From assembly GCA_963677485.1 (NCBI GenBank), contig OY781964.1, forward strand, positions 1,760,001 through 1,824,000: a stretch of 64,000 nucleotides of DNA, in the 5' to 3' direction. The notes beneath the pieces were generated by a model, which had not been told where the DNA came from, did not search any database, and was given only the letters and a program-made list of their open reading frames with translations. The translations under genes were made by a program, and so were the position numbers. Shown in pieces: positions 1 to 64,000 of this stretch (the first letter of the stretch is position 1; every line of letters starts with the position of its first letter). The stretch is from Armatimonadota bacterium (GTDB lineage: Bacteria > Armatimonadota > HRBIN16).

Positions 1-463
1 GAATGTGATGTGCACGGGCCAATCTGGCCGCAGCAAGAGACATCTCCGGGTAGATATCATCAATGATGAGGGTCTGCGAGTCGGCGATTCGCGGCATACT
101 TAAGGAACTATCCCAATGCAGATTGCTGCCTGGACGATGGAAGATGGTGCGGTCACCAGATGCCTCATCGACGTGGATAAAGCTGAACGGGCTCTCCCCA
201 CCGGGTTTTTTCTGCACACCGGAGGTGTCGATACCCTCACGCTGCAGTTCTGCAGTGATTTCGTCCGCGATGGCATCTGCCCCCAGCAAGCTGAACAGAT
301 CGCATGAGGCACCCAGCCGGGCACACGCTACCAGTGCCGTGCCGATCAGCCCGCCGCCCTGTGCATGGTAACTGCTGACTAGGGCGGTATCACCCCACTC
401 CACACGCGGCGAGGACACGATATAATCCTGGCAGCAAACACCCACCCCGCAGATTCTCACCAT
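1..463 (-). CDS. PfkB-family carbohydrate kinase, 5' part (runs off the window)
   Basis: Not in the ORF track; translated by hand from ATG 463 (RBS AAGGAG): MVRICGVGVCCQDYIV...QGGGLIGTALVACARLG...SPFSFIHVDEASGDRTIF, the PfkB N-terminal pattern; frame open to position 1. Confidence 0.85.
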   Translation of the reverse strand, partial: MVRICGVGVCCQDYIVSSPRVEWGDTALVSSYHAQGGGLIGTALVACARLGASCDLFSLLGADAIADEITAELQREGIDTSGVQKKPGGESPFSFIHVDEASGDRTIFHRPGSNLHWDSSLSMPRIADSQTLIIDDIYPEMSLAAARLARAHHI

Positions 464-609
464 TTCACCCACTCCTTCTCGGCTGCTGATACTCGAAATG
501 CGATATACGGTAATATGCAGTATAGATCATCTTTTGATTGAAACACAAAGACGTTGATGAAAGAACACGCCCGAATGCACCAGGCATAAAACTCAAGGAG
601 TGATGTGGA

Positions 610-1956
610 ATGACTATCCGTCTTGCTGATGATATCTACTCGGCTTTAGCCCATGTCCCGCTGATTGATGCACACACCCATCTGGTGGATGGTGCGTTGA
701 GCGCCCGCGGGCTGCATGACATCATGCTGTATCACATGGCCATCAGTGACCTATACGCTGCCGGCTGCCCAAGCGGCGGCAGGCTGACACAATATCCCGA
801 CTGGCCCTCCGACGAGGAAGCGCACTCCAGGATCATCGAAGCTCTGCCCTGTCTGCCCCACACGCGAAACACCAGCATATCATGGGGGATTCGCACCATT
901 CTTCGTGATCTCTACGGCATAGGCTCCCCGGTCGACACCAGCAACTGGCGGTATCTCGATTCGATGATCCGTGAAAGAGCGGATGACGCCGCCTGGCACA
1001 CCGAGGTCGCGAAAAAGGCTGGGATCAAACGCTTTGGCACGGAGATCGCACGCCGCCGCACCGGCTCCGATGATGCTTTGCTAAGCTATGCGCTAGAATG
1101 GGCGTTCTTCACGCGCTGCCAATGGGGCGAATACGACACCGCGCTGTATGAGCTGGAGCGGTGCTGGGGTAAGCTCCCCGGCCCGCCAGCGCAGATAGGC
1201 GGAGGGGCACGTCCTGCGACGGAGAAGACAATCCAGAGTTTGGCCGATGTCCATTCGGCAATGGATTGGTATGTGCAGAATATTCCGGCTGACATGATCA
1301 CCTCGATGGCCACCCATATCTCCACCGATATCGCCTTATCGCCCGTAAGTGCGTCTACGATGGACGCGGCACTTTCTCAGCGGGATCACGCCGGAGCCAG
1401 TGAGCGTGATATCTACGCCTCTTACATCAATGAGCTGTTCCTCACCGCTTTAGAACGCCACCATAAGCAGCATCTGGTGTTCCAGTTCAGTCTGGGTGCG
1501 GAGCCGCTGCCGTATGAAACAGGCAGCCGCCTCTCTCAAAACACCATCGCCCAGCTTGCGGAGATGATCAGCCGGCACCCGAATATTCACTTCCAGTGTT
1601 TCCTGTCCAGCCTTCACGCCAACCAGTCGCTCTGCACCCTTTGCCGCGAGCTGCCTAACCTGTCACTGGCCGGTTATTGGTGGCACAACTTCTTCCCATC
1701 CAGCATCCGGCAGGTGATGTCCGAGCGTCTGGACATGCTGCCGGTGAATAAGCAAATCGGCTTCTTCTCGGACGCCTACTGCGTGGAGTGGGCATACGCC
1801 AAGGCGGTGATCGTGCGCAAGCAACTGGCGACCGTGCTGACGCAGAAGATCGAGGATGGGCAATACGACCGAGATGAGGCACTGGGCATCGCCAGAGACA
1901 TCCTGTTCGAGTCACCTCAGCAACTCAACCACATCACGCCATCAAGCATACTGTAA
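610..1956 (+). CDS. Amidohydrolase-superfamily protein, uronate isomerase-like
   Basis: IDAHTH metal motif; C-terminal GYWWH...ERLDMLP..K.IGFFSDAY resembles UxaC-like enzymes; RBS AAGGAG. Confidence 0.7.
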   Translation: MTIRLADDIYSALAHVPLIDAHTHLVDGALSARGLHDIMLYHMAISDLYAAGCPSGGRLTQYPDWPSDEEAHSRIIEALPCLPHTRNTSISWGIRTILRDLYGIGSPVDTSNWRYLDSMIRERADDAAWHTEVAKKAGIKRFGTEIARRRTGSDDALLSYALEWAFFTRCQWGEYDTALYELERCWGKLPGPPAQIGGGARPATEKTIQSLADVHSAMDWYVQNIPADMITSMATHISTDIALSPVSASTMDAALSQRDHAGASERDIYASYINELFLTALERHHKQHLVFQFSLGAEPLPYETGSRLSQNTIAQLAEMISRHPNIHFQCFLSSLHANQSLCTLCRELPNLSLAGYWWHNFFPSSIRQVMSERLDMLPVNKQIGFFSDAYCVEWAYAKAVIVRKQLATVLTQKIEDGQYDRDEALGIARDILFESPQQLNHITPSSIL

Positions 1957-1982
1957 GGAATGACAGCACAAAGGAGCTCTTT

Positions 1983-2840
1983 TTGGAACTGATAGGTTTG
2001 GATCGAATGTTAAGGGAAGCCCAGTCGAAGCACTACGCGGTAGGGGCCTTCAACTACTGCAATGCGGAGACGGCTCAAGCCATCGCGCAAACCGGATGTG
2101 AGCTGCGCTCTCCGGTGATTTATATCATCGGGCCCATCGAATACCCGCTGATGGGTGCCAAAATGATGGTTGACATCGTGAAGCTGGTCGCCGCCGATTG
2201 CGATGTGCCGGTCTGCCTGCACCTCGACCATGCGACCAGCATTGACCAAGTGCGCGAGTGCATCGAGGCCGGGTTTCCCTCCGTGATGATGGACGCCTCT
2301 CAGTATGACTTTGAGGAGAATATTCGGCTGACCAAAATGGTGGTCGAGATGGCGCACGCCAAAGGCATCACTGTAGAGGGCGAGCTGGGAGCTGTGGGCA
2401 AGGTCGATGACGCCACAGTAGAGGGGCAGGAGAATGCCTCGCTGACCCTACCGCACAAGGCGGCTGAGTTCGTAGAACGGACCGGCATCGACGCGTTGGC
2501 GATCTCCATCGGGAACGCACACGGTCTATACAAACAGAGCCCAGTGCTGGATTTTGAACGTCTGCAGGCAGTTCGCGATGCCACCGATGTGCCGCTGGTG
2601 CTTCATGGCGGATCGGGCACACCTGTGGACCAGCTTCACCGCGCCATCGATATCGGCATCAGTAAGGTGAATGTGGCCAGCGAGCTGGGGCGGGCCTTCC
2701 TTGATGCGATCGATAACTTCAACCGCACCAAGCGCTCCAAAGAGTGGTATGCGCTCTCATTGGTGGATGCCAAGCAGGCTGTGGCGCAGGTCGTGGCCCG
2801 CTGGATGCGCGAGCTGGGCAGCACCGGCCGGATTAGCTGA
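1983..2840 (+). CDS. Class II fructose/tagatose-bisphosphate aldolase
   Basis: YAVGAFN, LHLDH, SVMMDAS, VEGELG, GNAHGLY, LVLHGGSG and KVNVASE motifs. Confidence 0.93.
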   Translation: MELIGLDRMLREAQSKHYAVGAFNYCNAETAQAIAQTGCELRSPVIYIIGPIEYPLMGAKMMVDIVKLVAADCDVPVCLHLDHATSIDQVRECIEAGFPSVMMDASQYDFEENIRLTKMVVEMAHAKGITVEGELGAVGKVDDATVEGQENASLTLPHKAAEFVERTGIDALAISIGNAHGLYKQSPVLDFERLQAVRDATDVPLVLHGGSGTPVDQLHRAIDIGISKVNVASELGRAFLDAIDNFNRTKRSKEWYALSLVDAKQAVAQVVARWMRELGSTGRIS

Positions 2841-2857
2841 GGCAAGGTGATCTTCTA

Positions 2858-3239
2858 TTGCAGCCAACCGTTGCCTATGTCCGGGGCGGTCTGTGCGTAG
2901 GCTAGCGGATGCAGAAGGCTCGAGACCGCGCCGGTCTGGCGGTTAGCCATATAGGATTGGTGTCGGGAACAAGCACCCGCCCGTGCATGCACGGCAACCC
3001 AGGCTGTAACTGATGCGTCACACTGAGGCCACAGGTGATATGCGAATGGCTGTTCGCCTCTGTTGCAGCCAACCATTGCCTATGTCCGGGGCGGTCTGTG
3101 CGTAGGCTAGCGGATGCAGAAGGCTTGAGACCGCGCCGGTCTGGCGGTTAGCCATATAAGATTGGTGTCGGGAATAAGACCGGCGCGGTCTATAGACAGT
3201 GGCCGCTGCAGGCGTACTGACAGACCGCCCCGGACATAG
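2858..3239. repeat. Duplicated REP/MITE-like palindromic element
   Basis: 116-bp near-identical direct repeat (2858-2973 and 3063-3178). The second copy has a perfect 20-bp IR (3080-3099/3220-3239) enclosing a perfect 15-bp IR (3128-3142/3177-3191). Confidence 0.85.
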
Positions 3240-3330
3240 CCAATCACGTAACTTACAAGCAGATCACCGATTCGTGCCATCTGGGCAGCGCGTATGCTCT
3301 CCGTAAACCCCTAGAAATACCCTAGACCGT

Positions 3331-5430
3331 CTAGCTTAGTAAACACTTGCCGGTGGCGACATTAAAGATGACCGTGCTGCAGGGCGCCATGGTGATGTGG
3401 AGCTCACGGCCATCCCGAAGCTTCAGCTTACGCTGACCACCGTCGGCACTGTGCAGGCAGAGCGACTGGTTGTCGACCAACAGAACATCACCGGACTCAT
3501 CGTAGATATGGGCACCAGCCTGCTTGAATAATCCCCGCATCAAACCGGCACCACGCATTGGAAGCGCACTATAGATGGTGGTATACCCCGGGTACACCCG
3601 CCGGGCCAACCCCACCACTCCGTCTGTGGCGTAATGCCCCAATGGCTCCGCAGACGAATCGTTCAGCCTGAACAGCGGCTCCACATGCTTCGCGACACCA
3701 AATGGCTGGTGTCCGCCGACGGGTATGATCTCCGGTGGGTTTGAACACGAGTGCTCACTCAGAGTCATGCCGGTGATCTCAGACACCATGGCCGCGTCGT
3801 GCAGCCTTTGGCCATCCGAATACCCTGGGGCGTAGAACCAGATCACCGTTCGTTGAGCCTGGCACACCTCCTTCTTGATGTATCTGCGCTGCCGCTGGTT
3901 CATCTGGAAGCAGTTGGCAAATATCACCACGCGGTACTGGTTCAGGTCGGCCTTTTCCAGGTCGTGCAGGAACAGCTTATCGATGGCAGCACCGGTGTGG
4001 TAGGCATCGGCGGAGCTAAGGTCGACCGCGGGGTATGAGATGGGGTCATTGGGGCTATGCGAGGTGGCCAGCCCGTAGAAGCACTCCAGATCATACACAA
4101 ATAACACATCGGCCACCGACTTATATGGGCCTTTGGCCACACGGTCGTAGATGCGCTTCATTTTGGCCTGGTCCGCCTGTATCTCCGGGTGATCCCACCA
4201 TCCACCCGCACCGTCCGGACCGAAGTCATACCACCACAAGCCCGTTCCATGCGTCAGCACATAGCCGAAATTGCGGCGATGCAGCGCGATCGTCTGCTGC
4301 ATGTTGGCGGGTATCTTGGGCGGTTCGCGCTTGAAGGCGTCCCCCAGGTGGGAGGCGTGGTCGGTTTCACTCAGCCAGAGCTTGCCATGCAGCCGCAGGC
4401 TGTCTTCAAGCCCGCGCAACTGGCCTGTGCCGCCCACCGCACGCGCGGAATCTTCGTATGACAGCGGTCCGCTGAGGTAGTCCACATCGGGGCTTTTGAG
4501 CAGTGCCGGTAGCTCCATATGACCGCCATCCACCATCCCCATCTCCACCATGCAGTGGAAATAGCCGTAGAACAGCCCCACCACGCAGGGTCGCGGCCAG
4601 GCCGTTTTGATGGTGTGGCAAAACATCAGAATCGCCTCAAGGGTGCAGAGCTGCTGATATTTGTAGTAGTCCATCACCCTGCGCTCCAGCAGAGGGTCGC
4701 GAAACACCCCGCGGCTGGTGTACTGACGCTCAGCCGAAGTGGGCAGCACCGCTGTCTTCAGGCTGGCCGTCGGGTTGTTCCAGGCCTTCCGCAATGCGGA
4801 GTCGGTGCGGTAAGTTTTCGTCAGCCACTTACGCCAGTATCTGGTCATACAGGCCCCGCTGTCTGGTTCCAGCCAGAACTTCCAGTAGTGCCATTCGCCG
4901 TAGAGCGCACCCGCCAGGTGCATGCCGATCACCTGCTGTCCTTCAGGCAGGCGGGCCAGCTCGGTGCAGAAGTGCCGCAGCATATCATCGGCTTCGCTGC
5001 GCCACTGCTCCGATGCCAGACATGGCTCGTAAGGCGCGTATTTGTCGCCCTCTTCGTCGCGGATGTTATACCCCACGCATTCGGTGGGGTGCTTCAACAT
5101 CCACCACGCCGGAGGATCGACATGGATGCGGATAAACACCGCCGCATCGGCACAGACGCTGTAGACCCCCTGCAACTGCTTTCGGATGGTGGGCCAGTCG
5201 AGCTGGTTGGCCTCCAGCCAGACGTCCCGGAACCAGATGTCGATTTGGTAGAGCTTGTATCCCAGCTTTGCGAACAACTCTAGGTTGTGCCTGGGCGTCT
5301 CCTCCCAGGTGAAGCGGCCGCCCTCGGTGAGTGCGTAGATGATGGGCGGCACCGGCTGGTTGTTGATGAGTAGTCCCAGACGGCCATTGGCCTCCGCCAC
5401 GCGGGCCGAATAGGGTTTGGTGAATTCCAT
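3331..5430 (-). CDS. Beta-galactosidase-like (GH-A clan) glycoside hydrolase
   Basis: GMHLAGALYGEW, WLSETD and WWYDFG motifs; trimerisation-like C-terminal half; start taken at MEFTKP (RBS GAGGAGG). Confidence 0.6.
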   Translation of the reverse strand: MEFTKPYSARVAEANGRLGLLINNQPVPPIIYALTEGGRFTWEETPRHNLELFAKLGYKLYQIDIWFRDVWLEANQLDWPTIRKQLQGVYSVCADAAVFIRIHVDPPAWWMLKHPTECVGYNIRDEEGDKYAPYEPCLASEQWRSEADDMLRHFCTELARLPEGQQVIGMHLAGALYGEWHYWKFWLEPDSGACMTRYWRKWLTKTYRTDSALRKAWNNPTASLKTAVLPTSAERQYTSRGVFRDPLLERRVMDYYKYQQLCTLEAILMFCHTIKTAWPRPCVVGLFYGYFHCMVEMGMVDGGHMELPALLKSPDVDYLSGPLSYEDSARAVGGTGQLRGLEDSLRLHGKLWLSETDHASHLGDAFKREPPKIPANMQQTIALHRRNFGYVLTHGTGLWWYDFGPDGAGGWWDHPEIQADQAKMKRIYDRVAKGPYKSVADVLFVYDLECFYGLATSHSPNDPISYPAVDLSSADAYHTGAAIDKLFLHDLEKADLNQYRVVIFANCFQMNQRQRRYIKKEVCQAQRTVIWFYAPGYSDGQRLHDAAMVSEITGMTLSEHSCSNPPEIIPVGGHQPFGVAKHVEPLFRLNDSSAEPLGHYATDGVVGLARRVYPGYTTIYSALPMRGAGLMRGLFKQAGAHIYDESGDVLLVDNQSLCLHSADGGQRKLKLRDGRELHITMAPCSTVIFNVATGKCLLS

Positions 5431-5494
5431 GCAGGGGGCCTCCTCGATGATACACGATATGCTTAACGAGTCATTCGAGCCGGTAACCGGCGGC

Positions 5495-5812
5495 TCAGGG
5501 AGATACTCTAGATGGCACTTTGACAAAAGACATGACCACGAATACAAATAAACCTAGAAATCCGACCACCAGTGCTATGATCAGCCTCAAGATTGCTGCC
5601 CACCATTGCTTCTTTAGCAGGCACCGGATGGCAAACACGAACAACGCAATCGTCGATACAAACTGGACCAGCCCCAGAAGAAGACCAACTAATGATTGCA
5701 GTATGTTTAGATTGCTGTCCCACAGCGAAACCCATGTCACCATGGCGACGACTGGTACCAATACCTGCACCCAAAGCTTTTGTAGATACAGATTAAGCAC
5801 TTTCCGGATCAT
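5495..5812 (-). CDS. Small membrane protein (about 3 TM), unknown function
   Basis: 105-aa hydrophobic ORF with RBS GAGGTG. Confidence 0.6.
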   Translation of the reverse strand: MIRKVLNLYLQKLWVQVLVPVVAMVTWVSLWDSNLNILQSLVGLLLGLVQFVSTIALFVFAIRCLLKKQWWAAILRLIIALVVGFLGLFVFVVMSFVKVPSRVSP

Positions 5813-5956
5813 GGCTATGTCACCTCGTTTTCATCGCAGCTATGTATAGCTTATACGACGATGCCACCGGCGGTCGTTTCGCAGTTGGCGGTGGAGGATG
5901 TAAATCCGGCAGATCAGGTCGATCCGTCGGATGTCACTCACACGCCTCAAGCAGAT

Positions 5957-6886
5957 TTAATACGGGCTGGGCTTGCCTAACACCTGCTCGCAGTAACGCC
6001 GGTAGAGGTTGGCCGCCCCAGGCACCGAGCTAAAGGGGCTCATGAAGGCGCTAAAAGTGAAGGTGATCTGCTTGGTGACATACGGCTCCGCCATGCGCAT
6101 ACGGCGGGTGAGCACCCGGATGTCGCGCGGCGGGAAGTGGTAGCTCATATGCCGGTCGAACGCCTCAAGATTCCCCCACACTTCGATCTTGAACTCCTCA
6201 CCCAGTTTCTTAACTTGCTCAATGTAACTCACATACTCGCTGCGAGGGGTGGTGCCGTCTTGGAACGCCATGATGTCGATCAAGCCAGTGGTGCCCTTCA
6301 GCAGCTCACGCCAGGAATACGCGAACTCCTCGGGGGGTAAATAGGCGTCCACGCCGATGATCTTGCCAGGGAAGTAGGGTGATATCAACACAGGACGCTG
6401 GCTGTTGTTCCGCTTGCAATAACTTGCCATCTCGCGGAACAGCTTGTTCCAGCCGGGTTTATTGCTGTGCGCTTCATGGCAGATATACCAGCCGTAGAAC
6501 GCCTGATGGCCCCCATACCGCTCCAGCACCTCATCCACAAACTGCTTGCCCAGCGCGATTTCTGCATCGATCATCCGTTCGCCGCCGTTGTAGATGCGGC
6601 CGCTGTCATACGTGCCGAAGAAGAGCTTCATACCCCTCTCCGCGGCCTCGTCAAGGAACAACTGTGCGAGGTCAGGGTCATACTGGTTGCCCACCACTTT
6701 GCTGGGGAACACCGCGAGGTCTTCGAGGCCGCCCCGGATGATCACCAGCGTGTCGATGCCGATGTAGGCCATCGCATCGAACTCACGGCGCCAGTCATCC
6801 TTGCCGTAGTTCAGACTGCCGATATCGAAGGTAATTTCGTCTATGAATGTGCCGGTGATGCGGCCTACATTTCCACTGTCATGCAT
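5957..6886 (-). CDS. DUF4434-like glycoside hydrolase (TIM barrel)
   Basis: ITGTFIDEI...W..EF.AM..IGIDTLVI, FYGWYICHE, AFQDG and W.NLEAF pattern. Confidence 0.7.
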   Translation of the reverse strand: MHDSGNVGRITGTFIDEITFDIGSLNYGKDDWRREFDAMAYIGIDTLVIIRGGLEDLAVFPSKVVGNQYDPDLAQLFLDEAAERGMKLFFGTYDSGRIYNGGERMIDAEIALGKQFVDEVLERYGGHQAFYGWYICHEAHSNKPGWNKLFREMASYCKRNNSQRPVLISPYFPGKIIGVDAYLPPEEFAYSWRELLKGTTGLIDIMAFQDGTTPRSEYVSYIEQVKKLGEEFKIEVWGNLEAFDRHMSYHFPPRDIRVLTRRMRMAEPYVTKQITFTFSAFMSPFSSVPGAANLYRRYCEQVLGKPSPY

Positions 6887-6903
6887 TGCTATGCCCTCTT
6901 ATT

Positions 6904-9396
6904 CTATTTGGTGATCCGCAGCCACACGGGTTTGCAGATGCCGCCTTTGCCCGTGGTATTCACCACTTTCACGCTCAAGCTGTTGCTCTGACCCCAGCGT
7001 AGGCTGTCGGTCACATCCACCTCAAACGCCTCTTGCCAGGACATAGTGTTGCCCTGGTAGGGGTAAGGACGGTCGATTAACAGCTTGCCGTTCAGCCAGA
7101 TGGTGCAAGCCTCATCGACTGCGCCAAATATCAGTGCTGCCTTTGTTCCGCTCTGTTTGGCAGGCGCCGCCAGCTCGGTGCGATACCAGCCGAGTCCGGT
7201 ATACGCCAAACCTTGGTGATCCTCCACCCATTTCTTGCCTTCGGGCTGATCATCCCAGGGGGCATCGACGCGCATCTTGAGCCATGCGGTGGTGTCGAGT
7301 GTTTCGTTGCTGTATCCCATCGATTCGCCGGTGCGGTCCTGATCCCAGGCAAACGCCCAGGTGTCAGCCAGTGGCTGCATCTCCCCGTAGTAGAGCCGTG
7401 CAAACTGCCGAGGCCAAGTTTCGCTTTCACTCCAGACCAGGAACCCCATGCTGGCCACATACTGGGTGTCCACTTTGGCGCGAGCGGTGTCCAGCGTGTT
7501 CAGTGCCTTGCCAAACGGCAGGATGTCGTTGGTCTTTTTGTAGTTTTCAAACGCGTCTTGCGCCTTCAGTGCCAGATCAGCCTGCTGCAAGCCTATCTGC
7601 AGGAATTGCGCCCGCTGCAGTGCCAGAGGGTCTGACGCGGCCGCTTTCAAGATGCCGCCCATCATCGCCTGAGCCTTCAGCATGATCTCCGGGGTGAAGA
7701 TCACACGGGCCACGCGGTTGAACCTGGCCCAGTCACCGCCGGTTTCCGAACAGGCCTTCTTGTAGGCCTTCACATCCAGGTTCAAGCTTACCTGCTCCAG
7801 GTAGTCAAGGTAACGCCTGACTTGCGCACTGGCCGGGCCGAACGCATGGCAATACTCCTTGACGATGGCGTCGTAGCGCATCTTGGGATTGTTCTGCAGG
7901 CGCGCCAGCGCATACATATTGATACCCTGCGCTGCATACTGGCCGATCAGCGAGTCGAAGTCGGTGGCGACCAGGCCGCGTTCCGCCGCGTAGTTGAACT
8001 CGTCGGTCATCTGCCGCGCATAGTTGATGGGCATACCCTGACCTTCCAGCGTGTAGTTTGGTCGGAGCATCAGTCGGCAGCCGGTTTGCGCCCAGCCATC
8101 CCACTGCTTGCGGAAGTCGTCGCTGTCCTCTTTCGTCCAGGGGAACACGTGGTTGGGCACGATGCCGATGATCACATGCGGGTCCAGTTTGGTTTTATAG
8201 GGCGGCTTCCAGTAGTTGGCGTAGGCGAAGCCCATCACGCAGGCCTCGGGGTCTACTTTTTGCGCCTCTGCCAGCACGGTCATGTAGAACCGGGCGTATC
8301 GGTCGCTCACGCTGCCCAGCTCGGTGCTCCATCCCGTCCAGTCGGGCTTCATCTGTGCAGTAAAGGCCCTTTTGGCCCTCTCCAGCCTATCGGTAAACAG
8401 CTCAGGATGTTCGGGGTCGGGCACGTCCCAGGCCAGGCAGTTGGGGCAGCAGCATTTACCGGGTGTGTCGTTCTCGCTGATATCCACATTCGGCACCTCT
8501 GCACTGCGAGTTGCCTTCCAGCGGGTGATGATCTCCTGGGTGAGCTGGGGGTTGCTGACACACATCGAGGTCAACTCGGGCGTGCTGTAATATGAGGGGT
8601 CAGGACGGCGGGTGCCGTCGGGCAACTGCGCGAAGAGATCCGGCCGAGTGGCCCCCAGCTCATTCCACCAAGTGGTGAAGGAGTGGTGGATGTCCATATT
8701 CACGCCCATCGCAACCCGGTTGCGGCGCTGCCAGATGGACTGCTGCCGCCGGAAGTCGATGCCTACCTCGGCTGTGCTCCAGGCGTTTGAGGCCCCGTGG
8801 TACGGTCCGGAGTCACGCAGGCGGGTATGGACCAGCGGCGGGTTCCAGCTTTGGCTCCAGGTGCCGATCTGCAGGCTTCTCCTCTGTGGCACCACCGTGC
8901 CAAGATCGCCCGGCCACAGCCACAGAGCACCTAGCCGCTTTTCGCAGAACTCATACACCGCGAACAGGCTGCCCATGCGTGTCCAGCAGTCCTGGGTCAA
9001 ACCGTAGGGGTCCATGATATCGTCAGCGCTGTCATTCCCCACCATGAGCAGTTTGTTGTCTAGCCGCTTGATGACGAAGCCGTTTGGTGCCTGCTTCTGT
9101 CCGTCCAAACCCGCCAGCTTCGCTGCGAGGCTCGCCCCGATGATGATCTGGGCCCTTTCGGGTAGGGCGTTGCCTTCGGTCGATATCGGCAGCGTGGCCC
9201 CGGTGGCTTTTTTGATGTGGTACTGCAGCTCCTGCGCGGCAAACTGCTCCACTTTCAGGGTGTTGGCAGGCACGACGATCGTAGCCTGCGCCACGCCGTC
9301 GCGCACCAGTACCAGCGGTTGGTCTTTAGCTGCCTGTGAGCTCATGGCTATGGCGCTCAGCAGCACACAGCCCAGGGATACGCCTCGGAATGACAT
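6904..9396 (-). CDS. Secreted DUF4838-type protein with C-terminal GH2-like sugar-binding domain
   Basis: Signal peptide; AAQELQYHIKKATGATLPI, FAVYEF.E..LG..WLWPG, MCVSNP; C-terminal YTGLGWYR..FGAVDE...WLNGK...GGI.KPV. Confidence 0.7.
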   Translation of the reverse strand: MSFRGVSLGCVLLSAIAMSSQAAKDQPLVLVRDGVAQATIVVPANTLKVEQFAAQELQYHIKKATGATLPISTEGNALPERAQIIIGASLAAKLAGLDGQKQAPNGFVIKRLDNKLLMVGNDSADDIMDPYGLTQDCWTRMGSLFAVYEFCEKRLGALWLWPGDLGTVVPQRRSLQIGTWSQSWNPPLVHTRLRDSGPYHGASNAWSTAEVGIDFRRQQSIWQRRNRVAMGVNMDIHHSFTTWWNELGATRPDLFAQLPDGTRRPDPSYYSTPELTSMCVSNPQLTQEIITRWKATRSAEVPNVDISENDTPGKCCCPNCLAWDVPDPEHPELFTDRLERAKRAFTAQMKPDWTGWSTELGSVSDRYARFYMTVLAEAQKVDPEACVMGFAYANYWKPPYKTKLDPHVIIGIVPNHVFPWTKEDSDDFRKQWDGWAQTGCRLMLRPNYTLEGQGMPINYARQMTDEFNYAAERGLVATDFDSLIGQYAAQGINMYALARLQNNPKMRYDAIVKEYCHAFGPASAQVRRYLDYLEQVSLNLDVKAYKKACSETGGDWARFNRVARVIFTPEIMLKAQAMMGGILKAAASDPLALQRAQFLQIGLQQADLALKAQDAFENYKKTNDILPFGKALNTLDTARAKVDTQYVASMGFLVWSESETWPRQFARLYYGEMQPLADTWAFAWDQDRTGESMGYSNETLDTTAWLKMRVDAPWDDQPEGKKWVEDHQGLAYTGLGWYRTELAAPAKQSGTKAALIFGAVDEACTIWLNGKLLIDRPYPYQGNTMSWQEAFEVDVTDSLRWGQSNSLSVKVVNTTGKGGICKPVWLRITK

Positions 9397-9674
9397 TAGA
9401 TTGGCCTCCGGAATGATGGATGCCATACCATTCGCCATCTTCAGGGTGATTCCCTGCGTGGGGGGAGGTTTGGCTCACGCGAAGGCGCGAAGGCGCGAAG
9501 GGTTGTCTCCGGGGCGGTCTGGCGGGTAGGGGGCGGGTTTCCCGATCCACACCAAGGGTTCAGGCATGCATGTGTTGTGTCGCGTCGGTTGTCAAAACTG
9601 CCGATTCGACGGATGGGACGAATCGGACCGATGGTCTGGCGTGGGGTGAACGATGTTCGCCCCCACCTCAGCCG

Positions 9675-11624
9675 CTAATAAGGCCACATGATGAAGGTCT
9701 TCGTGCCGGTGAGGGCGCTGATGAGGTACCACATGGTGCCCACCATACACTCGCCCAGCGTGAGGCCCAGGAAGAACGGCAAGGCGCGCTGGAACAGCTT
9801 CAAGCCACCGATCTTGAGCAGTGTGACCTTACAGGTCCAGGCGATGAGCATGGTGAACCAGATCATCGCACCGCCCCAGTTGGCACTCACCGCCAGCCCC
9901 ACCGGATGCAATGGGAAGCTGACCATCTGAAGCCGGACGAGAAACAGCGCGATAGTTGCGATGAACCCAACCGCCATCGCCGCAATGACATTCCCCTGTC
10001 GGACCACACCTTGGACACCCGACTTGGTGGTCTGTGCCAGCGTGTATCCTTCGTTGCCGAAAATCATACTGACATACGGGCTGTCCACCTTGGCGGCGGC
10101 ACCCCAATGGTAGTGCAGCCCCACGTTGATGAAGAAGGCGCAGACACACGCCCAAACCGCGGCCAGCACGATCGCCCAGAACATGCTTCGCATACTGGTT
10201 TGCGTGCGCTCCGCCGCGCGGTAGCTTTCTGCGGCCAGCGGCATGGGGTTGCTGCGGAATCCACGGCAGAACCCATGCACAAAGGGGATCATCGCGATGT
10301 CGGAGTTGGTCATATTCGTGTTTCCGAACAATACCGGGATCAAGCGGTCCGACGCACCCTCTCCCTGCTCCGTCTCGGGCACACCCAGCTCCGCCCTCAT
10401 GCGGGCAAATGCGATGGAGATCAGTAGATAGAGTCCCAGCACCGCGCAGATCATCCAGGCACTCATCCCTGCGATCGAAAAGAACCCGAACAAAGCCAGT
10501 TGCGCGAATATAAACCCCCACGCCGCCCACCGATAGGGCAGCGGCTCATTCGCGTCCTCGCCGTCGCTTTTCCGCCAGATCGCGGACAAACCCTTCCACA
10601 GCGCGTGGCGCGCCATGTAGATAGTAAACGCCGAGATGGCAAAAATGCACCCGATCATCTGCTGCTGCACATATGGGAAGCCCGGTATCTGGCTCCAGCC
10701 GTATTGCGCGGCGATGACCGGCTCCAGCTTCCAGCACCAGAAGAAGAACCAGAGCGAAAACAGCAGGTCAGTCGGCAGCAGCACACCGATACCCAGCAGC
10801 CACGGGAAGAAGGCCATGGGCGTCCATCCGATGGAGTTCCAGGGCGGGCTGGTGATGAATGTTTCTAGCTGCAGCATCCGTGTATAAGGAATAGGGATGG
10901 TGGGGAACAACGCGGCCAGACCGAACCAGCAGTCGTGGATGGCCGCGATACCGAAAGCGGTCCAGAACAGCGGGTTGCGGAACACCGGCTGTTTGGGCTG
11001 CAGCAGCTCCAGGGTGAACTGCACCAGCGGGTAGCTCAACCGCTCGCGCTCTGTCCACTGTTTTCGCAGCACCGCCGCCAGGCACATCGTGCCAAACGCG
11101 AGCACGCTGAAGAAAGCCGACCAGATCAGCAATGGTTTTACCCAGACCGCCATCTCTTTGGCTTGCCAGAAGTTTACATTGCCCGTGTAGTAGGACTGCA
11201 GTGCATGGGGATCACTGACCGCCATCCATTTGGGGATGTATGGAAGGATGTCGCGTGCCCAGCCGTTGGCAGGGTTCGCGTACTGGTAGCCGTAAGTCAG
11301 GGTGGGCGTCATCACCGCGATCAGGTCATGCGAGCTCATCGAGGCACCCATGAACGCCATGAAGTAGACCGTGAGAACCTCACCGGTGCTCATCTTCCAG
11401 GACGGCCTGATCCGGCCAGCCAGGGAGTTGAATCCCACGATGATCAGCAACAGTGCCAGTATGTGCGGCATCGGGGCAACGGTGGTCGGCTGACCCGCAT
11501 AACGGATCTCTTCCACGCTCATGTTGAACCAGGCCACGCCCGGTATCAACAGCAGCCCGAGCAATATGGCCCTGATGCTCACTCCTTTCGGCTTGGCGGT
11601 GGGTGGGTCGGTCTGGGATGGCAT
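9675..11624 (-). CDS. Polytopic membrane protein (DUF6785/DUF6784-like putative transporter)
   Basis: Many TM segments; RKQW...ERLSYPL, RMRAELG and FPLHPVG motifs. Confidence 0.65.
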   Translation of the reverse strand: MPSQTDPPTAKPKGVSIRAILLGLLLIPGVAWFNMSVEEIRYAGQPTTVAPMPHILALLLIIVGFNSLAGRIRPSWKMSTGEVLTVYFMAFMGASMSSHDLIAVMTPTLTYGYQYANPANGWARDILPYIPKWMAVSDPHALQSYYTGNVNFWQAKEMAVWVKPLLIWSAFFSVLAFGTMCLAAVLRKQWTERERLSYPLVQFTLELLQPKQPVFRNPLFWTAFGIAAIHDCWFGLAALFPTIPIPYTRMLQLETFITSPPWNSIGWTPMAFFPWLLGIGVLLPTDLLFSLWFFFWCWKLEPVIAAQYGWSQIPGFPYVQQQMIGCIFAISAFTIYMARHALWKGLSAIWRKSDGEDANEPLPYRWAAWGFIFAQLALFGFFSIAGMSAWMICAVLGLYLLISIAFARMRAELGVPETEQGEGASDRLIPVLFGNTNMTNSDIAMIPFVHGFCRGFRSNPMPLAAESYRAAERTQTSMRSMFWAIVLAAVWACVCAFFINVGLHYHWGAAAKVDSPYVSMIFGNEGYTLAQTTKSGVQGVVRQGNVIAAMAVGFIATIALFLVRLQMVSFPLHPVGLAVSANWGGAMIWFTMLIAWTCKVTLLKIGGLKLFQRALPFFLGLTLGECMVGTMWYLISALTGTKTFIMWPY

Positions 11625-11818
11625 GTTTGTACCTCTGAAAGTTGTGTAGATATATGATATCGCATCGGCACATATCTGAGGACATTGCCACAAAGGCTCA
11701 CTTGCTCAGCACCACATTTGGTAGAGTTGCTATGATCCCAACCACCGCACGATATTACCATGACCATCCAACCTTCGATGTAACCCTGTAGGTACACTCA
11801 GTACAGGAGGACCGTTCT

Positions 11819-12847
11819 ATGTTTGGAAACACCCCTTCCGCACCTGTCCGCGCCCCCGAGTTTGTCAGCGGCTCCGATATGTGGATCAACTCCCCAAAAC
11901 TCACCATAGCTTCGTTAAGGGGCAAGGTGGTTTTGGTGGATTTCTGGGAATATACATGTGTCAACTGCATCCGCACCCTGCCTTATGTGAAGCAATGGTA
12001 TGACCGGTATCACGAACTGGGTATAGTGATTGTGGGCATACACACCCCCGAGTTTGAGTTCGCGAAGAGCAGCGCGAATGTGGCGCAGGCTGTAAAGCGG
12101 TTCGGCATCAGCTACCCCGTTCTGGTCGACTCAGACTACGGCAACTGGCGCGCTTACGCCAACAGTTACTGGCCGCGGAAATACCTGATCGACCCCACCG
12201 GCCGAATCGTGTACGACCATGCCGGTGAAGGCGGCTATCAGAAGACCGAATCTATGATCCAGTCGCTGTTGAGGAAACTGCACCCGGGTGTGAGACTGCC
12301 TGAACTGTTGGCCCCCGTGCGAGGCTCCGATAAGGAAGGCGCGGTCTGCTACCCCACCAGCCCGGAGCTTTACTGCGGCTCTCGGGGCATCCAAAGCGGG
12401 CAGTTTGCACAGTATGAGCATTGGCGTTTGGGTCAGGTGGTTGCGTTCGATGCCCCGGCTCCCCCATTTCCCCGCAGTCAGATTGTGCTCAAAGGTCGAT
12501 GGCAGTGCCTGGAGGAGTGCCTGAGGCATCCCACCAAAACCGCAGCGAATCAGGACGCTATCTCTGTCCGGTATTATGCGAAAGAGGCGAATGCGGTTCT
12601 GAAGAGCACATCCGGTGCGGCTTTGACGGTTTATGTCACGCAGGATGATCGGCCCGTGCGCAAGCCGGACGCCGGTAGTGATATCCAGTACGATGCTGGC
12701 GGACACAGTTTTGTTGTGCTGAACCAGCCGCGGATGTATCACCTGACCAGCAACGCCAAATACGGTGAGCATGTGCTGACCATGAGCAGCGACGCCGATG
12801 GGTTTGAGGTGTATTCCTACACCTTCAGCAGCTGCGAGGTGGAGTAG
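11819..12847 (+). CDS. Redoxin/thioredoxin-like protein (DipZ C-terminal-like)
   Basis: LRGKVVLVDFWEYTCVNCIRTLP, GIHTPEFEF, YWPRKYLID, GEGGY, FTFS. Confidence 0.85.
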   Translation: MFGNTPSAPVRAPEFVSGSDMWINSPKLTIASLRGKVVLVDFWEYTCVNCIRTLPYVKQWYDRYHELGIVIVGIHTPEFEFAKSSANVAQAVKRFGISYPVLVDSDYGNWRAYANSYWPRKYLIDPTGRIVYDHAGEGGYQKTESMIQSLLRKLHPGVRLPELLAPVRGSDKEGAVCYPTSPELYCGSRGIQSGQFAQYEHWRLGQVVAFDAPAPPFPRSQIVLKGRWQCLEECLRHPTKTAANQDAISVRYYAKEANAVLKSTSGAALTVYVTQDDRPVRKPDAGSDIQYDAGGHSFVVLNQPRMYHLTSNAKYGEHVLTMSSDADGFEVYSYTFSSCEVE

Positions 12848-13170
12848 CGGGGGGTGATAGTACCACAACAACAGTCATATTCAATGGCAACTCCTGAACG
12901 TTATTACTCGACCACTACCTGGTAAATCATACGAATGAACGGGCCGATATGTATACCGCTGTAGTCGTTGGAAGTGACTTGTCAGGTTATGTTGGTGCGA
13001 TGATAGCCATGGTAGAGTAGTCGTCAGCTTGAGCTACACCAAGCACCCCAACCTATAGAGTCAATTGCGTCGGCGGTGCCTTCAAGCAAATGGGGCGGTG
13101 GGCAGTAGGCATTATCCCTCAACCGCCCTCAACTAACATAAAGCTCACGCGGTGTGACGCAGTTTTCAGA

Positions 13171-13608
13171 CTAGGCTTTCAAGCTGGGACATACTTGGTG
13201 ATCGGGGTCCCACCATAATAATCGTAATATGTGGCCTTCTTTAATCCCCCACACTCGGTTATCACCTTCAATGCGTAGTGAAAACAGCTCATCAATGTCG
13301 TCCAGCTTTATTGCTTCCAGCCTGTCTCTGGCAGGTTTGCTCAGTCTGTCTTTGCTGACATTATGGCTGTGACGGCCGCTAATAATCTCGGTCCAGTTCA
13401 TCTTTTCGAAATTCCCAAGCTTTGTCAGGAACTCCACTATTTCAAATACACTCGCGCAACACCCAATATGGTACGGACCTTCGCGGTCAAGAAGCTGGAA
13501 TGAAAATACAGGCAGTCTTTCGGACATGCCTGTATCAACCGTGCCTGGCTTTTTCCCTTTGCTTGCAAAGTTGGTATTTGGGTTCTTTCCGGCTTTCCTC
13601 TTGTCCAT
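13171..13608 (-). CDS. Putative toxin partner of the Panacea antitoxin (RelE-like RNase pattern)
   Basis: Starts immediately after the antitoxin stop; LFSLRI....RVWG......LLWWDPDH C-terminus. Confidence 0.55.
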   Translation of the reverse strand: MDKRKAGKNPNTNFASKGKKPGTVDTGMSERLPVFSFQLLDREGPYHIGCCASVFEIVEFLTKLGNFEKMNWTEIISGRHSHNVSKDRLSKPARDRLEAIKLDDIDELFSLRIEGDNRVWGIKEGHILRLLWWDPDHQVCPSLKA

Positions 13609-14052
13609 TTACTGATCGGAAGGTTCAAGCCCAGAGTAATACTCTGCCATAGATGCATGAGATATCACGCTGGTGCCTCTGTCTCCAGCCGCTAACCCTG
13701 CCCGCGCCAAGATCCATGGTTCTTCATGATGTGTGATGTCGCTTAGTTGCTGGGCATTCATTGGCCAGTAGAACTCAAGAACGGCATTTACGGTCTCTTT
13801 TGCCAGATCATCTAGTTTGTTGACATCACCAAGCGGCCACTTGTCTATCATGTACTGGCCCTTGTGGACCGCGTATAAATCGGGGACTACAGGCCCGTTT
13901 GCCCATGCTTGGATTTCTTCATCAAACATCGGGCGTTCATCCCATACCAGCGACCATGCCTGCGAGTAATACACCAGCTTCTGAAGTTTCATAGCAGAGA
14001 CCGGCCCTTGTTTCTCAATGATGTATGCTGTAACGTCATGAGCCGTAGCCAT
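13609..14052 (-). CDS. Panacea (DUF4065/SocA-like) antitoxin
   Basis: MKLQKLVYYSQAW...FDEEIQAWANGPVVPDLY...LSDITH.EEPW signature. Confidence 0.88.
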   Translation of the reverse strand: MATAHDVTAYIIEKQGPVSAMKLQKLVYYSQAWSLVWDERPMFDEEIQAWANGPVVPDLYAVHKGQYMIDKWPLGDVNKLDDLAKETVNAVLEFYWPMNAQQLSDITHHEEPWILARAGLAAGDRGTSVISHASMAEYYSGLEPSDQ

Positions 14053-14498
14053 TACTCAACCCCTCCACCCCTTAGTGTCCTTCATTGTCTGTGCAATGAT
14101 ATGTCCTATCATACCACATATAAGACGATGTTCATGCATTTTTGGTACATAGACATCACCCCACTTTATAGAGGTCGGCAACTATGCGATCAGTTACCGG
14201 CCTCTGCAGATCGCGTATGGTTGGAGTTTCATGCTTGCACACGGTACATACTTTAACGCATATGTATCTACATGACAACTGTTCAGAAAACCACGCCATC
14301 CGGCACCTGACGTCCCCCTAGGGTAGGATACTTTCTAGCCAGGCAGTCTGCCCAGCTTGTTGCGCCACATCACCAGCGGACTCATGCTTTCCTGCCAAAC
14401 CGCTCTGAACTAACAATACCATCAACCCACCAAAACAAAATACCCTCCTTCTGGGGTATCATTATTTCTGTTGTATACCGCATTTACCTTTTATATAT

Positions 14499-14512
14499 GG
14501 TACTATATTTGC
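14499..14512 (+). repeat. attL core GGTACTATATTTGC
   Basis: Identical to 51056-51069; 68 bp beyond the integrase stop. Confidence 0.88.
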
Positions 14513-14549
14513 TAATATTCACTTTGATCAGTTCGTGCGGGATTCGCAT
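14499..14549 (-). other. 5' half (MRIPHELIKVNISKYST) of the attP-spanning phage ORF
   Basis: ATG 14549 with a G-rich RBS; the last codons run through the att core in the same frame as the 3' half at 51055-50930. Confidence 0.65.
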
Positions 14550-14580
14550 TACTTTCGCCCCCTGGAGTCTAATTCTGAGT

Positions 14581-15648
14581 CTAATCGACCTTCCGAATGA
14601 TCGCTTTGACCTTCCACATCTCACGAACTGCCTCGTCAGCACCAGGTAGCACGTGACTATATACGTCCAATGTGGTCTTGATGCTGTTGTGACCAAGACG
14701 GGCCGAAACCGCCGGTATGGTCATCCCGTGATGCAGAAGATAGCTGGCATGGGCATGCCGAAACATATGGGGATGGAACTCCACACCAATCGCCTCAGAT
14801 GCGATCTTGACCGCGTTTGATATGAGGGTGGAGTTATACGGATTGGACCGTCGTGACAACACATACAGGAACTTGCACTGCGATGCCAGGTAGTGTAATA
14901 CCTCGATCGCACCATCAGGCAGTGTGATAGTTCGTATGCTGCTCACTGTTTTCGGGGTGGTGATCTGACCCCGGGTATACTGCCGACTAACAGTCAATCT
15001 GCCCAGGTCGAAGTCAACATCACTCCACATCAAGCCGCACGCTTCACCCACGCGCAAGCCTGTATAATACAGAAGCTTACACCTGGCGGCCATCATCGGA
15101 CTGTGCTCATCTAGGAAGGCGATGATCCGCTCCGCATATTCGACCACCCTCTGGTCGACCTTCCGGGCGGACGCCGGCACCTTGATACCGTCCGTAGGTT
15201 TACGCAGTAGATAGCCACGTTCGATTGCCCAAGACGCCATGAGGCTTAATATGGTGATGCGGTGTTTGATAGTCGATGCTGCCATTCCGGCCTCAAGAGC
15301 AGCATCGACTACCTGCTGCACGATATCCCGGTTCAACTGAGACAGCCGTGTCGAAGGGAGTGCTCCCGCCCACATCCGGGTACCGCTCAACACATTATCA
15401 GCCGATGTCTTGCATATCCCCTTTTGATATTCGGTAAACCAGCTCTCAAACGCCTCAGCTACGGTCATTTTGGTGGCTGTAGGATGTACACCTCCGTCGA
15501 TCTGAACCAACAGGTCGCGTCGCCACCGGTTCAGTTCTGTCTTGCTGTCTGCTACATGGCTATAACTACGACCATGAACCATCAACCTGATCCGCAGCCG
15601 ACCATTCGGCATTCGTGATATGGTGCCTTCATGTTTATCGCGGCGCAT
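14581..15648 (-). CDS. int: Tyrosine recombinase/integrase
   Basis: YTGLRVGEACGL, TPKT, HMFRH, RLGH and T..VYSH catalytic motifs. Confidence 0.95.
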   Translation of the reverse strand: MRRDKHEGTISRMPNGRLRIRLMVHGRSYSHVADSKTELNRWRRDLLVQIDGGVHPTATKMTVAEAFESWFTEYQKGICKTSADNVLSGTRMWAGALPSTRLSQLNRDIVQQVVDAALEAGMAASTIKHRITILSLMASWAIERGYLLRKPTDGIKVPASARKVDQRVVEYAERIIAFLDEHSPMMAARCKLLYYTGLRVGEACGLMWSDVDFDLGRLTVSRQYTRGQITTPKTVSSIRTITLPDGAIEVLHYLASQCKFLYVLSRRSNPYNSTLISNAVKIASEAIGVEFHPHMFRHAHASYLLHHGMTIPAVSARLGHNSIKTTLDVYSHVLPGADEAVREMWKVKAIIRKVD

Positions 15649-15889
15649 GATGGGCCACCCTTCGCGATAATGCATAGTCGATTAAGTCTTTCCTGGCCAC
15701 TTTATACCCACGGCCGATTTTGAAGTGTGGCAGGTCACCGCGAACAATAGCGTCGCGTAGGTGCCTTGCGCTGCATTTCATGAATTCGGCAGCTTCAGTC
15801 AATGGCATCAGGTCAGGAAACTCAGGCGTGTCATCACGGATCACGGGTACATCCTTATGTATGTCGAATTTGATTGCAGGTCTACCCAT
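15635..15889 (-). CDS. Excisionase-like HTH_17 protein
   Basis: LTEAAEFMKCS......I..GDLP..KIGR.YKV; overlaps the int start. Confidence 0.8.
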   Translation of the reverse strand: MGRPAIKFDIHKDVPVIRDDTPEFPDLMPLTEAAEFMKCSARHLRDAIVRGDLPHFKIGRGYKVARKDLIDYALSRRVAHHAPR

Positions 15890-15890
15890 T

Positions 15891-16196
15891 TCACTCGACC
15901 TCCTTAAGTCGGCTAGCTAGGGAATCCAGAACGGATGTAATGGCGTTACGGAAGTCGAGCACACAGAGATCATGTTTAAAGCGTAACCACCCGAGAGCTT
16001 GCCGAAGGTTGTTTGTGTATATACCGTCCCTACATCCCAGTGGTTCACACGTATATACCGCCACGTATTTTGGCTTTGAACCTCCCATACCAAACCTCGC
16101 AGATATGGCAACATGTCCATTGAAAAAGCCAGGCGAGTGCGGTGATCTCAAAGTCCACACTAGATTGTTGTGTCGTCGTCTGCTTGCTCTACCCAT
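15891..16196 (-). CDS. Phage hypothetical protein
   Basis: RBS AAGGAGGAG before ATG 16196; in the leftward early operon. Confidence 0.55.
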   Translation of the reverse strand: MGRASRRRHNNLVWTLRSPHSPGFFNGHVAISARFGMGGSKPKYVAVYTCEPLGCRDGIYTNNLRQALGWLRFKHDLCVLDFRNAITSVLDSLASRLKEVE

Positions 16197-16499
16197 TCTT
16201 ATCTCCTCCTTAAATCTTGCCGGTGGCCCCGGCTTGTGTTCAAACCGGCGGGTTGAACGGGGCCACCTTCTCGCCGCTCCAACTGGAGCGCACGCCACGA
16301 CAACTCATTGCCGCACACGCCGCATATACCGCTGCCGTCCGGCATCAGATGCACGAAGGGCGACACACGCCCGCAACGGCCGCACCTGGTGTTATGGGCA
16401 ACCATCACCGGTCACCACGAAACAACGCATACCCCACACCCAGGCCGATGTAGAAGCAGACCACTCCGACCACCGCAATGGCCATGATCAACCTATCGA

Positions 16500-16712
16500 T
16501 CATCGGGATCGCCTCTTACCCACCGTGGCGGTCTCTAGCTCAGGTTCAACAGTGCCAGGTAGAGGCCGGTTCACCCGGCTCTCCATCTCGGCCACGATCT
16601 CGTCATACTCGCGCCTGGCGGTCTTCAGCTCCTCGGTCAACCGGGCGATATCAGCCTTCTTGCGTGCCCACATCTCCATCAACTCCACGGCCAACGTCTC
16701 CTTCGATATCAT
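16500..16712 (-). CDS. Phage hypothetical coiled-coil protein
   Basis: Heptad-rich; ATGA overlap with the upstream ORF. Confidence 0.6.
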   Translation of the reverse strand: MISKETLAVELMEMWARKKADIARLTEELKTARREYDEIVAEMESRVNRPLPGTVEPELETATVGKRRSR

Positions 16713-16924
16713 CGGACCGCCTCCAGCTCAAGCACCATCTGGCCTTCTATGTGCTGGCAGTTGGCGATGTGGTCCCGGACCGCGGTCATGACAGCCAGCT
16801 CTCGCTGGGCATCCTCCGGGCGCATTTCACCACGCTGCACACGCTTGCTGTATACGCCGTTGCGCATCTTCAACTCGCGGTTCAGGCAGCGCAGCATCTC
16901 TTCTCTGGTCACTCTTGGTTCCAT
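16709..16924 (-). CDS. Phage hypothetical protein
   Basis: RBS GGAGG; C..REL..R..VY...V..G.M....A.RE...M.AV pattern typical of small phage proteins. Confidence 0.6.
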   Translation of the reverse strand: MEPRVTREEMLRCLNRELKMRNGVYSKRVQRGEMRPEDAQRELAVMTAVRDHIANCQHIEGQMVLELEAVR

Positions 16925-16993
16925 AGTTCCTCCTGTATAATGGAGGTGGATGCTCCTAATCGTCCACCTCATGACGCCTGAGAACTGCAATTC

Positions 16994-17311
16994 TCAGGCG
17001 TTTTTGTCATTCCATACATATGGCAGTAACTCACCTGCCTGTGAGTATCCATCCAGTGCCTTTTGCGCGAGTTCACGGCTGGTGAACGAACGCGGCTCGC
17101 TAAACAGTTGAATGGCTAGCAGATGCTCATTGATCTTCGTGTCGTATAGCCAAACGCCCCAACGTTCGCTCTGGTCTCCACGCAGTATCGGATAGCGGTC
17201 CACTACAATGGCCAGGTCGCTACCCGCTCTGACGATATACCCACCTTCCGGGTGCCACGATAAATACTTGAGATCATCATCGGCAGAGGGGATAGGTTCT
17301 TGCTCGATCAT
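16994..17311 (-). CDS. Phage hypothetical protein
   Basis: ATGA overlap with the upstream ORF in the early operon. Confidence 0.55.
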   Translation of the reverse strand: MIEQEPIPSADDDLKYLSWHPEGGYIVRAGSDLAIVVDRYPILRGDQSERWGVWLYDTKINEHLLAIQLFSEPRSFTSRELAQKALDGYSQAGELLPYVWNDKNA

Positions 17312-17544
17312 ATTCCTGCCACCTGACGCTTACGCCAATTGGCCACCTCCTCAAGGACCTGCAAAGCCATCTCCTCGGCAGGAAGCATATCCAACAGCAT
17401 GTCCTTCTCAGGAACTCGGTCACGCATCACGCGGACGCGCAGCATGTCACCCTGCGGCTTTACGTTGATCTTCTGCTTGCTCATCGTGTGGCCACTATCT
17501 GGGCGGTCGCGGTCATCTGCCCACACAGATATGCGATGTTCCAT
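17308..17544 (-). CDS. Phage hypothetical protein
   Basis: Coupled ORF in the early operon. Confidence 0.5.
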   Translation of the reverse strand: MEHRISVWADDRDRPDSGHTMSKQKINVKPQGDMLRVRVMRDRVPEKDMLLDMLPAEEMALQVLEEVANWRKRQVAGI

Positions 17545-17859
17545 ATGATCACTGGAACCATAATGATGATGCCGGTCACCATCCAGTCAAGTATGTGTTC
17601 TAGCAGCGGCCTGCCTGGGTGCTGCTTCAGTCTCGGGCGCATTTCGTCTCCTCCTTGAATAGATTGTTGATGACGCGGTGTATGACAATGACATGCATGG
17701 CCAGCCGTAAAATCATCGGCATCTGGACCCGGTACACCTAATCGTTGATGACCAAGCCGAATGTACCATCGTCAGATGGTCCGCCAGACAGCGTGTGAAC
17801 ATCAATCACGTCATCCGGATGAACTTCCATCACGCTGCCGTCTTTGGTCTCTGTGTCAC

Positions 17860-18099
17860 TCATCGGTGGGCCTCCTCGTATATTGACATCACCTGCGGGC
17901 TCATCATAATGACATCGGTGGCGGATTTGTAGACATGGACGCATTGCTGGTTATTACCTATGGCGGGTTGGCCATCCACTGGCTTGATCTGCACCAATGT
18001 ATTCGTGGCTTGCAGGTATGCAATACACACCTCGACTGTTGGGAATGCTGTACGGGTAGCCCGGTGTTTCGAGTAGTCGTATGCGCCTATGATTTTCAT
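17860..18099 (-). CDS. Phage hypothetical protein
   Basis: ATG overlaps the cro stop (ATGA); RBS GGAGG. Confidence 0.55.
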   Translation of the reverse strand: MKIIGAYDYSKHRATRTAFPTVEVCIAYLQATNTLVQIKPVDGQPAIGNNQQCVHVYKSATDVIMMSPQVMSIYEEAHR

Positions 18100-18317
18100 T
18101 GTGTTGCCTCCTGTGTTTGTGCTGGCCATATTTCGGCCTCGGTTACACCTAGTGCCGCTGCGATTCGCTGGCGTATGACAGGCCCCGGAACATAACCATA
18201 ATTTTCGATCTGTTGCAGTGTCAACATGTTTGTGTCGGCTGCTGCGGCAAGTCCCATGCGGGTCAGATTTTGGCTAGTCCTGATGCTCCTCAGGTTGGTG
18301 TGATATCTGGGTTTCAT
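18096..18317 (-). CDS. Cro-like XRE HTH regulator
   Basis: NLRSIR...LT...LA......TLQQIEN...P.......IAAALGV...IW; RBS GGAGG; divergent from cI. Confidence 0.85.
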   Translation of the reverse strand: MKPRYHTNLRSIRTSQNLTRMGLAAAADTNMLTLQQIENYGYVPGPVIRQRIAAALGVTEAEIWPAQTQEATQ

Positions 18318-18415
18318 GCGACCTCCTATCAATATTGATGATACTTCATAGAATATACCATTGTTTCGTATATTTATACAACTATTATTACTAAATATCA
18401 TGCAAAAATAATAGT
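18318..18415. promoter_or_regulatory. Divergent cro/cI switch region
   Basis: Very AT-rich 98-bp spacer with the imperfect palindrome GTATATTTATAC (18368-18379). Confidence 0.7.
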
Positions 18416-19072
18416 ATGGAATCAAAACTACCAGACAGAATCTATAAGGCGGTGGCACACCGCGGGTTTCGGTCGCTCAGAGCAGCATCGAAAGCGTCAG
18501 GCGTCTCATACTCAACAATTAGCAGTTGGGTTCAGGGCGTAAGTAATCCATCGTCAGAGTTATTAGCACAGTTTTCCAAATCAATAGGAGTAGATATGGC
18601 GTATTTCACCGGGGATTTGACCCTGGACCAAGCATGTGAAGCGTTCGAGAACCGAAACCAGGTGTATGCGGTGGGTATACAACCTATGGTTAAGCTGCCA
18701 TACTGGAATGTACCAGCCGACCCATATAACGGCCGCACAGCCGATGTAGATGAGCCGGATGGTTATATCAGCTTCCCAGCAGATACCGGTGCTGACTTTG
18801 CGATCTGTGTTACTGGCATCTGTATGGAACCATCTATGCGTACCGGAGATTATGTGGGAATTCGGCGAACACCGGTCTGCAGCACCGGCGAAGTGGCGTT
18901 AATTGAAGTGCTTGAGACAGGCGATCGGATGATCAAGCGGTCGGTGATGCGGAAGGGGCGGCGGTTTTTTGCACCCGACAACGAGGACGCCGGGGAATAC
19001 GCCATCCCCGCAGAGGGATGCCGCGTGATCGGCGTGGGCGTTGCGCTTACGCGCGGTAAGGGCGGGTTGTAG
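18416..19072 (+). CDS. CI-like repressor (XRE HTH + S24 peptidase-like domain)
   Basis: SGVSYSTISSW..G...P HTH; FAICVTGICMEP...GDYV...IKR S24-like domain; no obvious RBS, possibly leaderless. Confidence 0.85.
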   Translation: MESKLPDRIYKAVAHRGFRSLRAASKASGVSYSTISSWVQGVSNPSSELLAQFSKSIGVDMAYFTGDLTLDQACEAFENRNQVYAVGIQPMVKLPYWNVPADPYNGRTADVDEPDGYISFPADTGADFAICVTGICMEPSMRTGDYVGIRRTPVCSTGEVALIEVLETGDRMIKRSVMRKGRRFFAPDNEDAGEYAIPAEGCRVIGVGVALTRGKGGL

Positions 19073-19078
19073 ATGTAA

Positions 19079-19603
19079 ATGAATAGTATTGTGGAGCATA
19101 TTATTGGATTTCTCAAGGAGCTTCCTGAACGGGCGATCTATATAGTGGTTGCGTTATTAGTGATCTATGCCTTCGCATATCATTCGCCTGATGACAAGGC
19201 ATCCATCATAATACTTGAGTATAGCAGCTGGATTAAGTACGGATGCTTGTTTCTATTCACTGTTTTCTCTTTGCCAGGTATAGTAAATTATGTATACAAA
19301 CGATGCATCATATATACCCTGAGTTGGGTCAGGGAGAGACGAAACGAGCGCAAGAACAGTCATATTAGAAGATTCGTTGCGGACCTTCCCATCGATCAAC
19401 GTTCGTTTCTAGCCAAGTTTGCGTTTGGAGCCAAATTAGTGATTTCCGTTGAGCACCGTATGATATCAACGCTTCACGAAAAATCGTTAATTAGGGTAGT
19501 AAACCCAAGTGACATTACCGATATATCTGTAGTATTTGAAGCAACAGACATAAGATATGCTAACTACGCTCGATATATGGTCACAAATCAAACAACCAAA
19601 TAA
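19079..19603 (+). CDS. Two-TM membrane protein, superinfection exclusion SieB-like
   Basis: Two TM segments then a cytoplasmic L...Q..FL..F...L..K.LI domain; directly downstream of cI; AT-rich. Confidence 0.5.
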   Translation: MNSIVEHIIGFLKELPERAIYIVVALLVIYAFAYHSPDDKASIIILEYSSWIKYGCLFLFTVFSLPGIVNYVYKRCIIYTLSWVRERRNERKNSHIRRFVADLPIDQRSFLAKFAFGAKLVISVEHRMISTLHEKSLIRVVNPSDITDISVVFEATDIRYANYARYMVTNQTTK

Positions 19604-19616
19604 TCACGATGCAAAG

Positions 19617-19685
19617 AGGAAGGGCCGCCGCTACTTCGTGCCCGACAACGAGGACGCCGGGGAATACGCCATACCCACCGAGGGC
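19617..19685 (+). pseudogene. Duplicated remnant of the cI 3' end
   Basis: Encodes RKGRRYFVPDNEDAGEYAIPTEG versus cI RKGRRFFAPDNEDAGEYAIPAEG; 32-bp exact match 19641-19672 = 18974-19005. Confidence 0.85.
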
Positions 19686-19810
19686 TTCGGTGTTAACTAC
19701 ATATTAGGTTGTTAAGTCCAGAATAAGTTGGGCAGACAAGAGTAGTTATAACAGTAGAGCTGAAGCAGCCACTGTATGACAAAATGTTGGAGTTAATGAG
19801 GATAATCAGA

Positions 19811-21220
19811 CTAAGACAAAGGATTGTAGTGTTGTAGAACACGCCTTATGCTAGGCGATAGTTCACAATCCGAAATGCCATGAAAAGTATTGTTACTTAT
19901 CAAGTGATCGACCATCTGCTTTTCATTGGTAGTTAAATCTGAATAGTTTTGCCACCACAGGTCAATCCTACCTTCTAACCTACATCGCTTTCTGTTGATG
20001 ATGTAGTATTCTGGCATCATTAGTATCTTGTTGAATTCCTTGATGTCTTGACCGAAAGCTTCTTCAAAGTAGCTCAACCTTGTCCCTACAACACCCTTAG
20101 TGCGTAACAACACACATTGGATCGCCCGAAGAGATTTACGATCCCAGTATTTACCAATGTTACCAGGTGTAGTGACTAGACGGTTTTTACTCATCAGGTT
20201 GATGTAGCGCATGGGAAATGAATATATCTGAAGCCCTAATTCTTCGTTGAGTTCAACATTCATGCGCATACGTTCATATAAATGTTCGGGTTGGTCGTCG
20301 TAGTTGAACAATAGGTAGTTGGAAAGATATACAAAACCGTGCTTAGCAGCTAACCTTATTTTCTCTTCATATAGTTTTCGATATGATATGTTGTCAAATG
20401 CAAGGCGTAATGGCTTCAAGGCGATTTCGCTAAGATAGCCCATTGAGATGTCTGTCAGTAATCGAATATCGATCCCTTGGTTGAAGTCTACATGCCTTTG
20501 GGCATGAATGACTCGGTCGCCTTTTGATCTGTAACGGAATACCGCATTTTTCGGAAATCCTAAGGACTTGATGTCACTGATGATCTCGAATAATCTATCT
20601 GAGGCAAGAACGTTGTTATCAAGTAATAACAGGTCCTTCTTGGGGCCATATAGTTCGGTTACTCGTTCAACTTGGTCTTTCAACGATAGATAATCCTTGT
20701 ATAATGGCTCTATCTGAGGCACGGCACAAAACGAACAACGCCGTATGCACCCTCGTGTCGCATACGCTATATATGCATTAGATGCTGGATAACAATACGC
20801 AATGTCATTCAATATACCGTAATCAGGCAGCATAGTTTCTACGATGTCATCGTCATCATATCCAAGCTTACCCTTTGTATCAAGTAGCCCTGACACTACG
20901 CGACATTTCACAGTCTGACGAATATCATCTGGCATCAGCGTAGCCAGCACACCACCAACAACAAGATTGTCGGCAATCGGTTCCTTAACACTTTCACCGT
21001 AATATCGTAATGCCTTGATTGTATGGGCCCAATCATATGTGAACAGACTGGCGATATATATGCGATCCCATCTCCATCGATCGCGATGACTGCTTGAGAG
21101 GCCTTTAACGAACTCCACATAATCGCCTTTTTCCTTGTGATACTGGGCGATTTTCATAAGACCTAGGGGCGGGAACTTGCTTCGATAACTTGGTTCAACC
21201 AGTAAAATAAAGCGGTTCAC
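19811..21220 (-). CDS. Radical SAM protein with B12-binding-like N-terminal domain
   Basis: TRGCIRRCSFC (CxxxCxxC), LLLDNNVL, VDFNQGID; N-terminal PPLGLMKIA...VGGVLATL. Confidence 0.85.
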   Translation of the reverse strand: MNRFILLVEPSYRSKFPPLGLMKIAQYHKEKGDYVEFVKGLSSSHRDRWRWDRIYIASLFTYDWAHTIKALRYYGESVKEPIADNLVVGGVLATLMPDDIRQTVKCRVVSGLLDTKGKLGYDDDDIVETMLPDYGILNDIAYCYPASNAYIAYATRGCIRRCSFCAVPQIEPLYKDYLSLKDQVERVTELYGPKKDLLLLDNNVLASDRLFEIISDIKSLGFPKNAVFRYRSKGDRVIHAQRHVDFNQGIDIRLLTDISMGYLSEIALKPLRLAFDNISYRKLYEEKIRLAAKHGFVYLSNYLLFNYDDQPEHLYERMRMNVELNEELGLQIYSFPMRYINLMSKNRLVTTPGNIGKYWDRKSLRAIQCVLLRTKGVVGTRLSYFEEAFGQDIKEFNKILMMPEYYIINRKRCRLEGRIDLWWQNYSDLTTNEKQMVDHLISNNTFHGISDCELSPSIRRVLQHYNPLS

Positions 21221-21242
21221 ATTCTTGACTCATTGTTCTTAT

Positions 21243-22262
21243 TTAACATAACGCACCGATTGTAGTTGGAAAGTGATTATCACATCGATCCCATTCACTG
21301 ATTTCTACGAATTTGTTAATGTAATAAGTGATGGTATCGCTTATTGAGAGGGTATCAAAATCTTCGTTAGGAAGTATACTAGAAATACTCACTAGTTGGT
21401 TGTTCTGTAGTTCAAACCGACTTGTACTCAAGAAATCAGTCAATGATTGGCAACTTGGCGGCAGAGGTTTGTCGATACCTGCGAATGAGCCTAGCATGGT
21501 ATATACTGCCATCTGACTCCGTGGTCCGCTAGTATACATGACAGTTGGAAGAAATAATGCAGTGATATTATTGCCGTCAAAGTATCGACTAAAAGTATGG
21601 TAAACAAACAAATCAAGCATTGGATGAGAGGCTTGAGTTTTATCTGAATAACATATCGGGTGGTCAGATTCAATGTATGATGCTACACTACGGCATTCAC
21701 CTGACAGATTTTTCATGAAGTTTGCCAGCGCATTTGTATGGATTTCATTGCGCACGGTCAGGAACGTTACAAATGGTTGACTGCGCTGTTCAACCGGTAA
21801 ATCAGTTTGACATTTAATTAAACATCTGATGGCTTCATACCGATGATTCTCGCTATTTTGATCATGGCCAGATATTGCTTGGCAAAAGTCAAGCTGGTAT
21901 AGCGTTACAAGATCATTCTGAACAAAGATCTTTCCGTTAAGATCTTGCTTATTGATCATGACTTCTTCGATCAAGCCAAAGTAGGTGTCGGATCGTATTT
22001 GATGTTTTAATCTTAGTTCCATAAGGTTCGCTTCTAGCATGTCGAGTGACCGTGTGTAATATTCGTCTTTATCTGGCTTTTCGAACGCACATACCCTTCC
22101 GATCATGTCAGTCCATTCGTGGATATCTTCAATATAAGGCCCGGGTAGACCAAGATAGAAATATTTACTTTTAATATGACATAACAATGTCTTAAGGATA
22201 GGTGTGCACCATTCGCTCCGGATGGTGTTCTTGCTTACACTACTCTTAAACGGTACCGTCAC
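21243..22262 (-). CDS. Uncharacterised protein, possible SAM-methyltransferase-like Rossmann fold
   Basis: YLGLPG...VCAFE...LDFC spacing; GTG start overlaps the ATPase stop (GTGA). Confidence 0.5.
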   Translation of the reverse strand: MTVPFKSSVSKNTIRSEWCTPILKTLLCHIKSKYFYLGLPGPYIEDIHEWTDMIGRVCAFEKPDKDEYYTRSLDMLEANLMELRLKHQIRSDTYFGLIEEVMINKQDLNGKIFVQNDLVTLYQLDFCQAISGHDQNSENHRYEAIRCLIKCQTDLPVEQRSQPFVTFLTVRNEIHTNALANFMKNLSGECRSVASYIESDHPICYSDKTQASHPMLDLFVYHTFSRYFDGNNITALFLPTVMYTSGPRSQMAVYTMLGSFAGIDKPLPPSCQSLTDFLSTSRFELQNNQLVSISSILPNEDFDTLSISDTITYYINKFVEISEWDRCDNHFPTTIGALC

Positions 22263-23857
22263 AGTTTATCCTCCATTGATGACAATAGACTTACTAACAC
22301 AGATTCATAAATGTCATGATCGACGTATGCCCTTATGATCTGATCGTCAATTTCTTTTATAAATGTGGCCATCGAAGGATTCGGCGATAAACCTAATTGG
22401 TCAACTACATCGAGTAAACTAGCAGGTGGTGCATCTCCATGTACCGACATACTGTTAGTTTGCAGCTGTTGCTGATTACGTATTTCTCTCAGAGTTGCAG
22501 ATACTTTACTATGACGTTTCGCTTTGTTGGTTCTGATCAACTCTGATATTTTGGATTCGATTGCCTTACAACGATCTTCAAAATCCGACAACTCCGTTAC
22601 CATGAGAGTTCTGAGTGTTTTTTTGTGCGACTGTACCCTCATCATTAACATAGTTAGTTCAAAGCTTGAACGTAGGAGCTTTTCCGAGTCTCCCTGAGAT
22701 CCCAGATATTGCTTCTCGATTTCATTGCAGGCATCTATAGCAGTTATCAGGACATCCTTAGCTTTACGTTCGTTTTGTAACTTATCAACTGCCTCTGAAA
22801 TATCTTTTGCTAGTTTGATCAAGAGTTGGTGGAATTTATCTCTGATCTGACTGGCTTCAAATTCATCACGAGCAGCATTTGGAAGTAACTCATCCAAGCT
22901 AACAATGACTTCGCCAGTAATTCTATCGAGAATTACCTTACGAGCAAAATACTGATAGGCATATGTTCTGCTGCCTATAGAAAAACCTTGCTTTTTGATT
23001 AATAACCCCCTAAGACTCTTGTTGATGAGCACATTGTTCGTGTCATTTGCGCAATACCAGCATATACCATAATGCCTGCTGGTATCTTTTACCTCAAGAA
23101 ATGCTGGTTTTTCACCTTCATTGTTGTTAAATATATCATTTGTATAGGGTCTGTAAACCATACGTGACGATCCATGTGACTCTATTGTAAAATTGATATT
23201 CTTTAAATTATACGAACTAAGTTTCGATTCTATTTCATCTTTCCATCGAAAATCCGGATTGAAAGGCAATGGTATAGATGACTGTATATACTCTTCAAGC
23301 CTCCTATCATCCTTAAGCCGGTCTCCCATGTCTGTCGACAATGATTTCATTACCACCATGGTCCCATGCATACTCATGAAATCCTCATTATCGTCTCCAA
23401 CCGTAATGGCCCTAGACATTACGGTTTCCAACCCTAGATCCCTTGGTTTTCCTTTCAGCATTTCTTTTTGTTCTTGAGCAATAAGGTCACGTATGAGTTT
23501 GAAGTCCATATCAACAACACTGCATCGATCGTCCATATCCCTGGTGTGTATGACTAGTCGATCGCATAGATGCAACGCACTGTATATTCCGATTCCACGA
23601 AAGCCTACTTGGGTTGTTGGGTTCTTACTGGACATTCCAAGCCGTATAGCTTGAGATGCCACATCTGGGCTCATTCCTGTCCCATTATCTATGACTACAA
23701 CAGAGTTTGACGTGATGATCACCTGTAGCTCAGTTGCACCTGCATCTATACCGTTTTGCGCATATTCACGAATTGCGTCGAACGGGTCGCGATATAGACC
23801 TAAAGTTAAAATAGGAAGTAACTCGGCCCCGATGTCAGTACTTTCGAATTTCCTCAT
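22259..23857 (-). CDS. GHKL (HSP90/MORC/MutL-like) ATPase
   Basis: REYAQNGIDA, IDNGTGMS, GFRGIG and GT.V motifs; LPNAARDEFE; coiled-coil C-terminus. Confidence 0.85.
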   Translation of the reverse strand: MRKFESTDIGAELLPILTLGLYRDPFDAIREYAQNGIDAGATELQVIITSNSVVVIDNGTGMSPDVASQAIRLGMSSKNPTTQVGFRGIGIYSALHLCDRLVIHTRDMDDRCSVVDMDFKLIRDLIAQEQKEMLKGKPRDLGLETVMSRAITVGDDNEDFMSMHGTMVVMKSLSTDMGDRLKDDRRLEEYIQSSIPLPFNPDFRWKDEIESKLSSYNLKNINFTIESHGSSRMVYRPYTNDIFNNNEGEKPAFLEVKDTSRHYGICWYCANDTNNVLINKSLRGLLIKKQGFSIGSRTYAYQYFARKVILDRITGEVIVSLDELLPNAARDEFEASQIRDKFHQLLIKLAKDISEAVDKLQNERKAKDVLITAIDACNEIEKQYLGSQGDSEKLLRSSFELTMLMMRVQSHKKTLRTLMVTELSDFEDRCKAIESKISELIRTNKAKRHSKVSATLREIRNQQQLQTNSMSVHGDAPPASLLDVVDQLGLSPNPSMATFIKEIDDQIIRAYVDHDIYESVLVSLLSSMEDKL

Positions 23858-24433
23858 GGCATTCCTCACTCATAGCATATGGTGCGATGCGGTATTGACG
23901 GTATCCAACTGTATGATACACTGGGCTAATACAGATATAGATTATAAACCAGCATACGTCATATTATCACCACATGCATATCTACGGTACAATTAGCGAG
24001 TATCCGTCTGAATGTTGTTGACTTCGAGTATGCGATTAACACATCGGATGATGATAACAATATGTCTGACACGAACTGCGTGTACTTCGGAGGAGCCCAT
24101 AAAACCAAACATACTGATAGGCTCAAGAATCAACATCAAATTTGTCCAAATGACTATATACCCACCAAATATCGAGAGATCACAGCATACCAAACATCGA
24201 CATGTCAATATACCAACTACAGGCGAGTTCGGATTCTAGCCAATTTGTTACATTAGTCGAGTATCATGATCCTTCGATCAGTAAAACATAGAGAAGTGTC
24301 ATTATATTGCGATAATATGGTTTGGTATGGAATTACTGTTCTTACCGGCATTAATAATACATACTCACATGATACATCCACAACTCTACTAGATTGTGTA
24401 ACAAATACCCAAAAGAGTTCATTCCCACCTCCC

Positions 24434-27262
24434 TCACCCCTGCCTGCACCTCACGCACCTACCCCCACCGGGTAGGCTGCGCTTCTGGCAGATCAACTTG
24501 CCCTGCTTGTTCCGCCGCAGCACCAGCGGGCCGACACGCTTCGACCAGTGGGCCACATGCAGCCCGCGGCTGTGCCACCAGAGCGGTGCCTCCTGGCACG
24601 GGTAGACCTGCGACACCGTAAGCGACGGCCGGAAATCCCAGCTACAGATGTCACCGGTCCAACCTACCAACTCCTGGCCGTCACGTAACAGTGAGTGGTC
24701 CAGGTAGTGCTTCCCGCCCGGGTTCATGGCCAGCAGAACGCCGTTCGTACCGGTGGCCACACTTTGCACCAGCGTCTCGCCAGCCTTCAACTCCACCGTG
24801 TCATTCGCAAGCCCCGCACCCACCGCACTGCCGTGCAGTATCGTGGCCACACGCAGCACCAGCTCGTCATCGCCCAGGTTGAACGGGTCATGTACCCCGG
24901 CGAACCAGTCTATCGCATCCGCCAGTGACTGCACCTTCGTGCTGCCCAACCCCAGAGCCGACTGCACCTGCGGGCTGGCGGTCCAGATCACACCGTGGCC
25001 ACCCCACCGGCAGCCTACTCCGGCTAGCACCCACTCATATACGCTGCCCGTCGCCGGGGTCGGGATGCTTACGCTCCAACCTGGCCAGCGTCGTAGCACC
25101 CCCACCGGAACGTCTGGAACACCAAACCGCCAGAGGTTGAACTCATGCTCCTCGACCACCTGAACCGCCACGCCGGTCACGATCTTGAGCTCCCAGGCGA
25201 AGATATCAAATTCACCGAGCTCCTCACTGACCAGGTGCGACGAGGTGCGGACTATGTCAAACGCCTCCAGGTTCGGCAGACCATCGCATACCCCAAGCAG
25301 CAGACGCCTCCGCCAGTGCTTACGCTGGGTGGTGTCCTCTTCGTTAAGCTGGTCATACCGCTCCTCGCGTATCCACTGGTTCAGTGGGGGAAGCAGCCAC
25401 ACTAGCGGCTCCGACTTACGAAACAGCTCCACGCTGCCCAGTATCCAGCCGTCACCGTCAGTGGTTGGTACCTCAACCTCAATCCACTCCGGAAGGGTTA
25501 CCCCGCTGAGGGTTCCATCGAGTGTGGGTTGTGGCCACCGGCTCAAGGTGTTTGGCCGCGCGAGCTCGCCATGGTTGCCGGTCGGCGGTGGGTTCCCACC
25601 TTCAGACACAAGCCCGGTGATGTCCGGCCTGGCCAGGTCTATCTCTATCGTGCCGTCCGCCTTCACCTTCGTGGTCCAGGTCTTTACCGCCAGGCTCGGG
25701 TTCTCCCAGCTCATCGTGGCGGGGTCCGGGTAGAGTGCAGCCAGGTTGTCTTGCTTGATCCGCACCGTTACTGTGTCGAGGGGTAGAGGCGTGTGGTCAC
25801 GCTTGAGGTTGATCCGCAGATAGCGGTAACCCGCGAAGGTAGGCCGCGGGGGACGGCTGGGGCTCTCGCCAAACTGCTCGGTGTCCCACTCTAGCGTGCG
25901 GCGCAAGGTCATGGCCACCGCCCCGGTGTCCGGCGTGATACGAGCAACCAACCCGTCCGGATCAAGGCTGCCGTGTGCGACCGTCCAGCGGCCGCAGGTG
26001 AGCGAACCCCCAGAGACCCAGGCACCAGATGCGAGTGTATAACCATCCTCCGCCCAGCCTAAGCCAAGCGAGCTCATCGCCGCATGTGATAGAGTCGGGC
26101 CATCGACCGCCCACAGGTGCATCAGCATCCGGTTATCCTGCCAGGTTCGGTATGGCAGGTAGTCGCTCCAATCCTCCGGCAGATCGTGGTATTCGTTGGC
26201 CAGGCTCCATACCGGGTTCAGCCCGACCGACAGATCGCCCCAGTTCGACCAGGTGCCGCCGTCCGAAAAACGGCCCGTCCCGCTGCTGGCGTTGAAACTC
26301 CAGAACCACATCCGCTGCGTGATGCCTTCCGCATAATAACCGTCAGTGGCTGCGACGATGGGCAGGGCGGTGTCGTTGCCGTGTCTGCTGACCGCAAGCT
26401 CCGAAGGTATCCCGCCGCCCGCAGGGTTGAGCACCGCGCAGGTGATGGACACCTCACGCGTCAGGTGCCAGCCGCCCGCCATGACCGTGGTCATGCTTGC
26501 ACCACCGCTGGTCGGAGTGGCTCTGCCCACAAGGTGGCCGTCACCCAGCTCCCCACTGCAGGTACCGCCGCTATAACTCCATGTTGGTGATGCACCGTCG
26601 CAGTGGTAATGACCGTTCGAGCAGATGATATTCACCCGCCCCTCGGCGGTCTGTGTGCCAGCGATCGCCGTCACTGTGGCACTGGCGTGCAGCTCGTTTG
26701 GTAGGTCAGCCCCTACCGTGCCGCAGGTGCCGGTATAGGTGCCGATGTTGGTGACGAGCGTCCAGGTGGCCAGCTCCCGTAGCCGAAGCCACAACCTGCA
26801 CTTGGTGCGGTCTGGTGTATCCCTCTGAAAGCCCCGGTGATGGAAGCCCACAAAGCCCGCGCCGTCACCCTCACCCATGGTCAGCATGTCCGCCATCACG
26901 TCACATGGCGCACTGAACGTCAGTGAGCCCGCGTGGGGCTGGGTATGGACACCCTCCGGCAGACCAAACCGGATACTCATCGTGGCCCACTCCGCCGGTG
27001 CTGGTTGTCCGCTCGGGTAGGTCAGGGTGTAGTCGAATGGCAACTGGTCAGTATGTGGCCAGCTCACATCCGGGTATGCCCCCGCCGTGATGTTACCAAC
27101 CGAAAAAGCACCCACAGAAAGCGGAGTGGTGGCCGATAGCGACCCATTGGCGGTGATGCGGGAATGCAGGAATGGCATGAAGTTATCCCTGTAGACCTCA
27201 ATCTTCGCCGCGTGGTAGAACTGAATGGTCCAGGTGACGGTCTGTTCATCGATCTTTATCAT
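24434..27262 (-). CDS. Large phage tail-tip / host-recognition protein
   Basis: 942-aa G/T/W-rich ORF at the end of the tail operon; ATGA coupling. Confidence 0.6.
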   Translation of the reverse strand: MIKIDEQTVTWTIQFYHAAKIEVYRDNFMPFLHSRITANGSLSATTPLSVGAFSVGNITAGAYPDVSWPHTDQLPFDYTLTYPSGQPAPAEWATMSIRFGLPEGVHTQPHAGSLTFSAPCDVMADMLTMGEGDGAGFVGFHHRGFQRDTPDRTKCRLWLRLRELATWTLVTNIGTYTGTCGTVGADLPNELHASATVTAIAGTQTAEGRVNIICSNGHYHCDGASPTWSYSGGTCSGELGDGHLVGRATPTSGGASMTTVMAGGWHLTREVSITCAVLNPAGGGIPSELAVSRHGNDTALPIVAATDGYYAEGITQRMWFWSFNASSGTGRFSDGGTWSNWGDLSVGLNPVWSLANEYHDLPEDWSDYLPYRTWQDNRMLMHLWAVDGPTLSHAAMSSLGLGWAEDGYTLASGAWVSGGSLTCGRWTVAHGSLDPDGLVARITPDTGAVAMTLRRTLEWDTEQFGESPSRPPRPTFAGYRYLRINLKRDHTPLPLDTVTVRIKQDNLAALYPDPATMSWENPSLAVKTWTTKVKADGTIEIDLARPDITGLVSEGGNPPPTGNHGELARPNTLSRWPQPTLDGTLSGVTLPEWIEVEVPTTDGDGWILGSVELFRKSEPLVWLLPPLNQWIREERYDQLNEEDTTQRKHWRRRLLLGVCDGLPNLEAFDIVRTSSHLVSEELGEFDIFAWELKIVTGVAVQVVEEHEFNLWRFGVPDVPVGVLRRWPGWSVSIPTPATGSVYEWVLAGVGCRWGGHGVIWTASPQVQSALGLGSTKVQSLADAIDWFAGVHDPFNLGDDELVLRVATILHGSAVGAGLANDTVELKAGETLVQSVATGTNGVLLAMNPGGKHYLDHSLLRDGQELVGWTGDICSWDFRPSLTVSQVYPCQEAPLWWHSRGLHVAHWSKRVGPLVLRRNKQGKLICQKRSLPGGGRCVRCRQG

Positions 27263-27708
27263 GCTGGCGTCTCAGGCTGCGACTTACACTCCTCTGTCGT
27301 GGTGATCAACACTGCCGGGTCATCTTCTTCACCTATGAACCGGATACGCCCGGATTCGGTGATCTCGGCCGGACGTGGTCTGAACTCGAACTTGCCGGTC
27401 TCTTCGGAATACTGAATGTCGGTGGCCAGGAACACCCGCACACCGTGCCCCTGGTTGGCGGTCCATGTGTCGGTGTCCCTGGTTCCTTGAACATGACCGA
27501 GCTCGACGATCGGGCCGTCTGCCTCTGGGACAATCACCCCGGAGCCACCCCTCGATGGAACGGTGGCACTGACCATCTGACCGCGGGGGCTGCGGCTCAC
27601 CTGAATGCCGTTACCCGGCACCACAAGCAGGCTCTCCAGCATATCGAGCAGCGCATTATAGTCCGCCCAGGTCACTTGCTCCCCTGGGCGTTTACGGCTG
27701 CCTATCAT
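27259..27708 (-). CDS. Phage minor tail protein (hypothetical)
   Basis: Position and ATGA overlaps on both sides. Confidence 0.55.
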   Translation of the reverse strand: MIGSRKRPGEQVTWADYNALLDMLESLLVVPGNGIQVSRSPRGQMVSATVPSRGGSGVIVPEADGPIVELGHVQGTRDTDTWTANQGHGVRVFLATDIQYSEETGKFEFRPRPAEITESGRIRFIGEEDDPAVLITTTEECKSQPETPA

Positions 27709-28577
27709 TCCGGTAACTCGCCAGGTGGATCATCACCCGCTTTAACCGGGATACCAAGCAGCGTGGCCATGTCCACCGCTGCGTACTTCTTCACGGCCTC
27801 CGGACCAATCGGTGTGTCCCACGCCCCCTCACCAGCGGGGCCAGCCACATAGACTGGCGTGCCGATAAGTTTCTGGTCGGTGGTGTAGTCATCTTTACCC
27901 GCGTCCTTGTCTTGCCAGAACCGCTCGCGTCCATCGGCGGTTCTGGCTTGCAGTGGTTCACGCCACTCCTCATTCCAGTTGCGTTTTCGCATCCCGAAGG
28001 TGAAGATCACCTTGCTGTATTCGAATGCGCCTGTGAACGGGTCATACTTGGTGTCCTGCGAGACGTCCTGAAGCAGCAGCCGACCGACATTCACCCCCCG
28101 GAATACACGGTCATTGATACAGCCGATACAGGCCATGAGCATCGCAGACCGGTCCACTACCTGACGCATGGTTAACTGCAGGTCACCGCTAAATTCTGGC
28201 ATGGAAATATCCTGCGTCACCTTTGTGCTGGCGGTCTCCCACGTCCAGCCGATGAGCTTCTGGCCGCTCTCAAGACGGCCTCGCAGGTTCTCCTCAACCC
28301 ACTCTTCGGCATTCTCTTTAAGGTCCTGGCTGGTGCTATACTGGGCAGTGATGCGGGCTATCATGCCCTCGGCGGTTTGTGCGATCTGCCTGTGTGACAG
28401 GTTGACGATCCGCAGGATAGGCATGTCCGGCCACCCGTCACCCTTGACCGGAAAGCCGCGCATATACGGGTCATAATCGGGTTCTATCTCATCCCATAGC
28501 ACCGTCCAACTGCGCTGCGCGGTGAGACCATTACCGCTGACTTCCACATTACGGCTGGCAATATCCTCGGCAAACAT
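27705..28577 (-). CDS. Phage tail protein following the tape measure (distal-tail position)
   Basis: TAATG coupling to the TMP; beta-rich. Confidence 0.55.
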   Translation of the reverse strand: MFAEDIASRNVEVSGNGLTAQRSWTVLWDEIEPDYDPYMRGFPVKGDGWPDMPILRIVNLSHRQIAQTAEGMIARITAQYSTSQDLKENAEEWVEENLRGRLESGQKLIGWTWETASTKVTQDISMPEFSGDLQLTMRQVVDRSAMLMACIGCINDRVFRGVNVGRLLLQDVSQDTKYDPFTGAFEYSKVIFTFGMRKRNWNEEWREPLQARTADGRERFWQDKDAGKDDYTTDQKLIGTPVYVAGPAGEGAWDTPIGPEAVKKYAAVDMATLLGIPVKAGDDPPGELPE

Positions 28578-30136
28578 TAGGCAGTCACCACCGGTAGACG
28601 GCTCGCCTCTACCGCCCGCATGATACGCAGCACCGCTTCCTTTATGTCACGGATGTGAGCCACAAGCTCTGTGCTGCCTGGCAGAGACCCTGAAGACTGC
28701 AGGGCGTTCATGCTCTGTGGGGCTCCGGCGATGCTCGCTGCTGCCGTAGACAGCTTCGATGTGTCAGGCATACTGTAGCTTGGCAGGGCTGTTGGTTGGA
28801 CATCCGGCATACTCATGGTGGCTTCGGCTGACTTCCTGACCTTGTCGAGGTTGGATTTACCCCCTATACCAGCCAACTGTTTATCGACATCAGAGTTTTC
28901 CTTCTTGTGAGTACTGTTGTATATGGCCACCCCGGCAGCAGCGATACCTACGGCAGCCAACGCCACACCAGCCGCAGCAGGGTTGGCCGCGGCCCAGGCG
29001 ATGATCGCACTGTTTCTCATCATGTCAAAAGCGCTCCGGATGGCCATGATCCCCTTGGCCACAGGCCCGGCGACGGCCACCAGACCCAAGAACCCGATCA
29101 CCCCCGCTGCGATGGGTTTAGGCATCGCGGTCAGCACGCCAATGATTGGTTTAGCGATGTCTATGAGCATATCAAGGGCAGGCATCACAGCATCGGCGAT
29201 CGATAGAGCGAGCTCACCGAACTTCATCTTTACCCCAGCCAGCTTCGCGTTCATCGCATCGAACTTCTCGTCCATCTTGGCAGCCGCGACTAACACTTCG
29301 TCATTCATCACCGCCCCGCTCTTGTGTGCTTCGGTAGCCAGGTTGGTAAACCCCTGGGCACCCATGGCGATGATAGGGGCCATCTCGGCAGACGACTTAC
29401 CAAACAGCTTTGTGGCCAGGTTGTTGCGCTCGATACCCTCCGGCATCTGACCAAGTGCCCCGATGGTCTCAGAGAAGATACTGTTCATATCCCGGAACTT
29501 GCCGTTGCTGTCAAGCACCGAAACGCCGATACCTTTGAGCTGCTGTTGTATAGCCTCGTTACCGAGGTTCTTCTGCAGCTTTTCGACCGACTTCATGAGG
29601 GGCTCGAACTCCAACCCGCTTTGAGAGGCCACGAACTGCAGCTCCTGGAGGGTCTGTGTGGTCAACCCTGTGGCCGTCTTAAGGTTCATCAGCTTCTCAG
29701 CCTGGTCAGCCATTTTGCTGGCCTCATATAGTCCTGCACCGACCGCCGCAGCCAGAGGGGCTTGCACGCTTGAGGAGACACTAGATAGCTTATCGAGCTT
29801 CTGGTTCTTCTGGGCCTTGGCGATGGCCAGGTCCTTCTCCTGATTGGAGATCTCTTTACGCAGGCTGGCCGACTGGCTCCGCAGTGCGTTAAGGGTCTCC
29901 TTCTCGCCGGACTGCAGAGCCTGTTCTATCTTCTTTTTAAGCTCAACCTGCTCGTTCTGCATCTGCTGCAGCTTTTTGGTGGCCTCGGTGATGCCTCTTG
30001 TGTCCGGACGAATTGATGTCAAGCGTTCCGCAAGCCGCCCGTTGGCTTCAGCCTGCTTCTTCATCTCGTTCATAGACTTCTGGAAGCTCTGCAGACTAGC
30101 AGTGATCGCCAGTTCATAGGCACCTACACTAGGCAT
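28577..30136 (-). CDS. Tail tape measure protein
   Basis: Ala/Leu-rich helical; TG.T...LQEL, A..LFGKS..E..P and hydrophobic AANP segments; follows the chaperones. Confidence 0.88.
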   Translation of the reverse strand: MPSVGAYELAITASLQSFQKSMNEMKKQAEANGRLAERLTSIRPDTRGITEATKKLQQMQNEQVELKKKIEQALQSGEKETLNALRSQSASLRKEISNQEKDLAIAKAQKNQKLDKLSSVSSSVQAPLAAAVGAGLYEASKMADQAEKLMNLKTATGLTTQTLQELQFVASQSGLEFEPLMKSVEKLQKNLGNEAIQQQLKGIGVSVLDSNGKFRDMNSIFSETIGALGQMPEGIERNNLATKLFGKSSAEMAPIIAMGAQGFTNLATEAHKSGAVMNDEVLVAAAKMDEKFDAMNAKLAGVKMKFGELALSIADAVMPALDMLIDIAKPIIGVLTAMPKPIAAGVIGFLGLVAVAGPVAKGIMAIRSAFDMMRNSAIIAWAAANPAAAGVALAAVGIAAAGVAIYNSTHKKENSDVDKQLAGIGGKSNLDKVRKSAEATMSMPDVQPTALPSYSMPDTSKLSTAAASIAGAPQSMNALQSSGSLPGSTELVAHIRDIKEAVLRIMRAVEASRLPVVTA

Positions 30137-30368
30137 TACTCATTCTCTCCATGATTACCCTCATCTCACGCTCTTCATCTTCGTTCGGTTTTGGCTTGTC
30201 GACAACGCCGTATTTCAGCTTCTCATACCAGTACACAGCATGAACCGAATCGACAAAGTCAGCCCATGTCGCATTCCAGAAAGTGTCGGGTGTCCAGCGC
30301 AACAACCCGTAGGCGAGGCGTTTCGCCTCGCCCCAGTCGGTTAGGGTGTTGCGCTCTGGACGTTTCCC
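30129..30368 (-). CDS. Tail assembly chaperone GT extension via -1 frameshift
   Basis: Slippery G GGA AAC at 30368-30362; the -1 frame reads KRPERNTLTDWGEAKRLAYGLLRWTPDTFWNATW...SNA* to TAG at 30129. Confidence 0.75.
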   Translation of the reverse strand, partial: GKRPERNTLTDWGEAKRLAYGLLRWTPDTFWNATWADFVDSVHAVYWYEKLKYGVVDKPKPNEDEEREMRVIMERMSNA

Positions 30369-30643
30369 TCGTCGGTGCTTTCCATTGGGATGTCGCCGAT
30401 CGTGTCGTCTACGATCTCGATAAGCAGCCGTGAACGCTCCTGGGCGGTGTCGAGTGCATCATCGACCTCGTCGGTCGATAACCCGGTGATCGCCGCCACA
30501 GTGCCGATAACATAGGCACAGGTCGCTTCGTCCGGAGCATCTTTGATCTTGGTGACACTGATGCCGGAGAACTGCTCCGCCGCCCGACGGTGCCGGTTTC
30601 GCACCGGCTCATTCCATGTCTTGCCGTTAATGGTGACCTTCAT
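30341..30643 (-). CDS. Tail assembly chaperone G
   Basis: Between the major tail protein and the TMP; ends at the slippery site. Confidence 0.75.
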   Translation of the reverse strand: MKVTINGKTWNEPVRNRHRRAAEQFSGISVTKIKDAPDEATCAYVIGTVAAITGLSTDEVDDALDTAQERSRLLIEIVDDTIGDIPMESTDEGNVQSATP

Positions 30644-31077
30644 TAAGCACTCACCGCCGTGGTGGTCACATGCCCGCTGGACTTTCCACTACCCTTGCTG
30701 GTGCCGGTTTTGTCCAACGTTGCGCCGATCTCGATACTCTCGATCGCAATGATACCCACCATCTTCTCCGTGGTATCACTGTCTGCAACGAATTCGAAAG
30801 GTAGCCTGGTACCCATCTCGCACTTCTTGGCCATGTCGAACGCACCCATGACAGAGGCGTAGGCGTTACCGTCCCAGCTTATTTCGTGGGTAGCTTTAGA
30901 CGGGATGTTGTCGGGCTCTATCATGCCTGTCTCGGTGTTGACATGGCTCGTATCTGCCACTTCTATCAGTGACGCATTCACTTTCATGGTCACCGATGTC
31001 AGTCCGAGAACTGGCGAGCCTGGCGATGTGCCAAGCTTCAGGGCCATTCTGCCAAATTTGATAAGCGTACTACTCAC
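30643..31077 (-). CDS. Major tail (tube) protein
   Basis: Position; beta-rich with tube-protein-like spacing. Confidence 0.7.
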   Translation of the reverse strand: MSSTLIKFGRMALKLGTSPGSPVLGLTSVTMKVNASLIEVADTSHVNTETGMIEPDNIPSKATHEISWDGNAYASVMGAFDMAKKCEMGTRLPFEFVADSDTTEKMVGIIAIESIEIGATLDKTGTSKGSGKSSGHVTTTAVSA

Positions 31078-31080
31078 TCA

Positions 31081-31416
31081 CTAACCTCCCAGTTGTTTGA
31101 TCAGGCACTGCCTGATGATCTTCTTGCCTTTTCCCTTGAGGATGGCACGTATCCACTGTGCCTTACCCCTGCGATGCTTCAGGCTCTTGTCCCAGTAGAC
31201 ACGGCCAGCATATGCCGTGTCGTAGATGATGACCACATTGTTTGCTCCGCGTTCCACGACCCTGGCCGACCTACTCAGCTTACGGGTCCTCGTTGGCACA
31301 GATGACTGCGCTGCTTCCACGATTTGATGAGCCGCGTCTACCATGGCGATATTGAGTTCGTGGCGCATATCTTCCATGATGCGTTGGGTGTCTATATCTA
31401 CGCGCACTCTAGCCAA
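31081..31416 (-). CDS. HK97 gp10-like neck/tail completion protein
   Basis: AQSSVPTRT.KL.RS...YDTAYA motif. Confidence 0.7.
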   Translation of the reverse strand: MARVRVDIDTQRIMEDMRHELNIAMVDAAHQIVEAAQSSVPTRTRKLSRSARVVERGANNVVIIYDTAYAGRVYWDKSLKHRRGKAQWIRAILKGKGKKIIRQCLIKQLGG

Positions 31417-31772
31417 ACCTCAACGAGTACCGAAGGATTACGCAGGTTCTCATCCCTGTCTTGGTCCATCTCGCCAACCCGGCAGAACCCGCCGGTATGC
31501 TGGCTGGTCGGCCGGATGTCGTCACCCAGTGCCTCACAGATTTTGGTGTATACCGTTGATGCTTCGGCACTGCCAGGCGCATCACTGAGTATGTTCAGGT
31601 CAATATCGACCTTCCAGGTCTGCGGGCAGACGCTGATCATGTTCGGAGCTCCGCCGTGCAGGACCACGCAAGGTAGTTCTGGTTCCTCTGGAGCCTCGTC
31701 ATATACTGTTAGTCCGGCCACGGTGAGCATCTGGTAAACCGCCAGTTGTGCGCTGTCTGCTGCGTTGATCAT
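31398..31772 (-). CDS. Tail terminator-like protein
   Basis: LQ.AVY..L.....VYD..P....P.VV pattern. Confidence 0.65.
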   Translation of the reverse strand: MINAADSAQLAVYQMLTVAGLTVYDEAPEEPELPCVVLHGGAPNMISVCPQTWKVDIDLNILSDAPGSAEASTVYTKICEALGDDIRPTSQHTGGFCRVGEMDQDRDENLRNPSVLVEVWLECA

Positions 31773-32251
31773 TAACAGCCAGCCACAACGATAACCACCG
31801 GAGTGCTTGGTGCTGAGGCTGTAAGTTGAATATCGGTCGAAGTGCCAAGCACTTTACCTCCCTTACCGAAATCCAGAAACAATACACCCTCTGGGCCCAG
31901 AACACCGGTAATACCTCCCGCACCATTGACTTGGGCTTGCGCTATGGTCAGGTTGGCGGTTGGGCTCAGGTTCTTGATCAAGATGTAGTTCAGCATGGCG
32001 ATGTCGCCATCACTCTGCACCGCTTTGTCCGGCTCAGCTGCTAACGCACACAGCGTCTTGAGGTTAATCACCGTCGGCAGCGCACCTGCGGAAGCGCTGA
32101 ACTCACAGCCTTGGTTGACTAAACCAAGGCCGCTGCCTGGTGATAAAGACCGCGCATGGTTGAAGTTGCCCTGCCACGTCTGCGATCCGAGCCCAGTGGC
32201 GGTATACTTCATGCTGATATCTACACTCACATTGCCTCGAAGCTCACCCAT
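31772..32251 (-). CDS. Phage structural hypothetical protein
   Basis: Coupled ORF in the head-tail module. Confidence 0.55.
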   Translation of the reverse strand: MGELRGNVSVDISMKYTATGLGSQTWQGNFNHARSLSPGSGLGLVNQGCEFSASAGALPTVINLKTLCALAAEPDKAVQSDGDIAMLNYILIKNLSPTANLTIAQAQVNGAGGITGVLGPEGVLFLDFGKGGKVLGTSTDIQLTASAPSTPVVIVVAGC

Positions 32252-32570
32252 TGGATGGCACCCTCCTTGCGATTACGTTGAGCACCAGCCGACGGCTGTC
32301 GGCGTCCGTGCTCTGCACTTCATAGGTCTCGCCCAGAATGACCAGGCGACGCTGCTGCCGGATATGCTGGCAGAACCGGCAGGTGATCTTCACCACATCG
32401 TCCGGGATGTTCACCCCGCTGGCCAACCGGTCCTTTTGGGTGAGTCCGGTCATGGCCACCGGCACCACAGCGAGCTTTGTCCAGTCGCCCTTCTTGTATC
32501 CACCGCGCCCGTCTGGAACATCAGGACGCCCCTGCACTTCGGCTTTATACCGCAGCCTCCCAGCTTCCAT
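32244..32570 (-). CDS. Head-closure (head-tail adaptor) protein
   Basis: MEAGRLR...PDGRGG....W...YEV; TAATG coupling to the endolysin. Confidence 0.8.
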   Translation of the reverse strand: MEAGRLRYKAEVQGRPDVPDGRGGYKKGDWTKLAVVPVAMTGLTQKDRLASGVNIPDDVVKITCRFCQHIRQQRRLVILGETYEVQSTDADSRRLVLNVIARRVPSNG

Positions 32571-33034
32571 TAACCCCTCCACTCGCAATGCGGTAAATCC
32601 CGCAGCGACCTCCACGCCCCGCCCCAGGTCAAGCCATGCGCCTTTACGGCACTCCCGTAGACCACCCAAGTGGTGCAGGCTGCGTCCCAGGTCACCACAC
32701 CGTTCACCAGAGGCACCACGTCCATGGCCAGTCCCTTGCAGTGCATCGAGTTCAACGTGCCGGTCAGGACATCGTCTTTGGCTAGATATCCAGCCTTCCG
32801 GGCCGCGGAGATCTCCTCATAACTCAACCCCGCTGCCCGCAGGTAAGTGTCAGACCGTCCCGCACAATACAGCTTCCTCTGCACCGACACGGGCCGTAGA
32901 ACCTGGGTGACCATGAGCTCCAGCCCATGGCCCCTCACGTCCGCCAACACCGCCCGGAACTTCCGCGCCGCCACCTTGTTAACCCCCGCCTGCGATATCA
33001 TCTTGTCATTACACGTCTGCTCAGGCATATACAT
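32570..33034 (-). CDS. Endolysin, M15-family L-Ala-D-Glu peptidase
   Basis: R....Q..LY..GR, SMH.KGLAMD and WGG.W....D.PH.E motifs. Confidence 0.85.
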   Translation of the reverse strand: MYMPEQTCNDKMISQAGVNKVAARKFRAVLADVRGHGLELMVTQVLRPVSVQRKLYCAGRSDTYLRAAGLSYEEISAARKAGYLAKDDVLTGTLNSMHCKGLAMDVVPLVNGVVTWDAACTTWVVYGSAVKAHGLTWGGAWRSLRDLPHCEWRG

Positions 33035-33581
33035 GCCTCCTTAACAAGCTAATGATGGACTTGACACTCATCGGCACCTCGCCCAAGCTGCGGCCATCAT
33101 CTACCGCTTCCCGGTGCTCATACCAGTGCGCCGTGCACATCAGGATCGCCGCTCTGGCAAGCGGCTCGATCTTATCTCTGCCCATGGTTACCGTGAGGAT
33201 GGAGTGATCGCCGCACTCGCCAAGATCATTCATGGCCACATACCCGCGGCGCAGGGCCTCATTGTTGAGGTCGACCGCAGTTAGGGTGCCGTCATCCGCC
33301 ACACGCACCAGCGTTGGTGTGTCCACGTCCAGGCTGCCGGAGTAGATAGGCAGGTTATAAAGACCCTCGTTATTTCCCTCATTGACGACCTCGAACCGGC
33401 GCACCCGCACGCAGAAGGTCTGGTTGGTCGCTCCCTCGATGTAGTCTGTGGCTGCCTCAACAAGCCCAGCGATGAACTCCCGTTCTGCCTCGTCGGCTTC
33501 CAACAGTCGCATATGCACAATGGCTTCGTCCACTGTGGCCACTGGGGTCAGTGGGGTGTCACTGCTTATCCGAGTTATCAT
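33021..33581 (-). CDS. Head-tail connector (HK97 gp6-like)
   Basis: V.EA..H.R...I..L..AA..YIE..T...AIL...AHWYE.RE...VP. Confidence 0.88.
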   Translation of the reverse strand: MITRISSDTPLTPVATVDEAIVHMRLLEADEAEREFIAGLVEAATDYIEGATNQTFCVRVRRFEVVNEGNNEGLYNLPIYSGSLDVDTPTLVRVADDGTLTAVDLNNEALRRGYVAMNDLGECGDHSILTVTMGRDKIEPLARAAILMCTAHWYEHREAVDDGRSLGEVPMSVKSIISLLRRHVYA

Positions 33582-33966
33582 CTCTGACCTCCTGAGACTG
33601 GTTGAGCACTGCCAGACTCCGCCTCAACGCTGGGGCGATAGGTATACCAAGTTTGCCCATGTTCTCCAGGATGGATATGCCCTCGGCAACGACATAGAAG
33701 CTGGTGATGGTGCCCCCGGCAGGGATCGCCCCATTGGTGGCGTGTTCTATGCCGTAGCCGAATCCCACAATGAGCAGCACTATGCTCTTCTTGGTCATGC
33801 CCACCCGGCTAGCCGATGAACTGACAGTGCCAGCCATCGCAGCAGCGGTCACACCGGTGATGACATCGATGATGATGGCAGCAATGAGCAGCCACACAAT
33901 CTTCGGGATTGCCAGCATGACTGCGACAAGAGAGCCGTATGTTAAGGCTCGCTCATTGTTTCCCAC
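33559..33966 (-). CDS. Holin (phage holin 4 family)
   Basis: IID.ITG...A....SS....G..KK...E..SILEN..K.G.PI. Confidence 0.85.
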   Translation of the reverse strand: MGNNERALTYGSLVAVMLAIPKIVWLLIAAIIIDVITGVTAAAMAGTVSSSASRVGMTKKSIVLLIVGFGYGIEHATNGAIPAGGTITSFYVVAEGISILENMGKLGIPIAPALRRSLAVLNQSQEVRDDNSDKQ

Positions 33967-34319
33967 TACGGCAGCCCCACCAATATCACCATGATCCGCG
34001 CCACTACGATCGCCTCACTTGGCATTCCAGCCGTGGCTTGCAGCACCCAACCCTTCACTTTCGTCACAGCCGCAGCCCGCAGTATCGCCTCCTCCCAGTC
34101 CGGCAGCGGCTCAACCACGCTATCCAGAAGCTTGGCGGCCATCCGGTCGATTGCTCCCGGTCCGCCATTGCGAACCTGGCCGTAGGTGGCACGCACTGCA
34201 TACGCCACGGCGATCTCCATTTCCGCCGGGTGCTTGCGGATCACGTCGCCTCCGCTGTTCTCATCCTCCGGTAGATGAAACACACGGTCCCGCAGCCAAA
34301 CCCAGATTTTCTTAAACAT
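33966..34319 (-). CDS. Phage hypothetical protein
   Basis: RBS GGAG; coupled to the holin. Confidence 0.55.
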   Translation of the reverse strand: MFKKIWVWLRDRVFHLPEDENSGGDVIRKHPAEMEIAVAYAVRATYGQVRNGGPGAIDRMAAKLLDSVVEPLPDWEEAILRAAAVTKVKGWVLQATAGMPSEAIVVARIMVILVGLP

Positions 34320-34331
34320 AGTGCGCTCTCC

Positions 34332-35366
34332 TTAGCTCCTCGTCCATGTGTGCCGGAATGTCAGATAGACCTTCTTGGCACTCGTCTTGGGTAGTGGTGT
34401 CGCGAATTTGCACACAAGACCCGGTTCCCCAATCCCTGTCACCCCACTGGCTGTTTTTGCGAATCCTCGTGTTACCAGTGAGGCGATATTCATATTCAAC
34501 ACAGCCTGTGGTATCTCTAGCTTCAAGTCTAGCCAGTAGTTATCCCCACTCTTGCCGGTGTTGGGTTTTGTGATATTCCCACTGCCATTCGAAGAGGATG
34601 CTAAAGCCGTATAGTCGGTGTTGGCGATCCCGCTTGCGAAACTCAAGGCGGTAGAACTGGCATACATGTTCGCGGTAGCCTGCGTATACAGCCCTCCAGC
34701 GGACGCACCGCTCCCATGCAGGAAACAGTCGGCCAGCCACTGGTTGTTCACAAACGAGACGATGCTGTTGTTTGTCCCTAAGTCGCCGACCTCTGTGATC
34801 GCAGTGGCGGCGAACGGGTCGCCGACACGTGTCACCGTGATGCGGGCGGTGATGTTCATCGTGTGCGAGCTGTCTTTCACGATGGTGGTCGGGTCGCCGT
34901 TCACGTCCACGATCCGGTTTCGACAGAAGAACTTCCCGGCGGTGTTTGTCAGGCCATTCAACAGCCCCATCTCAGAGATGTTCCCGTTGGCCTCATTTTC
35001 ACCAAATGCCGCCACCAGCGTGAAGGTGATCGGCGATGTGTTGCTGGTCAAGTCGATGGTCTTGGAACCCAGGGTGTAGTCATACGCCTTAGCAGCCACG
35101 AACGTACCCAGGGTTGTGTCAGTGAAGGCGGGAGCAGCGGTACCGCTCCCCACTGCAATGGCGTTATAGTAGCCATCCTGCGTTCCATTAACACACCTAA
35201 ACAGACCTCCATGATCTGTAAATGAGGTGTTCATGAAGAAGTCCATACCGGTGTCGAGTATGGTGTTCTTGTGGAACGGGATGTGCCGCTCGATGATGCC
35301 GGTCTTGGCGTTGATAAGGTCAACCGACCACTCGCATTTGATGCCGGTTTTGATTTGCCCAACCAT
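34332..35366 (-). CDS. Fibre/appendage-like structural protein
   Basis: N.I.D.G...IAVGSG..AP...DT.L...F...EANG.ISE.GL, typical of fibre N-termini. Confidence 0.6.
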   Translation of the reverse strand: MVGQIKTGIKCEWSVDLINAKTGIIERHIPFHKNTILDTGMDFFMNTSFTDHGGLFRCVNGTQDGYYNAIAVGSGTAAPAFTDTTLGTFVAAKAYDYTLGSKTIDLTSNTSPITFTLVAAFGENEANGNISEMGLLNGLTNTAGKFFCRNRIVDVNGDPTTIVKDSSHTMNITARITVTRVGDPFAATAITEVGDLGTNNSIVSFVNNQWLADCFLHGSGASAGGLYTQATANMYASSTALSFASGIANTDYTALASSSNGSGNITKPNTGKSGDNYWLDLKLEIPQAVLNMNIASLVTRGFAKTASGVTGIGEPGLVCKFATPLPKTSAKKVYLTFRHTWTRS

Positions 35367-35386
35367 GTGTTTACTCTCTCTCCTTG

Positions 35387-37468
35387 TTATCGCGTGCTCA
35401 GCGAGCATTCGTCGAACCATACCACGCTGTTTATCGTGCCGGGGTTTTCGAGGAATATACGGACATTCGACGCACCCGCGGGAGTCGTGAAATCATATGT
35501 CACTTTTTGCCATGTTGTCGTTGCGTTTCCCGTTGACACATCAGCCGGTGTGATATATGTGTTCGTGGTCCTGTCATGTATGAAGAACTTCCCAGCATTC
35601 GTGCCGTCACCTCGGCACCAGAACGACAGGCGGTAGTTGGTAGACGGCTGTAGTATGGTGTCCCTGTGCAACCATGGGTTTGTGTCGTAGAACGTGCTGC
35701 CGTCAGCCGCCAGGCGCACAGCTTTAGTTCCCGAGTAGAACTCGCCTGCAGCGGTGGCGATGGAGGCTGTACCGTGGTTGCCATTGGTAGCGTCGTTCTT
35801 GACCCAGTTCGCGAAGTCGCTTTCAAACGCCGGGTTATAGCCGTCCCACAGGTTCGGAGCGGCCACCTCCCAGTCGATGTTGGTGATGGCACTGGCCACG
35901 CCCACCTGGCGGGTGTTCTCATAGGTAGTGATGGGCGTAGAGGCCACATCCCAATCGACATTGGTGATGAGATGAGCAACTCCGGCTTGTGCTCCATGCT
36001 CATAGGTTGGAACAGGAACGATCCAATACACATTAGTGACAGCATTCGACATACCCGCTGAGGCGTCTACCGGGTTGGCAGAGACCGGCGTGAGCGGACT
36101 TAGCGTGATGCTGAAGTCATCGAACCAGACCTCGCCAAGACCTACGCTGGCCCCGTATAGTAGCAACCTGACATTCGAGCCACCAGAGGGAACAACGAAG
36201 GCGAACTCCACCTGCTGCCATGTGGTGCTAGCGTTGTCCGTGGACATGACACCTGGGGTGATGTCGACATCCGTTGTTTTGTCATACATAAAGAAGCGGC
36301 CAGCATTGGTACCATCACCTCGGCACCAGAATTTGAGGGCGTAACGCGAGCCGGCCACAAGCGTATTGTCCTGCTGTAACCTTGGCTCAGTGGTCATATC
36401 CACTGTGCCGGAGGTGAGCTTGACGGCTTTGGCTCCAGTATGGATCTCCCCCTCGGCAGTGACCACCGACACCGTACCGTTCGCGCCGTTACGGCTGTCG
36501 GTTGGGGTCCACCAGTCCAGGTCAGATTCAAAACCCTCATTGCTCATCTCATTGACCGGAATGACTTCCCAGTCTACGCCAGTAACCACATGGGCGATGG
36601 CCACACCTGCGTAGTGCTCATAGGTGTCCACAGGCACCACGTATAAGGCCCAGTCCAGGTTAGTGATCGCGTGCGCCAGTCCTGCGGTGTTAGGCTCCTC
36701 GGTCACGTCAAGCGATGCCACGGTGACCTCACCGAAGTATAGGTCGTCATACCACACGGTGCCACCCACCACATACGGCGCATATAACACACTCCTGGCC
36801 AGTGTAGCTCCAGCAGGGGCAACGAAGGTATATGACACCTTCTGCCAATCGGTCGTTAGCCCTGTGATTGGCACAGGCTCCGGAGTGATGCTTGCGTCTG
36901 TCGTCCGGTCGTACATAAAGAAGTGTGGGGTATTGACACCATCGCCCTTCGCCCAGAACGAAAGCATGTAGGTCTTCCCGGGTGTGGTCGCACAGTCCTG
37001 TGATAGCCGGGTTATGTTGGTCGGGTCTGTTGTTCCAGATACCAACTTCGCTGCTTTTGACCCAGAGTGGAACTCGCCAGCGACAGCCGTCGATGTAACT
37101 TGTCCATAGAACCCATTAGTGGCATCATGGATGGAATACCAGTTGATGCCATCTTCGAAGCCAGGATTGATGAATTGATTGTCTCCAAGAGTGCCCTCCA
37201 GAATCCACTGAAGGGCTGTGATAGCGTGCCCAATGCCCGCCGCGTTCGCTTCATCGTATGTGTCCAGCGAAAGGGTATATACCGTCCATTCCAGCCCTGT
37301 GATGTCATGCGTCACACCGGCTCCGTTGGCCACCAGCCGCGGGGCCAGTGTGGGCCAGTCGATACCGGTGATGGCGTGGCCCACACCCACCGCGTTACGG
37401 TGAATGGGGCCTTTGGGGACGGGTATCCTGCGTTTTGCGGTCGCAGCGAACAGTATGATGAGGCCCAT
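35387..37468 (-). CDS. Virion protein with three CBM4/9-like carbohydrate-binding domains
   Basis: Three N..FE...W...HSG.KA.KL...Y.LSFW.KG...WQ...F..P...VW.DD repeats, with eight short G..H.IT..W-type linker repeats. Confidence 0.75.
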   Translation of the reverse strand: MGLIILFAATAKRRIPVPKGPIHRNAVGVGHAITGIDWPTLAPRLVANGAGVTHDITGLEWTVYTLSLDTYDEANAAGIGHAITALQWILEGTLGDNQFINPGFEDGINWYSIHDATNGFYGQVTSTAVAGEFHSGSKAAKLVSGTTDPTNITRLSQDCATTPGKTYMLSFWAKGDGVNTPHFFMYDRTTDASITPEPVPITGLTTDWQKVSYTFVAPAGATLARSVLYAPYVVGGTVWYDDLYFGEVTVASLDVTEEPNTAGLAHAITNLDWALYVVPVDTYEHYAGVAIAHVVTGVDWEVIPVNEMSNEGFESDLDWWTPTDSRNGANGTVSVVTAEGEIHTGAKAVKLTSGTVDMTTEPRLQQDNTLVAGSRYALKFWCRGDGTNAGRFFMYDKTTDVDITPGVMSTDNASTTWQQVEFAFVVPSGGSNVRLLLYGASVGLGEVWFDDFSITLSPLTPVSANPVDASAGMSNAVTNVYWIVPVPTYEHGAQAGVAHLITNVDWDVASTPITTYENTRQVGVASAITNIDWEVAAPNLWDGYNPAFESDFANWVKNDATNGNHGTASIATAAGEFYSGTKAVRLAADGSTFYDTNPWLHRDTILQPSTNYRLSFWCRGDGTNAGKFFIHDRTTNTYITPADVSTGNATTTWQKVTYDFTTPAGASNVRIFLENPGTINSVVWFDECSLSTR

Positions 37469-37470
37469 GG

Positions 37471-37893
37471 CTACATGCTTACCAGCGAGATATCTATGGT
37501 CTGTGCGGTGGTCTGTGCCACAAGGTCGCCCCGTACACCGCTCTGAAACCGCACCAGGTGCTTCGACACACGCAGGCTCATGTCGGCGGTGAGCGGGAGT
37601 GCACACAGCCCCACAGGGGTCTCGGCGATGCTCTCGCCGTTCTCAAGCATGTCGCGCCAGGTCACCCCGTCATCTATGGAGTCCTGGAAAGAGATTTTAC
37701 CAGTCCAACCTAGGCTAAATCCCAGCTCATCGATGCGCCAGCCGTCCGGTATCTGGACAGCGGAGCTCTGACTGGCCTCGGCCTCGATAACGGCAGACAG
37801 CGCATTCGGTAGCCGTATGCCCTGCGTCACCAGCACCGGATTGTCCGGCACATTGTCAATGGATACCCGCCCGATATAGTTGTCTGCCATCAT
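37471..37893 (-). CDS. Phage hypothetical structural protein
   Basis: RBS AAGGAG; directly after the capsid terminator. Confidence 0.55.
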   Translation of the reverse strand: MMADNYIGRVSIDNVPDNPVLVTQGIRLPNALSAVIEAEASQSSAVQIPDGWRIDELGFSLGWTGKISFQDSIDDGVTWRDMLENGESIAETPVGLCALPLTADMSLRVSKHLVRFQSGVRGDLVAQTTAQTIDISLVSM

Positions 37894-37915
37894 TACTCCT
37901 TATCTGTCTCGGTCG

Positions 37916-37940
37916 AAAAGGGGGCCGTTTTGGCCCCCCT
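37916..37940 (-). terminator. Intrinsic terminator after the major capsid gene
   Basis: GGGGGCC-loop-GGCCCCC stem followed by TTTT on the minus strand. Confidence 0.65.
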
Positions 37941-37961
37941 AAAGCGAGGCTAAGCCTCCTC

Positions 37962-39152
37962 CTAGGCCGCCTTCACCTTCAGAACCTGGGCGTGCGAGTC
38001 CTTCATCAGCTTCCCGTCACCGCTCCACACCGCACGGAACGTGCGCTGCCGCTTGTCAAACTGGAAGTGGTCGCTCAACTCAATCTCCAGACCGCCGTCC
38101 TTCAGCACGTAGCTCAGCAGGTTCACAAACGCCATCACCTTCGTGTTCGCAGTCCACACCGGCGCACCACTCGACAGGTTCACGGGCCGTCCGATGAGCT
38201 GCCACTGGTAGCCATCCACCAGGGAGGGAGCCCACAGAGTGTCACCGGTCACCGCATTACTCACGTCGGCGATCATCTGCGCGGTCGATCCGCCCATGAT
38301 CCACTCAGCCCGGCCGAGGTAGAACTCCGGCATACCCCAATACAACGCCTCGATCTCCTTGCGGGTGATCGCGGTCGCACTGGCGGTGGTCTTCTTCAAA
38401 ACCCCGGCGTTCAAAATGCCCTGCAGCGCATCGGCTCCACCGGCACCGTTGATGATCTCGCCCTCCAGGAACTCGGCTAGACCCTCGGCAAACAGTCCGC
38501 GAAGCCACCCTTCTACGCTCACGGTAGAGCTGCTCATGTTCTTATCCACGCCGATAAGCCACTGCGCGGTCTGTGTGACTAGCGGCAACTGACCAGTCGC
38601 CGGGTCCTTCGGAGTCGTGGTCTCGTTCTGCTTCACGTACTGGAAGCCGCCCTTGCTGGTCATGGTCGGCACATTCACCGCCCAGTCGGTCGAGGGCATC
38701 CTCTTCACGCGGCCAACCACTGGGGCCAGCGACTTGGTCAGATCCCAGATCTCGTTGTAGGTCACCGTCGGGATGAGGTAACCGCCCTCTGTGCCGGTGA
38801 CGGCACCAAGAACACGCAGCTCACGGTCATCACCCCGCACCAGGAACTGAGCGAACGCGTCCCGGTACTCCTGGCTAGCGTGCAGCTCGGTCGGCACCAT
38901 CACCCTGTGCTCAGGCGGAGCGGCCCCAACCGCCAGGCGACTCATGCTCACATGCTCCGAGGCGCGCATCTCGTTCATCTCGTCAATGGTCCCGATCTGC
39001 TCATTCAGTGTCTTGGCCTGCGCCATGATCTGGTCACGGCGGCTTCTCTCTTCGTCGGTAAACCCGCGGTTCTCACCCTCAGCGGTGTTCAGCATCTGCT
39101 CCAACTCCGCCAACAGTTGGTTACGCTGGTCAATCAATCTCTTTCGGTTCAT
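37962..39152 (-). CDS. Major capsid protein, HK97 fold
   Basis: Coiled-coil delta domain, GGYLIP, E..IING.G...GIL, L.GRPV. Confidence 0.93.
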   Translation of the reverse strand: MNRKRLIDQRNQLLAELEQMLNTAEGENRGFTDEERSRRDQIMAQAKTLNEQIGTIDEMNEMRASEHVSMSRLAVGAAPPEHRVMVPTELHASQEYRDAFAQFLVRGDDRELRVLGAVTGTEGGYLIPTVTYNEIWDLTKSLAPVVGRVKRMPSTDWAVNVPTMTSKGGFQYVKQNETTTPKDPATGQLPLVTQTAQWLIGVDKNMSSSTVSVEGWLRGLFAEGLAEFLEGEIINGAGGADALQGILNAGVLKKTTASATAITRKEIEALYWGMPEFYLGRAEWIMGGSTAQMIADVSNAVTGDTLWAPSLVDGYQWQLIGRPVNLSSGAPVWTANTKVMAFVNLLSYVLKDGGLEIELSDHFQFDKRQRTFRAVWSGDGKLMKDSHAQVLKVKAA

Positions 39153-39757
39153 CGTCCCTCCATTAGCTTCTTCAGCATCATCCAGTCGTTGTTCAGGGTA
39201 GGCTGCGCATTAAGTTCCTCAGCAGGTTTACCCTCTGGTCGCTTGCACCGAGCTTCGTAATAGCTCCTCACAGCCACACTAGTGGCTACATACGCCGGTC
39301 GCACCACCGGACCAACGTCATCGATCTCCCGGATATCTAGCAGCTCCCGCAGCATCACCCCGTCCCCGCGGTCCGTCCAGGCATCCTTCGTCACCCAGAA
39401 CGCGAAGCTGCAGCCCTGCAGGTCACCCCGTCGCACCAGCTCAATCACCTGGTCGCCTATCATCGTGCGGGCCACATCGCCCTCAAACCGCAGACCGTGG
39501 TCATCTGTCGACAGCCGCAGCGTACCGCCCGCCACACTCGCCACCATCTGGTCATAGCTGTGGTTGAACAGGCACACCACTTTATCCATGTTGGTGGTCC
39601 GGAACGCCTCCGGACGGATCACCTCATAGGTGTCTCTGAAAATCATCGTCTCCGAGTTGAACACCGCCGCATACCCGTTGATAGTGCGGCTCTCCTCGCC
39701 AGACATTCGCAGCTCCGCGTTGTGCTGCATCCACCGAAACTGTAGGTTGTCGCTCAC
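39149..39757 (-). CDS. HK97-family prohead protease
   Basis: GYAAVFN..E.I...AF..LFNH...D.HGL...GCSFAF...V..PAY. Confidence 0.93.
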   Translation of the reverse strand: MSDNLQFRWMQHNAELRMSGEESRTINGYAAVFNSETMIFRDTYEVIRPEAFRTTNMDKVVCLFNHSYDQMVASVAGGTLRLSTDDHGLRFEGDVARTMIGDQVIELVRRGDLQGCSFAFWVTKDAWTDRGDGVMLRELLDIREIDDVGPVVRPAYVATSVAVRSYYEARCKRPEGKPAEELNAQPTLNNDWMMLKKLMEGR

Positions 39758-40953
39758 TTCCTCACACTCCCCGGCTCGCTGTTGCCCACCTGATCCGCAG
39801 CCTGGCCGATCGGCACCATATTCAACGGCACGTAGTATTCATCGCCACCCTCTATCGGGGGCAAATCCTCATACCGTCGTATCTCATTCACACACAGCCA
39901 GCCGTTCTGCTTGGCGATGGCGTACGATGCATATCGCTTGTCCAAGTCGCCTCGTAAAAGGCCGTCGACTTCAAACTTCACGAATATCCGCCCACGCTCC
40001 CATGGCGTCAACAGGCTCCGGCTGATCGATTGCTCCAGCCGCACAATCCAGGGCCGCAACGTCAACGAGTAGAACTCCCTAGCCCGCGCCTCGTCGCTGG
40101 CATATGTCCCTCCGGGTGCCATGACCATATGCATCGGAACACCGAACACGCGGCAGACCTCCGCCACTTGAAACTCCCGGTTCTTCAGAAACTCGCTGTC
40201 CGCGAAGCTGATTGACAGCGCATCGAACTTCACCCCCTGCTGAAGCAGCATGATCCGCCCAGCGTTCGAGGCCCCTTCGTACAGCCGTCGCCACGCGTCG
40301 ATCAGGTTCTTCTCGGCGTCTTCACTCATCTCGTCCGGAGTGCTCAACACCCCAGACGGCTTGGCCCCCTGCCGAAAGTAGCTCTCAGCCAGCGTGTCGG
40401 CAGAGATGGTGATCCCGAACACCGTCCGGAACCTCTCCAGCAGCGAGCTCCCGCGCAGACCGTCATAGCCCTGGCCGGGGATGTGCATCACATCGCTGTC
40501 TGCCAGTTTGTGCGCCGTGCCCGCCCGCGTCACGGTGTAGTTCGGGGTGCCGTCCAACTCGGCATCTGCGTAAACCTCGGCAGGGCACAACGGCCACAAT
40601 TCCGCCGGCCGGGTGTTCTCATCGCGTGCGATCTCCACATACCCGTTGCCCAGCAGCACGATGTTCTCGACCACCGACTGCCAAAATACGCACGGGATCA
40701 TCCGCCGGTTCGGCGTAGAATACAGGAGGGATTGAAGGGGGTGGCTTGGCTTCGGCACTCTGCCATCTTTGGTCATCTGGTATACATGGATCGGCAGCGT
40801 CGCGATGCTCTCGCTGATCACCGCCACGCACCGATGCAACGCTGCGATCTGCATCGCCGCATTCGTAGGCCGACCGTACTTGTCGACCCCGCCGATCACC
40901 CACGGATCAGCAATTCTCTTTTCCTTACGCTGCCACGGCCATCTCAAATTCAC
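39754..40953 (-). CDS. HK97-family portal protein
   Basis: CV.VI.ESIA.LP, L.GNGY, F..GA.P.GVL, VFGVP, NEIR..E.LPPI.GGD; GTG start with RBS GAGGG. Confidence 0.93.
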   Translation of the reverse strand: MNLRWPWQRKEKRIADPWVIGGVDKYGRPTNAAMQIAALHRCVAVISESIATLPIHVYQMTKDGRVPKPSHPLQSLLYSTPNRRMIPCVFWQSVVENIVLLGNGYVEIARDENTRPAELWPLCPAEVYADAELDGTPNYTVTRAGTAHKLADSDVMHIPGQGYDGLRGSSLLERFRTVFGITISADTLAESYFRQGAKPSGVLSTPDEMSEDAEKNLIDAWRRLYEGASNAGRIMLLQQGVKFDALSISFADSEFLKNREFQVAEVCRVFGVPMHMVMAPGGTYASDEARAREFYSLTLRPWIVRLEQSISRSLLTPWERGRIFVKFEVDGLLRGDLDKRYASYAIAKQNGWLCVNEIRRYEDLPPIEGGDEYYVPLNMVPIGQAADQVGNSEPGSVRK

Positions 40954-41116
40954 AGCCCTCCATATACTAGGGGGCAAACAATCAGAAATGGGAAGTGGCC
41001 TGATAATCCAGTAATATACTGGTATTAAATGGAGGATAACCAAAGGATGACACCGTATATATACTGCGGATATTGCTATTAATAGATCAATCGATTTGCC
41101 TTCAAAGGAATGTCAA

Positions 41117-42193
41117 ATGGCTAATAGAAAGCTCGATACAAGTAATCGGTCTACCAAAATTGGCGTGAGAAGTTCATCGTTTATATATGGTAAACAAACA
41201 TTAAGCAAACACCGCCCTGTTCAAACAAGCGAACCCATAGTTGAGAAACAAGACCGGGTTTTTTCTGCTGCGAAGCAGGAGATGATCGACAGATTAATGA
41301 CTAACGCCAAAGAATGGAACCAATGGCGCATCGATAACAAAGATGCCGTTATCGACCTTGATGACACCGATCTGCGAAATGTGAATTTGTGCTCATACAA
41401 CCTTCGTGGAGCGAGGTTAAACAATGCTGACCTTCGAGGTGCTGAACTATATGGGTCCGACCTCAGTGATGCATCACTATGGGGAGCTAATCTTAACGGA
41501 ATAGGCGATAGGACGGACCTTCGCGGTGCTGACCTACGGGGTGCGGATTTCTTAGGAGCTGACTTAAGACAGACGGATTTCGGAATGGCTAATCCACGAG
41601 GTGAAGGAACAGGGACCAACCTAAGCTATGCTGATTTTAAACTAGCATATTTAGATGGAGCCGACCTCAGCGGCGCGGACATAACGGGAACAGGCTTCCG
41701 CGGAGCTAGCCTGATGGGCGCAGACGTGAGGGGTGTGATCTACGATCGAAAGTTAATGGACGGCAACTACAGAGGTATACGGATAGACGGTTGTTATGGT
41801 GATGCTGTATTTAAACGTGATGCCCAGGATCAAGACTACATAGATACCCTTGAACCAAGGTGCCGCCGAGGTTGGCGAAAACTCCTGTTTTCATGGTGGA
41901 GATTCACCGATTATGGACGTAGTATTCCAAGTGTAGCGTTAGTAGCCATTACGTGCATGATCGCATTTGGTTGCTTATTCTACATACCTGGAGTAACCAC
42001 CCATACAACTAAAGGATTCGACATAACACCCCTCTATTTCTCAATAGTCACATTCACGACACTAGGGTATGGCGATGTCTCAGCTAATAACACCTTCGGG
42101 CAGTGCCTTGTAGCAGTAGAAGTGGCTCTCGGTTATATTACCCTTGGACTCCTCCTGGCTATATTGGCTAATACCGTTGCCCGCCGCAGCTAG
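41117..42193 (+). CDS. Pentapeptide-repeat protein fused to a 2-TM potassium-channel domain (moron)
   Basis: Many A(D/N)LxG repeats; YFSIVTFTTLGYGD selectivity-filter motif. Confidence 0.85.
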   Translation: MANRKLDTSNRSTKIGVRSSSFIYGKQTLSKHRPVQTSEPIVEKQDRVFSAAKQEMIDRLMTNAKEWNQWRIDNKDAVIDLDDTDLRNVNLCSYNLRGARLNNADLRGAELYGSDLSDASLWGANLNGIGDRTDLRGADLRGADFLGADLRQTDFGMANPRGEGTGTNLSYADFKLAYLDGADLSGADITGTGFRGASLMGADVRGVIYDRKLMDGNYRGIRIDGCYGDAVFKRDAQDQDYIDTLEPRCRRGWRKLLFSWWRFTDYGRSIPSVALVAITCMIAFGCLFYIPGVTTHTTKGFDITPLYFSIVTFTTLGYGDVSANNTFGQCLVAVEVALGYITLGLLLAILANTVARRS

Positions 42194-42310
42194 CTACTAC
42201 GGTATGTCATAATGGAATCGAAAAACCCCTTAAGCCTCTACAGCCTCGGCTGCAGGCTCAAATTGAGGGGTTCTTATTCAGTAGCACATTTACATGTCCC
42301 AGAGGTTGTT

Positions 42311-42535
42311 ATGGATATGAAAAAATACGCGAATCGCCGGGGCAATTCGAGTGTGGAGTGGTATGGTATAGCCCCCGACCGTATCGAAGTGATATTTGTC
42401 AATCGACACCGATTTGTGTATACCAACGAGTCCGTGGGGCAGGGGAAAGTAGCATTCATGAAAGTACTTGCGGAATCCGGTGTGGGCCTCTACACCTTCA
42501 TCATGAAACATATAAATAAGGACTACGACCCGTAA
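42311..42535 (+). CDS. Small conserved hypothetical protein
   Basis: Y.N..G.S.V..Y....D.I.V.F....YT....G.....MK.LA.SG.GL pattern; RBS GAGG. Confidence 0.65.
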   Translation: MDMKKYANRRGNSSVEWYGIAPDRIEVIFVNRHRFVYTNESVGQGKVAFMKVLAESGVGLYTFIMKHINKDYDP

Positions 42536-42538
42536 CCC

Positions 42539-42730
42539 TCAATCGGGAACATACGGCGCACGGTCCTCATACACGCTGCGCTTCGGTTGCCCTCCGCCCA
42601 GCATCGCCCGGCTGAGTGCCGTCACCAACGCTGCGATGCAGTCAATCCGACCGTCCGACTTCGACTTCGTCGGCTTGATGTTGTCCGCGTCATCCTTGAT
42701 GACTGCCACATTGTTTGCACACCAGCCCGC
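42539..42730 (-). pseudogene. Duplicated 3' end of the terminase large subunit
   Basis: ~190-bp diverged copy of 44393-44584; AGWCANNVAVIKDD...APYVPD nearly identical at protein level. Confidence 0.9.
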
Positions 42731-42888
42731 CAAAACATGGTCGACCCTCCAGCTCCTTAAGATCAACACCGCAAGCGTCCCACCGATCCATGCCCTTCGT
42801 GCGAACACGCTGTGTCCAAGTTGACTAGGATACAGCGAGACCGACACTAGTTGCTCCACCTAAAGCTGCAGTCACACCACGATCATGG

Positions 42889-43857
42889 TCATGCGCTGAG
42901 ACTGAACTCGGCTGTCAGTTGCCGTAAAGCTTCGCCTGCCTTTCCACGGACATCTGGAGGCACACTCATGTCTTGGGTCAACTGCGTCAGATATGGAAGT
43001 ACACCCCTGTGGCGAATTGTATCATCTAACATCATCCGACGCTCATCATTCAGCGAGCTATTTTTAAGTGCTGCTTCAATGCACTCACTTACCAATCGCT
43101 GGTTACAATGTTCCAGCATCGCTCCCGCTCGCCAAGACGGACGCAGCATCGGAGATCGTGCAACCACATCAACCAGTTTACTGATGGCTTGACGATTGTC
43201 CGCCACTCGTCTCAATGCCCGCGTGAGGTGCCGTCCGAAATAGGCAGCACAGACGGCGACATATGCCACACGGTCATCATCAAGCGTCAGGTCATCTAGA
43301 TGCAATACGATTAGGGAAAACTCTCTTAGGGTCAGGATAACATCGCCAATACCCACCCATGTTTTGAAAGAGTGCTGAAGGATCTGCTGGATATTCTGAA
43401 TCTCTTCCGTTTGTTCTGTAGGGGTGGCTCTGAGTTGACGTATGATCCTTTCAAGGTTCTGGGCAAGCGTCCTTGCACCCTCCATGGTATTCTCATACTT
43501 GAAGTATCTGATCCAGCCGAGATCGAATGGTACATCATCTCGATCTTGTGTAATCAGCACTACATGGCGCTTTATGGCATGAGCAAGTCCAAGCTCATAG
43601 AAGACGTTCGGATTCCTGTGGGTCAGATCTGCAATGATGATCTCAGATCGCAGAATGCTATCGAATATCCCCGACATAATATCCAGCGAAGAGAAGCTTT
43701 CATCCGCACGGTGGGGTTTCATGCCGAGGGCTTCGAGGGCAGGCCGTATGCCAGCGTCGTATACGGAATCCATCTGATCGCCAAAAGGCATGATTATAAA
43801 ACACAGCCCTGGTTCTACGGGTACATCCGTCCTGAGTAGAATTTCACACGGTTTCAT
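42889..43857 (-). CDS. Nucleoside 2-deoxyribosyltransferase/TIR-like domain protein (moron)
   Basis: CFIIMPF...RADE...IADLT..NPNVFYELG.AHA...PFDL...Y signature plus a helical C-terminal domain. Confidence 0.75.
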   Translation of the reverse strand: MKPCEILLRTDVPVEPGLCFIIMPFGDQMDSVYDAGIRPALEALGMKPHRADESFSSLDIMSGIFDSILRSEIIIADLTHRNPNVFYELGLAHAIKRHVVLITQDRDDVPFDLGWIRYFKYENTMEGARTLAQNLERIIRQLRATPTEQTEEIQNIQQILQHSFKTWVGIGDVILTLREFSLIVLHLDDLTLDDDRVAYVAVCAAYFGRHLTRALRRVADNRQAISKLVDVVARSPMLRPSWRAGAMLEHCNQRLVSECIEAALKNSSLNDERRMMLDDTIRHRGVLPYLTQLTQDMSVPPDVRGKAGEALRQLTAEFSLSA

Positions 43858-44198
43858 TCAATACCCCCTTACAGGAGAGGTTATAAAGTGGTGTAAATTG
43901 CCAGCTTCCTTGGAATGTTAGTTGCTATTTGGTTGTATGGGTAAGCTATCACCTGCTTTCCTGTTCTGCTACGAGTTGTATATACCCTTTTCCATTGGGG
44001 TTGTCAAGGCCGCGAAACGCCCGAAGGGGAAGCCTTTACTAGTCCAGTGTGAAAGGGCACGATATTCGGCAGAAGAACAGGCGAATTACTACTTCAACAG
44101 CCCAATAATCTGACATGATGACGATGACAACAACCATGGTAAGTAGTCTATATGTGAACCATGCATCATTGAGTCGGGTATCAAAATAGGGTGCCAAC

Positions 44199-44380
44199 AT
44201 GACGATCTATAAGAATCTATCCGGTGAGTCTAATGTCAAGAATTATTCAACAGGCGATAACTATATCACAGTTATATCTGACGGGGCGTTTTGCCAGACA
44301 TGTGTATATACATATGAGATGCCAGGTTGTGATGAATTGAACAAATGAAGATATTGGCTGAGAGTGGAATTGTTTCCTAA
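44199..44380 (+). pseudogene. Frameshifted homolog of 42311-42535
   Basis: MTIYKNLSGESNVKNYSTGDNYITV...VYTYE..G then a frameshift to QMKILAESG; truncated. Confidence 0.7.
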
Positions 44381-44392
44381 TCCGCCCTCCCC

Positions 44393-46138
44393 TCAATCCG
44401 GAACATACGGCGCACGCGTCTCATACACGCTGCGCTTCGGCTGCCCTCCGCCCAGCATCGCCCTGCTGAGCGCCGTCACCAAGGCCGCGATGCAGTCTAT
44501 CCGTCCGGTCGACTTCGACTTCGTCGGCTTGATGTTATCTGCGTCATCCTTGATGACAGCCACATTGTTCGCACACCAGCCCGCTACAGGATCACCGTTG
44601 TGACGAAGCGCATTGTATTTCCATTCCTGCCGCACATATGGCTTGATCGCGCTAGTATTGACCCCATCTGCCTTCATCTGCTCAAGAACTAACTGGGCTT
44701 CCAGCACCCGACGATCCTGATCCTCCTCGAACTTCATGCGGTATTCCTCAACCTGCTCCGGTGTGGCCGCTCCAAGAACCACCGCCGCTTCCAGTTCCTT
44801 GGATGGTGCCGACAGTGTGATGTATCCCTGCCTGCACTGAACCATCGTGATCTTGTCCTCCTCCTCAAGCTCCGTCGCCAGATGCAGCGCTCCCCACGGG
44901 TCATATGCCAGTTCTGCAAGCTTGTATCTTGCAGCGATATCCTTGATCTCCTCACGGATATACCGGTAGTCAATTCGCTCGCCCGGTGTAGGAATAAGCC
45001 ATCCCGCACGCGCCCATTCGGCATAGTCCACACCATCCCGCCGAGACCGTTCAACCATCGTGGCCTCCGGGGTCCAGGTTCGCCAGATCACGTCATACGA
45101 ACCATCGGCATTCGGAAATACCAGGCACAGCGAACTCAGGTCCATCGTGCTCGAAAGGTCGAGCCCCCCATAGCAAACTCGGCCGTCAAGCGGCTCAATT
45201 GGTTCTTTGCAGCACGCCTTCCAACGGCTCATGTCCAGCCATCTGTTCACCTGGTTCGTCCAGATATTGAGGTGGAACCTCTTGAAATCCGGCTGGCTGC
45301 TCGGTGTATCGATAGCCTTCTGACACGCCTGTTCCATATACTCGCGGTTTATCGTCACACCCCAACTAGGGTTAGCCGCCGCCCACACCTCTTCAGATGT
45401 CCAGTCCGCATCCTCCTCTGCCTCATAGATCACGGGATACCAGCGGTCATTCTGGACCGAACCATTCAATACCCGCTTGGCATAGTCATACTGCTCCCAA
45501 CAAAAAGTGGTCCGGTCGAAACCCGCAGTGGTCAACATCATGATCATCGGCTGACGCCTGGACACCATGCCTGTATCCAGCGCGGTGTAGAGCTCCCGGT
45601 TCTTGGCCACCAGCAACTCGTCATACACCACAAAATGCGGGTTGGTGCCCAGCTTCGCATCGGCGATCCGCGACAACGCTGTAAAACTGCTGTGCTTCTT
45701 GGGGTAGATCAGGGTGAATTCACTCTCAATAGGCCGCAGCTTATTCCATAACGACGGCTGTGCTTGAAGCATATTCACAGTGGATTTAAACACAATACTT
45801 GCCTGCGGTTTGTCACCAGCAGCCGAGTACACCTGGGCGCCTGGCTCACCGTCCGCCATCATCATATAGCTTGCGATCGGTGCGTTGAATGTGGTCTTTC
45901 CGTTCTTTCGTGGCACGAAGACAAAAACATACCGAAACCTGCGGTAACCAGTTTGCCTATCTACCCAGCCAAAGATGTCCCGGATGACATGGCGCTGCCA
46001 GTGCATGAGTTGAAGCTTCTGGCCAGCCCATTCACCTTCCCAAAGCCGGAGGCTCTCCATCCAGCGGCATATTCGATCTGCTTTAACCTCATCGAATCTC
46101 CATCGGTCTGTTTCGTATAGCTCTAGATATGGTCTCAC
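44393..46138 (-). CDS. terL: Terminase large subunit
   Basis: VPRKNGKT Walker A, VVYDE Walker B, TTAG, GGLDLS..DL, YDPW, RID...A. Confidence 0.95.
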   Translation of the reverse strand: MRPYLELYETDRWRFDEVKADRICRWMESLRLWEGEWAGQKLQLMHWQRHVIRDIFGWVDRQTGYRRFRYVFVFVPRKNGKTTFNAPIASYMMMADGEPGAQVYSAAGDKPQASIVFKSTVNMLQAQPSLWNKLRPIESEFTLIYPKKHSSFTALSRIADAKLGTNPHFVVYDELLVAKNRELYTALDTGMVSRRQPMIMMLTTAGFDRTTFCWEQYDYAKRVLNGSVQNDRWYPVIYEAEEDADWTSEEVWAAANPSWGVTINREYMEQACQKAIDTPSSQPDFKRFHLNIWTNQVNRWLDMSRWKACCKEPIEPLDGRVCYGGLDLSSTMDLSSLCLVFPNADGSYDVIWRTWTPEATMVERSRRDGVDYAEWARAGWLIPTPGERIDYRYIREEIKDIAARYKLAELAYDPWGALHLATELEEEDKITMVQCRQGYITLSAPSKELEAAVVLGAATPEQVEEYRMKFEEDQDRRVLEAQLVLEQMKADGVNTSAIKPYVRQEWKYNALRHNGDPVAGWCANNVAVIKDDADNIKPTKSKSTGRIDCIAALVTALSRAMLGGGQPKRSVYETRAPYVPD

Positions 46139-46536
46139 AGCATCTCATCTAACGCATCCAATTCTTCATCGTCTACGGGTTGCACCCTCAACCTGGCCAA
46201 TGGAGTAAGCCCGAACTCTGTTTGATACCGCCTCACCTGATCAAGCGCCTGGGCCTTGATACGTGTGGCTGGATGGGCCACCGTTCCACGCTCGTTCGAC
46301 AGCATCAACCCCTCGCGTTGGAGTAATATATCGGCCTCGATCATGGTGTTGTAGGCGCTACAATAAGCCACCATCGCGTCGTAGTCTATGTCGTTGGCCA
46401 CCCCGCCAAGTTTAGGCAGGATGCGCTTCCACAACAGCTTCCCATGCGGCCCCATCCATGCCGGAGGCTGTACACATTTGCTGATTTTCGTTCCGCTAGT
46501 AACCGCAGCCTTCGGCTTCCGCCCTCTATTCCCCAT
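46135..46536 (-). CDS. terS: Terminase small subunit (P27 family)
   Basis: RGRKPK, PP.W...W, YC, HPA, EFGLTP.AR. Confidence 0.9.
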   Translation of the reverse strand: MGNRGRKPKAAVTSGTKISKCVQPPAWMGPHGKLLWKRILPKLGGVANDIDYDAMVAYCSAYNTMIEADILLQREGLMLSNERGTVAHPATRIKAQALDQVRRYQTEFGLTPLARLRVQPVDDEELDALDEML

Positions 46537-46570
46537 GCAGCCTCCATCCAATTACCATTCACTCACCCGA

Positions 46571-46775
46571 CGCCATCGCAGCGCACGCCATCGCAGGGCA
46601 CGGCATCGCAGCGCACGGCACGGCATCGCTGCGCACGGCATCGCAGCGCACGGCACGGCATCGCTGCGCACGGCATCGCAGCGCACGGCACGGCATCGCT
46701 GCGCACGGCATCGCAGCGCACGCCATCGCAGCGCACGCCATCGCAGCGCACGGCAGCGGAGCGCATCGCAGGGCA
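46571..46775. repeat. Array of 41 degenerate pentamers (mostly NNGCA) with 15- and 35-bp higher-order units
   Basis: CGGCA/TCGCA/GCGCA/CGCCA units; CGGCACGGCATCGCTGCGCACGGCATCGCAGCGCA occurs three times. Confidence 0.95.
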
Positions 46776-46876
46776 TGTTAAATCTCGCGAAAAACTCAAT
46801 TTCGCATTTCCCCGCACGCGATTACACGCCCGGTAGATTGGTCGATGATATTTCAACATATCGACCCCCCTCCCCC
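46776..46876 (-). other. Probable cos packaging region
   Basis: Between HNH and terS; G-run followed by ACCGGGCGTG...CGCGTG...CGAAATT, as in HNH-associated cos phages. Confidence 0.5.
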
Positions 46877-47200
46877 GTGGACACGGCCATGGCAGACGCG
46901 GCACAAGCTTTGAAGGTTGCTGTGCTTGTACTGGTCACCACCAACAATCAGGGGCACGATGTGATGCACGATCTCCATCGGACTAACAACACCACGCTCC
47001 TGGCAAAGCTCACAGAGTGGATGCTTCTTCACATAGGACGCACGCGTCCGCTTCCACTTCGCATCGTAGCCACGATCATGAGCACTCGATCTCGTGTCGT
47101 CATCCCAGGCTCGCTTGGTGTGATGCTCGCAGTATCTGGTGCCGCGGACCAACTCACGGCATCCAATGAAAGCGCATGGCTTGAGAGGTGCTTGGCTCAT
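46853..47200 (-). CDS. HNH endonuclease (terminase-associated)
   Basis: RGYD..W...R...HPLC..C...VHHI.P...NLQSLC..CH. Confidence 0.92.
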   Translation of the reverse strand: MSQAPLKPCAFIGCRELVRGTRYCEHHTKRAWDDDTRSSAHDRGYDAKWKRTRASYVKKHPLCELCQERGVVSPMEIVHHIVPLIVGGDQYKHSNLQSLCRVCHGRVHGGGGSIC

Positions 47201-47562
47201 TCAATCACGTCCAGTGCAGAGCGTCCGAAGGCCTCTACAAGCACGGTGATGACCCCACAGCTCGACCATGCGTTAAGCTTGCCACATGCACGTTCAAAGG
47301 CCAGGTTGACCGCCCTGGTGCAGATATGCAGGAAGTCTGCTATCTCAGCAGCCGACACGTCATACAACCTGGCCACCAGCACAATGCATTCGGTGGGGGA
47401 GATCACCTCAGCCCTGAGCGCAACGGTCACCTCCTCCTTGACTAACTCAGAGCAAGCAGAGCCTGGCGGCCAATAGCTGGGTGTGGTCAGCCGTTCCGCG
47501 AGCACCTCCACATCGGTAAGCACTACCAGGTCACGCCACGGGTTCTTAGTCACAAACGGCAT
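47197..47562 (-). CDS. Sigma70-r4/LuxR-like HTH protein, possible late-gene regulator
   Basis: S..EIA..L......V.....RA..KL; just upstream of the late operon. Confidence 0.55.
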   Translation of the reverse strand: MPFVTKNPWRDLVVLTDVEVLAERLTTPSYWPPGSACSELVKEEVTVALRAEVISPTECIVLVARLYDVSAAEIADFLHICTRAVNLAFERACGKLNAWSSCGVITVLVEAFGRSALDVIE

Positions 47563-48389
47563 CCCTCCGCATCATAGTTCATCCACAGCACCTCTACAGC
47601 CGTATCACCAGTGCCGTTACGCCCGCAGCTAGACGGCTTCACCTTGGGCGGTGCTTTCACCACCCGCCAGCCAGACAGTGCCATCGTATACAGCTCGCTA
47701 TCGTATCCGCTGATCGCCACCCGACCTTTGCACCTCTGGCAGAGTTCAAGCAGCTCGGTATGCTGACGGTCATTCATCTCGTTCTGATACTGCGCCGTTT
47801 TGCTCGATCTTGACGCCAGCACATAGGGCGGGTCGAGGTAGAACAACGCCTCCGGACGGTCCCACCGCTCGATCACTTCACGTGCATCCGCGCACTCGAT
47901 CACGACCCGGCGCAGGCGCTCTGCCACCGGGTATAGGCGGTCCACTGCTGTGATCCACTTCGAACACATGCCATTCATGCCGTTCGCAGACGAGTAAGCA
48001 CGGCCCCAGTTGGACGCCTCCTTATGACGGCCGTAGAAGCCAAGCACCGGAAGCATGAACCACATCCTGGCCCGCTCGATCATATCGTCGACCTGGCTCA
48101 GTCCCTTGTTCATGTCGATCGCCATCGCATATTCATGCTTGCTGTTTGGGGTGAGTTTCAATCGGGTAATGAGCTCGTCCGGGTGGTCTCTCAGCACCCT
48201 GAAGAAGTTCACGCAGTTGAGATACAAGTCGTTGTAGACTTCGTTCTTGGCAGGCTCCCGGTTAAGGAGCACGGCAGCCGATCCACCGAACGGCTCGATA
48301 TAGAATTCAGAGGCGGGTAGATTGGGCAGTATGAAGCCCAACTGGCTGTTCTTGCCACCAAAGTAGCTGAACGCGGTAAGCTTGTGCAT
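47550..48389 (-). CDS. DNA adenine methyltransferase (D12/Dam class)
   Basis: YFGGK, YIEPFGGS, E.YND, FYLDPPY, E.LW.NY. Confidence 0.92.
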   Translation of the reverse strand: MHKLTAFSYFGGKNSQLGFILPNLPASEFYIEPFGGSAAVLLNREPAKNEVYNDLYLNCVNFFRVLRDHPDELITRLKLTPNSKHEYAMAIDMNKGLSQVDDMIERARMWFMLPVLGFYGRHKEASNWGRAYSSANGMNGMCSKWITAVDRLYPVAERLRRVVIECADAREVIERWDRPEALFYLDPPYVLASRSSKTAQYQNEMNDRQHTELLELCQRCKGRVAISGYDSELYTMALSGWRVVKAPPKVKPSSCGRNGTGDTAVEVLWMNYDAEGCRL

Positions 48390-48473
48390 ACATAACACTT
48401 CCAGAAATGTGATTATCGGTAACCACACATCATTATGTAGAAATATATACACGTTTATCCAGTCGGCGGTCAA

Positions 48474-48776
48474 CTAACGAATACCCTCCAGGAAAGCGTC
48501 CATCTGAGAGGGGCGCAGCACAAACGCCTCACGCCCCGCATCTCGAAGCTTCAACAGCCAGTCTTTTTGCTCAACGGTCACCCGACCGTCTTCTCTCTTG
48601 AGTTCGATAAACAACACACGCTGGCCACGGACCGCCACCACATCAGGGAACCCCTTGTTGCTACGTCGGCTGTCGTGGGTGTGATACCACAGCCATCCAA
48701 ACAGGCTTAGGGCGTCGGTCACTGTGTCCTGGAACTCCTTCTCGCTTACTTGGCCGCTTTTTGATGCTCGGAGCAT
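48474..48776 (-). CDS. VRR-NUC domain nuclease
   Basis: EK.FQ...GFPD.V......FIELK...G.....Q..W. Confidence 0.85.
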   Translation of the reverse strand: MLRASKSGQVSEKEFQDTVTDALSLFGWLWYHTHDSRRSNKGFPDVVAVRGQRVLFIELKREDGRVTVEQKDWLLKLRDAGREAFVLRPSQMDAFLEGIR

Positions 48777-49252
48777 AACACCTTCCCGTATCGCTTGCCA
48801 GATAGCGCAGCCTGGCCGGATGTCAGTGCTACGCCACATACGACGCATGTCTCGGCGGTCGGTATTGGTCGATTTGTCGTAATAGTGCTTGTATCTGTAG
48901 ATATTCTAGCACTATCTAGCAGTTGGTTGTCAACATCCACGTCGGCGGTCCCATACCCGGCAAAGCGCAAGGCTCTACCCACAGCCCCACTTTCGGCTTT
49001 TTCGACGTAGTCGGGGAAGCTCTGGCGGGTCTCCTGCTTGTGTGCTGTGGCCACCACCGTGCCGGTCTCGCTCATCACAGTAGCGGCGGCCAAGCAGCTA
49101 TCGCCGTCGACCGTGACTTCGCAGATGATGCCCCAGTCTGGGTGTTCGGTCCTAAACCAGGCGATGGCTGCACTCACCGGCAGATACGTCCGGTTCCCTT
49201 GCACCTTGATCAGGTGATCTGATGGGTTAAACCCCTTCGGTTCGTTACTCAA
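48746..49252 (-). CDS. Sak/Rad52-like single-strand annealing protein with C-terminal Zn finger
   Basis: YLPV....WFR..HP...EKAE..AVGRAL...GYG; C..CG...YGK.LC..H. Confidence 0.6.
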   Translation of the reverse strand: MSNEPKGFNPSDHLIKVQGNRTYLPVSAAIAWFRTEHPDWGIICEVTVDGDSCLAAATVMSETGTVVATAHKQETRQSFPDYVEKAESGAVGRALRFAGYGTADVDVDNQLLDSARISTDTSTITTNRPIPTAETCVVCGVALTSGQAALSGKRYGKVLCSEHQKAAK

Positions 49253-49538
49253 TATCGAAAACTCCTATTGAGGCCCATGCGGGCCAGTGTTCATGTCGTG
49301 TCATCCTAAGTTTGGTATGCCAGTTGGCTTCAACGGGACGTATCCCATCGGTGAACTTGATATGGCCATCTATGAGGCATTTTGCACACAGCCCACGCAG
49401 GTAAGTCTCGTGTGGGTTGATGCTTTTCGTTTGCGCAACAACCACATACGGCGCGTCGCATGTCCTATGCCGCCATATACGCCCGTTGGCCCGCATGACA
49501 TGCTGCCCGATGAACTCGTGTGCCTGCCTCACTTGCAC
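49245..49538 (-). CDS. Phage hypothetical protein
   Basis: Coupled ORF in the replication operon. Confidence 0.5.
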   Translation of the reverse strand: MQVRQAHEFIGQHVMRANGRIWRHRTCDAPYVVVAQTKSINPHETYLRGLCAKCLIDGHIKFTDGIRPVEANWHTKLRMTRHEHWPAWASIGVFDIE

Positions 49539-50074
49539 CCTCCCAGCAGACCGGGAAGTGACCGCAGCGAGTCGCCGATGGACCCCATTCCAGACCGACG
49601 CCCTTCAACCATAGGCCGTTCCTCGATGGGTTTGTCCAGGACGTGCTTGCGTAACTCCCCATATGTCACCCTGAACTCCCGGCTAATATCCTCCGATGTC
49701 ATCTCGCAGAGCCGGTAATATCCGATCGTGGCCACGGCTTTTGCGATGATGGGGTGGCTGTATTTCGGTTGACCTTGATAGCGGTTGAGGGTCTCACGCA
49801 CCTCCCACAACGCATCCGCCACAGTCGGCACGCCTTCGATCTGGGCGTGTTCACGCGCCTCCACCACGTAATGCAGCACTGCACCTGGCGTTCGTGGCAT
49901 GAAGTTCGACTCTTTGGTCATCAGGAACTTATCAAGAGCGGCGTCAAACTCATCGTCAGTGATGTCGTGGCGTTCGATCTGAACCCTCCACATGGTCTGC
50001 TGCTTCTGGCTGTATTCAGCACCGTAGGTGATGGCAAAGAAGGCCATCGCGTCGGCAAATCTTTCATCGGTCAT
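49529..50074 (-). CDS. Helicase loader/inhibitor-like protein (G39P-like)
   Basis: Follows the initiator; F.P.....I....P....AW/L..V...IG...LC...F...Y pattern. Confidence 0.55.
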   Translation of the reverse strand: MTDERFADAMAFFAITYGAEYSQKQQTMWRVQIERHDITDDEFDAALDKFLMTKESNFMPRTPGAVLHYVVEAREHAQIEGVPTVADALWEVRETLNRYQGQPKYSHPIIAKAVATIGYYRLCEMTSEDISREFRVTYGELRKHVLDKPIEERPMVEGRRSGMGSIGDSLRSLPGLLGGCK

Positions 50075-50933
50075 TGTAGAGTTCTCCCATCACATTCGCG
50101 GCGTTAGCTCTGGCCCGCGCCTCGAGTTCATCATCAGACAACCTCGGCGGTTTGCTACCACTTCCCGGCGGTTTGGACTGCATGGCTTCGGCATCGGTCA
50201 AGTGCCTGAGCGTGTATGCCAAGCTCCACACGTTCAGGCTCTGTGGGCTGCATTTGGTTCTAGCGTTGATCCATGCGGCGGCGATCCTGGTGGGTGGCCA
50301 CCCGGAGGCGAGGGCTTGTTTCATGGCCCGCAGCAGTGGGGTTACCTCGCTGCTGGGCGGCTCCGGAAGCCCGGCCAGCGAGTAGGTCTCGATCACGGAG
50401 CGGTAGGGGTCCGGCTTCGGCTCTTTGGGTTTTGGAGGTTGAACGGGAGGGTGTTCAGCCGCTTCGGCGTCAGCCGAACCCGTAAGGGAATCTTCGTTCA
50501 ATGAGTCTCGTTCAATTGGGTATCGTTCGGGTCTAGATTTTAGACTACCGGTAGTCTGTTTTTTAGACTGGGGTAGTCTATTTTCTGGACTACCTGGTTG
50601 ATCATCTAGACTACCATCACCCTGGTCATCATCGGGTACCATCATGGTGTAGAGGTTGCTGGCTGGGTCGCCGTCATCGTCGTATCTAGCCGTCTTTACC
50701 ACCAGCCCTTTTTGGACGAGTTCTTTGACCGCCTCGACAGCAGATGCACGGCAAACCCCGGCATCGCTCGCGATGGTAGCATAACTTGGCCAGCATTTGC
50801 AGGTGTTGCCATCCGACCTGTCAAGCAGACATGGGTAGACAGCTTTTGCCGATGCGGACAGGCTTCGCCATAGCCCGGTTCGTATAATCGAAGACGGGAA
50901 TGGCGTAAATTTCTGTGCGGGTTTGAGCCTCAA
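50064..50933 (-). CDS. Phage replication initiator (N-terminal winged HTH)
   Basis: LS..AK.VY..L...CWPS..TIA...G.....V..A..EL...GL....R....SN.Y; likely TTG start at 50933 after GGGAGG. Confidence 0.8.
   Translation of the reverse strand: MRLKPAQKFTPFPSSIIRTGLWRSLSASAKAVYPCLLDRSDGNTCKCWPSYATIASDAGVCRASAVEAVKELVQKGLVVKTARYDDDGDPASNLYTMMVPDDDQGDGSLDDQPGSPENRLPQSKKQTTGSLKSRPERYPIERDSLNEDSLTGSADAEAAEHPPVQPPKPKEPKPDPYRSVIETYSLAGLPEPPSSEVTPLLRAMKQALASGWPPTRIAAAWINARTKCSPQSLNVWSLAYTLRHLTDAEAMQSKPPGSGSKPPRLSDDELEARARANAANVMGELYNDR
50541..50615. promoter_or_regulatory. Putative replication origin iterons inside the initiator gene
   Basis: TAGACTACC-like units at 50541, 50564, 50586 and 50607; perfect 16-bp palindrome AGACTACCGGTAGTCT at 50542-50557. 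Confidence 0.7.
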
Positions 50934-51055
50934 TGTGTGCCTCCCGCCGTGACTAATAATGAGTCTATGATCCTCGCCGAGCAACACATGGCAACGTCAC
51001 GGTAAGATATTACTGTGTGCTCATTTCCTTCATTAGCAATGTAGTAATCATTTGA
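50930..51055 (-). other. 3' half (SNDYY...AGGTH*) of the attP-spanning phage ORF
   Basis: Same frame through the core as the attL half; its TGA overlaps the rep TTG start. Confidence 0.65.
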
Positions 51056-51069
51056 GGTACTATATTTGC
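51056..51069 (+). repeat. attR core GGTACTATATTTGC (contains the probable recA -10 box TACTAT)
   Basis: Identical to 14499-14512; 35 bp before the recA ATG. Confidence 0.88.
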
Positions 51070-51104
51070 GTATACATATATAAACTATATCCGGAGGTCC
51101 CATC

Positions 51105-52145
51105 ATGGCCGTACAAGACAAACAGAAAGCACTCGATATCGCCCTGGGGGTCATTGAAAAGCAGTTTGGCAAAGGCTCCGTGATGCGACTGGGCGACAAA
51201 ACCGGTATGCAGGTGGAGTCGATCCCCACCGGATCCATCGCACTCGACTATGCGCTGGGCATCGGCGGCGTACCGCGTGGACGTATCGTGGAAATCTACG
51301 GCGCGGAAAGCTCCGGTAAAACCACCCTGGCACTGCAAATCGTGGCGGAAGCACAGCTTAACGGCGGCATCTGCGCCTTTGTGGATGCGGAACATGCTCT
51401 GGACCCCGATTATGCAAGCAACATCGGCGTGAACATCGACCAGCTCTATGTCTCGCAGCCCGGCACGGGTGAAGAGGCACTGGAGATCATGGACGCGCTG
51501 GTACGCACCGGTGCAATTGATGTGATCGTGCTGGACAGCGTGGCGGCATTGGTACCGAAAGCGGAAATCGAAGGCGAGATGGGTGATGCCCATGTGGGCA
51601 TCCAGGCGCGTTTGATGAGCCAGGCGATGCGCAAAATCGGCGGTTCCATCAGCAAGACCGGAACCGTGGCGATCTTCATCAACCAGTTGCGCGAAAAAAT
51701 CGGCGTGATGTATGGCAACCCCGAGACCACTCCCGGCGGCCGCGCGCTGAAGTTCTGGGCCAGTGTGCGTCTGGATGTGCGCCGCGTGGACAGCCTGAAG
51801 CAAGGCACCGATGTGGTGGGCAACCGCGTGCGTGTGAAAGTGGTCAAGAACAAGGTGGCCCCGCCCTTCCGGCAGGTGGAGTTTGACATCATGTTCGGCA
51901 AGGGTATCAGCAAAATCGGCGGCGTGCTGGATATGGCCGTGGAAAAAGACGTCATTAAGAAGAGCGGCACATGGTTCACTTACGGCGAAGTCCGGCTGGG
52001 ACAGGGTCGGGAGAACGCCCGTACCTTCCTGACTCAGCATCCCGATGTGTTTGCCGAGGTAGACCAGAAGACCCGCACCATCCTCAATGGCACCCCCGTA
52101 GTGGGGCCTGTCAGCACAGATGAAGAGGAACCAGAGGACGAGTAG
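51105..52145 (+). CDS. recA: Recombinase A
   Basis: [53 protein letters not shown]; RBS GGAGG. Confidence 0.99.
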
Positions 52146-52166
52146 TACCGGATTTCGATGATTGAC

Positions 52167-52201
52167 CAACGGGTGGCTGACATGCCGCCCGTTGTGTTTT
52201 T
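52167..52201 (+). terminator. recA intrinsic terminator
   Basis: CAACGGGTGGC/GCCGCCCGTTG stem followed by TGTTTTT. Confidence 0.8.
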
Positions 52202-52237
52202 ACGCCGACCGGATGACTGTTGATGTGGTATATTTAC

Positions 52238-53041
52238 TCAGCTTCTCACTTTTGATATCACCCATGCAATCCCAACCAGTATAAAGGATACAGCTGCGAT
52301 CGCAGGTCCAGATGGAACGTCGAGAGTGATCGACATCGATAACCCCACTATCGTTGCGATGGAAGCCGCTCCGATGGCGACAGCGAATACTCTTTTCATA
52401 CTCTGAGTGATCAGCAGTGCTGTCACAGCCGGCATAACCAAAAAAGCGAATACCAACAGCGTCCCAGCCAGCCTGATCGACATCGAGATCACCACACCCA
52501 GGATAATGAAAAAGAACATATCCCAGGCTGATGACCGGATGCCTGAGGCTTGAGCTGTTTCTGCATCGAAGGCGGAATACATAAACTGCTTCATAAACAG
52601 CGTATGAAGCAAGATGGCGGCTATTGCCACCCCCGCCATAGTCCATACCTGAGGCATCGTGACAGTCAAGATATCGCCAGAAAGCACATCCAGCATATGC
52701 CCCTCACCCTGGGCACTTTTGGCCACGAACAACACAGCCAAAGCTGATGCCAACGCATAGCCTATACCTATGAAACTCTCCTGGGTAATCCGTTTGTCTT
52801 TTGGCTTGACGGAGAAGGCAGCCACACCGCCCATAGTGAGTGTGAGTGCTACCACCGATGGGTTCCAACCGAGAAGCATGGCAAGTCCGACACCAGCACT
52901 TGACACCTGAGCAAGCGCTGCCCCGACGAACACCACTCGGCGAAGCACCACATATACTCCCAGATATGCGCATACAATGCCAACTACCAGGCTCCCCATG
53001 AGAGCTACGCGGAGAAACGAATCGTGGAACATACTAAGCAT
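52238..53041 (-). CDS. Metal (Zn/Mn) ABC transporter permease
   Basis: LG.YVVLRR..F.G.AL, FD.E.A...G, G.LLVFA.L..PA, D.PSG. Confidence 0.9.
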   Translation of the reverse strand: MLSMFHDSFLRVALMGSLVVGIVCAYLGVYVVLRRVVFVGAALAQVSSAGVGLAMLLGWNPSVVALTLTMGGVAAFSVKPKDKRITQESFIGIGYALASALAVLFVAKSAQGEGHMLDVLSGDILTVTMPQVWTMAGVAIAAILLHTLFMKQFMYSAFDAETAQASGIRSSAWDMFFFIILGVVISMSIRLAGTLLVFAFLVMPAVTALLITQSMKRVFAVAIGAASIATIVGLSMSITLDVPSGPAIAAVSFILVGIAWVISKVRS

Positions 53042-53804
53042 TACATCCTCCTGTCAGTACCACGCGGTGTTGGCCATTATTCTCCACACTTACCGGGATG
53101 CCGTAAATAGCGCTCAATCGGTCTGAGGTAAGCACATCCTCCGTCTTGCCCACTAATTGAACGCCGTCATCAACCAAAGCGAGGGTCTTGACATAGTCTG
53201 ATACCACATTAAGGAGATGGCTGACCATCACAATGGTGATACCATCGGATTCGTTAAGCTTCTCAAGCAGCTCCATGATCGCATATTCACTGCCGATGTC
53301 CATGTCGTTAGTGGGTTCGTCTAGTATCAGCACCTCAGTCTCAGAGGCTAAGGCACGGGCTATGAGTGTTCGTTGCTTCTGCCCGCCCGAAAGCTCCCGA
53401 TATGGCCGATTGGCAAGATCGGTAATACCTACATGCTCAAGGCACTTTCGCACAGCCTCTTTATCCTCTGTGCGTGGTCTTCCGAATACACCTAAAAGCG
53501 GGTAGCGGCCCATCAGCGCCACGTCAAGCACCGTCAGAGGATATACCTCGTCAATAAACTGCCGCTGTGGCACGTAACCGAACCTGACACCTGGACGCCT
53601 AGTGATGTCGCCGGACTGAGGTTTCAGGATGCCCAGAATGGCCTTCAGAATGGTGGTCTTACCCGTTCCGTTAGGGCCCACAATTCCTAAGAAGTCACCT
53701 TTTGTCAGACTCAAATTCAAACCTGTGATAACACTTCGTCGTCCATACCCCAGGTTTGCATTTTGAAATGAAAGAAGATTGTTGTCCGTATCGCTGTTAT
53801 TCAT
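53034..53804 (-). CDS. Metal ABC transporter ATP-binding protein
   Basis: GPNGTGKTT, GYVPQ, LSGGQKQR, LDEPT, SH; start uncertain (53804 or 53837). Confidence 0.92.
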   Translation of the reverse strand: MNNSDTDNNLLSFQNANLGYGRRSVITGLNLSLTKGDFLGIVGPNGTGKTTILKAILGILKPQSGDITRRPGVRFGYVPQRQFIDEVYPLTVLDVALMGRYPLLGVFGRPRTEDKEAVRKCLEHVGITDLANRPYRELSGGQKQRTLIARALASETEVLILDEPTNDMDIGSEYAIMELLEKLNESDGITIVMVSHLLNVVSDYVKTLALVDDGVQLVGKTEDVLTSDRLSAIYGIPVSVENNGQHRVVLTGGCNA

Positions 53805-53814
53805 ATGATATATA

Positions 53815-53848
53815 TTGAGCAGGCCAAGCAGTTTCATGGCCTGCTCAA
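53815..53848. promoter_or_regulatory. Intercistronic hairpin after the substrate-binding gene
   Basis: 12-bp perfect stem TTGAGCAGGCCA/TGGCCTGCTCAA. Confidence 0.55.
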
Positions 53849-53855
53849 GACCTTT

Positions 53856-54782
53856 CTAGCGGAGTGCCGCTTTGTACTTCTCTACCCAGGCATCGATCAG
53901 ATCGATGTAATTCTTCGTGCCCATTGAGCCCACCGAATATGGGACCACCTGATATTTCACTCCCGTCTCACGGGCGATCAGGTCAGGGAACCGTTGGGGG
54001 TACACCGATTCTATAACCATGGCATCAATATGCTGGTCTTTCATCCTGCGTATCAAGCCTTGAATGTGCGATGCAGACGGAGGAATACCTGGTTTATCTT
54101 CCAGGGTTCCGCCTTCCTCCAACCCAAACCGATTCAGGAAGTAGATGGTGCTTTCATGATAGTGGACGACCTTCTTGCCCTTATATGGCAAGAGCTCTTT
54201 GTGCCATTCGACCATACGATGGTCGATCTCTTTGGCAAAGTTCTCGTAGTTTTTCTCATATGTGGCCTTATTCCCCGGATCAATACGAGAGAGACCTTCC
54301 ATGATGTTTCTGGCAACCACCTTGCCGCACAGCGGGTCATAGAAGTAATGAGGGTTGCCCATGACATGGATATCGCCCGATGCACCGGTGACCTGTTCCT
54401 TAGGAATCTCCAGCCGTCGAACACCTTCAGAGGCGTCAACATATCCTTTGGCACCGCGATACACTGACCGATTACCGGATGCATTAATCAACGCATCCAT
54501 CCACATGTCGAGGTCAAGGCCTACACGAACCACCATCTCAGCACGAGATAATCTACCGACATCGCTGGGTCGTGCATCCACCCTGTGGTAATCCCGGTTT
54601 GGCTTAGCAACCGAGTAGACGGAGACTCGATTTCCTCCCACCTGTTCGGTAATGCTAGCGAGTTCAGGTGTTGATGTCACCACATTTATTGCTGCATGAG
54701 CATGTGAGGCGAAGGTTATACATACAGTTGCTGTCAGTAAACTGCCAGCAACGATTTTCCAAATTAGGTTCTTGCGGTTCAT
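53856..54782 (-). CDS. Metal ABC substrate-binding protein (ZnuA family)
   Basis: Signal peptide; DYH, GDIH..GNPHY..DP, YH, KPGIPP...H. Confidence 0.9.
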   Translation of the reverse strand: MNRKNLIWKIVAGSLLTATVCITFASHAHAAINVVTSTPELASITEQVGGNRVSVYSVAKPNRDYHRVDARPSDVGRLSRAEMVVRVGLDLDMWMDALINASGNRSVYRGAKGYVDASEGVRRLEIPKEQVTGASGDIHVMGNPHYFYDPLCGKVVARNIMEGLSRIDPGNKATYEKNYENFAKEIDHRMVEWHKELLPYKGKKVVHYHESTIYFLNRFGLEEGGTLEDKPGIPPSASHIQGLIRRMKDQHIDAMVIESVYPQRFPDLIARETGVKYQVVPYSVGSMGTKNYIDLIDAWVEKYKAALR

Positions 54783-54800
54783 TCTATGCTCTCTTTTCTG

Positions 54801-56090
54801 TTATTCCAGGTTGTGCGTGTGAGGCCCGATACCGCATACCCACATCAGCCACAGTTCGTTGTATTCGTCTGCCCCCGGTCTCCAACCATGGTTTCCTTGC
54901 AGACGCAGATAGTATTGCTCGGAAAACTGGTGGGTATATGTGAGCGACAGGGCGGATTCGTGAAGATCGGTGGACTGGGGGAACTGGCTCCAGCTATACA
55001 CCGAGCCGATGCTGTTGTATTTATTCAACCAATAGCTGCCTTCGACGTAGTAACCGGATGCGGTAGCTTGGTTAGGGGTGTGCATCTCTTGACGCCAAAA
55101 CTGCTCCCCTCGCAGTGTGAATTTCGTGTCGTGATCGCCATAGTGACGATAGTTCAAGTCAAGACCAGTGAGGCGGGTTCGGCCATCGGTCGGTACCGAG
55201 CTGTCCTCGGAATTCCCTTCTGCATACGAGTAGCCAAACTCTAATTCGTTATCGGGAGTGACTGAATAGCCTGTCCAAAGCCGGGCGGTGTTAAACACCC
55301 CATTGAAGGCAGCTCCCTGGCCGACCACCATGTCAGGAAGGCTGGATGACTCACCACCCTCCCCGCCAGCCCATGTTCCCAGATCAAGCTGGGCAAACAA
55401 GTTGTTGTGAGTAGGCAACAGGTAGCTAAGCTGCATACCTTCACCCGTCAAGTTCTCTTCCGACACAAGGTTGCGAAACGCCAGAGGTCTGTTCACCCAC
55501 GGCCAGGAGTGGCTATGAAGTTGATTTGTCCTGCCGAAAGGTACGTATTTCTTTCCAACATAGAAATTCAACCCCTTAGCCAAGCCAAAATACGATACAT
55601 ACCCTTCCTCAAGCTGGGCAGGGCTGTCTTCCTTTGGGCTCATAGAGATGAAGGCATCAGCCTTAACGTTGGGATAGACCCATCCCTGGATGCCAAGTTC
55701 ACCTTCCGTTAACCTTGTGGTATTTCTGTCTGGGTCTCGCTTGTCTGAGCTTGTAAACCCTTTGGTCTGCAGAATGAAGCTGATATCGGGTAGGGCAAGC
55801 GCTTTACCGCCAGAGGCTGCGCCTGACTGATTATCCGGTTCTGTCTTGGCTTCAGTTTCTGATGTTTTGGCTTCGTCTTGCTGACTGACAACCGCCGCAC
55901 CATTGTCAAGAAGTGCCTTCAGATGCTTCTCCAGTTCAGCAACCCTTGCTGTTAAAGCATCGAACGCCTGTTTCGAGACAGTCACAGTTTCCGTATTTTG
56001 TTCGGAGCTATTGTTGTCAGTAGCATCCTGGCACCATGCCGGCAGGGCAAGCGCGAACAGGCATGACAATGCCAATAGTATTTGTTTCAT
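54801..56090 (-). CDS. Putative outer-membrane beta-barrel metal receptor
   Basis: Signal peptide, coiled coil, PDIS, LEEGY, FGR.N..H.H, C-terminal GPHTH. Confidence 0.7.
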   Translation of the reverse strand: MKQILLALSCLFALALPAWCQDATDNNSSEQNTETVTVSKQAFDALTARVAELEKHLKALLDNGAAVVSQQDEAKTSETEAKTEPDNQSGAASGGKALALPDISFILQTKGFTSSDKRDPDRNTTRLTEGELGIQGWVYPNVKADAFISMSPKEDSPAQLEEGYVSYFGLAKGLNFYVGKKYVPFGRTNQLHSHSWPWVNRPLAFRNLVSEENLTGEGMQLSYLLPTHNNLFAQLDLGTWAGGEGGESSSLPDMVVGQGAAFNGVFNTARLWTGYSVTPDNELEFGYSYAEGNSEDSSVPTDGRTRLTGLDLNYRHYGDHDTKFTLRGEQFWRQEMHTPNQATASGYYVEGSYWLNKYNSIGSVYSWSQFPQSTDLHESALSLTYTHQFSEQYYLRLQGNHGWRPGADEYNELWLMWVCGIGPHTHNLE

Positions 56091-56223
56091 TGTGTTAATC
56101 TACCTTCTGATAGGGAATAGAATGATTATACGATGAACGTTATTGCACTAGCGCGAGCGCCATATTGCACCATAACCCTCATTGAGTTTAATGTGATGAT
56201 TCTTATTCGGTATAGGAAGTAAA

Positions 56224-56598
56224 TTATGCTGGAGGAGCGCGGGGAGAGGCGGATCGGTCTATGCGTTGGAGAGGTGTTGAGATGACGATGTTTATTTGGA
56301 CTGCATCATCTGGCAAGGGTATGATGATGTCAGGATTACGGGCAGGTTCAGGGGTGGTGCTGTTCGCCACGGTGCAGATGGGGCACTCGTGACTCTCTTG
56401 ATAGTGATGACCGCACCAAATGGTGCCATGGGCGACATTGCATCCGTCGATTGCCTCGTGCGTATGCAGATTCGCAAGCAAGGGCTGCAACAATGCCAGC
56501 AAAGCAAACAGCGTAGGAAATACTAATGCGCTGTGTTGCTTCCGATGTGGCCATATGTTCAGCATCATCTCACGTAACATAGTTCCATAATACCGCAA
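56224..56598 (-). CDS. DUF2946/CruR-like leader protein (His-rich, CxxC, C-terminal RAPP)
   Basis: Hydrophobic N-terminus, HTH..., HECPIC, terminal SPRAPPA; first gene of the metal uptake operon; start uncertain. Confidence 0.7.
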   Translation of the reverse strand: MRYYGTMLREMMLNIWPHRKQHSALVFPTLFALLALLQPLLANLHTHEAIDGCNVAHGTIWCGHHYQESHECPICTVANSTTPEPARNPDIIIPLPDDAVQINIVISTPLQRIDRSASPRAPPA

Positions 56599-56749
56599 TG
56601 GTTCGTGAATGAAGAAGACAGAGCATCCTCGCTTGGCTTGCTACCGTTTGCGAAACCACCGGTAACGAAAGTGGTAAATCACGGCTATATGAGCATCGAA
56701 GATTCAATGGAATGACCATGCCGACTACTGACACGCCGTGATGGCAGCT

Positions 56750-58408
56750 TCACACCCCGGCCAGCAGCTCGCGCGCGTGCAGGATGGCCACCTCGCTGCG
56801 GCCGCCCAGCATTCGCGCGATTTCCCTCACCCGCTCATCCCCATCGATGACGTGAACCTGGCTGATCGTGCGGCCGGCCTCCTCGTGCTTCGTAATCACG
56901 AACTGTTGGGCCGCGAGGCAGGCGATCTGAGGCAGATGGGTGATGCACAACACCTGCCGGTGAGAGGCCAGATTATTGATCTGCCGGCCGACCGTCAAGG
57001 CGGTGTCACCGCCGATGCCCGCATCCACTTCATCAAAAACCAGAGTGGGCACGCTGCCGATGTCCACCATCACGCCCTTTAAGGCCAGCATCACGCGGGA
57101 CAGCTCACCACCGGAGGCACATCGGGCCAACGACCGCTCGGGCTCACCCGGGTTCGCGCTTAACAAGAACTCTACGCTCTCCTGCCCCAACTCGTCCAAG
57201 GGTTTTGGCGTCATCTGCACCTGAAAACTGGCATGGGGCATGGCCAGCGCAGCCAAATGCTGCAGCATCAGCACGCTCAAACGATCTGCCGCTTGACGCC
57301 GCTGGTCGCTTAACTGATCGGCGATCGCAGCAGCCTTCTTGCGGCAGACCTCCTGCTCGTGCTCCAGATCCTCGCTTCGCTGCTCGCCGCTCTGCAGCCG
57401 CTGCAGCTTCAAGGCGAGCTCATTCGCCAGCTCTAAAATCTCATCTACACTATCGCCATATTTGCGCTTTAGGCCTTTGATGGCATGAAGCCGGTCCTGT
57501 ACCTCTTCCAACCGCTCAGGACTAAACTCAATCTCCTCGCGGTAGCGGCGCAACTGCTCCGAGGCATCCTGGCACTGCACAAGGGCGCCCTGCAGACCCT
57601 CCACCATCGGCTCGAGCGTGGCATCATACCGGCATGCCTGCTCCAGCGTGGAGATCGCCTGTGAAATCAGAAGCTCCGCACAAGGTTCCCCCTGAGTCAG
57701 GGCTTGTTGGGCCCCCTCCGCGCTCTCAAACAACCGCTCCGCGTGCTGCATGCGCTGGAACTCGGTCTCGAGCCGCTGTTCCTCACCCGCCACAAGGCCC
57801 GCCTGCTCGATTTCGTTGAGTTGGAAGCTGGTGAGGTCGATGAGGTGCAGCCGGTCACGCGCTTCGGCTTGAAGCTGCTTTAGCTCACGCTGCTTCTGAT
57901 GCCACTCACGCACGGCGTGTGAAAGCTGCTCACGGAGCTGCAACGCCTTTGACCCCGCCCACTGGTCGAGTAGGCGCAACTGCTCATCCACATTTAATAG
58001 CGACTGGTGGCCATGCTGGCCAAGTAAATCTACCAGCCTGTCACCGACCGCCTTCAACTGGCTGACGGGCACCGCCATACCATTGATGCGGGCTTGGTTG
58101 CGGCCAGATGCCGATATCTCCCTGCTGAGATACAGCCGGCCGTCTTCTGGTTCGATCTCAATCTCAGCCAGCTCAGACGCCAGCCAGCCGTCCTGGCTGA
58201 CATCAAACACCGCGGTGACCTTGGCTTTGTCTGCTCCAGCCCGAATCATCTCTGTGTCAGCCCGTTCGCCCAACGCCAGGTTGAGGGCGTTGATGAGTAT
58301 GCTCTTGCCCGCGCCCGTTTCGCCCGAAAGCACCGTCAGCCCGGCATTCAGCTCCAACCGAAGATGCTCAATGAGCGCGAATTGGTCCACAGAGATTTCG
58401 ATGAGCAT
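56750..58408 (-). CDS. recN: DNA repair protein RecN
   Basis: SGETGAGKSIL, GQH, LKRKYG, ASGGELSRVMLA, FDEVDAGIGG, ITHLPQIA. Confidence 0.97.
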   Translation of the reverse strand: MLIEISVDQFALIEHLRLELNAGLTVLSGETGAGKSILINALNLALGERADTEMIRAGADKAKVTAVFDVSQDGWLASELAEIEIEPEDGRLYLSREISASGRNQARINGMAVPVSQLKAVGDRLVDLLGQHGHQSLLNVDEQLRLLDQWAGSKALQLREQLSHAVREWHQKQRELKQLQAEARDRLHLIDLTSFQLNEIEQAGLVAGEEQRLETEFQRMQHAERLFESAEGAQQALTQGEPCAELLISQAISTLEQACRYDATLEPMVEGLQGALVQCQDASEQLRRYREEIEFSPERLEEVQDRLHAIKGLKRKYGDSVDEILELANELALKLQRLQSGEQRSEDLEHEQEVCRKKAAAIADQLSDQRRQAADRLSVLMLQHLAALAMPHASFQVQMTPKPLDELGQESVEFLLSANPGEPERSLARCASGGELSRVMLALKGVMVDIGSVPTLVFDEVDAGIGGDTALTVGRQINNLASHRQVLCITHLPQIACLAAQQFVITKHEEAGRTISQVHVIDGDERVREIARMLGGRSEVAILHARELLAGV

Positions 58409-59284
58409 CTACAGGTTCACCCTTTCGCCCCATAACAAGCGTGTACGCAGTTTGCAGTAGAACTCATCGGGGTCAAAGGTGATGAGGCGCGTGATCTGCG
58501 CCGCTTTGGATACCGTCACACGGTCACCAGATTGCAGCCGCCAAACTTCCCAGCCGTCTGTCTGCAGCACGATCTGGTCGTCCTGCGCCTTCACGGTCAC
58601 ACTCACCGTGCGGTGAGCGGGCAGTATCATGGGCCGCGCGGCCAATGTGTGCGCGCAGATGGGGGTCAGCAGAATCACCTCGCAGGTCGGATCGACAATA
58701 GGCCCTCCGGCACTCAGCGAGTAGGCGGTCGAGCCCGTCGGTGAGGCGATCACAAGCCCATCGGCACTGTATTGAGCCAGCGGATTATCGTCGATGTAGG
58801 TCTGGAAATCCACCATGTGGCTGACCGATCCACGGCTGATCACGATGTCGTTCATGGCCAGGTTGTTCGCCACGACCACGCCATTTCGCGACACATCGCA
58901 ACTGATCATCATGCGGTTTTCGGTTTCATACTGACCGGATAGCACGTCAGCCAGCCGCTCGATGCACTCCTCGGGCGGGATCTGTGTGATGAAGCCAAAC
59001 CGCCCCAACCTGACACCAAACAGCGGCGTTTGCCGTTGCGCACCCAGTTTTGAGGCGCGCAGAATGGTGCCGTCACCGCCGATACTGATCACCAGATCGG
59101 TATGGCTCAAAGCCTCCATATCCGCCGCGGGGGTAGATAACTGCGCGGCCTCCACAAGCTCTGCATTGGCCAGGCAGTCGACCCCGCGCGAGGCTAAATG
59201 TGCGACGGCTGCGCGTACCAGCTCAAGGGCTGCCGGCCTTTTGACATTCGCAACCAGTGCCGCGGATCGGATGGCTTCAGGCAT
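58409..59284 (-). CDS. nadK: NAD kinase
   Basis: GGDGTIL, G.FGF, ND, ADG...SPTGSTAYSLSAGGP; adjacent to recN. Confidence 0.93.
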   Translation of the reverse strand: MPEAIRSAALVANVKRPAALELVRAAVAHLASRGVDCLANAELVEAAQLSTPAADMEALSHTDLVISIGGDGTILRASKLGAQRQTPLFGVRLGRFGFITQIPPEECIERLADVLSGQYETENRMMISCDVSRNGVVVANNLAMNDIVISRGSVSHMVDFQTYIDDNPLAQYSADGLVIASPTGSTAYSLSAGGPIVDPTCEVILLTPICAHTLAARPMILPAHRTVSVTVKAQDDQIVLQTDGWEVWRLQSGDRVTVSKAAQITRLITFDPDEFYCKLRTRLLWGERVNL

Positions 59285-59288
59285 CGGG

Positions 59289-60737
59289 CTATTTCCCATA
59301 TCGGGCCAGGTTGGCCTGTGCATCTGAGTAGTCAGGTTTCACCTGAAGTGCCTTGCGGAAAAGCTGTTTCGCCTCATCGTTACGGTTCTGCTTCTCGCGG
59401 ATGACCCCCAGATTGTTATATGGGTATGGATACTTCGGGTCGGCTTGAATCGCCTTTTCAAAGCTGCTGGCCGATTCGGTGAGCTTGCCTAACTTCTCGT
59501 AGACCAAACCCAGACCGTTTAATGCCTCTGCACTTTTCGGCTCCTTGGCGATCACTGCAAGATAATGCTTCTCAGCATCTACCGCACGTCCCTGTTGAAT
59601 CAGCAGCGCACCAAGTGCGTTTCGTGCCCGTAGATGAGCGGGGTTAGCGGCCACCAACTGGTTCAGCGTCTGAATGGAATCCTCTGTGCGTCCCAGTTCC
59701 AGCAGCACAAGACTGAGCTGCCATAAGGCGTCCGCGTCTTTGGCATCCTTCACCAGCAGCTTGCGATAATGTCCCTCGCTTAGCTTGAAATCCTTCCTGG
59801 CTTGTGCAATCACTGCCGCCGCGCGGGTCGCACTGATGCTGTCCGGCTTCACAACCAGCGCCGCGTCTATCGCCTTCTGCGCATCTTCGTAGCGAGCCAG
59901 ACGGTAACACACGCTGGCCAGGTTGAACTGGGCCTCAAAGCTTCCAGGGCTGACAGCCACTGCACGCTCCAGGTTCTTGATGGCCTCATTCAAGCTGTTG
60001 TTTTGGACAGCGATATTGGCTGTACCGATGAGGGCGGTCAGGCTGTTTGGGTCAAGCTTCAGTGCGGTGCTGAAAGCCTTCTGAGCCTCTGTGGTCTTCT
60101 TGGCCCCCAGCAGCGCGTTGCCATAGTTCGCCCAGTAGACGGAAGTGGACGGTGCCAGCTTGGTAGCTTTGACACCGGCATTTGCAGCAGAAGTCCAATC
60201 TTTACTGCGCTGGGTCAGCGTGTTGATATAGTCCCAGGCACTCGCATCGCGTGGATTCAACGCCACGGCGGCTTTGAAGCTGACGAGTGCATCGGTCATC
60301 TTGTTCAAACGCACCTGAAGCACACCCATGCTGTAGACCGCAGCGGAATCTTTTGGGTTCAGTTTGGCTGCATTCTGGTAAGCCTGCAACGCCTCAGCGG
60401 GACGGTCTGCCTGATCGAGCGCAGCCCCAAGATTGAGGCATATCTGCGTATTTTTCGGGAACTTCTTGTTGGCGTCCTGCAGCACACTGACCGCGGCAGA
60501 AGCATTACCGCTCTTCAGATAGGTATATCCCAGCCAGCTCAAGGTGGCTTCATGAGATGGGCTCTTTTGGCGTCCCTCTTCAAGCAGGCTGATCGCCGAG
60601 GCGGTCTTTCCCGCGTTGAGTGCCGTTACGGCTTCGGCCACCAGTCTATCCGCCGCGGCGGTATCGATCGGTGCCGCCAGGCAGTGCATGGTGCACAGTA
60701 TCGGAAGTATGAATGTTAGCGTGTAGATGCGTTTCAA
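59289..60737 (-). CDS. Secreted tetratricopeptide-repeat protein
   Basis: Signal peptide followed by many TPR units (NLG...A...P). Confidence 0.88.
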   Translation of the reverse strand: MKRIYTLTFILPILCTMHCLAAPIDTAAADRLVAEAVTALNAGKTASAISLLEEGRQKSPSHEATLSWLGYTYLKSGNASAAVSVLQDANKKFPKNTQICLNLGAALDQADRPAEALQAYQNAAKLNPKDSAAVYSMGVLQVRLNKMTDALVSFKAAVALNPRDASAWDYINTLTQRSKDWTSAANAGVKATKLAPSTSVYWANYGNALLGAKKTTEAQKAFSTALKLDPNSLTALIGTANIAVQNNSLNEAIKNLERAVAVSPGSFEAQFNLASVCYRLARYEDAQKAIDAALVVKPDSISATRAAAVIAQARKDFKLSEGHYRKLLVKDAKDADALWQLSLVLLELGRTEDSIQTLNQLVAANPAHLRARNALGALLIQQGRAVDAEKHYLAVIAKEPKSAEALNGLGLVYEKLGKLTESASSFEKAIQADPKYPYPYNNLGVIREKQNRNDEAKQLFRKALQVKPDYSDAQANLARYGK

Positions 60738-60884
60738 AGGTCACCTCTTAACGTGGGCTCTGCGATTGTATACTGGTTCGATTATAGCAGAAGGCAGGCC
60801 GCACCATCATATCTGACGGTTTCCAGCCTGCCACCATTACAAGAGGGCTTGTGAACGAGCCGTAATCTGGGCGTATTTCGCGAG

Positions 60885-60917
60885 GCTGGCCACGCTATTC
60901 TCCACAGCGTGGCCAGC
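60885..60917. terminator. Hairpin downstream of the surface-protein gene
   Basis: 12-bp stem GCTGGCCACGCT/AGCGTGGCCAGC; no clear U-tract. Confidence 0.4.
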
Positions 60918-60927
60918 TCACATTGGG

Positions 60928-63168
60928 TTATTGGCCTAGTATATTAGGCACGAACAGCACGCGAAGTGTGCTGCCTCTGTGCCAGAAGGACGAATCAGAG
61001 CTTGAATCATAGTCACCCTCCAATTGAAATGTGATGACTTGTCCCATATTTGCTGGTTGGTTCCAGTTGATAACTACTTGCTGTTCGATTCGTATGAAAT
61101 TCGCGAGGTAGGCATAACAGTTTCGAAGAAGTATCTTATTGCCCGAATTGGTTGCATCATAGAGGTTCAGGTGGAACTCCGATGGTGTATGAACCGAGGC
61201 ATCGGTGCCGTAGTCGAAGGTAGCATCGACGATGAAATACCCATTTGATGGTGCCTTCACCGTGGCGGTCTCCAGGTATTTCACATCTCCGGGGTTCCAG
61301 GAGGTATATCCACCGTGAAAGTAGAAGCAGACTGCCGGCAGGTTTTTGGCAGACAGATTACCCGCCATCGACATATTACCGCCTACATCAATGTTGGCCA
61401 TTTCTCCGCCTGTGCCGCCGAACACGGCGATCTTGCCAGTGCCGAAGTTGCTGACGTTCAATACCCCATCTACGCTCTTGCCCGACCCGCCCAATCGCAA
61501 TGCTGGCGAGCTGTTGTCGGTGTCATTCGTATTTTCGATGTATGCCAGGGGAAGGGAGTAACCGCCATTTCTGGATCCCCTCACATGCAACTTATATTGG
61601 GGTGGGTTGATGCCTATCCCTACATCACCGGATTGTGTGATGCTCAGCCGCGGGGTGAAGTTGGTAGCCAGATCGATCCCGTACTGGTTACCCCCAGTCG
61701 TCCGTTTGCTGAAGATACCCTCACCTGATGATGTACCAAATCGGATACCACCTGCTGTGAGGTCACCGTTATTGGCGTTTCCGGGATCTACGTTTAGGTT
61801 CAGGGTACTGATGGTACCGCTGGCCGTCAGATCGGTGAACGAGCTACCAAGCGGCTTCCAGGTGCCGACACCAACCGAGTTGCTGCTTAATATGTAGCCA
61901 TTACTTGCACCTGTAGTCATCTTGAAGCCGCCTATTTGTGCCTGGCCGTCGACCAGCAACATAGGGCCTTTTTGGGTGCCAGCGATGTGCAGTGTGGGCA
62001 CTATGGAATTTGCGTTGTCGATACCCAGCACCATCGCTTTACCGGTGCCTTGATTAATCAAGCTAAATAGGTCGCTGGCATTGGATGTTGTGTTTGTATA
62101 CGGCAGGGCCAGTCCGTCCTTTCGCCAGCTTGCACTACCAGCGGCGTCGGAGCCCAACACATAACCGTTCGTCGCGCCGGTGGCCATCTTGAACCCGTTG
62201 GTCTGGATGACACCTTCGAACAGGCCGGCTAGTCCGGTTCCTGGTGTGGCTTTGATGGCAGGTCCGCTGCCTGTGGTCTTCGCAAGTATGCTGGGCGCGG
62301 TGCTGGTGGCTTTGACAACGTCAAATACCCCGGCTGACCCGCTGCCGGTGGTGTGAGAAGTAAGGTTGTCGGTGCTCCCTGCCACGCTGTCGAAATAGGC
62401 TGCACCGCCGGTGGCCTTGTTGTTGACCACCAGCGAGGTGGCAGAAGACGTTCCGGTGGATTCAAATGTGCCAGCAGTGCCGCCAGCGGTCGCACTTCCA
62501 TATACTCCATTCCCAGTGCTACTGGTGGTGCCGTAGACACCGCTGCCTCCGCCGCTGGTGGTGCCATATACAGCGTTGCGGCTGCCGGACGTGGAAGCAT
62601 GTAACGCGTTGCCTGTGCCGTTGGTGTTGGCCAGCAGAGCCGCGGTGGAGTTAGCAGCGTTGTTGATGACGAAAGTGCCAGCCCAGCCGGTGCCTGAATT
62701 CACTGCCGATATGGCTGACCCTGCCCCGGTATTAGTGAGGGTCAACAAAGGATTCGCATTTGATATCGAAGCCACTGCTGGCCAGAGCAGTTCCACCGCT
62801 TTCAAGGCATATGGTACGGCTCCTAAGCCGATTCGCGGCATGGGGGTGTCGGTGCCCATCTGCACCTGCAGGAAAGTGTTCGCCGTAGGAAGTGCTGCCG
62901 AAGGAACTGGCCCAATGGAAGCTGTAAATAGCCCCTTGTTAAGGGCGACAGTCTTGTTACCGCTGCCCCAAAGCTGGTTTCCCCCTGTTACGGCATCCCA
63001 GATGCTGAATATCATCTGGTAGTTGCCGTTGGGCAGTGGGGTTCCAGCGGTGTCGGTCAGCCTGCCCTGGTAGTTGAAGCTGCTGGGCAGTGTCTGTGCG
63101 ACGGTGATGGAGACCATCGTCAATCCAAGTAATACTATAACCGTCGCGATCAGAATAGTGCATTTCAT
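60928..63168 (-). CDS. Secreted fibre/adhesin-like protein
   Basis: Signal peptide, FNYQGRLTD..G.P N-terminal domain, G.GVYG repeats, NGYVL.SD..G.A.W repeats, VGIG..P..KLHV. Confidence 0.7.
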   Translation of the reverse strand: MKCTILIATVIVLLGLTMVSITVAQTLPSSFNYQGRLTDTAGTPLPNGNYQMIFSIWDAVTGGNQLWGSGNKTVALNKGLFTASIGPVPSAALPTANTFLQVQMGTDTPMPRIGLGAVPYALKAVELLWPAVASISNANPLLTLTNTGAGSAISAVNSGTGWAGTFVINNAANSTAALLANTNGTGNALHASTSGSRNAVYGTTSGGGSGVYGTTSSTGNGVYGSATAGGTAGTFESTGTSSATSLVVNNKATGGAAYFDSVAGSTDNLTSHTTGSGSAGVFDVVKATSTAPSILAKTTGSGPAIKATPGTGLAGLFEGVIQTNGFKMATGATNGYVLGSDAAGSASWRKDGLALPYTNTTSNASDLFSLINQGTGKAMVLGIDNANSIVPTLHIAGTQKGPMLLVDGQAQIGGFKMTTGASNGYILSSNSVGVGTWKPLGSSFTDLTASGTISTLNLNVDPGNANNGDLTAGGIRFGTSSGEGIFSKRTTGGNQYGIDLATNFTPRLSITQSGDVGIGINPPQYKLHVRGSRNGGYSLPLAYIENTNDTDNSSPALRLGGSGKSVDGVLNVSNFGTGKIAVFGGTGGEMANIDVGGNMSMAGNLSAKNLPAVCFYFHGGYTSWNPGDVKYLETATVKAPSNGYFIVDATFDYGTDASVHTPSEFHLNLYDATNSGNKILLRNCYAYLANFIRIEQQVVINWNQPANMGQVITFQLEGDYDSSSDSSFWHRGSTLRVLFVPNILGQ

Positions 63169-63260
63169 ATGGGTTCCTCCCATGAGATAGCCTTGCAGGG
63201 CATATCACCAGTTGTCAGTATGTCTCGTATTTACGGCATAATATCAATCGTGTTGACCTA

Positions 63261-64000
63261 TTACGGTGTCAACTGGTTGGGCACAAACAGCACGCGCAGT
63301 GAGCTTCTGTTGTGATGGAATGTGTACGGATTGGAGCTGCTGATCAGCTCTCCCTCGAGTTGGAAGGTCACAGACTGTCCTTTGTTGACTGGATACACCC
63401 AGTTTACTGTCTGACTGATTTCGTTTACTATATTAGTGCTGGTGGCAGTGAGGGTAAAAAGATACGCGGTTGATTCCAGGTAGATTTTGTTGCCACTGTT
63501 TGTGGCATCGTATAGAGTCAGGTAATACTTAGCATTATCGTATGCGGGCGTGAGGCCGGCTCGGACGGTGACCGCTCCATCCAGCACGAAATATCCGTTT
63601 GCTGGGGCTTTCACAGGAATAGTTTCAAGATACTTCACATCACCGTGATTCCAGGAGATGTCGTCCCTGTGATTGGAAAAGGCCACCGCGGGCATGTTTT
63701 GGATCGCCAGGCTGCCGCCTACTGTGACGTTCCCTGCTACCGTCAGGTTGCCGCTGGTGTCGATATTGGCTACCTCTCCGCCTGTTCCGCCGAACACAGC
63801 CACTTTGCCCGTGCCGAAGTTGCTGATGTTCAGCACACCATCGACACTGTTGCCAGACCCGCCCAGCCGTAAAGCCGGTGCGCTGTTGCCGGTGCTGTTG
63901 GTGTTTTCTATGTACGACATTGGAGTGGAATACCCGCCCGTTTGCAAACCTTTCACATGGAGCTTGTGTGCCGGTACATTGGTACCGATACCCACGTTAC
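63261..64000 (-). CDS. Paralog of the fibre-like protein, 3' part (starts outside the window)
   Basis: Shares YIENTN...PALRLGGSG.SVDGVLN.SNFGTGK, GDVKYLET, LYDATNSGNKI and LRVLFVPN with 60928-63168. Confidence 0.8.
   Translation of the reverse strand, partial: NVGIGTNVPAHKLHVKGLQTGGYSTPMSYIENTNSTGNSAPALRLGGSGNSVDGVLNISNFGTGKVAVFGGTGGEVANIDTSGNLTVAGNVTVGGSLAIQNMPAVAFSNHRDDISWNHGDVKYLETIPVKAPANGYFVLDGAVTVRAGLTPAYDNAKYYLTLYDATNSGNKIYLESTAYLFTLTATSTNIVNEISQTVNWVYPVNKGQSVTFQLEGELISSSNPYTFHHNRSSLRVLFVPNQLTP

Follow-up and report, generated by a model that had tools for sequence, protein, structure and literature searches.

In prophage A, which lies in the window (the whole stretch of 64,000 nucleotides analysed here, whose numbering is used throughout), the integrase gene int points out of one end and the replication initiator gene rep starts at the other. 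When the two ends are joined in silico, a stop-free reading frame runs from just behind int, across attP, and onto the start codon of rep. This anatomy, including the stop-free relay, is conserved in three prophages, A and its siblings B and C. The best explanation that we can offer, with a probability of roughly one half, is that int and attP lie within the early lytic operon, that the stop-free frame relays ribosomes to rep, and that integration cuts this unit. Translation of the frame, read-through from int to rep, a rep gene without an independent promoter and, hence, gating by excision are what the sequences of the three prophages suggest.

Prophage A and its insertion site

Prophage A is 36.5 kb long, with its genes mainly on the minus strand, and is bounded at both ends by an exact 14-bp direct repeat, GGTACTATATTTGC (Table 1). 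The repeat has exactly two copies in the window, and two matches were obtained in none of 100 shuffles. In a genome of the same genus (G001), the left flank, one copy of the core, and recA are contiguous, which constitutes an empty attB for prophage A; the segment between the outer edges of the two repeats is therefore an insertion. The right junction is bridged by contigs from all four public sequencing runs examined, without a break at the core. The contigs of these four runs show the integrated junction only and no joined form, which says nothing about excision either way, since rare forms are lost from contigs. Contig breaks at 50462-50491 reflect a stretch common to prophages A and B. As for the left flank itself, only the last 65 nt before the core are common to G001. 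Further out, this flank carries a SocA/Panacea antitoxin-type gene pair (13174-14381), of which the part 14200-14381 has 68% identity to a segment between the rep and int genes of prophage B (G000:C1:663624-663800).

On the minus strand, prophage A reads attR, rep, packaging and tail genes, cro, xis, int, and attL, with cI on the plus strand ahead of cro. The original prediction had described such a permuted layout, and the family matches that we obtained for int, xis, cI, rep, terS, and portal confirm it. The loader-like gene behind rep is followed by genes for a VRR-NUC nuclease, a Dam-type methylase, a GerE-like regulator, and an HNH nuclease, and then, likewise on the minus strand, by terS, portal, terL, and the tail genes. 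About ten small, tightly packed ORFs, also on the minus strand, lie between cro and xis. The TTG at 50933-50931 is likely the start of rep, with GGGAGG six bases upstream and with the codon aligned to the ATG start of rep in sibling C. Overall, an integrase, an excisionase, a core repeat, an empty site, a repressor/cro switch, and packaging and virion genes are all present, and prophage A is an ordinary temperate tailed phage with site-specific recombination by a tyrosine integrase.

Several further features of prophage A were recorded. The gap between the HNH nuclease gene and terS (46535-46819) holds at least about 12 copies of a 15/20-nt unit resembling ACGGCATCGCAGCGC, and this array could serve in packaging or as an origin. 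A second copy of the last 195 nt of terL, with 91% identity, stands 1.85 kb downstream (42536-44584), and between the two copies lies an insertion whose 322-aa ORF belongs to no known family; a similar duplicate of the end of terL is present in sibling B. Two genes on the opposite strand within the structural module (41096-42535, plus strand), one of them a fusion of a pentapeptide-repeat and an ion-channel domain, are probably cargo expressed in the lysogen. The last gene of the late array (19811-21220, minus strand) encodes a radical SAM domain protein (phrog_9298, 3e-44). A 76-nt piece of the 3' end of cI (18951-19026) recurs with 80% identity about 670 nt downstream (19618-19693). In addition, a plus-strand hairpin with a 12-bp stem and a T-run (16973-17002) lies inside the minus-strand early operon, where it would halt antisense transcription entering from the int end.

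Table 1. Positions of prophage A, its genes and sites, and neighbouring host features in the window (loci other than the window are named in the row concerned)
Feature	Position	Strand	Evidence or remark
Whole prophage A	14499..51069	-	14-bp repeat, empty attB, phage gene content
attL core, GGTACTATATTTGC	14499..14512	.	exact repeat; empty site in G001
attR core	51056..51069	.	36 bp upstream of the recA ATG; bridged by contigs in 4/4 runs
Host two-way terminator-like hairpin	14439..14460	.	about 40 nt outside attL
Att-spanning frame, 5' part	14499..14549	-	ATG 14549-14547 plus 16 codons, to the core edge; read from sequence
Shine-Dalgarno-like GGGGG	14558..14562	-	8 nt before the ATG; purine-rich equivalent at the same place in B and C
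TAGACTC, two direct copies	14565..14583	-	5 nt apart, from the int stop codon on; conserved in 3/3 prophages
Tyrosine integrase int	14581..15675	-	PF00589, 2.9e-27; last early-operon gene, pointing outward
Excisionase-like xis	15635..15889	-	HTH_17, 1.9e-9; overlaps the int start
cro-like HTH gene	18096..18317	-	first gene of the early operon; ATG 18317 after GGAGG
Candidate early promoter, TTGTAT-18-TATATT	18352..18381	-	TG upstream; found by eye, not flagged by the scan
cI-like repressor	18416..19072	+	HTH_3 and S24 self-cleaving peptidase; 218 aa, complete
Gene after rep, helicase loader (P-like)	49529..50074	-	weak match, phrog_109, 2.2e-4
rep, replication initiator (O-like)	50064..50933	-	HTH_36; phrog_270 'replication initiation protein', 3.7e-15; TTG start
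Att-spanning frame, 3' part	50930..51055	-	41 codons plus TGA; TGA 50932-50930 overlaps rep TTG 50933-50931
rep Shine-Dalgarno GGGAGG	50940..50945	-	inside the 3' end of the att-spanning frame
TAGACTC, further copy	50961..50967	-	rep side of the core; similar words in B and C
Weak promoter-like TTGCCA-16-GATCAT	50967..50994	-	9 of 12; between core and rep
Host recA	51105..52145	+	PF00154, 3.5e-137; transcribed away from the prophage
Insertion-to-host-gene spans	51056-51105 (window); 1041-1104 (L009); about 815-868 (L011)

The joined ends of three prophages

A tblastn search with seven proteins of phage A located prophages B and C in the same genome, both with the gene order and relative strands of A and with identities to it of 55-57% in int, 61-64% in rep, and 78-90% in terL. 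Their core repeats are exact but different (14 bp in A, 15 bp in B, and 13 bp in C) and stand at an equal distance from int, which is complete in A and whose stop precedes the core by 66-68 nt in each prophage. The B and C sites are unoccupied in G001 too. All three insertions are in AT-rich DNA and precede the start of a host gene by 36-50 nt, and in each case the host gene on the rep side (recA, a cation-efflux gene, or an HD-domain gene) points away from the prophage, so that read-in from the host is unlikely. In the direction of the host gene, the cores of B and C read GTATAAT, which resembles a -10 box. At recA, the region upstream of the core is phage DNA in the lysogen, and recA expression could therefore change; the phage repressor is of the RecA-sensitive S24 type. 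The rep genes are mosaic, as the C-terminal half of B rep and the gene behind it are nearly or fully identical to those of A (49529-50933 in the window; locus L009), and the N-terminal DNA-binding part of B rep is unrelated to that of A.

The frame at the int end of prophage A opens behind int and, in the integrated state, runs four codons into host DNA to a TAA at 14486-14484 (within the minus-strand ORF 14484..14696). When the ends are joined at the repeat, it becomes a single ORF of 58 codons that meets rep in the overlap TTGA. The original prediction had followed the frame from its ATG to the core edge, through its continuation at attR, and to the overlap of its TGA with the rep start, and in this it is correct to the base; circularisation in silico likewise yields the one 58-codon ORF ending on rep. 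It also hinged on related phages keeping the frame, and both siblings do keep an open path from the ATG behind int to rep. In B, the joined frame has 61 codons and ends with a TGATG overlap onto rep. In C, it has 59 codons and passes by an ATGA overlap onto a 25-codon ORF, whose own ATGA overlaps the rep ATG; here the spanning frame itself ends 70 nt short of rep, and the second ORF is needed. Shine-Dalgarno-like purines and an ATG 31 nt after the int stop are present in all three prophages, and in all three the last stop of the relay overlaps the start of rep, in B by way of unrelated sequence. In the integrated forms, the spanning frame is cut to 17-21 codons and stops 0-4 codons into host DNA.

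The frame and the expression of rep

The full-length frame exists only in the joined form, and its lengths in the three prophages are alike, as would suit a functional small protein made in full only in the excised or infecting genome, whether as an "I am excised" signal or as a regulator. We regard such a protein as very improbable nevertheless. The amino-acid identities of the open frame (15, 10, and 19 of 54) do not exceed those of the wrong frames, and the differences at codon positions 1/2/3 (33/33/27 for A-B, 32/36/28 for A-C, and 24/26/27 for B-C) show no third-position excess. Neither the 41-codon half of the frame nor the 170-nt arm found a match in phage records, and in C the frame would not reach rep without its second ORF. 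Indels are unusable as a coding test because the spacing is fixed. As judged from these alignments, it is the openness of the frame that is conserved and not the peptide; since only the absence of stops is kept, the frame is more likely a translated spacer than a functional protein, and the 58-aa product of the original prediction finds no support as a meaningful protein.

The lack of any coding signature, in amino acids or in codon positions, would also be expected if the open frame had arisen by chance in untranslated recombination-site DNA whose spacing the recombination complex dictates. For about 51 codons the three regions can be aligned with no gap, as a fixed arm-to-core spacing would lead one to expect, and ungapped arms with fixed TAGACTC words, which are putative arm-type Int binding sites, would look like a recombination site of the arm-type kind. 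A relay to rep arose in 689 (A), 1187 (B), and 449 (C) of 20000 dinucleotide shuffles in which the ATG and the last 3 nt were held fixed, that is, in 2-6% of trials per phage, and in 156 (A) and 238 (B) of 5000 trials of a simpler shuffle; moreover, prophage A was picked for its striking look. We still consider chance improbable. B and C were tested after the hypothesis had been stated and both pass, with a joint chance of about 0.001 if they are independent, although shared ancestry and a single genome mean that multiplying the per-phage chances overstates the case. Counted from the ATG, the spanning frame is free of stops for 54 codons in each prophage, against 5, 4, and 6 stops over the same length in one of the other frames and 7, 2, and 3 in the other. 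Ungapped identity of the three regions is 46-56% and drops to about the random level in the middle, with 1-5 of 15 per block, so that the open frames are not simply inherited sequence. The putative initiation signals at one and the same position and the overlap of the last stop with the rep start in all three prophages, in B without shared sequence, also speak against chance.

A further alternative is a separate rep promoter within the arm between core and rep, perhaps under the control of a phage protein. The replication genes would then be expressed when integrated, the position of int would have no gating role, and the most that the open frame could do would be to raise expression during infection. 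One promoter-like site matching 9 of 12 positions, and none stronger, lies between core and rep in each of the three phages. Those of B and C fall in a block common to all three arms (CAC-A/T-GTA..) that includes a -10-like hexamer, and rep has a strong Shine-Dalgarno sequence of its own in A and C. The promoter scan was crude and failed to flag the probable cro promoter, so that the finding of no strong promoter is weak evidence and a real one could have escaped. Against this, the site of A is not at the homologous place, its copy of the common block has, by eye, no -35 match at a spacing of 16-18 nt, and the counts of sites equal those expected by shuffling (3 against 2.9 in 46000-51400, and 1 against 1.0 in a further scan). 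In A and B, the arm and the cI-cro control region have no word of at least 8 nt in common, and C has a single 9-mer, where about 0.4 are expected by estimate, which is within chance. An independent promoter would also leave unexplained why the frame is stop-free in all three prophages, and on balance we consider it unlikely. A repressor operator common to cI-cro and the rep arm was considered as well and dropped, the 9-mer being confined to C and within chance.

Under the reading that we prefer, in which int and attP are part of the early operon and the frame is a ribosome relay, the circle formed upon infection or excision would be transcribed from the cro promoter through cro, the ten or so small genes, xis, int, attP, rep, the loader-like gene, and the late genes, which share one strand. 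Within the 204-281 nt that hold the recombination sites, one frame would be kept stop-free, and ribosomes would start at the Shine-Dalgarno-like sequence and ATG behind int, cross attP, and terminate on the start of rep through the stop/start overlap. In this way the transcript would stay translated, polarity would be avoided, and ribosomes would be delivered to rep. A Rho homologue is present in the host, and an untranslated gap could therefore be polar. The rep gene of B has no obvious Shine-Dalgarno sequence in the joined sequence, which fits a dependence on coupling, whereas the strong GGGAGG before rep in A and C indicates that coupling is not needed for translation there. Neither a T-run of at least 4 nor a terminator was found in the joined sites of A and B, and the folds of the three joined regions show no strong hairpin in common; retroregulation of the lambda sib type would involve a conserved hairpin beyond attP that is cut when read from the int operon.

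Integration would cut this unit, so that early transcripts would exit the prophage after int, and rep with everything behind it would lie at the other end, beside a host gene pointing away. Terminator-like hairpins stand just outside the int-side core in A and B, and the one in A would stop transcripts of the int operon in the integrated prophage; no terminator-like site was found beyond the int end of C. Since integration separates rep and the late genes from the early promoter, their expression from that promoter would need excision first. We put forward more tentatively, with the odds somewhat against it, the full form of this idea: an excision checkpoint, shared by a family of tailed phages, in which the replication and late genes would be promoterless in the prophage and would regain the single early promoter only through closure of the circle by Int and Xis, the open spacer frame would carry ribosomes onto rep, and excision, replication, and packaging would follow in that order.

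Relatives and comparison with known systems

The frame was compared among prophages A, B, and C, all from one genome, and no closer relative outside this genome was found in viral, genome, metagenome, or phage collections. Between 21% and 30% of the words of 47000-51060 recur in sludge, digester, and cave metagenomes; metagenome and RNA runs with small word shares do not enter the analysis. Searches with rep gave no match in viral contigs and one weak match, at 26% coverage, in phage records, and a rep alignment gave none in genome or metagenome contigs. Among 61 relatives, rep was found only in its own genome, except that a single genome of the same phylum gave two weak matches (E about 2e-6, identity 28-33%), and in all 18 genomes of the host order it was found in its own genome only. 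The int alignment had no match in viral contigs, one distant match among the 61 relatives, and at least 80 loci in genome contigs, those kept being all at or below 35% identity. Against phage records, the best among the matches listed had about 29% identity for int and about 38% or less for terL, and terL had no match in viral contigs. A degenerate 19-nt pattern of the arm sites matched 15 viral and 111 metagenome stretches. A comparison of 95 such loci with seven proteins of A (int, xis, rep, cI, cro, terL, and the loader-like protein) returned a single weak integrase match, 3 kb from the motif, which indicates that the matches to the pattern are due to chance. The host lineage is poorly known, its order comprising 18 genomes in the collection.

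In phage lambda, transcription of int proceeds toward attP, and integration changes the sequence that follows attP; in the phage genome this is an RNA processing site (sib) and not genes. The replication initiator and loader of lambda follow cro in the early operon pR-cro-O-P, and in the lambda prophage O and P stay joined to pR, so that replication in place is possible. Prophage A is like lambda in that int is read toward attP and in that rep and the loader-like gene lie downstream of cro in the circle, but unlike it in that int and attP form a module that separates cro from the O-like gene. In SSV1 and Mx8, attP lies inside the integrase gene, which is split or altered by integration and restored by excision; int of prophage A stops before the core, and A is therefore not of this type.

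The original prediction had likened prophage A to mycobacteriophage BPs while holding the two to be distinct. In BPs, attP lies inside the repressor gene and integration alters the gene product (PMC4557955). The attP of prophage A likewise lies in a reading frame, but the frame is a non-conserved spacer and cI is intact and about 4 kb from attP, so that A is not of the BPs type. The distinction thus stands, and the closest analogue is Tn916 instead, a likeness by which read-through is predicted for the phage. The original paper on circularisation-dependent expression of the Tn916 transfer genes is said to be that of Celli and Trieu-Cuot, from 1998. A later source describes the transfer genes of Tn916 as lacking a promoter in the integrated state; once the element has circularised, transcripts from promoters upstream on the xis-int side cross the joined ends into them (PMC5812530). 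All three prophages resemble Tn916 in having an outward-pointing operon at the xis-int end and co-oriented genes at the opposite end. They differ in that A is a tailed temperate phage and not an ICE, and in that the genes downstream are those for replication, packaging, and the tail. In contrast to Tn916 as far as this source describes it, the joint in the phage lies inside a stop-free frame that ends on the next start codon (PMC5812530). The same account describes Pcirc of ICEclc, where a new transcription unit arises from the two ends of the element in its circular form alone (PMC5812530). There, an outward promoter at one end drives the integrase, whereas in prophage A the int operon would drive the replication genes.

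A full-text search of the literature outside subscription returned papers on ICEs and unrelated work on prophages, and no tailed phage so wired. Amplification and packaging of neighbouring host DNA (lateral transduction) depend on whether a prophage excises before or after replication starts, and in model phages the order of excision and replication is set by timing and not by wiring. If the reading proposed here is true, these prophages would have a hard-wired order of excision before replication, so far known from the conjugative element Tn916, and replication in place would be precluded together with the lateral transduction that accompanies it. It would also mean that recombination-site DNA can stay translatable purely as a bridge between two genes.

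Follow-up and report, generated by a model that had tools for sequence, protein, structure and literature searches.

The window, that is, the whole stretch of 64,000 nucleotides that was analysed, contained three genes on the minus strand of a prophage: a GHKL ATPase gene (22259-23857, with an ORF extending to 23869), a methyltransferase-fold gene (21243-22262), and a radical SAM gene (19811-21220). The ORF coordinates verified the tight linkage described in an earlier sequence-only reading, with a 4-nt overlap (GTGA) between the stop of the ATPase gene and the start of the methyltransferase-fold gene, and a 22-nt gap (21221-21242) before the radical SAM gene. The ORF list gave an alternative upstream GTG at 23869 for the ATPase gene, and the ATG at 23857, which is preceded by GAGGA, is the likelier start.

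The reported AT-richness relative to the phage backbone was borne out in 500-nt windows, with a G+C content of 0.386-0.442 across 19500-24499 against 0.608-0.654 at 24500-26999 and 0.464-0.588 at 16000-18999. The separate AT-rich upstream region was also found, as a non-coding stretch of 576 nt at 23858-24433 (minus strand; G+C 0.442 and 0.418 in its two windows), and the cassette promoter presumably lies within it. A sigma-70-like site at 23970-23941 (10/12 matches) showed no excess over shuffles (14 sites found, 16.6 expected), and the terminator scan of the cassette gave a result not above chance. Just past the stop of the radical SAM gene, a relic of a repressor gene 3' end was located on the plus strand (19618-19693) as a 76-nt direct repeat that shares 80% identity with 18951-19026, within the cI-like repressor gene, and a 52-aa ORF at 19557-19715 duplicates the C-terminal residues of the repressor. 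The left border of the AT-rich island is marked as a mosaic junction by this relic, and the cassette represents foreign, AT-rich DNA at such a junction of the prophage.

The prophage genes included an integrase (14581-15675), a cI-like S24 repressor (18416-19072), a tape measure (28577-30136), a major head (37962-39152), a portal (39754-41043), and a large terminase (44393-46138), together with an orphan-looking DNA methyltransferase (47550-48473; phrog_56, 1.4e-67). The cassette had been placed at a moron position between the immunity region and the tail end; the repressor side of this claim held, while the tail side is based on position only since the adjoining 942-aa ORF (24434-27262) had no PHROG match. 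The same genome holds a second system of this kind, in which the ATPase gene is interrupted.

The ATPase has 532 aa from the ATG or 536 aa from the GTG and is of the Hsp90/MutL type, with the ATPase domain at about residues 1-130, and its earlier identification agreed with the Pfam match to HATPase_c_3 (6.9e-13, 49.2 bits, cut-off 25). A profile of 8 family members matched HtpG (2.5e-13) and MutL (7.6e-8) among PDB chains, with both matches confined to the first ~130 positions. The conserved middle of the protein contains a G-E-(V/I)...P-N...R-D-x-F-E stretch near residues 315-333, and the C-terminal part, which has many charged residues, is variable. The protein was 27% identical over 376 aa (3e-27) to an "ATP-binding protein" encoded after the radical SAM gene on rhizobial plasmids. 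It showed no nuclease family in Pfam, PADLOC, NCBIfam or PHROGs, and none was found elsewhere in the trio in Pfam, NCBIfam or PHROGs, as the sequence-only reading had stated.

Two SAM-using enzymes had been proposed beside the ATPase, and the predicted folds of both partners agree with this. The AlphaFold2 model of the 339-aa middle protein (pLDDT 93.0, pTM 0.91) predicts a class I SAM-dependent methyltransferase fold. By VIA-align, the closest structure was the tRNA N2-guanine methyltransferase Trm1 (3axt_A, Z 13.8, rmsd 4.0, 224 aligned; 2dul_A, Z 11.9), followed by lmo1582, TYW2, and an RsmD-like protein (Z 11.3-11.7), and all Foldseek matches listed were methyltransferases (E down to 1.1e-6). 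The protein had no family in the Pfam copy used, and its match to NCBIfam NF047698 (2.9e-5, 23.5 bits) was far under the cut-off of 200. The nearest ESM Atlas clusters carry PF28273 PP_RS20740, and the middle protein is a distant relative of this uncharacterised family. Across 70 relatives, K11, R15, Y36, D46, W50, G96, D125, and Y243 were invariant and G38, P40, A59, F60, L124, F126, and C127 were at least 90% conserved, so the YLGLPG, AFE and LDFC motifs of the sequence-only reading fall at conserved positions. The SAM-loop, beta-2 acidic, and post-beta-4 D-F positions of nucleic-acid N-methyltransferases are retained.

The radical SAM enzyme has 469 aa, and its model (pLDDT 86.9, pTM 0.82) predicts a cobalamin-binding-type Rossmann domain at the N-terminus (about residues 1-125), a radical SAM barrel with C158-x3-C162-x2-C165, and a helical C-terminal region that is variable beyond about residue 420. 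The three cysteines of the CxxxCxxC motif are invariant, and they are the only invariant cysteines in the family. The enzyme matched phrog_9298 (3e-44) and Pfam Radical_SAM (1.9e-5; 25.4 bits, under the 29.5 cut-off), with no PDB chain found by sequence at E<=0.01 and no NCBIfam family above cut-off. VIA-align returned AprD4 (Z 17.3), MgmA (Z 17.1), MiaB (Z 15.2), RimO (Z 14.8), TsrM (Z 13.9), and OxsB (Z 13.0). The N-terminal domain aligned with cobalamin-binding domains (Z 8.3-10.8) and had no sequence match to Pfam B12-binding; the label "B12-type" thus stood for the fold and not for the sequence. The family is large (5176 relatives at E<=0.001 of 7997 candidates scored), and 71 positions were at least 95% conserved over 74 sequences from many phyla, without a variable recognition domain.

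Partners of the family were labelled by our own ORF calls and clustering in the best 80 of 589 loci. Restriction-like operons of at least seven different types usually ended, as far as conserved genes go, with the radical SAM gene: PbeA/PbeC/PbeD; DpdB-like with SNF2 and ParB-like; BglII-like endonuclease; HerA-like; PD-Lambda-5_A; a type IV Cas effector module; and the GHKL ATPase family of the cassette. Among the 76 loci that had 600 nt or more of upstream sequence, 72 had a same-strand ORF within 350 nt upstream; downstream ORFs were present in 32/72 loci and were heterogeneous. The 74 full-length rows were distributed over Pbe (26), DpdB-like (18), ParB-like (11), GHKL (7), BglII-like (3), HerA-like (3), PD-Lambda-5_A (2), and other (4) partners. 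The partners matched PbeA (4.9e-223), PbeC (7.5e-177), DpdB (1.5e-36), ZorD/DpdE-like SNF2 (3.1e-64), PD-Lambda-5_A (2.9e-60), and Endonuc-BglII (7.5e-11), as well as HNH and a metallo-beta-lactamase fold. One divergent member (34% identical) was preceded by a type IV Cas effector module (Cas7 2.3e-89, Cas5 2e-35, Cas8 1.8e-66, Cas11 1.7e-25) with no array, Cas6 or DinG within 15 kb. The tree of the radical SAM enzyme needed 26 partner-type changes against a possible minimum of 7, and sister pairs could have unlike partners, such as L045 (BglII-type) and L013 (Pbe-type). The enzyme behaves as a movable module whose partners are often swapped.

A conventional DNA methylase was not found in the Pbe-type or BglII-type loci scanned. 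In the Pbe-type loci, the 14 upstream ORFs of about 625-741 aa that were scanned were HTH proteins or unmatched, and none was a methylase or DndC; in L073 and L036 the BglII-like endonuclease and radical SAM genes are set among housekeeping genes, with no DNA methylase among 22 other ORFs scanned. At L051 a type II methylase adjoins PD-Lambda-5_A and the radical SAM gene, and this locus, together with the trio's own methyltransferase-fold gene, indicates that the radical SAM enzyme is not always a methylase replacement. In viral loci, short radical SAM relatives (289-346 aa) were the match in 56 of the 80 kept; the few of these with neighbours examined had no partner-cluster match, except for an opposite-strand ParB-like ORF (c1) at L118.

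Besides the window, the order GHKL ATPase, middle protein, radical SAM occurred in three other distinct places, all from other organisms (L004, L044, and the metagenome contigs L085/L086), at 35-56% protein identity. In L085 too the trio is on its own, since the next gene upstream encodes a gamma-glutamyltransferase. The middle protein was found in 2/80 genome loci, 0/80 viral loci, and none of the 17 other genomes of the host's family. The GHKL ATPase was present in 5/80 genome loci and adjoined the radical SAM gene in 10 of the 14 closest viral loci (L095-L108), and 12 plasmid records had the reversed order, radical SAM then GHKL. GHKL-bearing relatives usually had an extra HerA-like ATPase and a further gene (L003, L081, L103, L104, L106, L108). 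The trio order recurs, but as a rare variant; conservation lies with the radical SAM enzyme, which often has this ATPase family as its partner.

The trio matched no catalogued defence system, in agreement with the claim that no named system has this composition; PADLOC gave no match for the methyltransferase-fold and radical SAM proteins and only short weak matches for the ATPase domain. As in Dpd, the 7-deazaguanine DNA modification-restriction system (DpdA-K), many radical SAM relatives have a DGQHR protein matching DpdB (PADLOC 1.5e-36; NCBIfam 1e-34) and an SNF2 helicase matching DpdE/ZorD, and the logic would be alike, with a DNA-modifying enzyme and an NTPase beside helicase and nuclease genes. 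However, the DpdA transglycosylase and DpdC were not seen in these operons, where the radical SAM enzyme stands in their place, and the trio has no Dpd protein. In Dnd/Pbe (DndABCDE with DndFGH or PbeABCD), the self label is described as a DNA mark from neighbouring genes in the available text of PMC6459918 and PMC10853773. PbeABCD are CxC-ABC/DndE-anchored systems, and in 26 of the 74 labelled members the radical SAM gene comes after full-length PbeA and PbeC genes and a PbeD/DndE-like gene, but neither DndA nor DndC was among the radical SAM operon ORFs scanned and the trio has no Pbe or Dnd gene. The partners in the available text of PMC10853773 are cytosine methylases and phosphorothioation genes, and "radical SAM" is used there only with regard to DndC.

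The cassette ATPase shares its superfamily (HATPase_c_3) with GHKL/MORC ATPases of restriction-modification loci and weakly matched BbrUII/HgiDII restriction enzymes (5e-7), Tiamat TmtA (1.4e-7), and MzaB, in the ATPase domain only and far under family cut-offs; it has no fused nuclease. Such ATPases adjoin methyltransferases, helicases, and nucleases according to the available part of a preprint (10.64898/2026.09.30.754977), which names radical SAM, the cassette partner, in its reference list only. Class B (cobalamin-type) radical SAM enzymes and AprD4 have the same three-part architecture and fold as the cassette enzyme, but at 12-18% sequence identity; they serve in biosynthesis, with sugars, peptides, or small molecules as substrates, and not in defence-like operons. 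Prokaryotic viperins (pVips) are likewise radical SAM enzymes in an anti-phage setting, but the comparison drawn with them found no support: no PADLOC pVip model matched, the cassette enzyme has an N-terminal Rossmann domain, and viperins work alone whereas this family occurs in multi-gene DNA-directed operons.

The suggestion of a candidate new defence or DNA-modification system was supported by the occurrence of the radical SAM family in operons of known defence components, and a literature search found no paper describing such a system. Our favoured reading, a tentative one, is that the cassette is a restriction-modification-like module: the radical SAM enzyme, helped here by the Trm1-like methyltransferase, would give DNA a non-canonical mark, and the ATPase would engage DNA. 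With similar reserve, the cassette may be a compact prophage-borne member of an undescribed restriction-modification-like group centred on the very conserved radical SAM enzyme. The 5'-deoxyadenosyl radical, with or without cobalamin, would produce this mark as a covalent one on DNA, without a target-recognition domain in the enzyme itself, and the methyltransferase would supply a second (N-methyl) step or target recognition. The GHKL ATPase would be an ATP-driven partner that either loads DNA or opens it for the enzymes and that distinguishes incoming DNA lacking the mark. The mark would serve as a self label, and the cell may be protected from phage. In the available text of the sources, Pbe relies on phosphorothioation by DndCDEA (PMC6459918), other CxC-ABC/DndE systems have cytosine methylases (PMC10853773), and the compact RM+Abi system PD-lambda-5 includes a methyltransferase (PMC9519451); the radical SAM enzyme takes the position that a modification enzyme has in these canonical systems. 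Several points count against this reading. The trio has no recognisable nuclease and hence lacks a restriction arm, so that restriction, if it occurs at all, would need a host factor or the occlusion of DNA by the ATPase. The conservation of 71 positions without a variable recognition domain is unlike sequence-specific DNA methylases and would fit just as well with a universal substrate of small size, for example a nucleotide. For the type IV Cas-linked member, self-marking would not be needed and action on target DNA is more natural. None of the best structural matches has DNA as its substrate: AprD4 acts on a sugar, MgmA on a protein, MiaB on tRNA, and RimO on a ribosomal protein.

Phage-borne orphan methylases and Mu Mom modify DNA to shield it from restriction or to tune expression, and the cassette could likewise only modify, with prophage and host DNA hypermodified against other restriction systems or for expression tuning and the ATPase only loading the enzymes. 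The absence of a nuclease, the location in a prophage that already carries an orphan-looking methyltransferase, and the short viral relatives, nearly without partner clusters in the few examined, are consistent with this, and the DNA-modification arguments apply to it equally. It is nevertheless unlikely, as nearly all full-length members stand with nucleases, helicases or Cas modules, which points to a role in a discriminating system, and GHKL-bearing relatives are usually accompanied by a HerA-like ATPase and one more gene. It is similarly doubtful that the radical SAM enzyme is the effector, recruited by partners or activated by infection, which would damage or block DNA by radical chemistry or convert a nucleotide into a chain terminator by dehydration of the AprD4/viperin kind. 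Most partner sets already have a nuclease (PbeA HKD domain, BglII-like, HNH, metallo-beta-lactamase fold), so a second effector is not needed; known systems vary effectors and keep sensors, whereas here the radical SAM enzyme is kept and everything else varies; viperin models did not match; and an endonuclease-fold gene without a nearby methylase is easier to explain by a neighbour that protects host DNA. An effector role would nonetheless fit the top structural match to a radical SAM diol dehydratase (AprD4), the extreme conservation, which suits a universal small substrate or sequence-independent chemistry, and the member after the type IV Cas module without array, Cas6 or DinG. It would also fit PbeABCD, which reportedly blocks replication with no visible DNA degradation, in the available text of PMC6459918.

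Action on RNA or protein (tRNA/rRNA modification or partner maturation), with only an indirect link to DNA-directed defence, is suggested by the nearest structures of the middle protein, which are tRNA and rRNA methyltransferases (Trm1, TYW2, RsmD-like, TrmM), and by the resemblance of the radical SAM enzyme to MiaB, RimO, and MgmA. This is quite improbable given the DNA-directed partners (DndB/DpdB-like, ParB-like, CxC-ABC with its DndE cognate, SNF2, HKD, BglII-like, HNH), which are too varied for a common protein substrate, and the absence of the second-cluster cysteines of methylthiotransferases. That the three genes adjoin by chance, or are what is left of a decaying system, and do not act together is hardly credible: the promoter and terminator scans at chance level and the interrupted ATPase gene of the second system would fit, but the three frames are intact and closely spaced, the order is maintained in other organisms despite the divergence of the proteins, and the catalytic motifs are intact. 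For the family as a whole, the presence of this radical SAM enzyme beside many restriction-like gene sets suggests an undescribed chemical marking or attack of DNA.

The three genes of the prophage cassette were called as intact ORFs on the minus strand, namely protein 1, a GHKL (Hsp90/MutL-type) ATPase (22259-23869), protein 2, a methyltransferase-fold middle protein (21243-22262), and protein 3, a radical SAM enzyme (19811-21220). The stop of gene 1 overlaps the start of gene 2 by four bases, and genes 2 and 3 are spaced by 22 bases. Inspection of the sequence showed that the likelier start of gene 1 is the ATG at 23857, six bases past a GAGGA. The G+C content was 0.386-0.442 over 19500-24499, 0.608-0.654 immediately upstream and 0.464-0.588 downstream. 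Together with the prophage neighbours, these features upheld the sequence-only reading of three closely linked AT-rich minus-strand genes in a prophage. The neighbours included an integrase (14581-15675), a cI-like repressor (HTH plus S24; 18416-19072), a 942-aa ORF beside the cassette that produced no match to any family and, beyond it, the structural set of tape measure, head, portal, and terminase genes. A conventional DNA methyltransferase gene (47550-48473, minus strand; phrog_56, 1.4e-67) was located near the terminase.

A relic of the 3' end of the repressor (76 nt, 19618-19693, 80% identical to 18951-19026) lies directly past the stop of gene 3, which places a mosaic junction at the edge of the AT-rich block. 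With the repressor end on one side and the relic on the other, a 174-aa membrane-protein gene (19079-19603, plus strand) is thus bracketed by both. This gene gave a weak match to the superinfection-exclusion (SieB-related) phrog_1301 (5.7e-4) and has the appearance of an inserted moron or a swapped immunity region. The middle gene was absent from all 17 other species genomes of the host's family (18 in the collection), a DNA search with the cassette gave no match in E. coli genomes or phage records, and sigma-70 promoter and terminator scans of the cassette gave nothing above chance.

The cysteines of the CxxxCxxC motif of protein 3 (C158, C162, and C165) were invariant in 20 relatives and at least 95% conserved in 74, which, with the match to the radical SAM barrel, confirmed the CxxxCxxC radical SAM assignment made earlier. 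The Pfam score for PF04055 was 25.4 bits, under the cut-off of 29.5. The predicted model (pLDDT 86.9) contained an N-terminal cobalamin-domain-like Rossmann fold, a barrel and a helical C-terminal part, and its structural Z scores were 17.3 for AprD4, 17.1 for MgmA, 15.2 for MiaB, 14.8 for RimO, 13.9 for TsrM, and 13.0 for OxsB. Residues 1-124 matched cobalamin-binding domains at Z 8.3-10.8 with no Pfam B12-binding match, so that the B12-type label given to the enzyme stood for the fold and not for the sequence. AprD4 has the same N-terminal domain, yet it is a dehydratase and not a methylase. The host genome produced no cobJ/cbiH match but three other B12-binding-domain proteins above cut-off, and from this gene content the host therefore probably takes up cobalamin.

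A MiaB/RimO methylthiotransferase was rejected for protein 3, since no conserved cysteine was found besides those of CxxxCxxC and hence no second-cluster cysteine triad; the NCBIfam MiaB/RimO matches (E 0.02-0.09) covered the motif only. The comparison with viperins fell away, as no PADLOC match to a prokaryotic viperin (pVip) was obtained at E<=0.1. A PDB sequence search gave nothing at E<=0.01, and no family in NCBIfam (June 2026 release) or PADLOC 2.0 was above cut-off. The predicted complex of the radical SAM enzyme with the middle protein scored 0.00 against a mark of 0.32, a result that weighs neither for nor against.

Relatives of the radical SAM enzyme were numerous, with 5176 at E<=0.001 among 7997 candidates scored and a best identity of 69%. 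The family was confirmed in 589 of 600 pattern matches in species-representative genomes and in 532 of 577 in viral contigs. For the partner survey, ORFs were called and neighbours clustered by the authors at the best 80 of the 589 genome loci. In 72 of the 76 loci that had space for it, a same-strand ORF was located within 350 nt upstream of the radical SAM gene; downstream ORFs were found in 32 of 72 loci, with no large family in common. Judged by their sequence matches, the upstream genes form a small number of recurring sets composed of known defence parts. The Pbe type contained a protein of about 710 aa with a sigma-70 region-4-like HTH, PbeA (4.9e-223), PbeC (7.5e-177), and a PbeD/DndE-like gene. 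The DpdB-like and ParB-like types contained ParB-like genes, a 135-aa protein, a ZorD/DpdE-like SNF2 helicase and a DpdB-like DGQHR protein, with a metallo-beta-lactamase-fold protein sometimes added. The remaining types were a BglII-like endonuclease, HerA-like and BrxC/D-like ATPases, PD-Lambda-5_A, the ATPase family of protein 1 (GHKL type) and, for one divergent radical SAM (34% identical), the type IV Csf1, Cas11, Cas7, and Cas5.

The distribution of these types was compared with a quick maximum-likelihood IQ-TREE phylogeny of 74 full-length rows, which included the window's own gene and its paralog and left out L002 (a duplicate of locus L003), radical SAM ORFs shorter than 380 aa, and loci with the gene split in two ORFs. 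The labels were Pbe (26), DpdB-like (18), ParB-like (11), GHKL (7), other (4), BglII-like (3), HerA-like (3), and PD-Lambda-5 (2). The tree needed 26 label changes against a minimum possible of 7, from which it follows that the radical SAM enzyme passes from one system to another. Across the 74 sequences, 71 positions were at least 95% conserved, and variation was confined to a short insert, a single loop and roughly the final 50 residues.

The Pbe-type radical SAM operons start with an extra protein of about 625-741 aa, as in L006 (12-2237), L008, L026, L031, L037, L039, L075, and others. Its N-terminus matched sigma-70 region 4 and weakly MzaA, and most of the protein had no match. Among 14 large ORFs scanned upstream of PbeA, none was a methylase or DndC. 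Two-gene islands were found in L073 (6125-9186), L045 (2325-4425), L024, L057, and L036 (6101-8311), each with a 290-aa protein carrying a BglII-like endonuclease domain followed by the radical SAM gene. A PHP-domain gene comes next in L073. Housekeeping genes surround the L073 and L036 islands, and the 22 other ORFs scanned in these two loci included no DNA methylase. In L051, a type II methylase adjoins PD-Lambda-5_A and the radical SAM gene.

At the Cas-linked locus (L068, 4122-9588), the divergent radical SAM gene overlaps the end of the Csf1, Cas11, Cas7, Cas5 series. A further gene comes next, and its cluster mate in L054 has Radical_SAM_N2 and Radical_SAM domains. No repeat array was found in 15 kb, and neither Cas6 nor DinG was detected among the ORFs scanned. 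A CysH-like gene is usual in type IV-B modules, and the locus looks like a type IV-B-like module with the radical SAM in that place.

Shorter radical SAM relatives of 289-346 aa were present in 56 of the 80 viral loci kept (L109-L174), with 26-32% identity across about the first 300 residues. They appear to be the phrog_9298 family, and a short relative annotated as 'radical SAM domain protein' occurs in Bacteroides LoVEphage-like phages (phage records H3-H7). Marinitoga camini virus 1 (L089, 5992-9818) encodes a 360-aa relative that is 31% identical over residues 5-379 and adjoins opposite-strand genes annotated as HerA helicase and NurA-like exonuclease, a neighbourhood that echoes the HerA-linked version of the system.

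The GHKL ATPase often accompanies the radical SAM family as a further partner. A full-length radical SAM with 41-42% identity was found in 12 plasmid records (rhizobia, Novosphingobium, and relatives), and the preceding DGQHR gene was visible in the annotation under the match in nine of them. Two of these records, viewed in detail, contained a DGQHR gene, the radical SAM gene and then an 'ATP-binding protein', which matched the window ATPase at 27% over 376 residues (3e-27) in one record and 23% over 385 (9e-21) in the other. The ATPase family was also adjacent to the radical SAM gene in 10 of the 14 closest viral loci (L095-L108), after it in five and before it in five, with a HerA-like gene ahead of the ATPase in four of the latter. 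A second radical SAM system was located in the window's own genome (L003, G000:C1:2944000-2963000), with a radical SAM 42% identical to protein 3. Its gene set consisted of an unknown 376-aa gene (3983-5113), a HerA-like gene (5117-6796), a GHKL ATPase and the radical SAM gene (9999-11372). A 1.5-kb insertion interrupts the ATPase gene, leaving parts of 164 aa (6807-7301) and 373 aa (8877-9998), and the insertion contained a 511-aa minus-strand ORF (7327-8862) for which Pfam, PADLOC, and NCBIfam gave no match.

For protein 1, HATPase_c_3 scored 49.2 bits against a cut-off of 25 over residues 30-126 in Pfam, and a profile built from eight members of its family matched HtpG (2.5e-13) and MutL (7.6e-8) over the first 130 or so positions only. 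A GHKL ATPase with N-box, G1, and G2 motifs, as proposed from the sequence, was borne out by these matches. In the family comparison, conservation extended past the ATPase domain to about residue 335. The Tiamat, MzaB, sacsin-type, and BbrUII/HgiDII models gave short matches far below cut-off. Identity with Tiamat TmtA was ruled out, as the PADLOC match covered residues 35-104 against a 1370-position model. TmtA is a GHL ATPase of more than 1000 aa with a C-terminal PD-(D/E)xK (DUF3883) nuclease, whereas protein 1 is 532 aa long with no nuclease family detected in Pfam or NCBIfam.

The middle protein matched no Pfam family at E<=0.1 in the copy used and nothing in PADLOC, and 120 relatives were found at E<=0.001 among 1.84 billion representatives. 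Its model (pLDDT 93, predicted with 70 relatives) has a class I SAM methyltransferase fold. Foldseek returned at least 500 matches at E<=0.001, all of those listed being methyltransferases, and 214 structure chains reached Z>=8. The best structural matches were to Trm1 (Z 13.8 and 11.9), followed by lmo1582 (a putative class I methyltransferase), TYW2, and an RsmD-like protein at Z 11.3-11.7. Among the relatives, G38 and P40 (after strand 34-38) and A59 and F60 (before the consensus E61 at the end of strand 54-61) were at least 90% conserved, while at the end of strand 121-129 D125 was invariant and F126 and C127 were at least 90% conserved. In our own reading, these positions match the SAM loop, the strand-2 acidic end and the post-strand-4 catalytic motif. 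The fold, the Foldseek matches and the motif positions agree with the earlier view of a Rossmann-like YLGLPG/AFE/LDFC methyltransferase-like protein.

The likeness of the middle protein to Trm1, the tRNA N2,N2-dimethylguanosine-26 methyltransferase, is structural only, and sequence membership of the TRM family was rejected on the lack of a Pfam match and 7-10% identity to the Trm1 chains. The PP_RS20740 family (NCBIfam NF047698) was likewise rejected, with 23.5 bits against a cut-off of 200 over residues 96-188 only, and the nearest ESM Atlas clusters carry PF28273 (score 0.96). On these matches, the middle protein is a distant relative, and not a member, of the uncharacterised PP_RS20740 family (NF047698 / PF28273). 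No DNA methylase family was matched in Pfam or PADLOC, and a PDB sequence search gave nothing at E<=10. TcmP is the methyltransferase-like partner of another radical SAM family; this candidate was dropped, with no such NCBIfam match at E<=0.1.

Conservation of the trio in other neighbourhoods had been named as a check, and the order ATPase, middle protein, radical SAM was found again in a genome from the window's phylum (L004), in a Bacillota MAG in which the ATPase gene is two ORFs (L044), and in metagenome contigs L085 and L086 with identical proteins in both. In L085/L086 a gamma-glutamyltransferase gene is the upstream neighbour, which leaves the trio on its own there. L084 counts neither for nor against, with an IS1182 transposase before the middle gene and the contig end 52 nt after it. 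Three 'longest contig' figures (4367, 143522, and 3258) were shared between relatives of the middle protein and relatives of the radical SAM enzyme, which hints at further pairs. The middle protein was rare, being detected in two of 80 genome loci and, by HMM, in none of 80 viral loci, and in three of 401 genomes of the phylum sample with the window's own genome counted. By tblastn it had no match in plasmids, phages or viral contigs, and a partial match was obtained in genome G328 (L094; 175-aa ORF, 4.2e-13).

No PADLOC match to PbeABCD, Dnd, Dpd, PD-Lambda-5 or type IV CRISPR-Cas was produced by any of the three proteins. The signature proteins of these systems accompany radical SAM relatives in other genomes and are absent from the cassette, which is therefore a member of none of them. 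Type II restriction-modification was also rejected for the trio, as there was no endonuclease family and the methyltransferase-fold protein had no DNA methylase family match. The database scans of the three proteins found no nuclease family, in keeping with what had been seen in the sequence. No description of this radical SAM family in defence was found in the full-text literature, outside which lie most subscription papers and preprint supplements. This result and the absent signature proteins in PADLOC are consistent with the sequence-only reading that no named system has such a composition. The radical SAM of the HXS system is a different matter, being the maturase of a peptide effector (PMC13128918). 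The GHKL-linked restriction-modification gene sets also resemble the cassette, and closest in proposed working are Dpd and Dnd/Pbe, in which nearby genes lay down a DNA mark other than methylation, an NTPase assists and the nucleases can be exchanged.

The radical SAM enzyme is putatively the marking component of a restriction-modification-like module, a reading held with a confidence somewhat short of even. The strongest clue is one of substitution, in that the loci studied lack the usual modification genes and have the radical SAM gene instead. In Dpd systems, DpdB is paired with a DNA-modifying enzyme. Pbe systems depend on phosphorothioation by DndCDEA (PMC6459918), other CxC-ABC/DndE systems have cytosine methylases (PMC10853773), and PD-lambda-5 is a compact RM+Abi system that includes a methyltransferase (PMC9519451). 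An endonuclease would be hard to keep without a protecting enzyme, and the radical SAM is therefore read as the candidate marker. It would mark DNA with no recognition domain of its own, and would be guided or assisted by DNA-engaging NTPases (the DGQHR protein, CxC-ABC with DndE, the HerA-like ATPase or the GHKL ATPase); in the trio, the Trm1-like methyltransferase may add a second step or supply specificity. The substitution is not clean, because a type II methylase occurs in L051 and one of the three genes of the trio itself encodes a methyltransferase fold. With no nuclease among its proteins, the trio may be devoid of a restriction arm. A modification-only module in the service of the phage is an improbable alternative.

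It is conceivable, on the doubtful side, that the enzyme is a DNA-modifying enzyme of a new kind, whose radical-chemistry mark (for example a C-methyl or other C-H functionalisation of base or sugar) would identify self DNA to seven or more unrelated restriction machineries (Pbe, Dpd-like, BglII-like, HerA-like, PD-Lambda-5, the type IV Cas module, and GHKL), with a two-step hypermodification in the trio by the Trm1-like N-methyltransferase and the Hsp90/MutL-type ATPase. Against a marking role, the enzymes most like the radical SAM in structure have sugars, proteins, and tRNA as substrates, and none acts on DNA. That RNA or protein is the substrate is judged quite unlikely. An effector acting on invading DNA or nucleotides is favoured by the likeness to AprD4, the extreme conservation of the enzyme and the Cas-linked family member; it is regarded as unlikely. 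It would be very surprising if the three genes had no joint function, and their order recurs in the loci described.

If the marking role is true, the marks used in restriction-modification-like immunity would go beyond methyl transfer, phosphorothioation, and deazaguanine exchange to radical SAM chemistry, and the chemistry of such a mark, if it exists, would be categorically new. A new DNA mark would matter to sequencing-based epigenomics and as an enzymatic tool, and the three-gene prophage cassette and the two-gene endonuclease-radical SAM islands are compact enough for direct tests. The radical SAM family, a large one of more than 5000 proteins, has no curated name in NCBIfam or PADLOC. 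A marking role would offer an explanation for Pbe-type and Dpd-like gene sets devoid of their customary modification genes, for the recruitment that a type IV-B-like Cas module might perform, and for the role of this bacterial Hsp90/MutL-type ATPase family.
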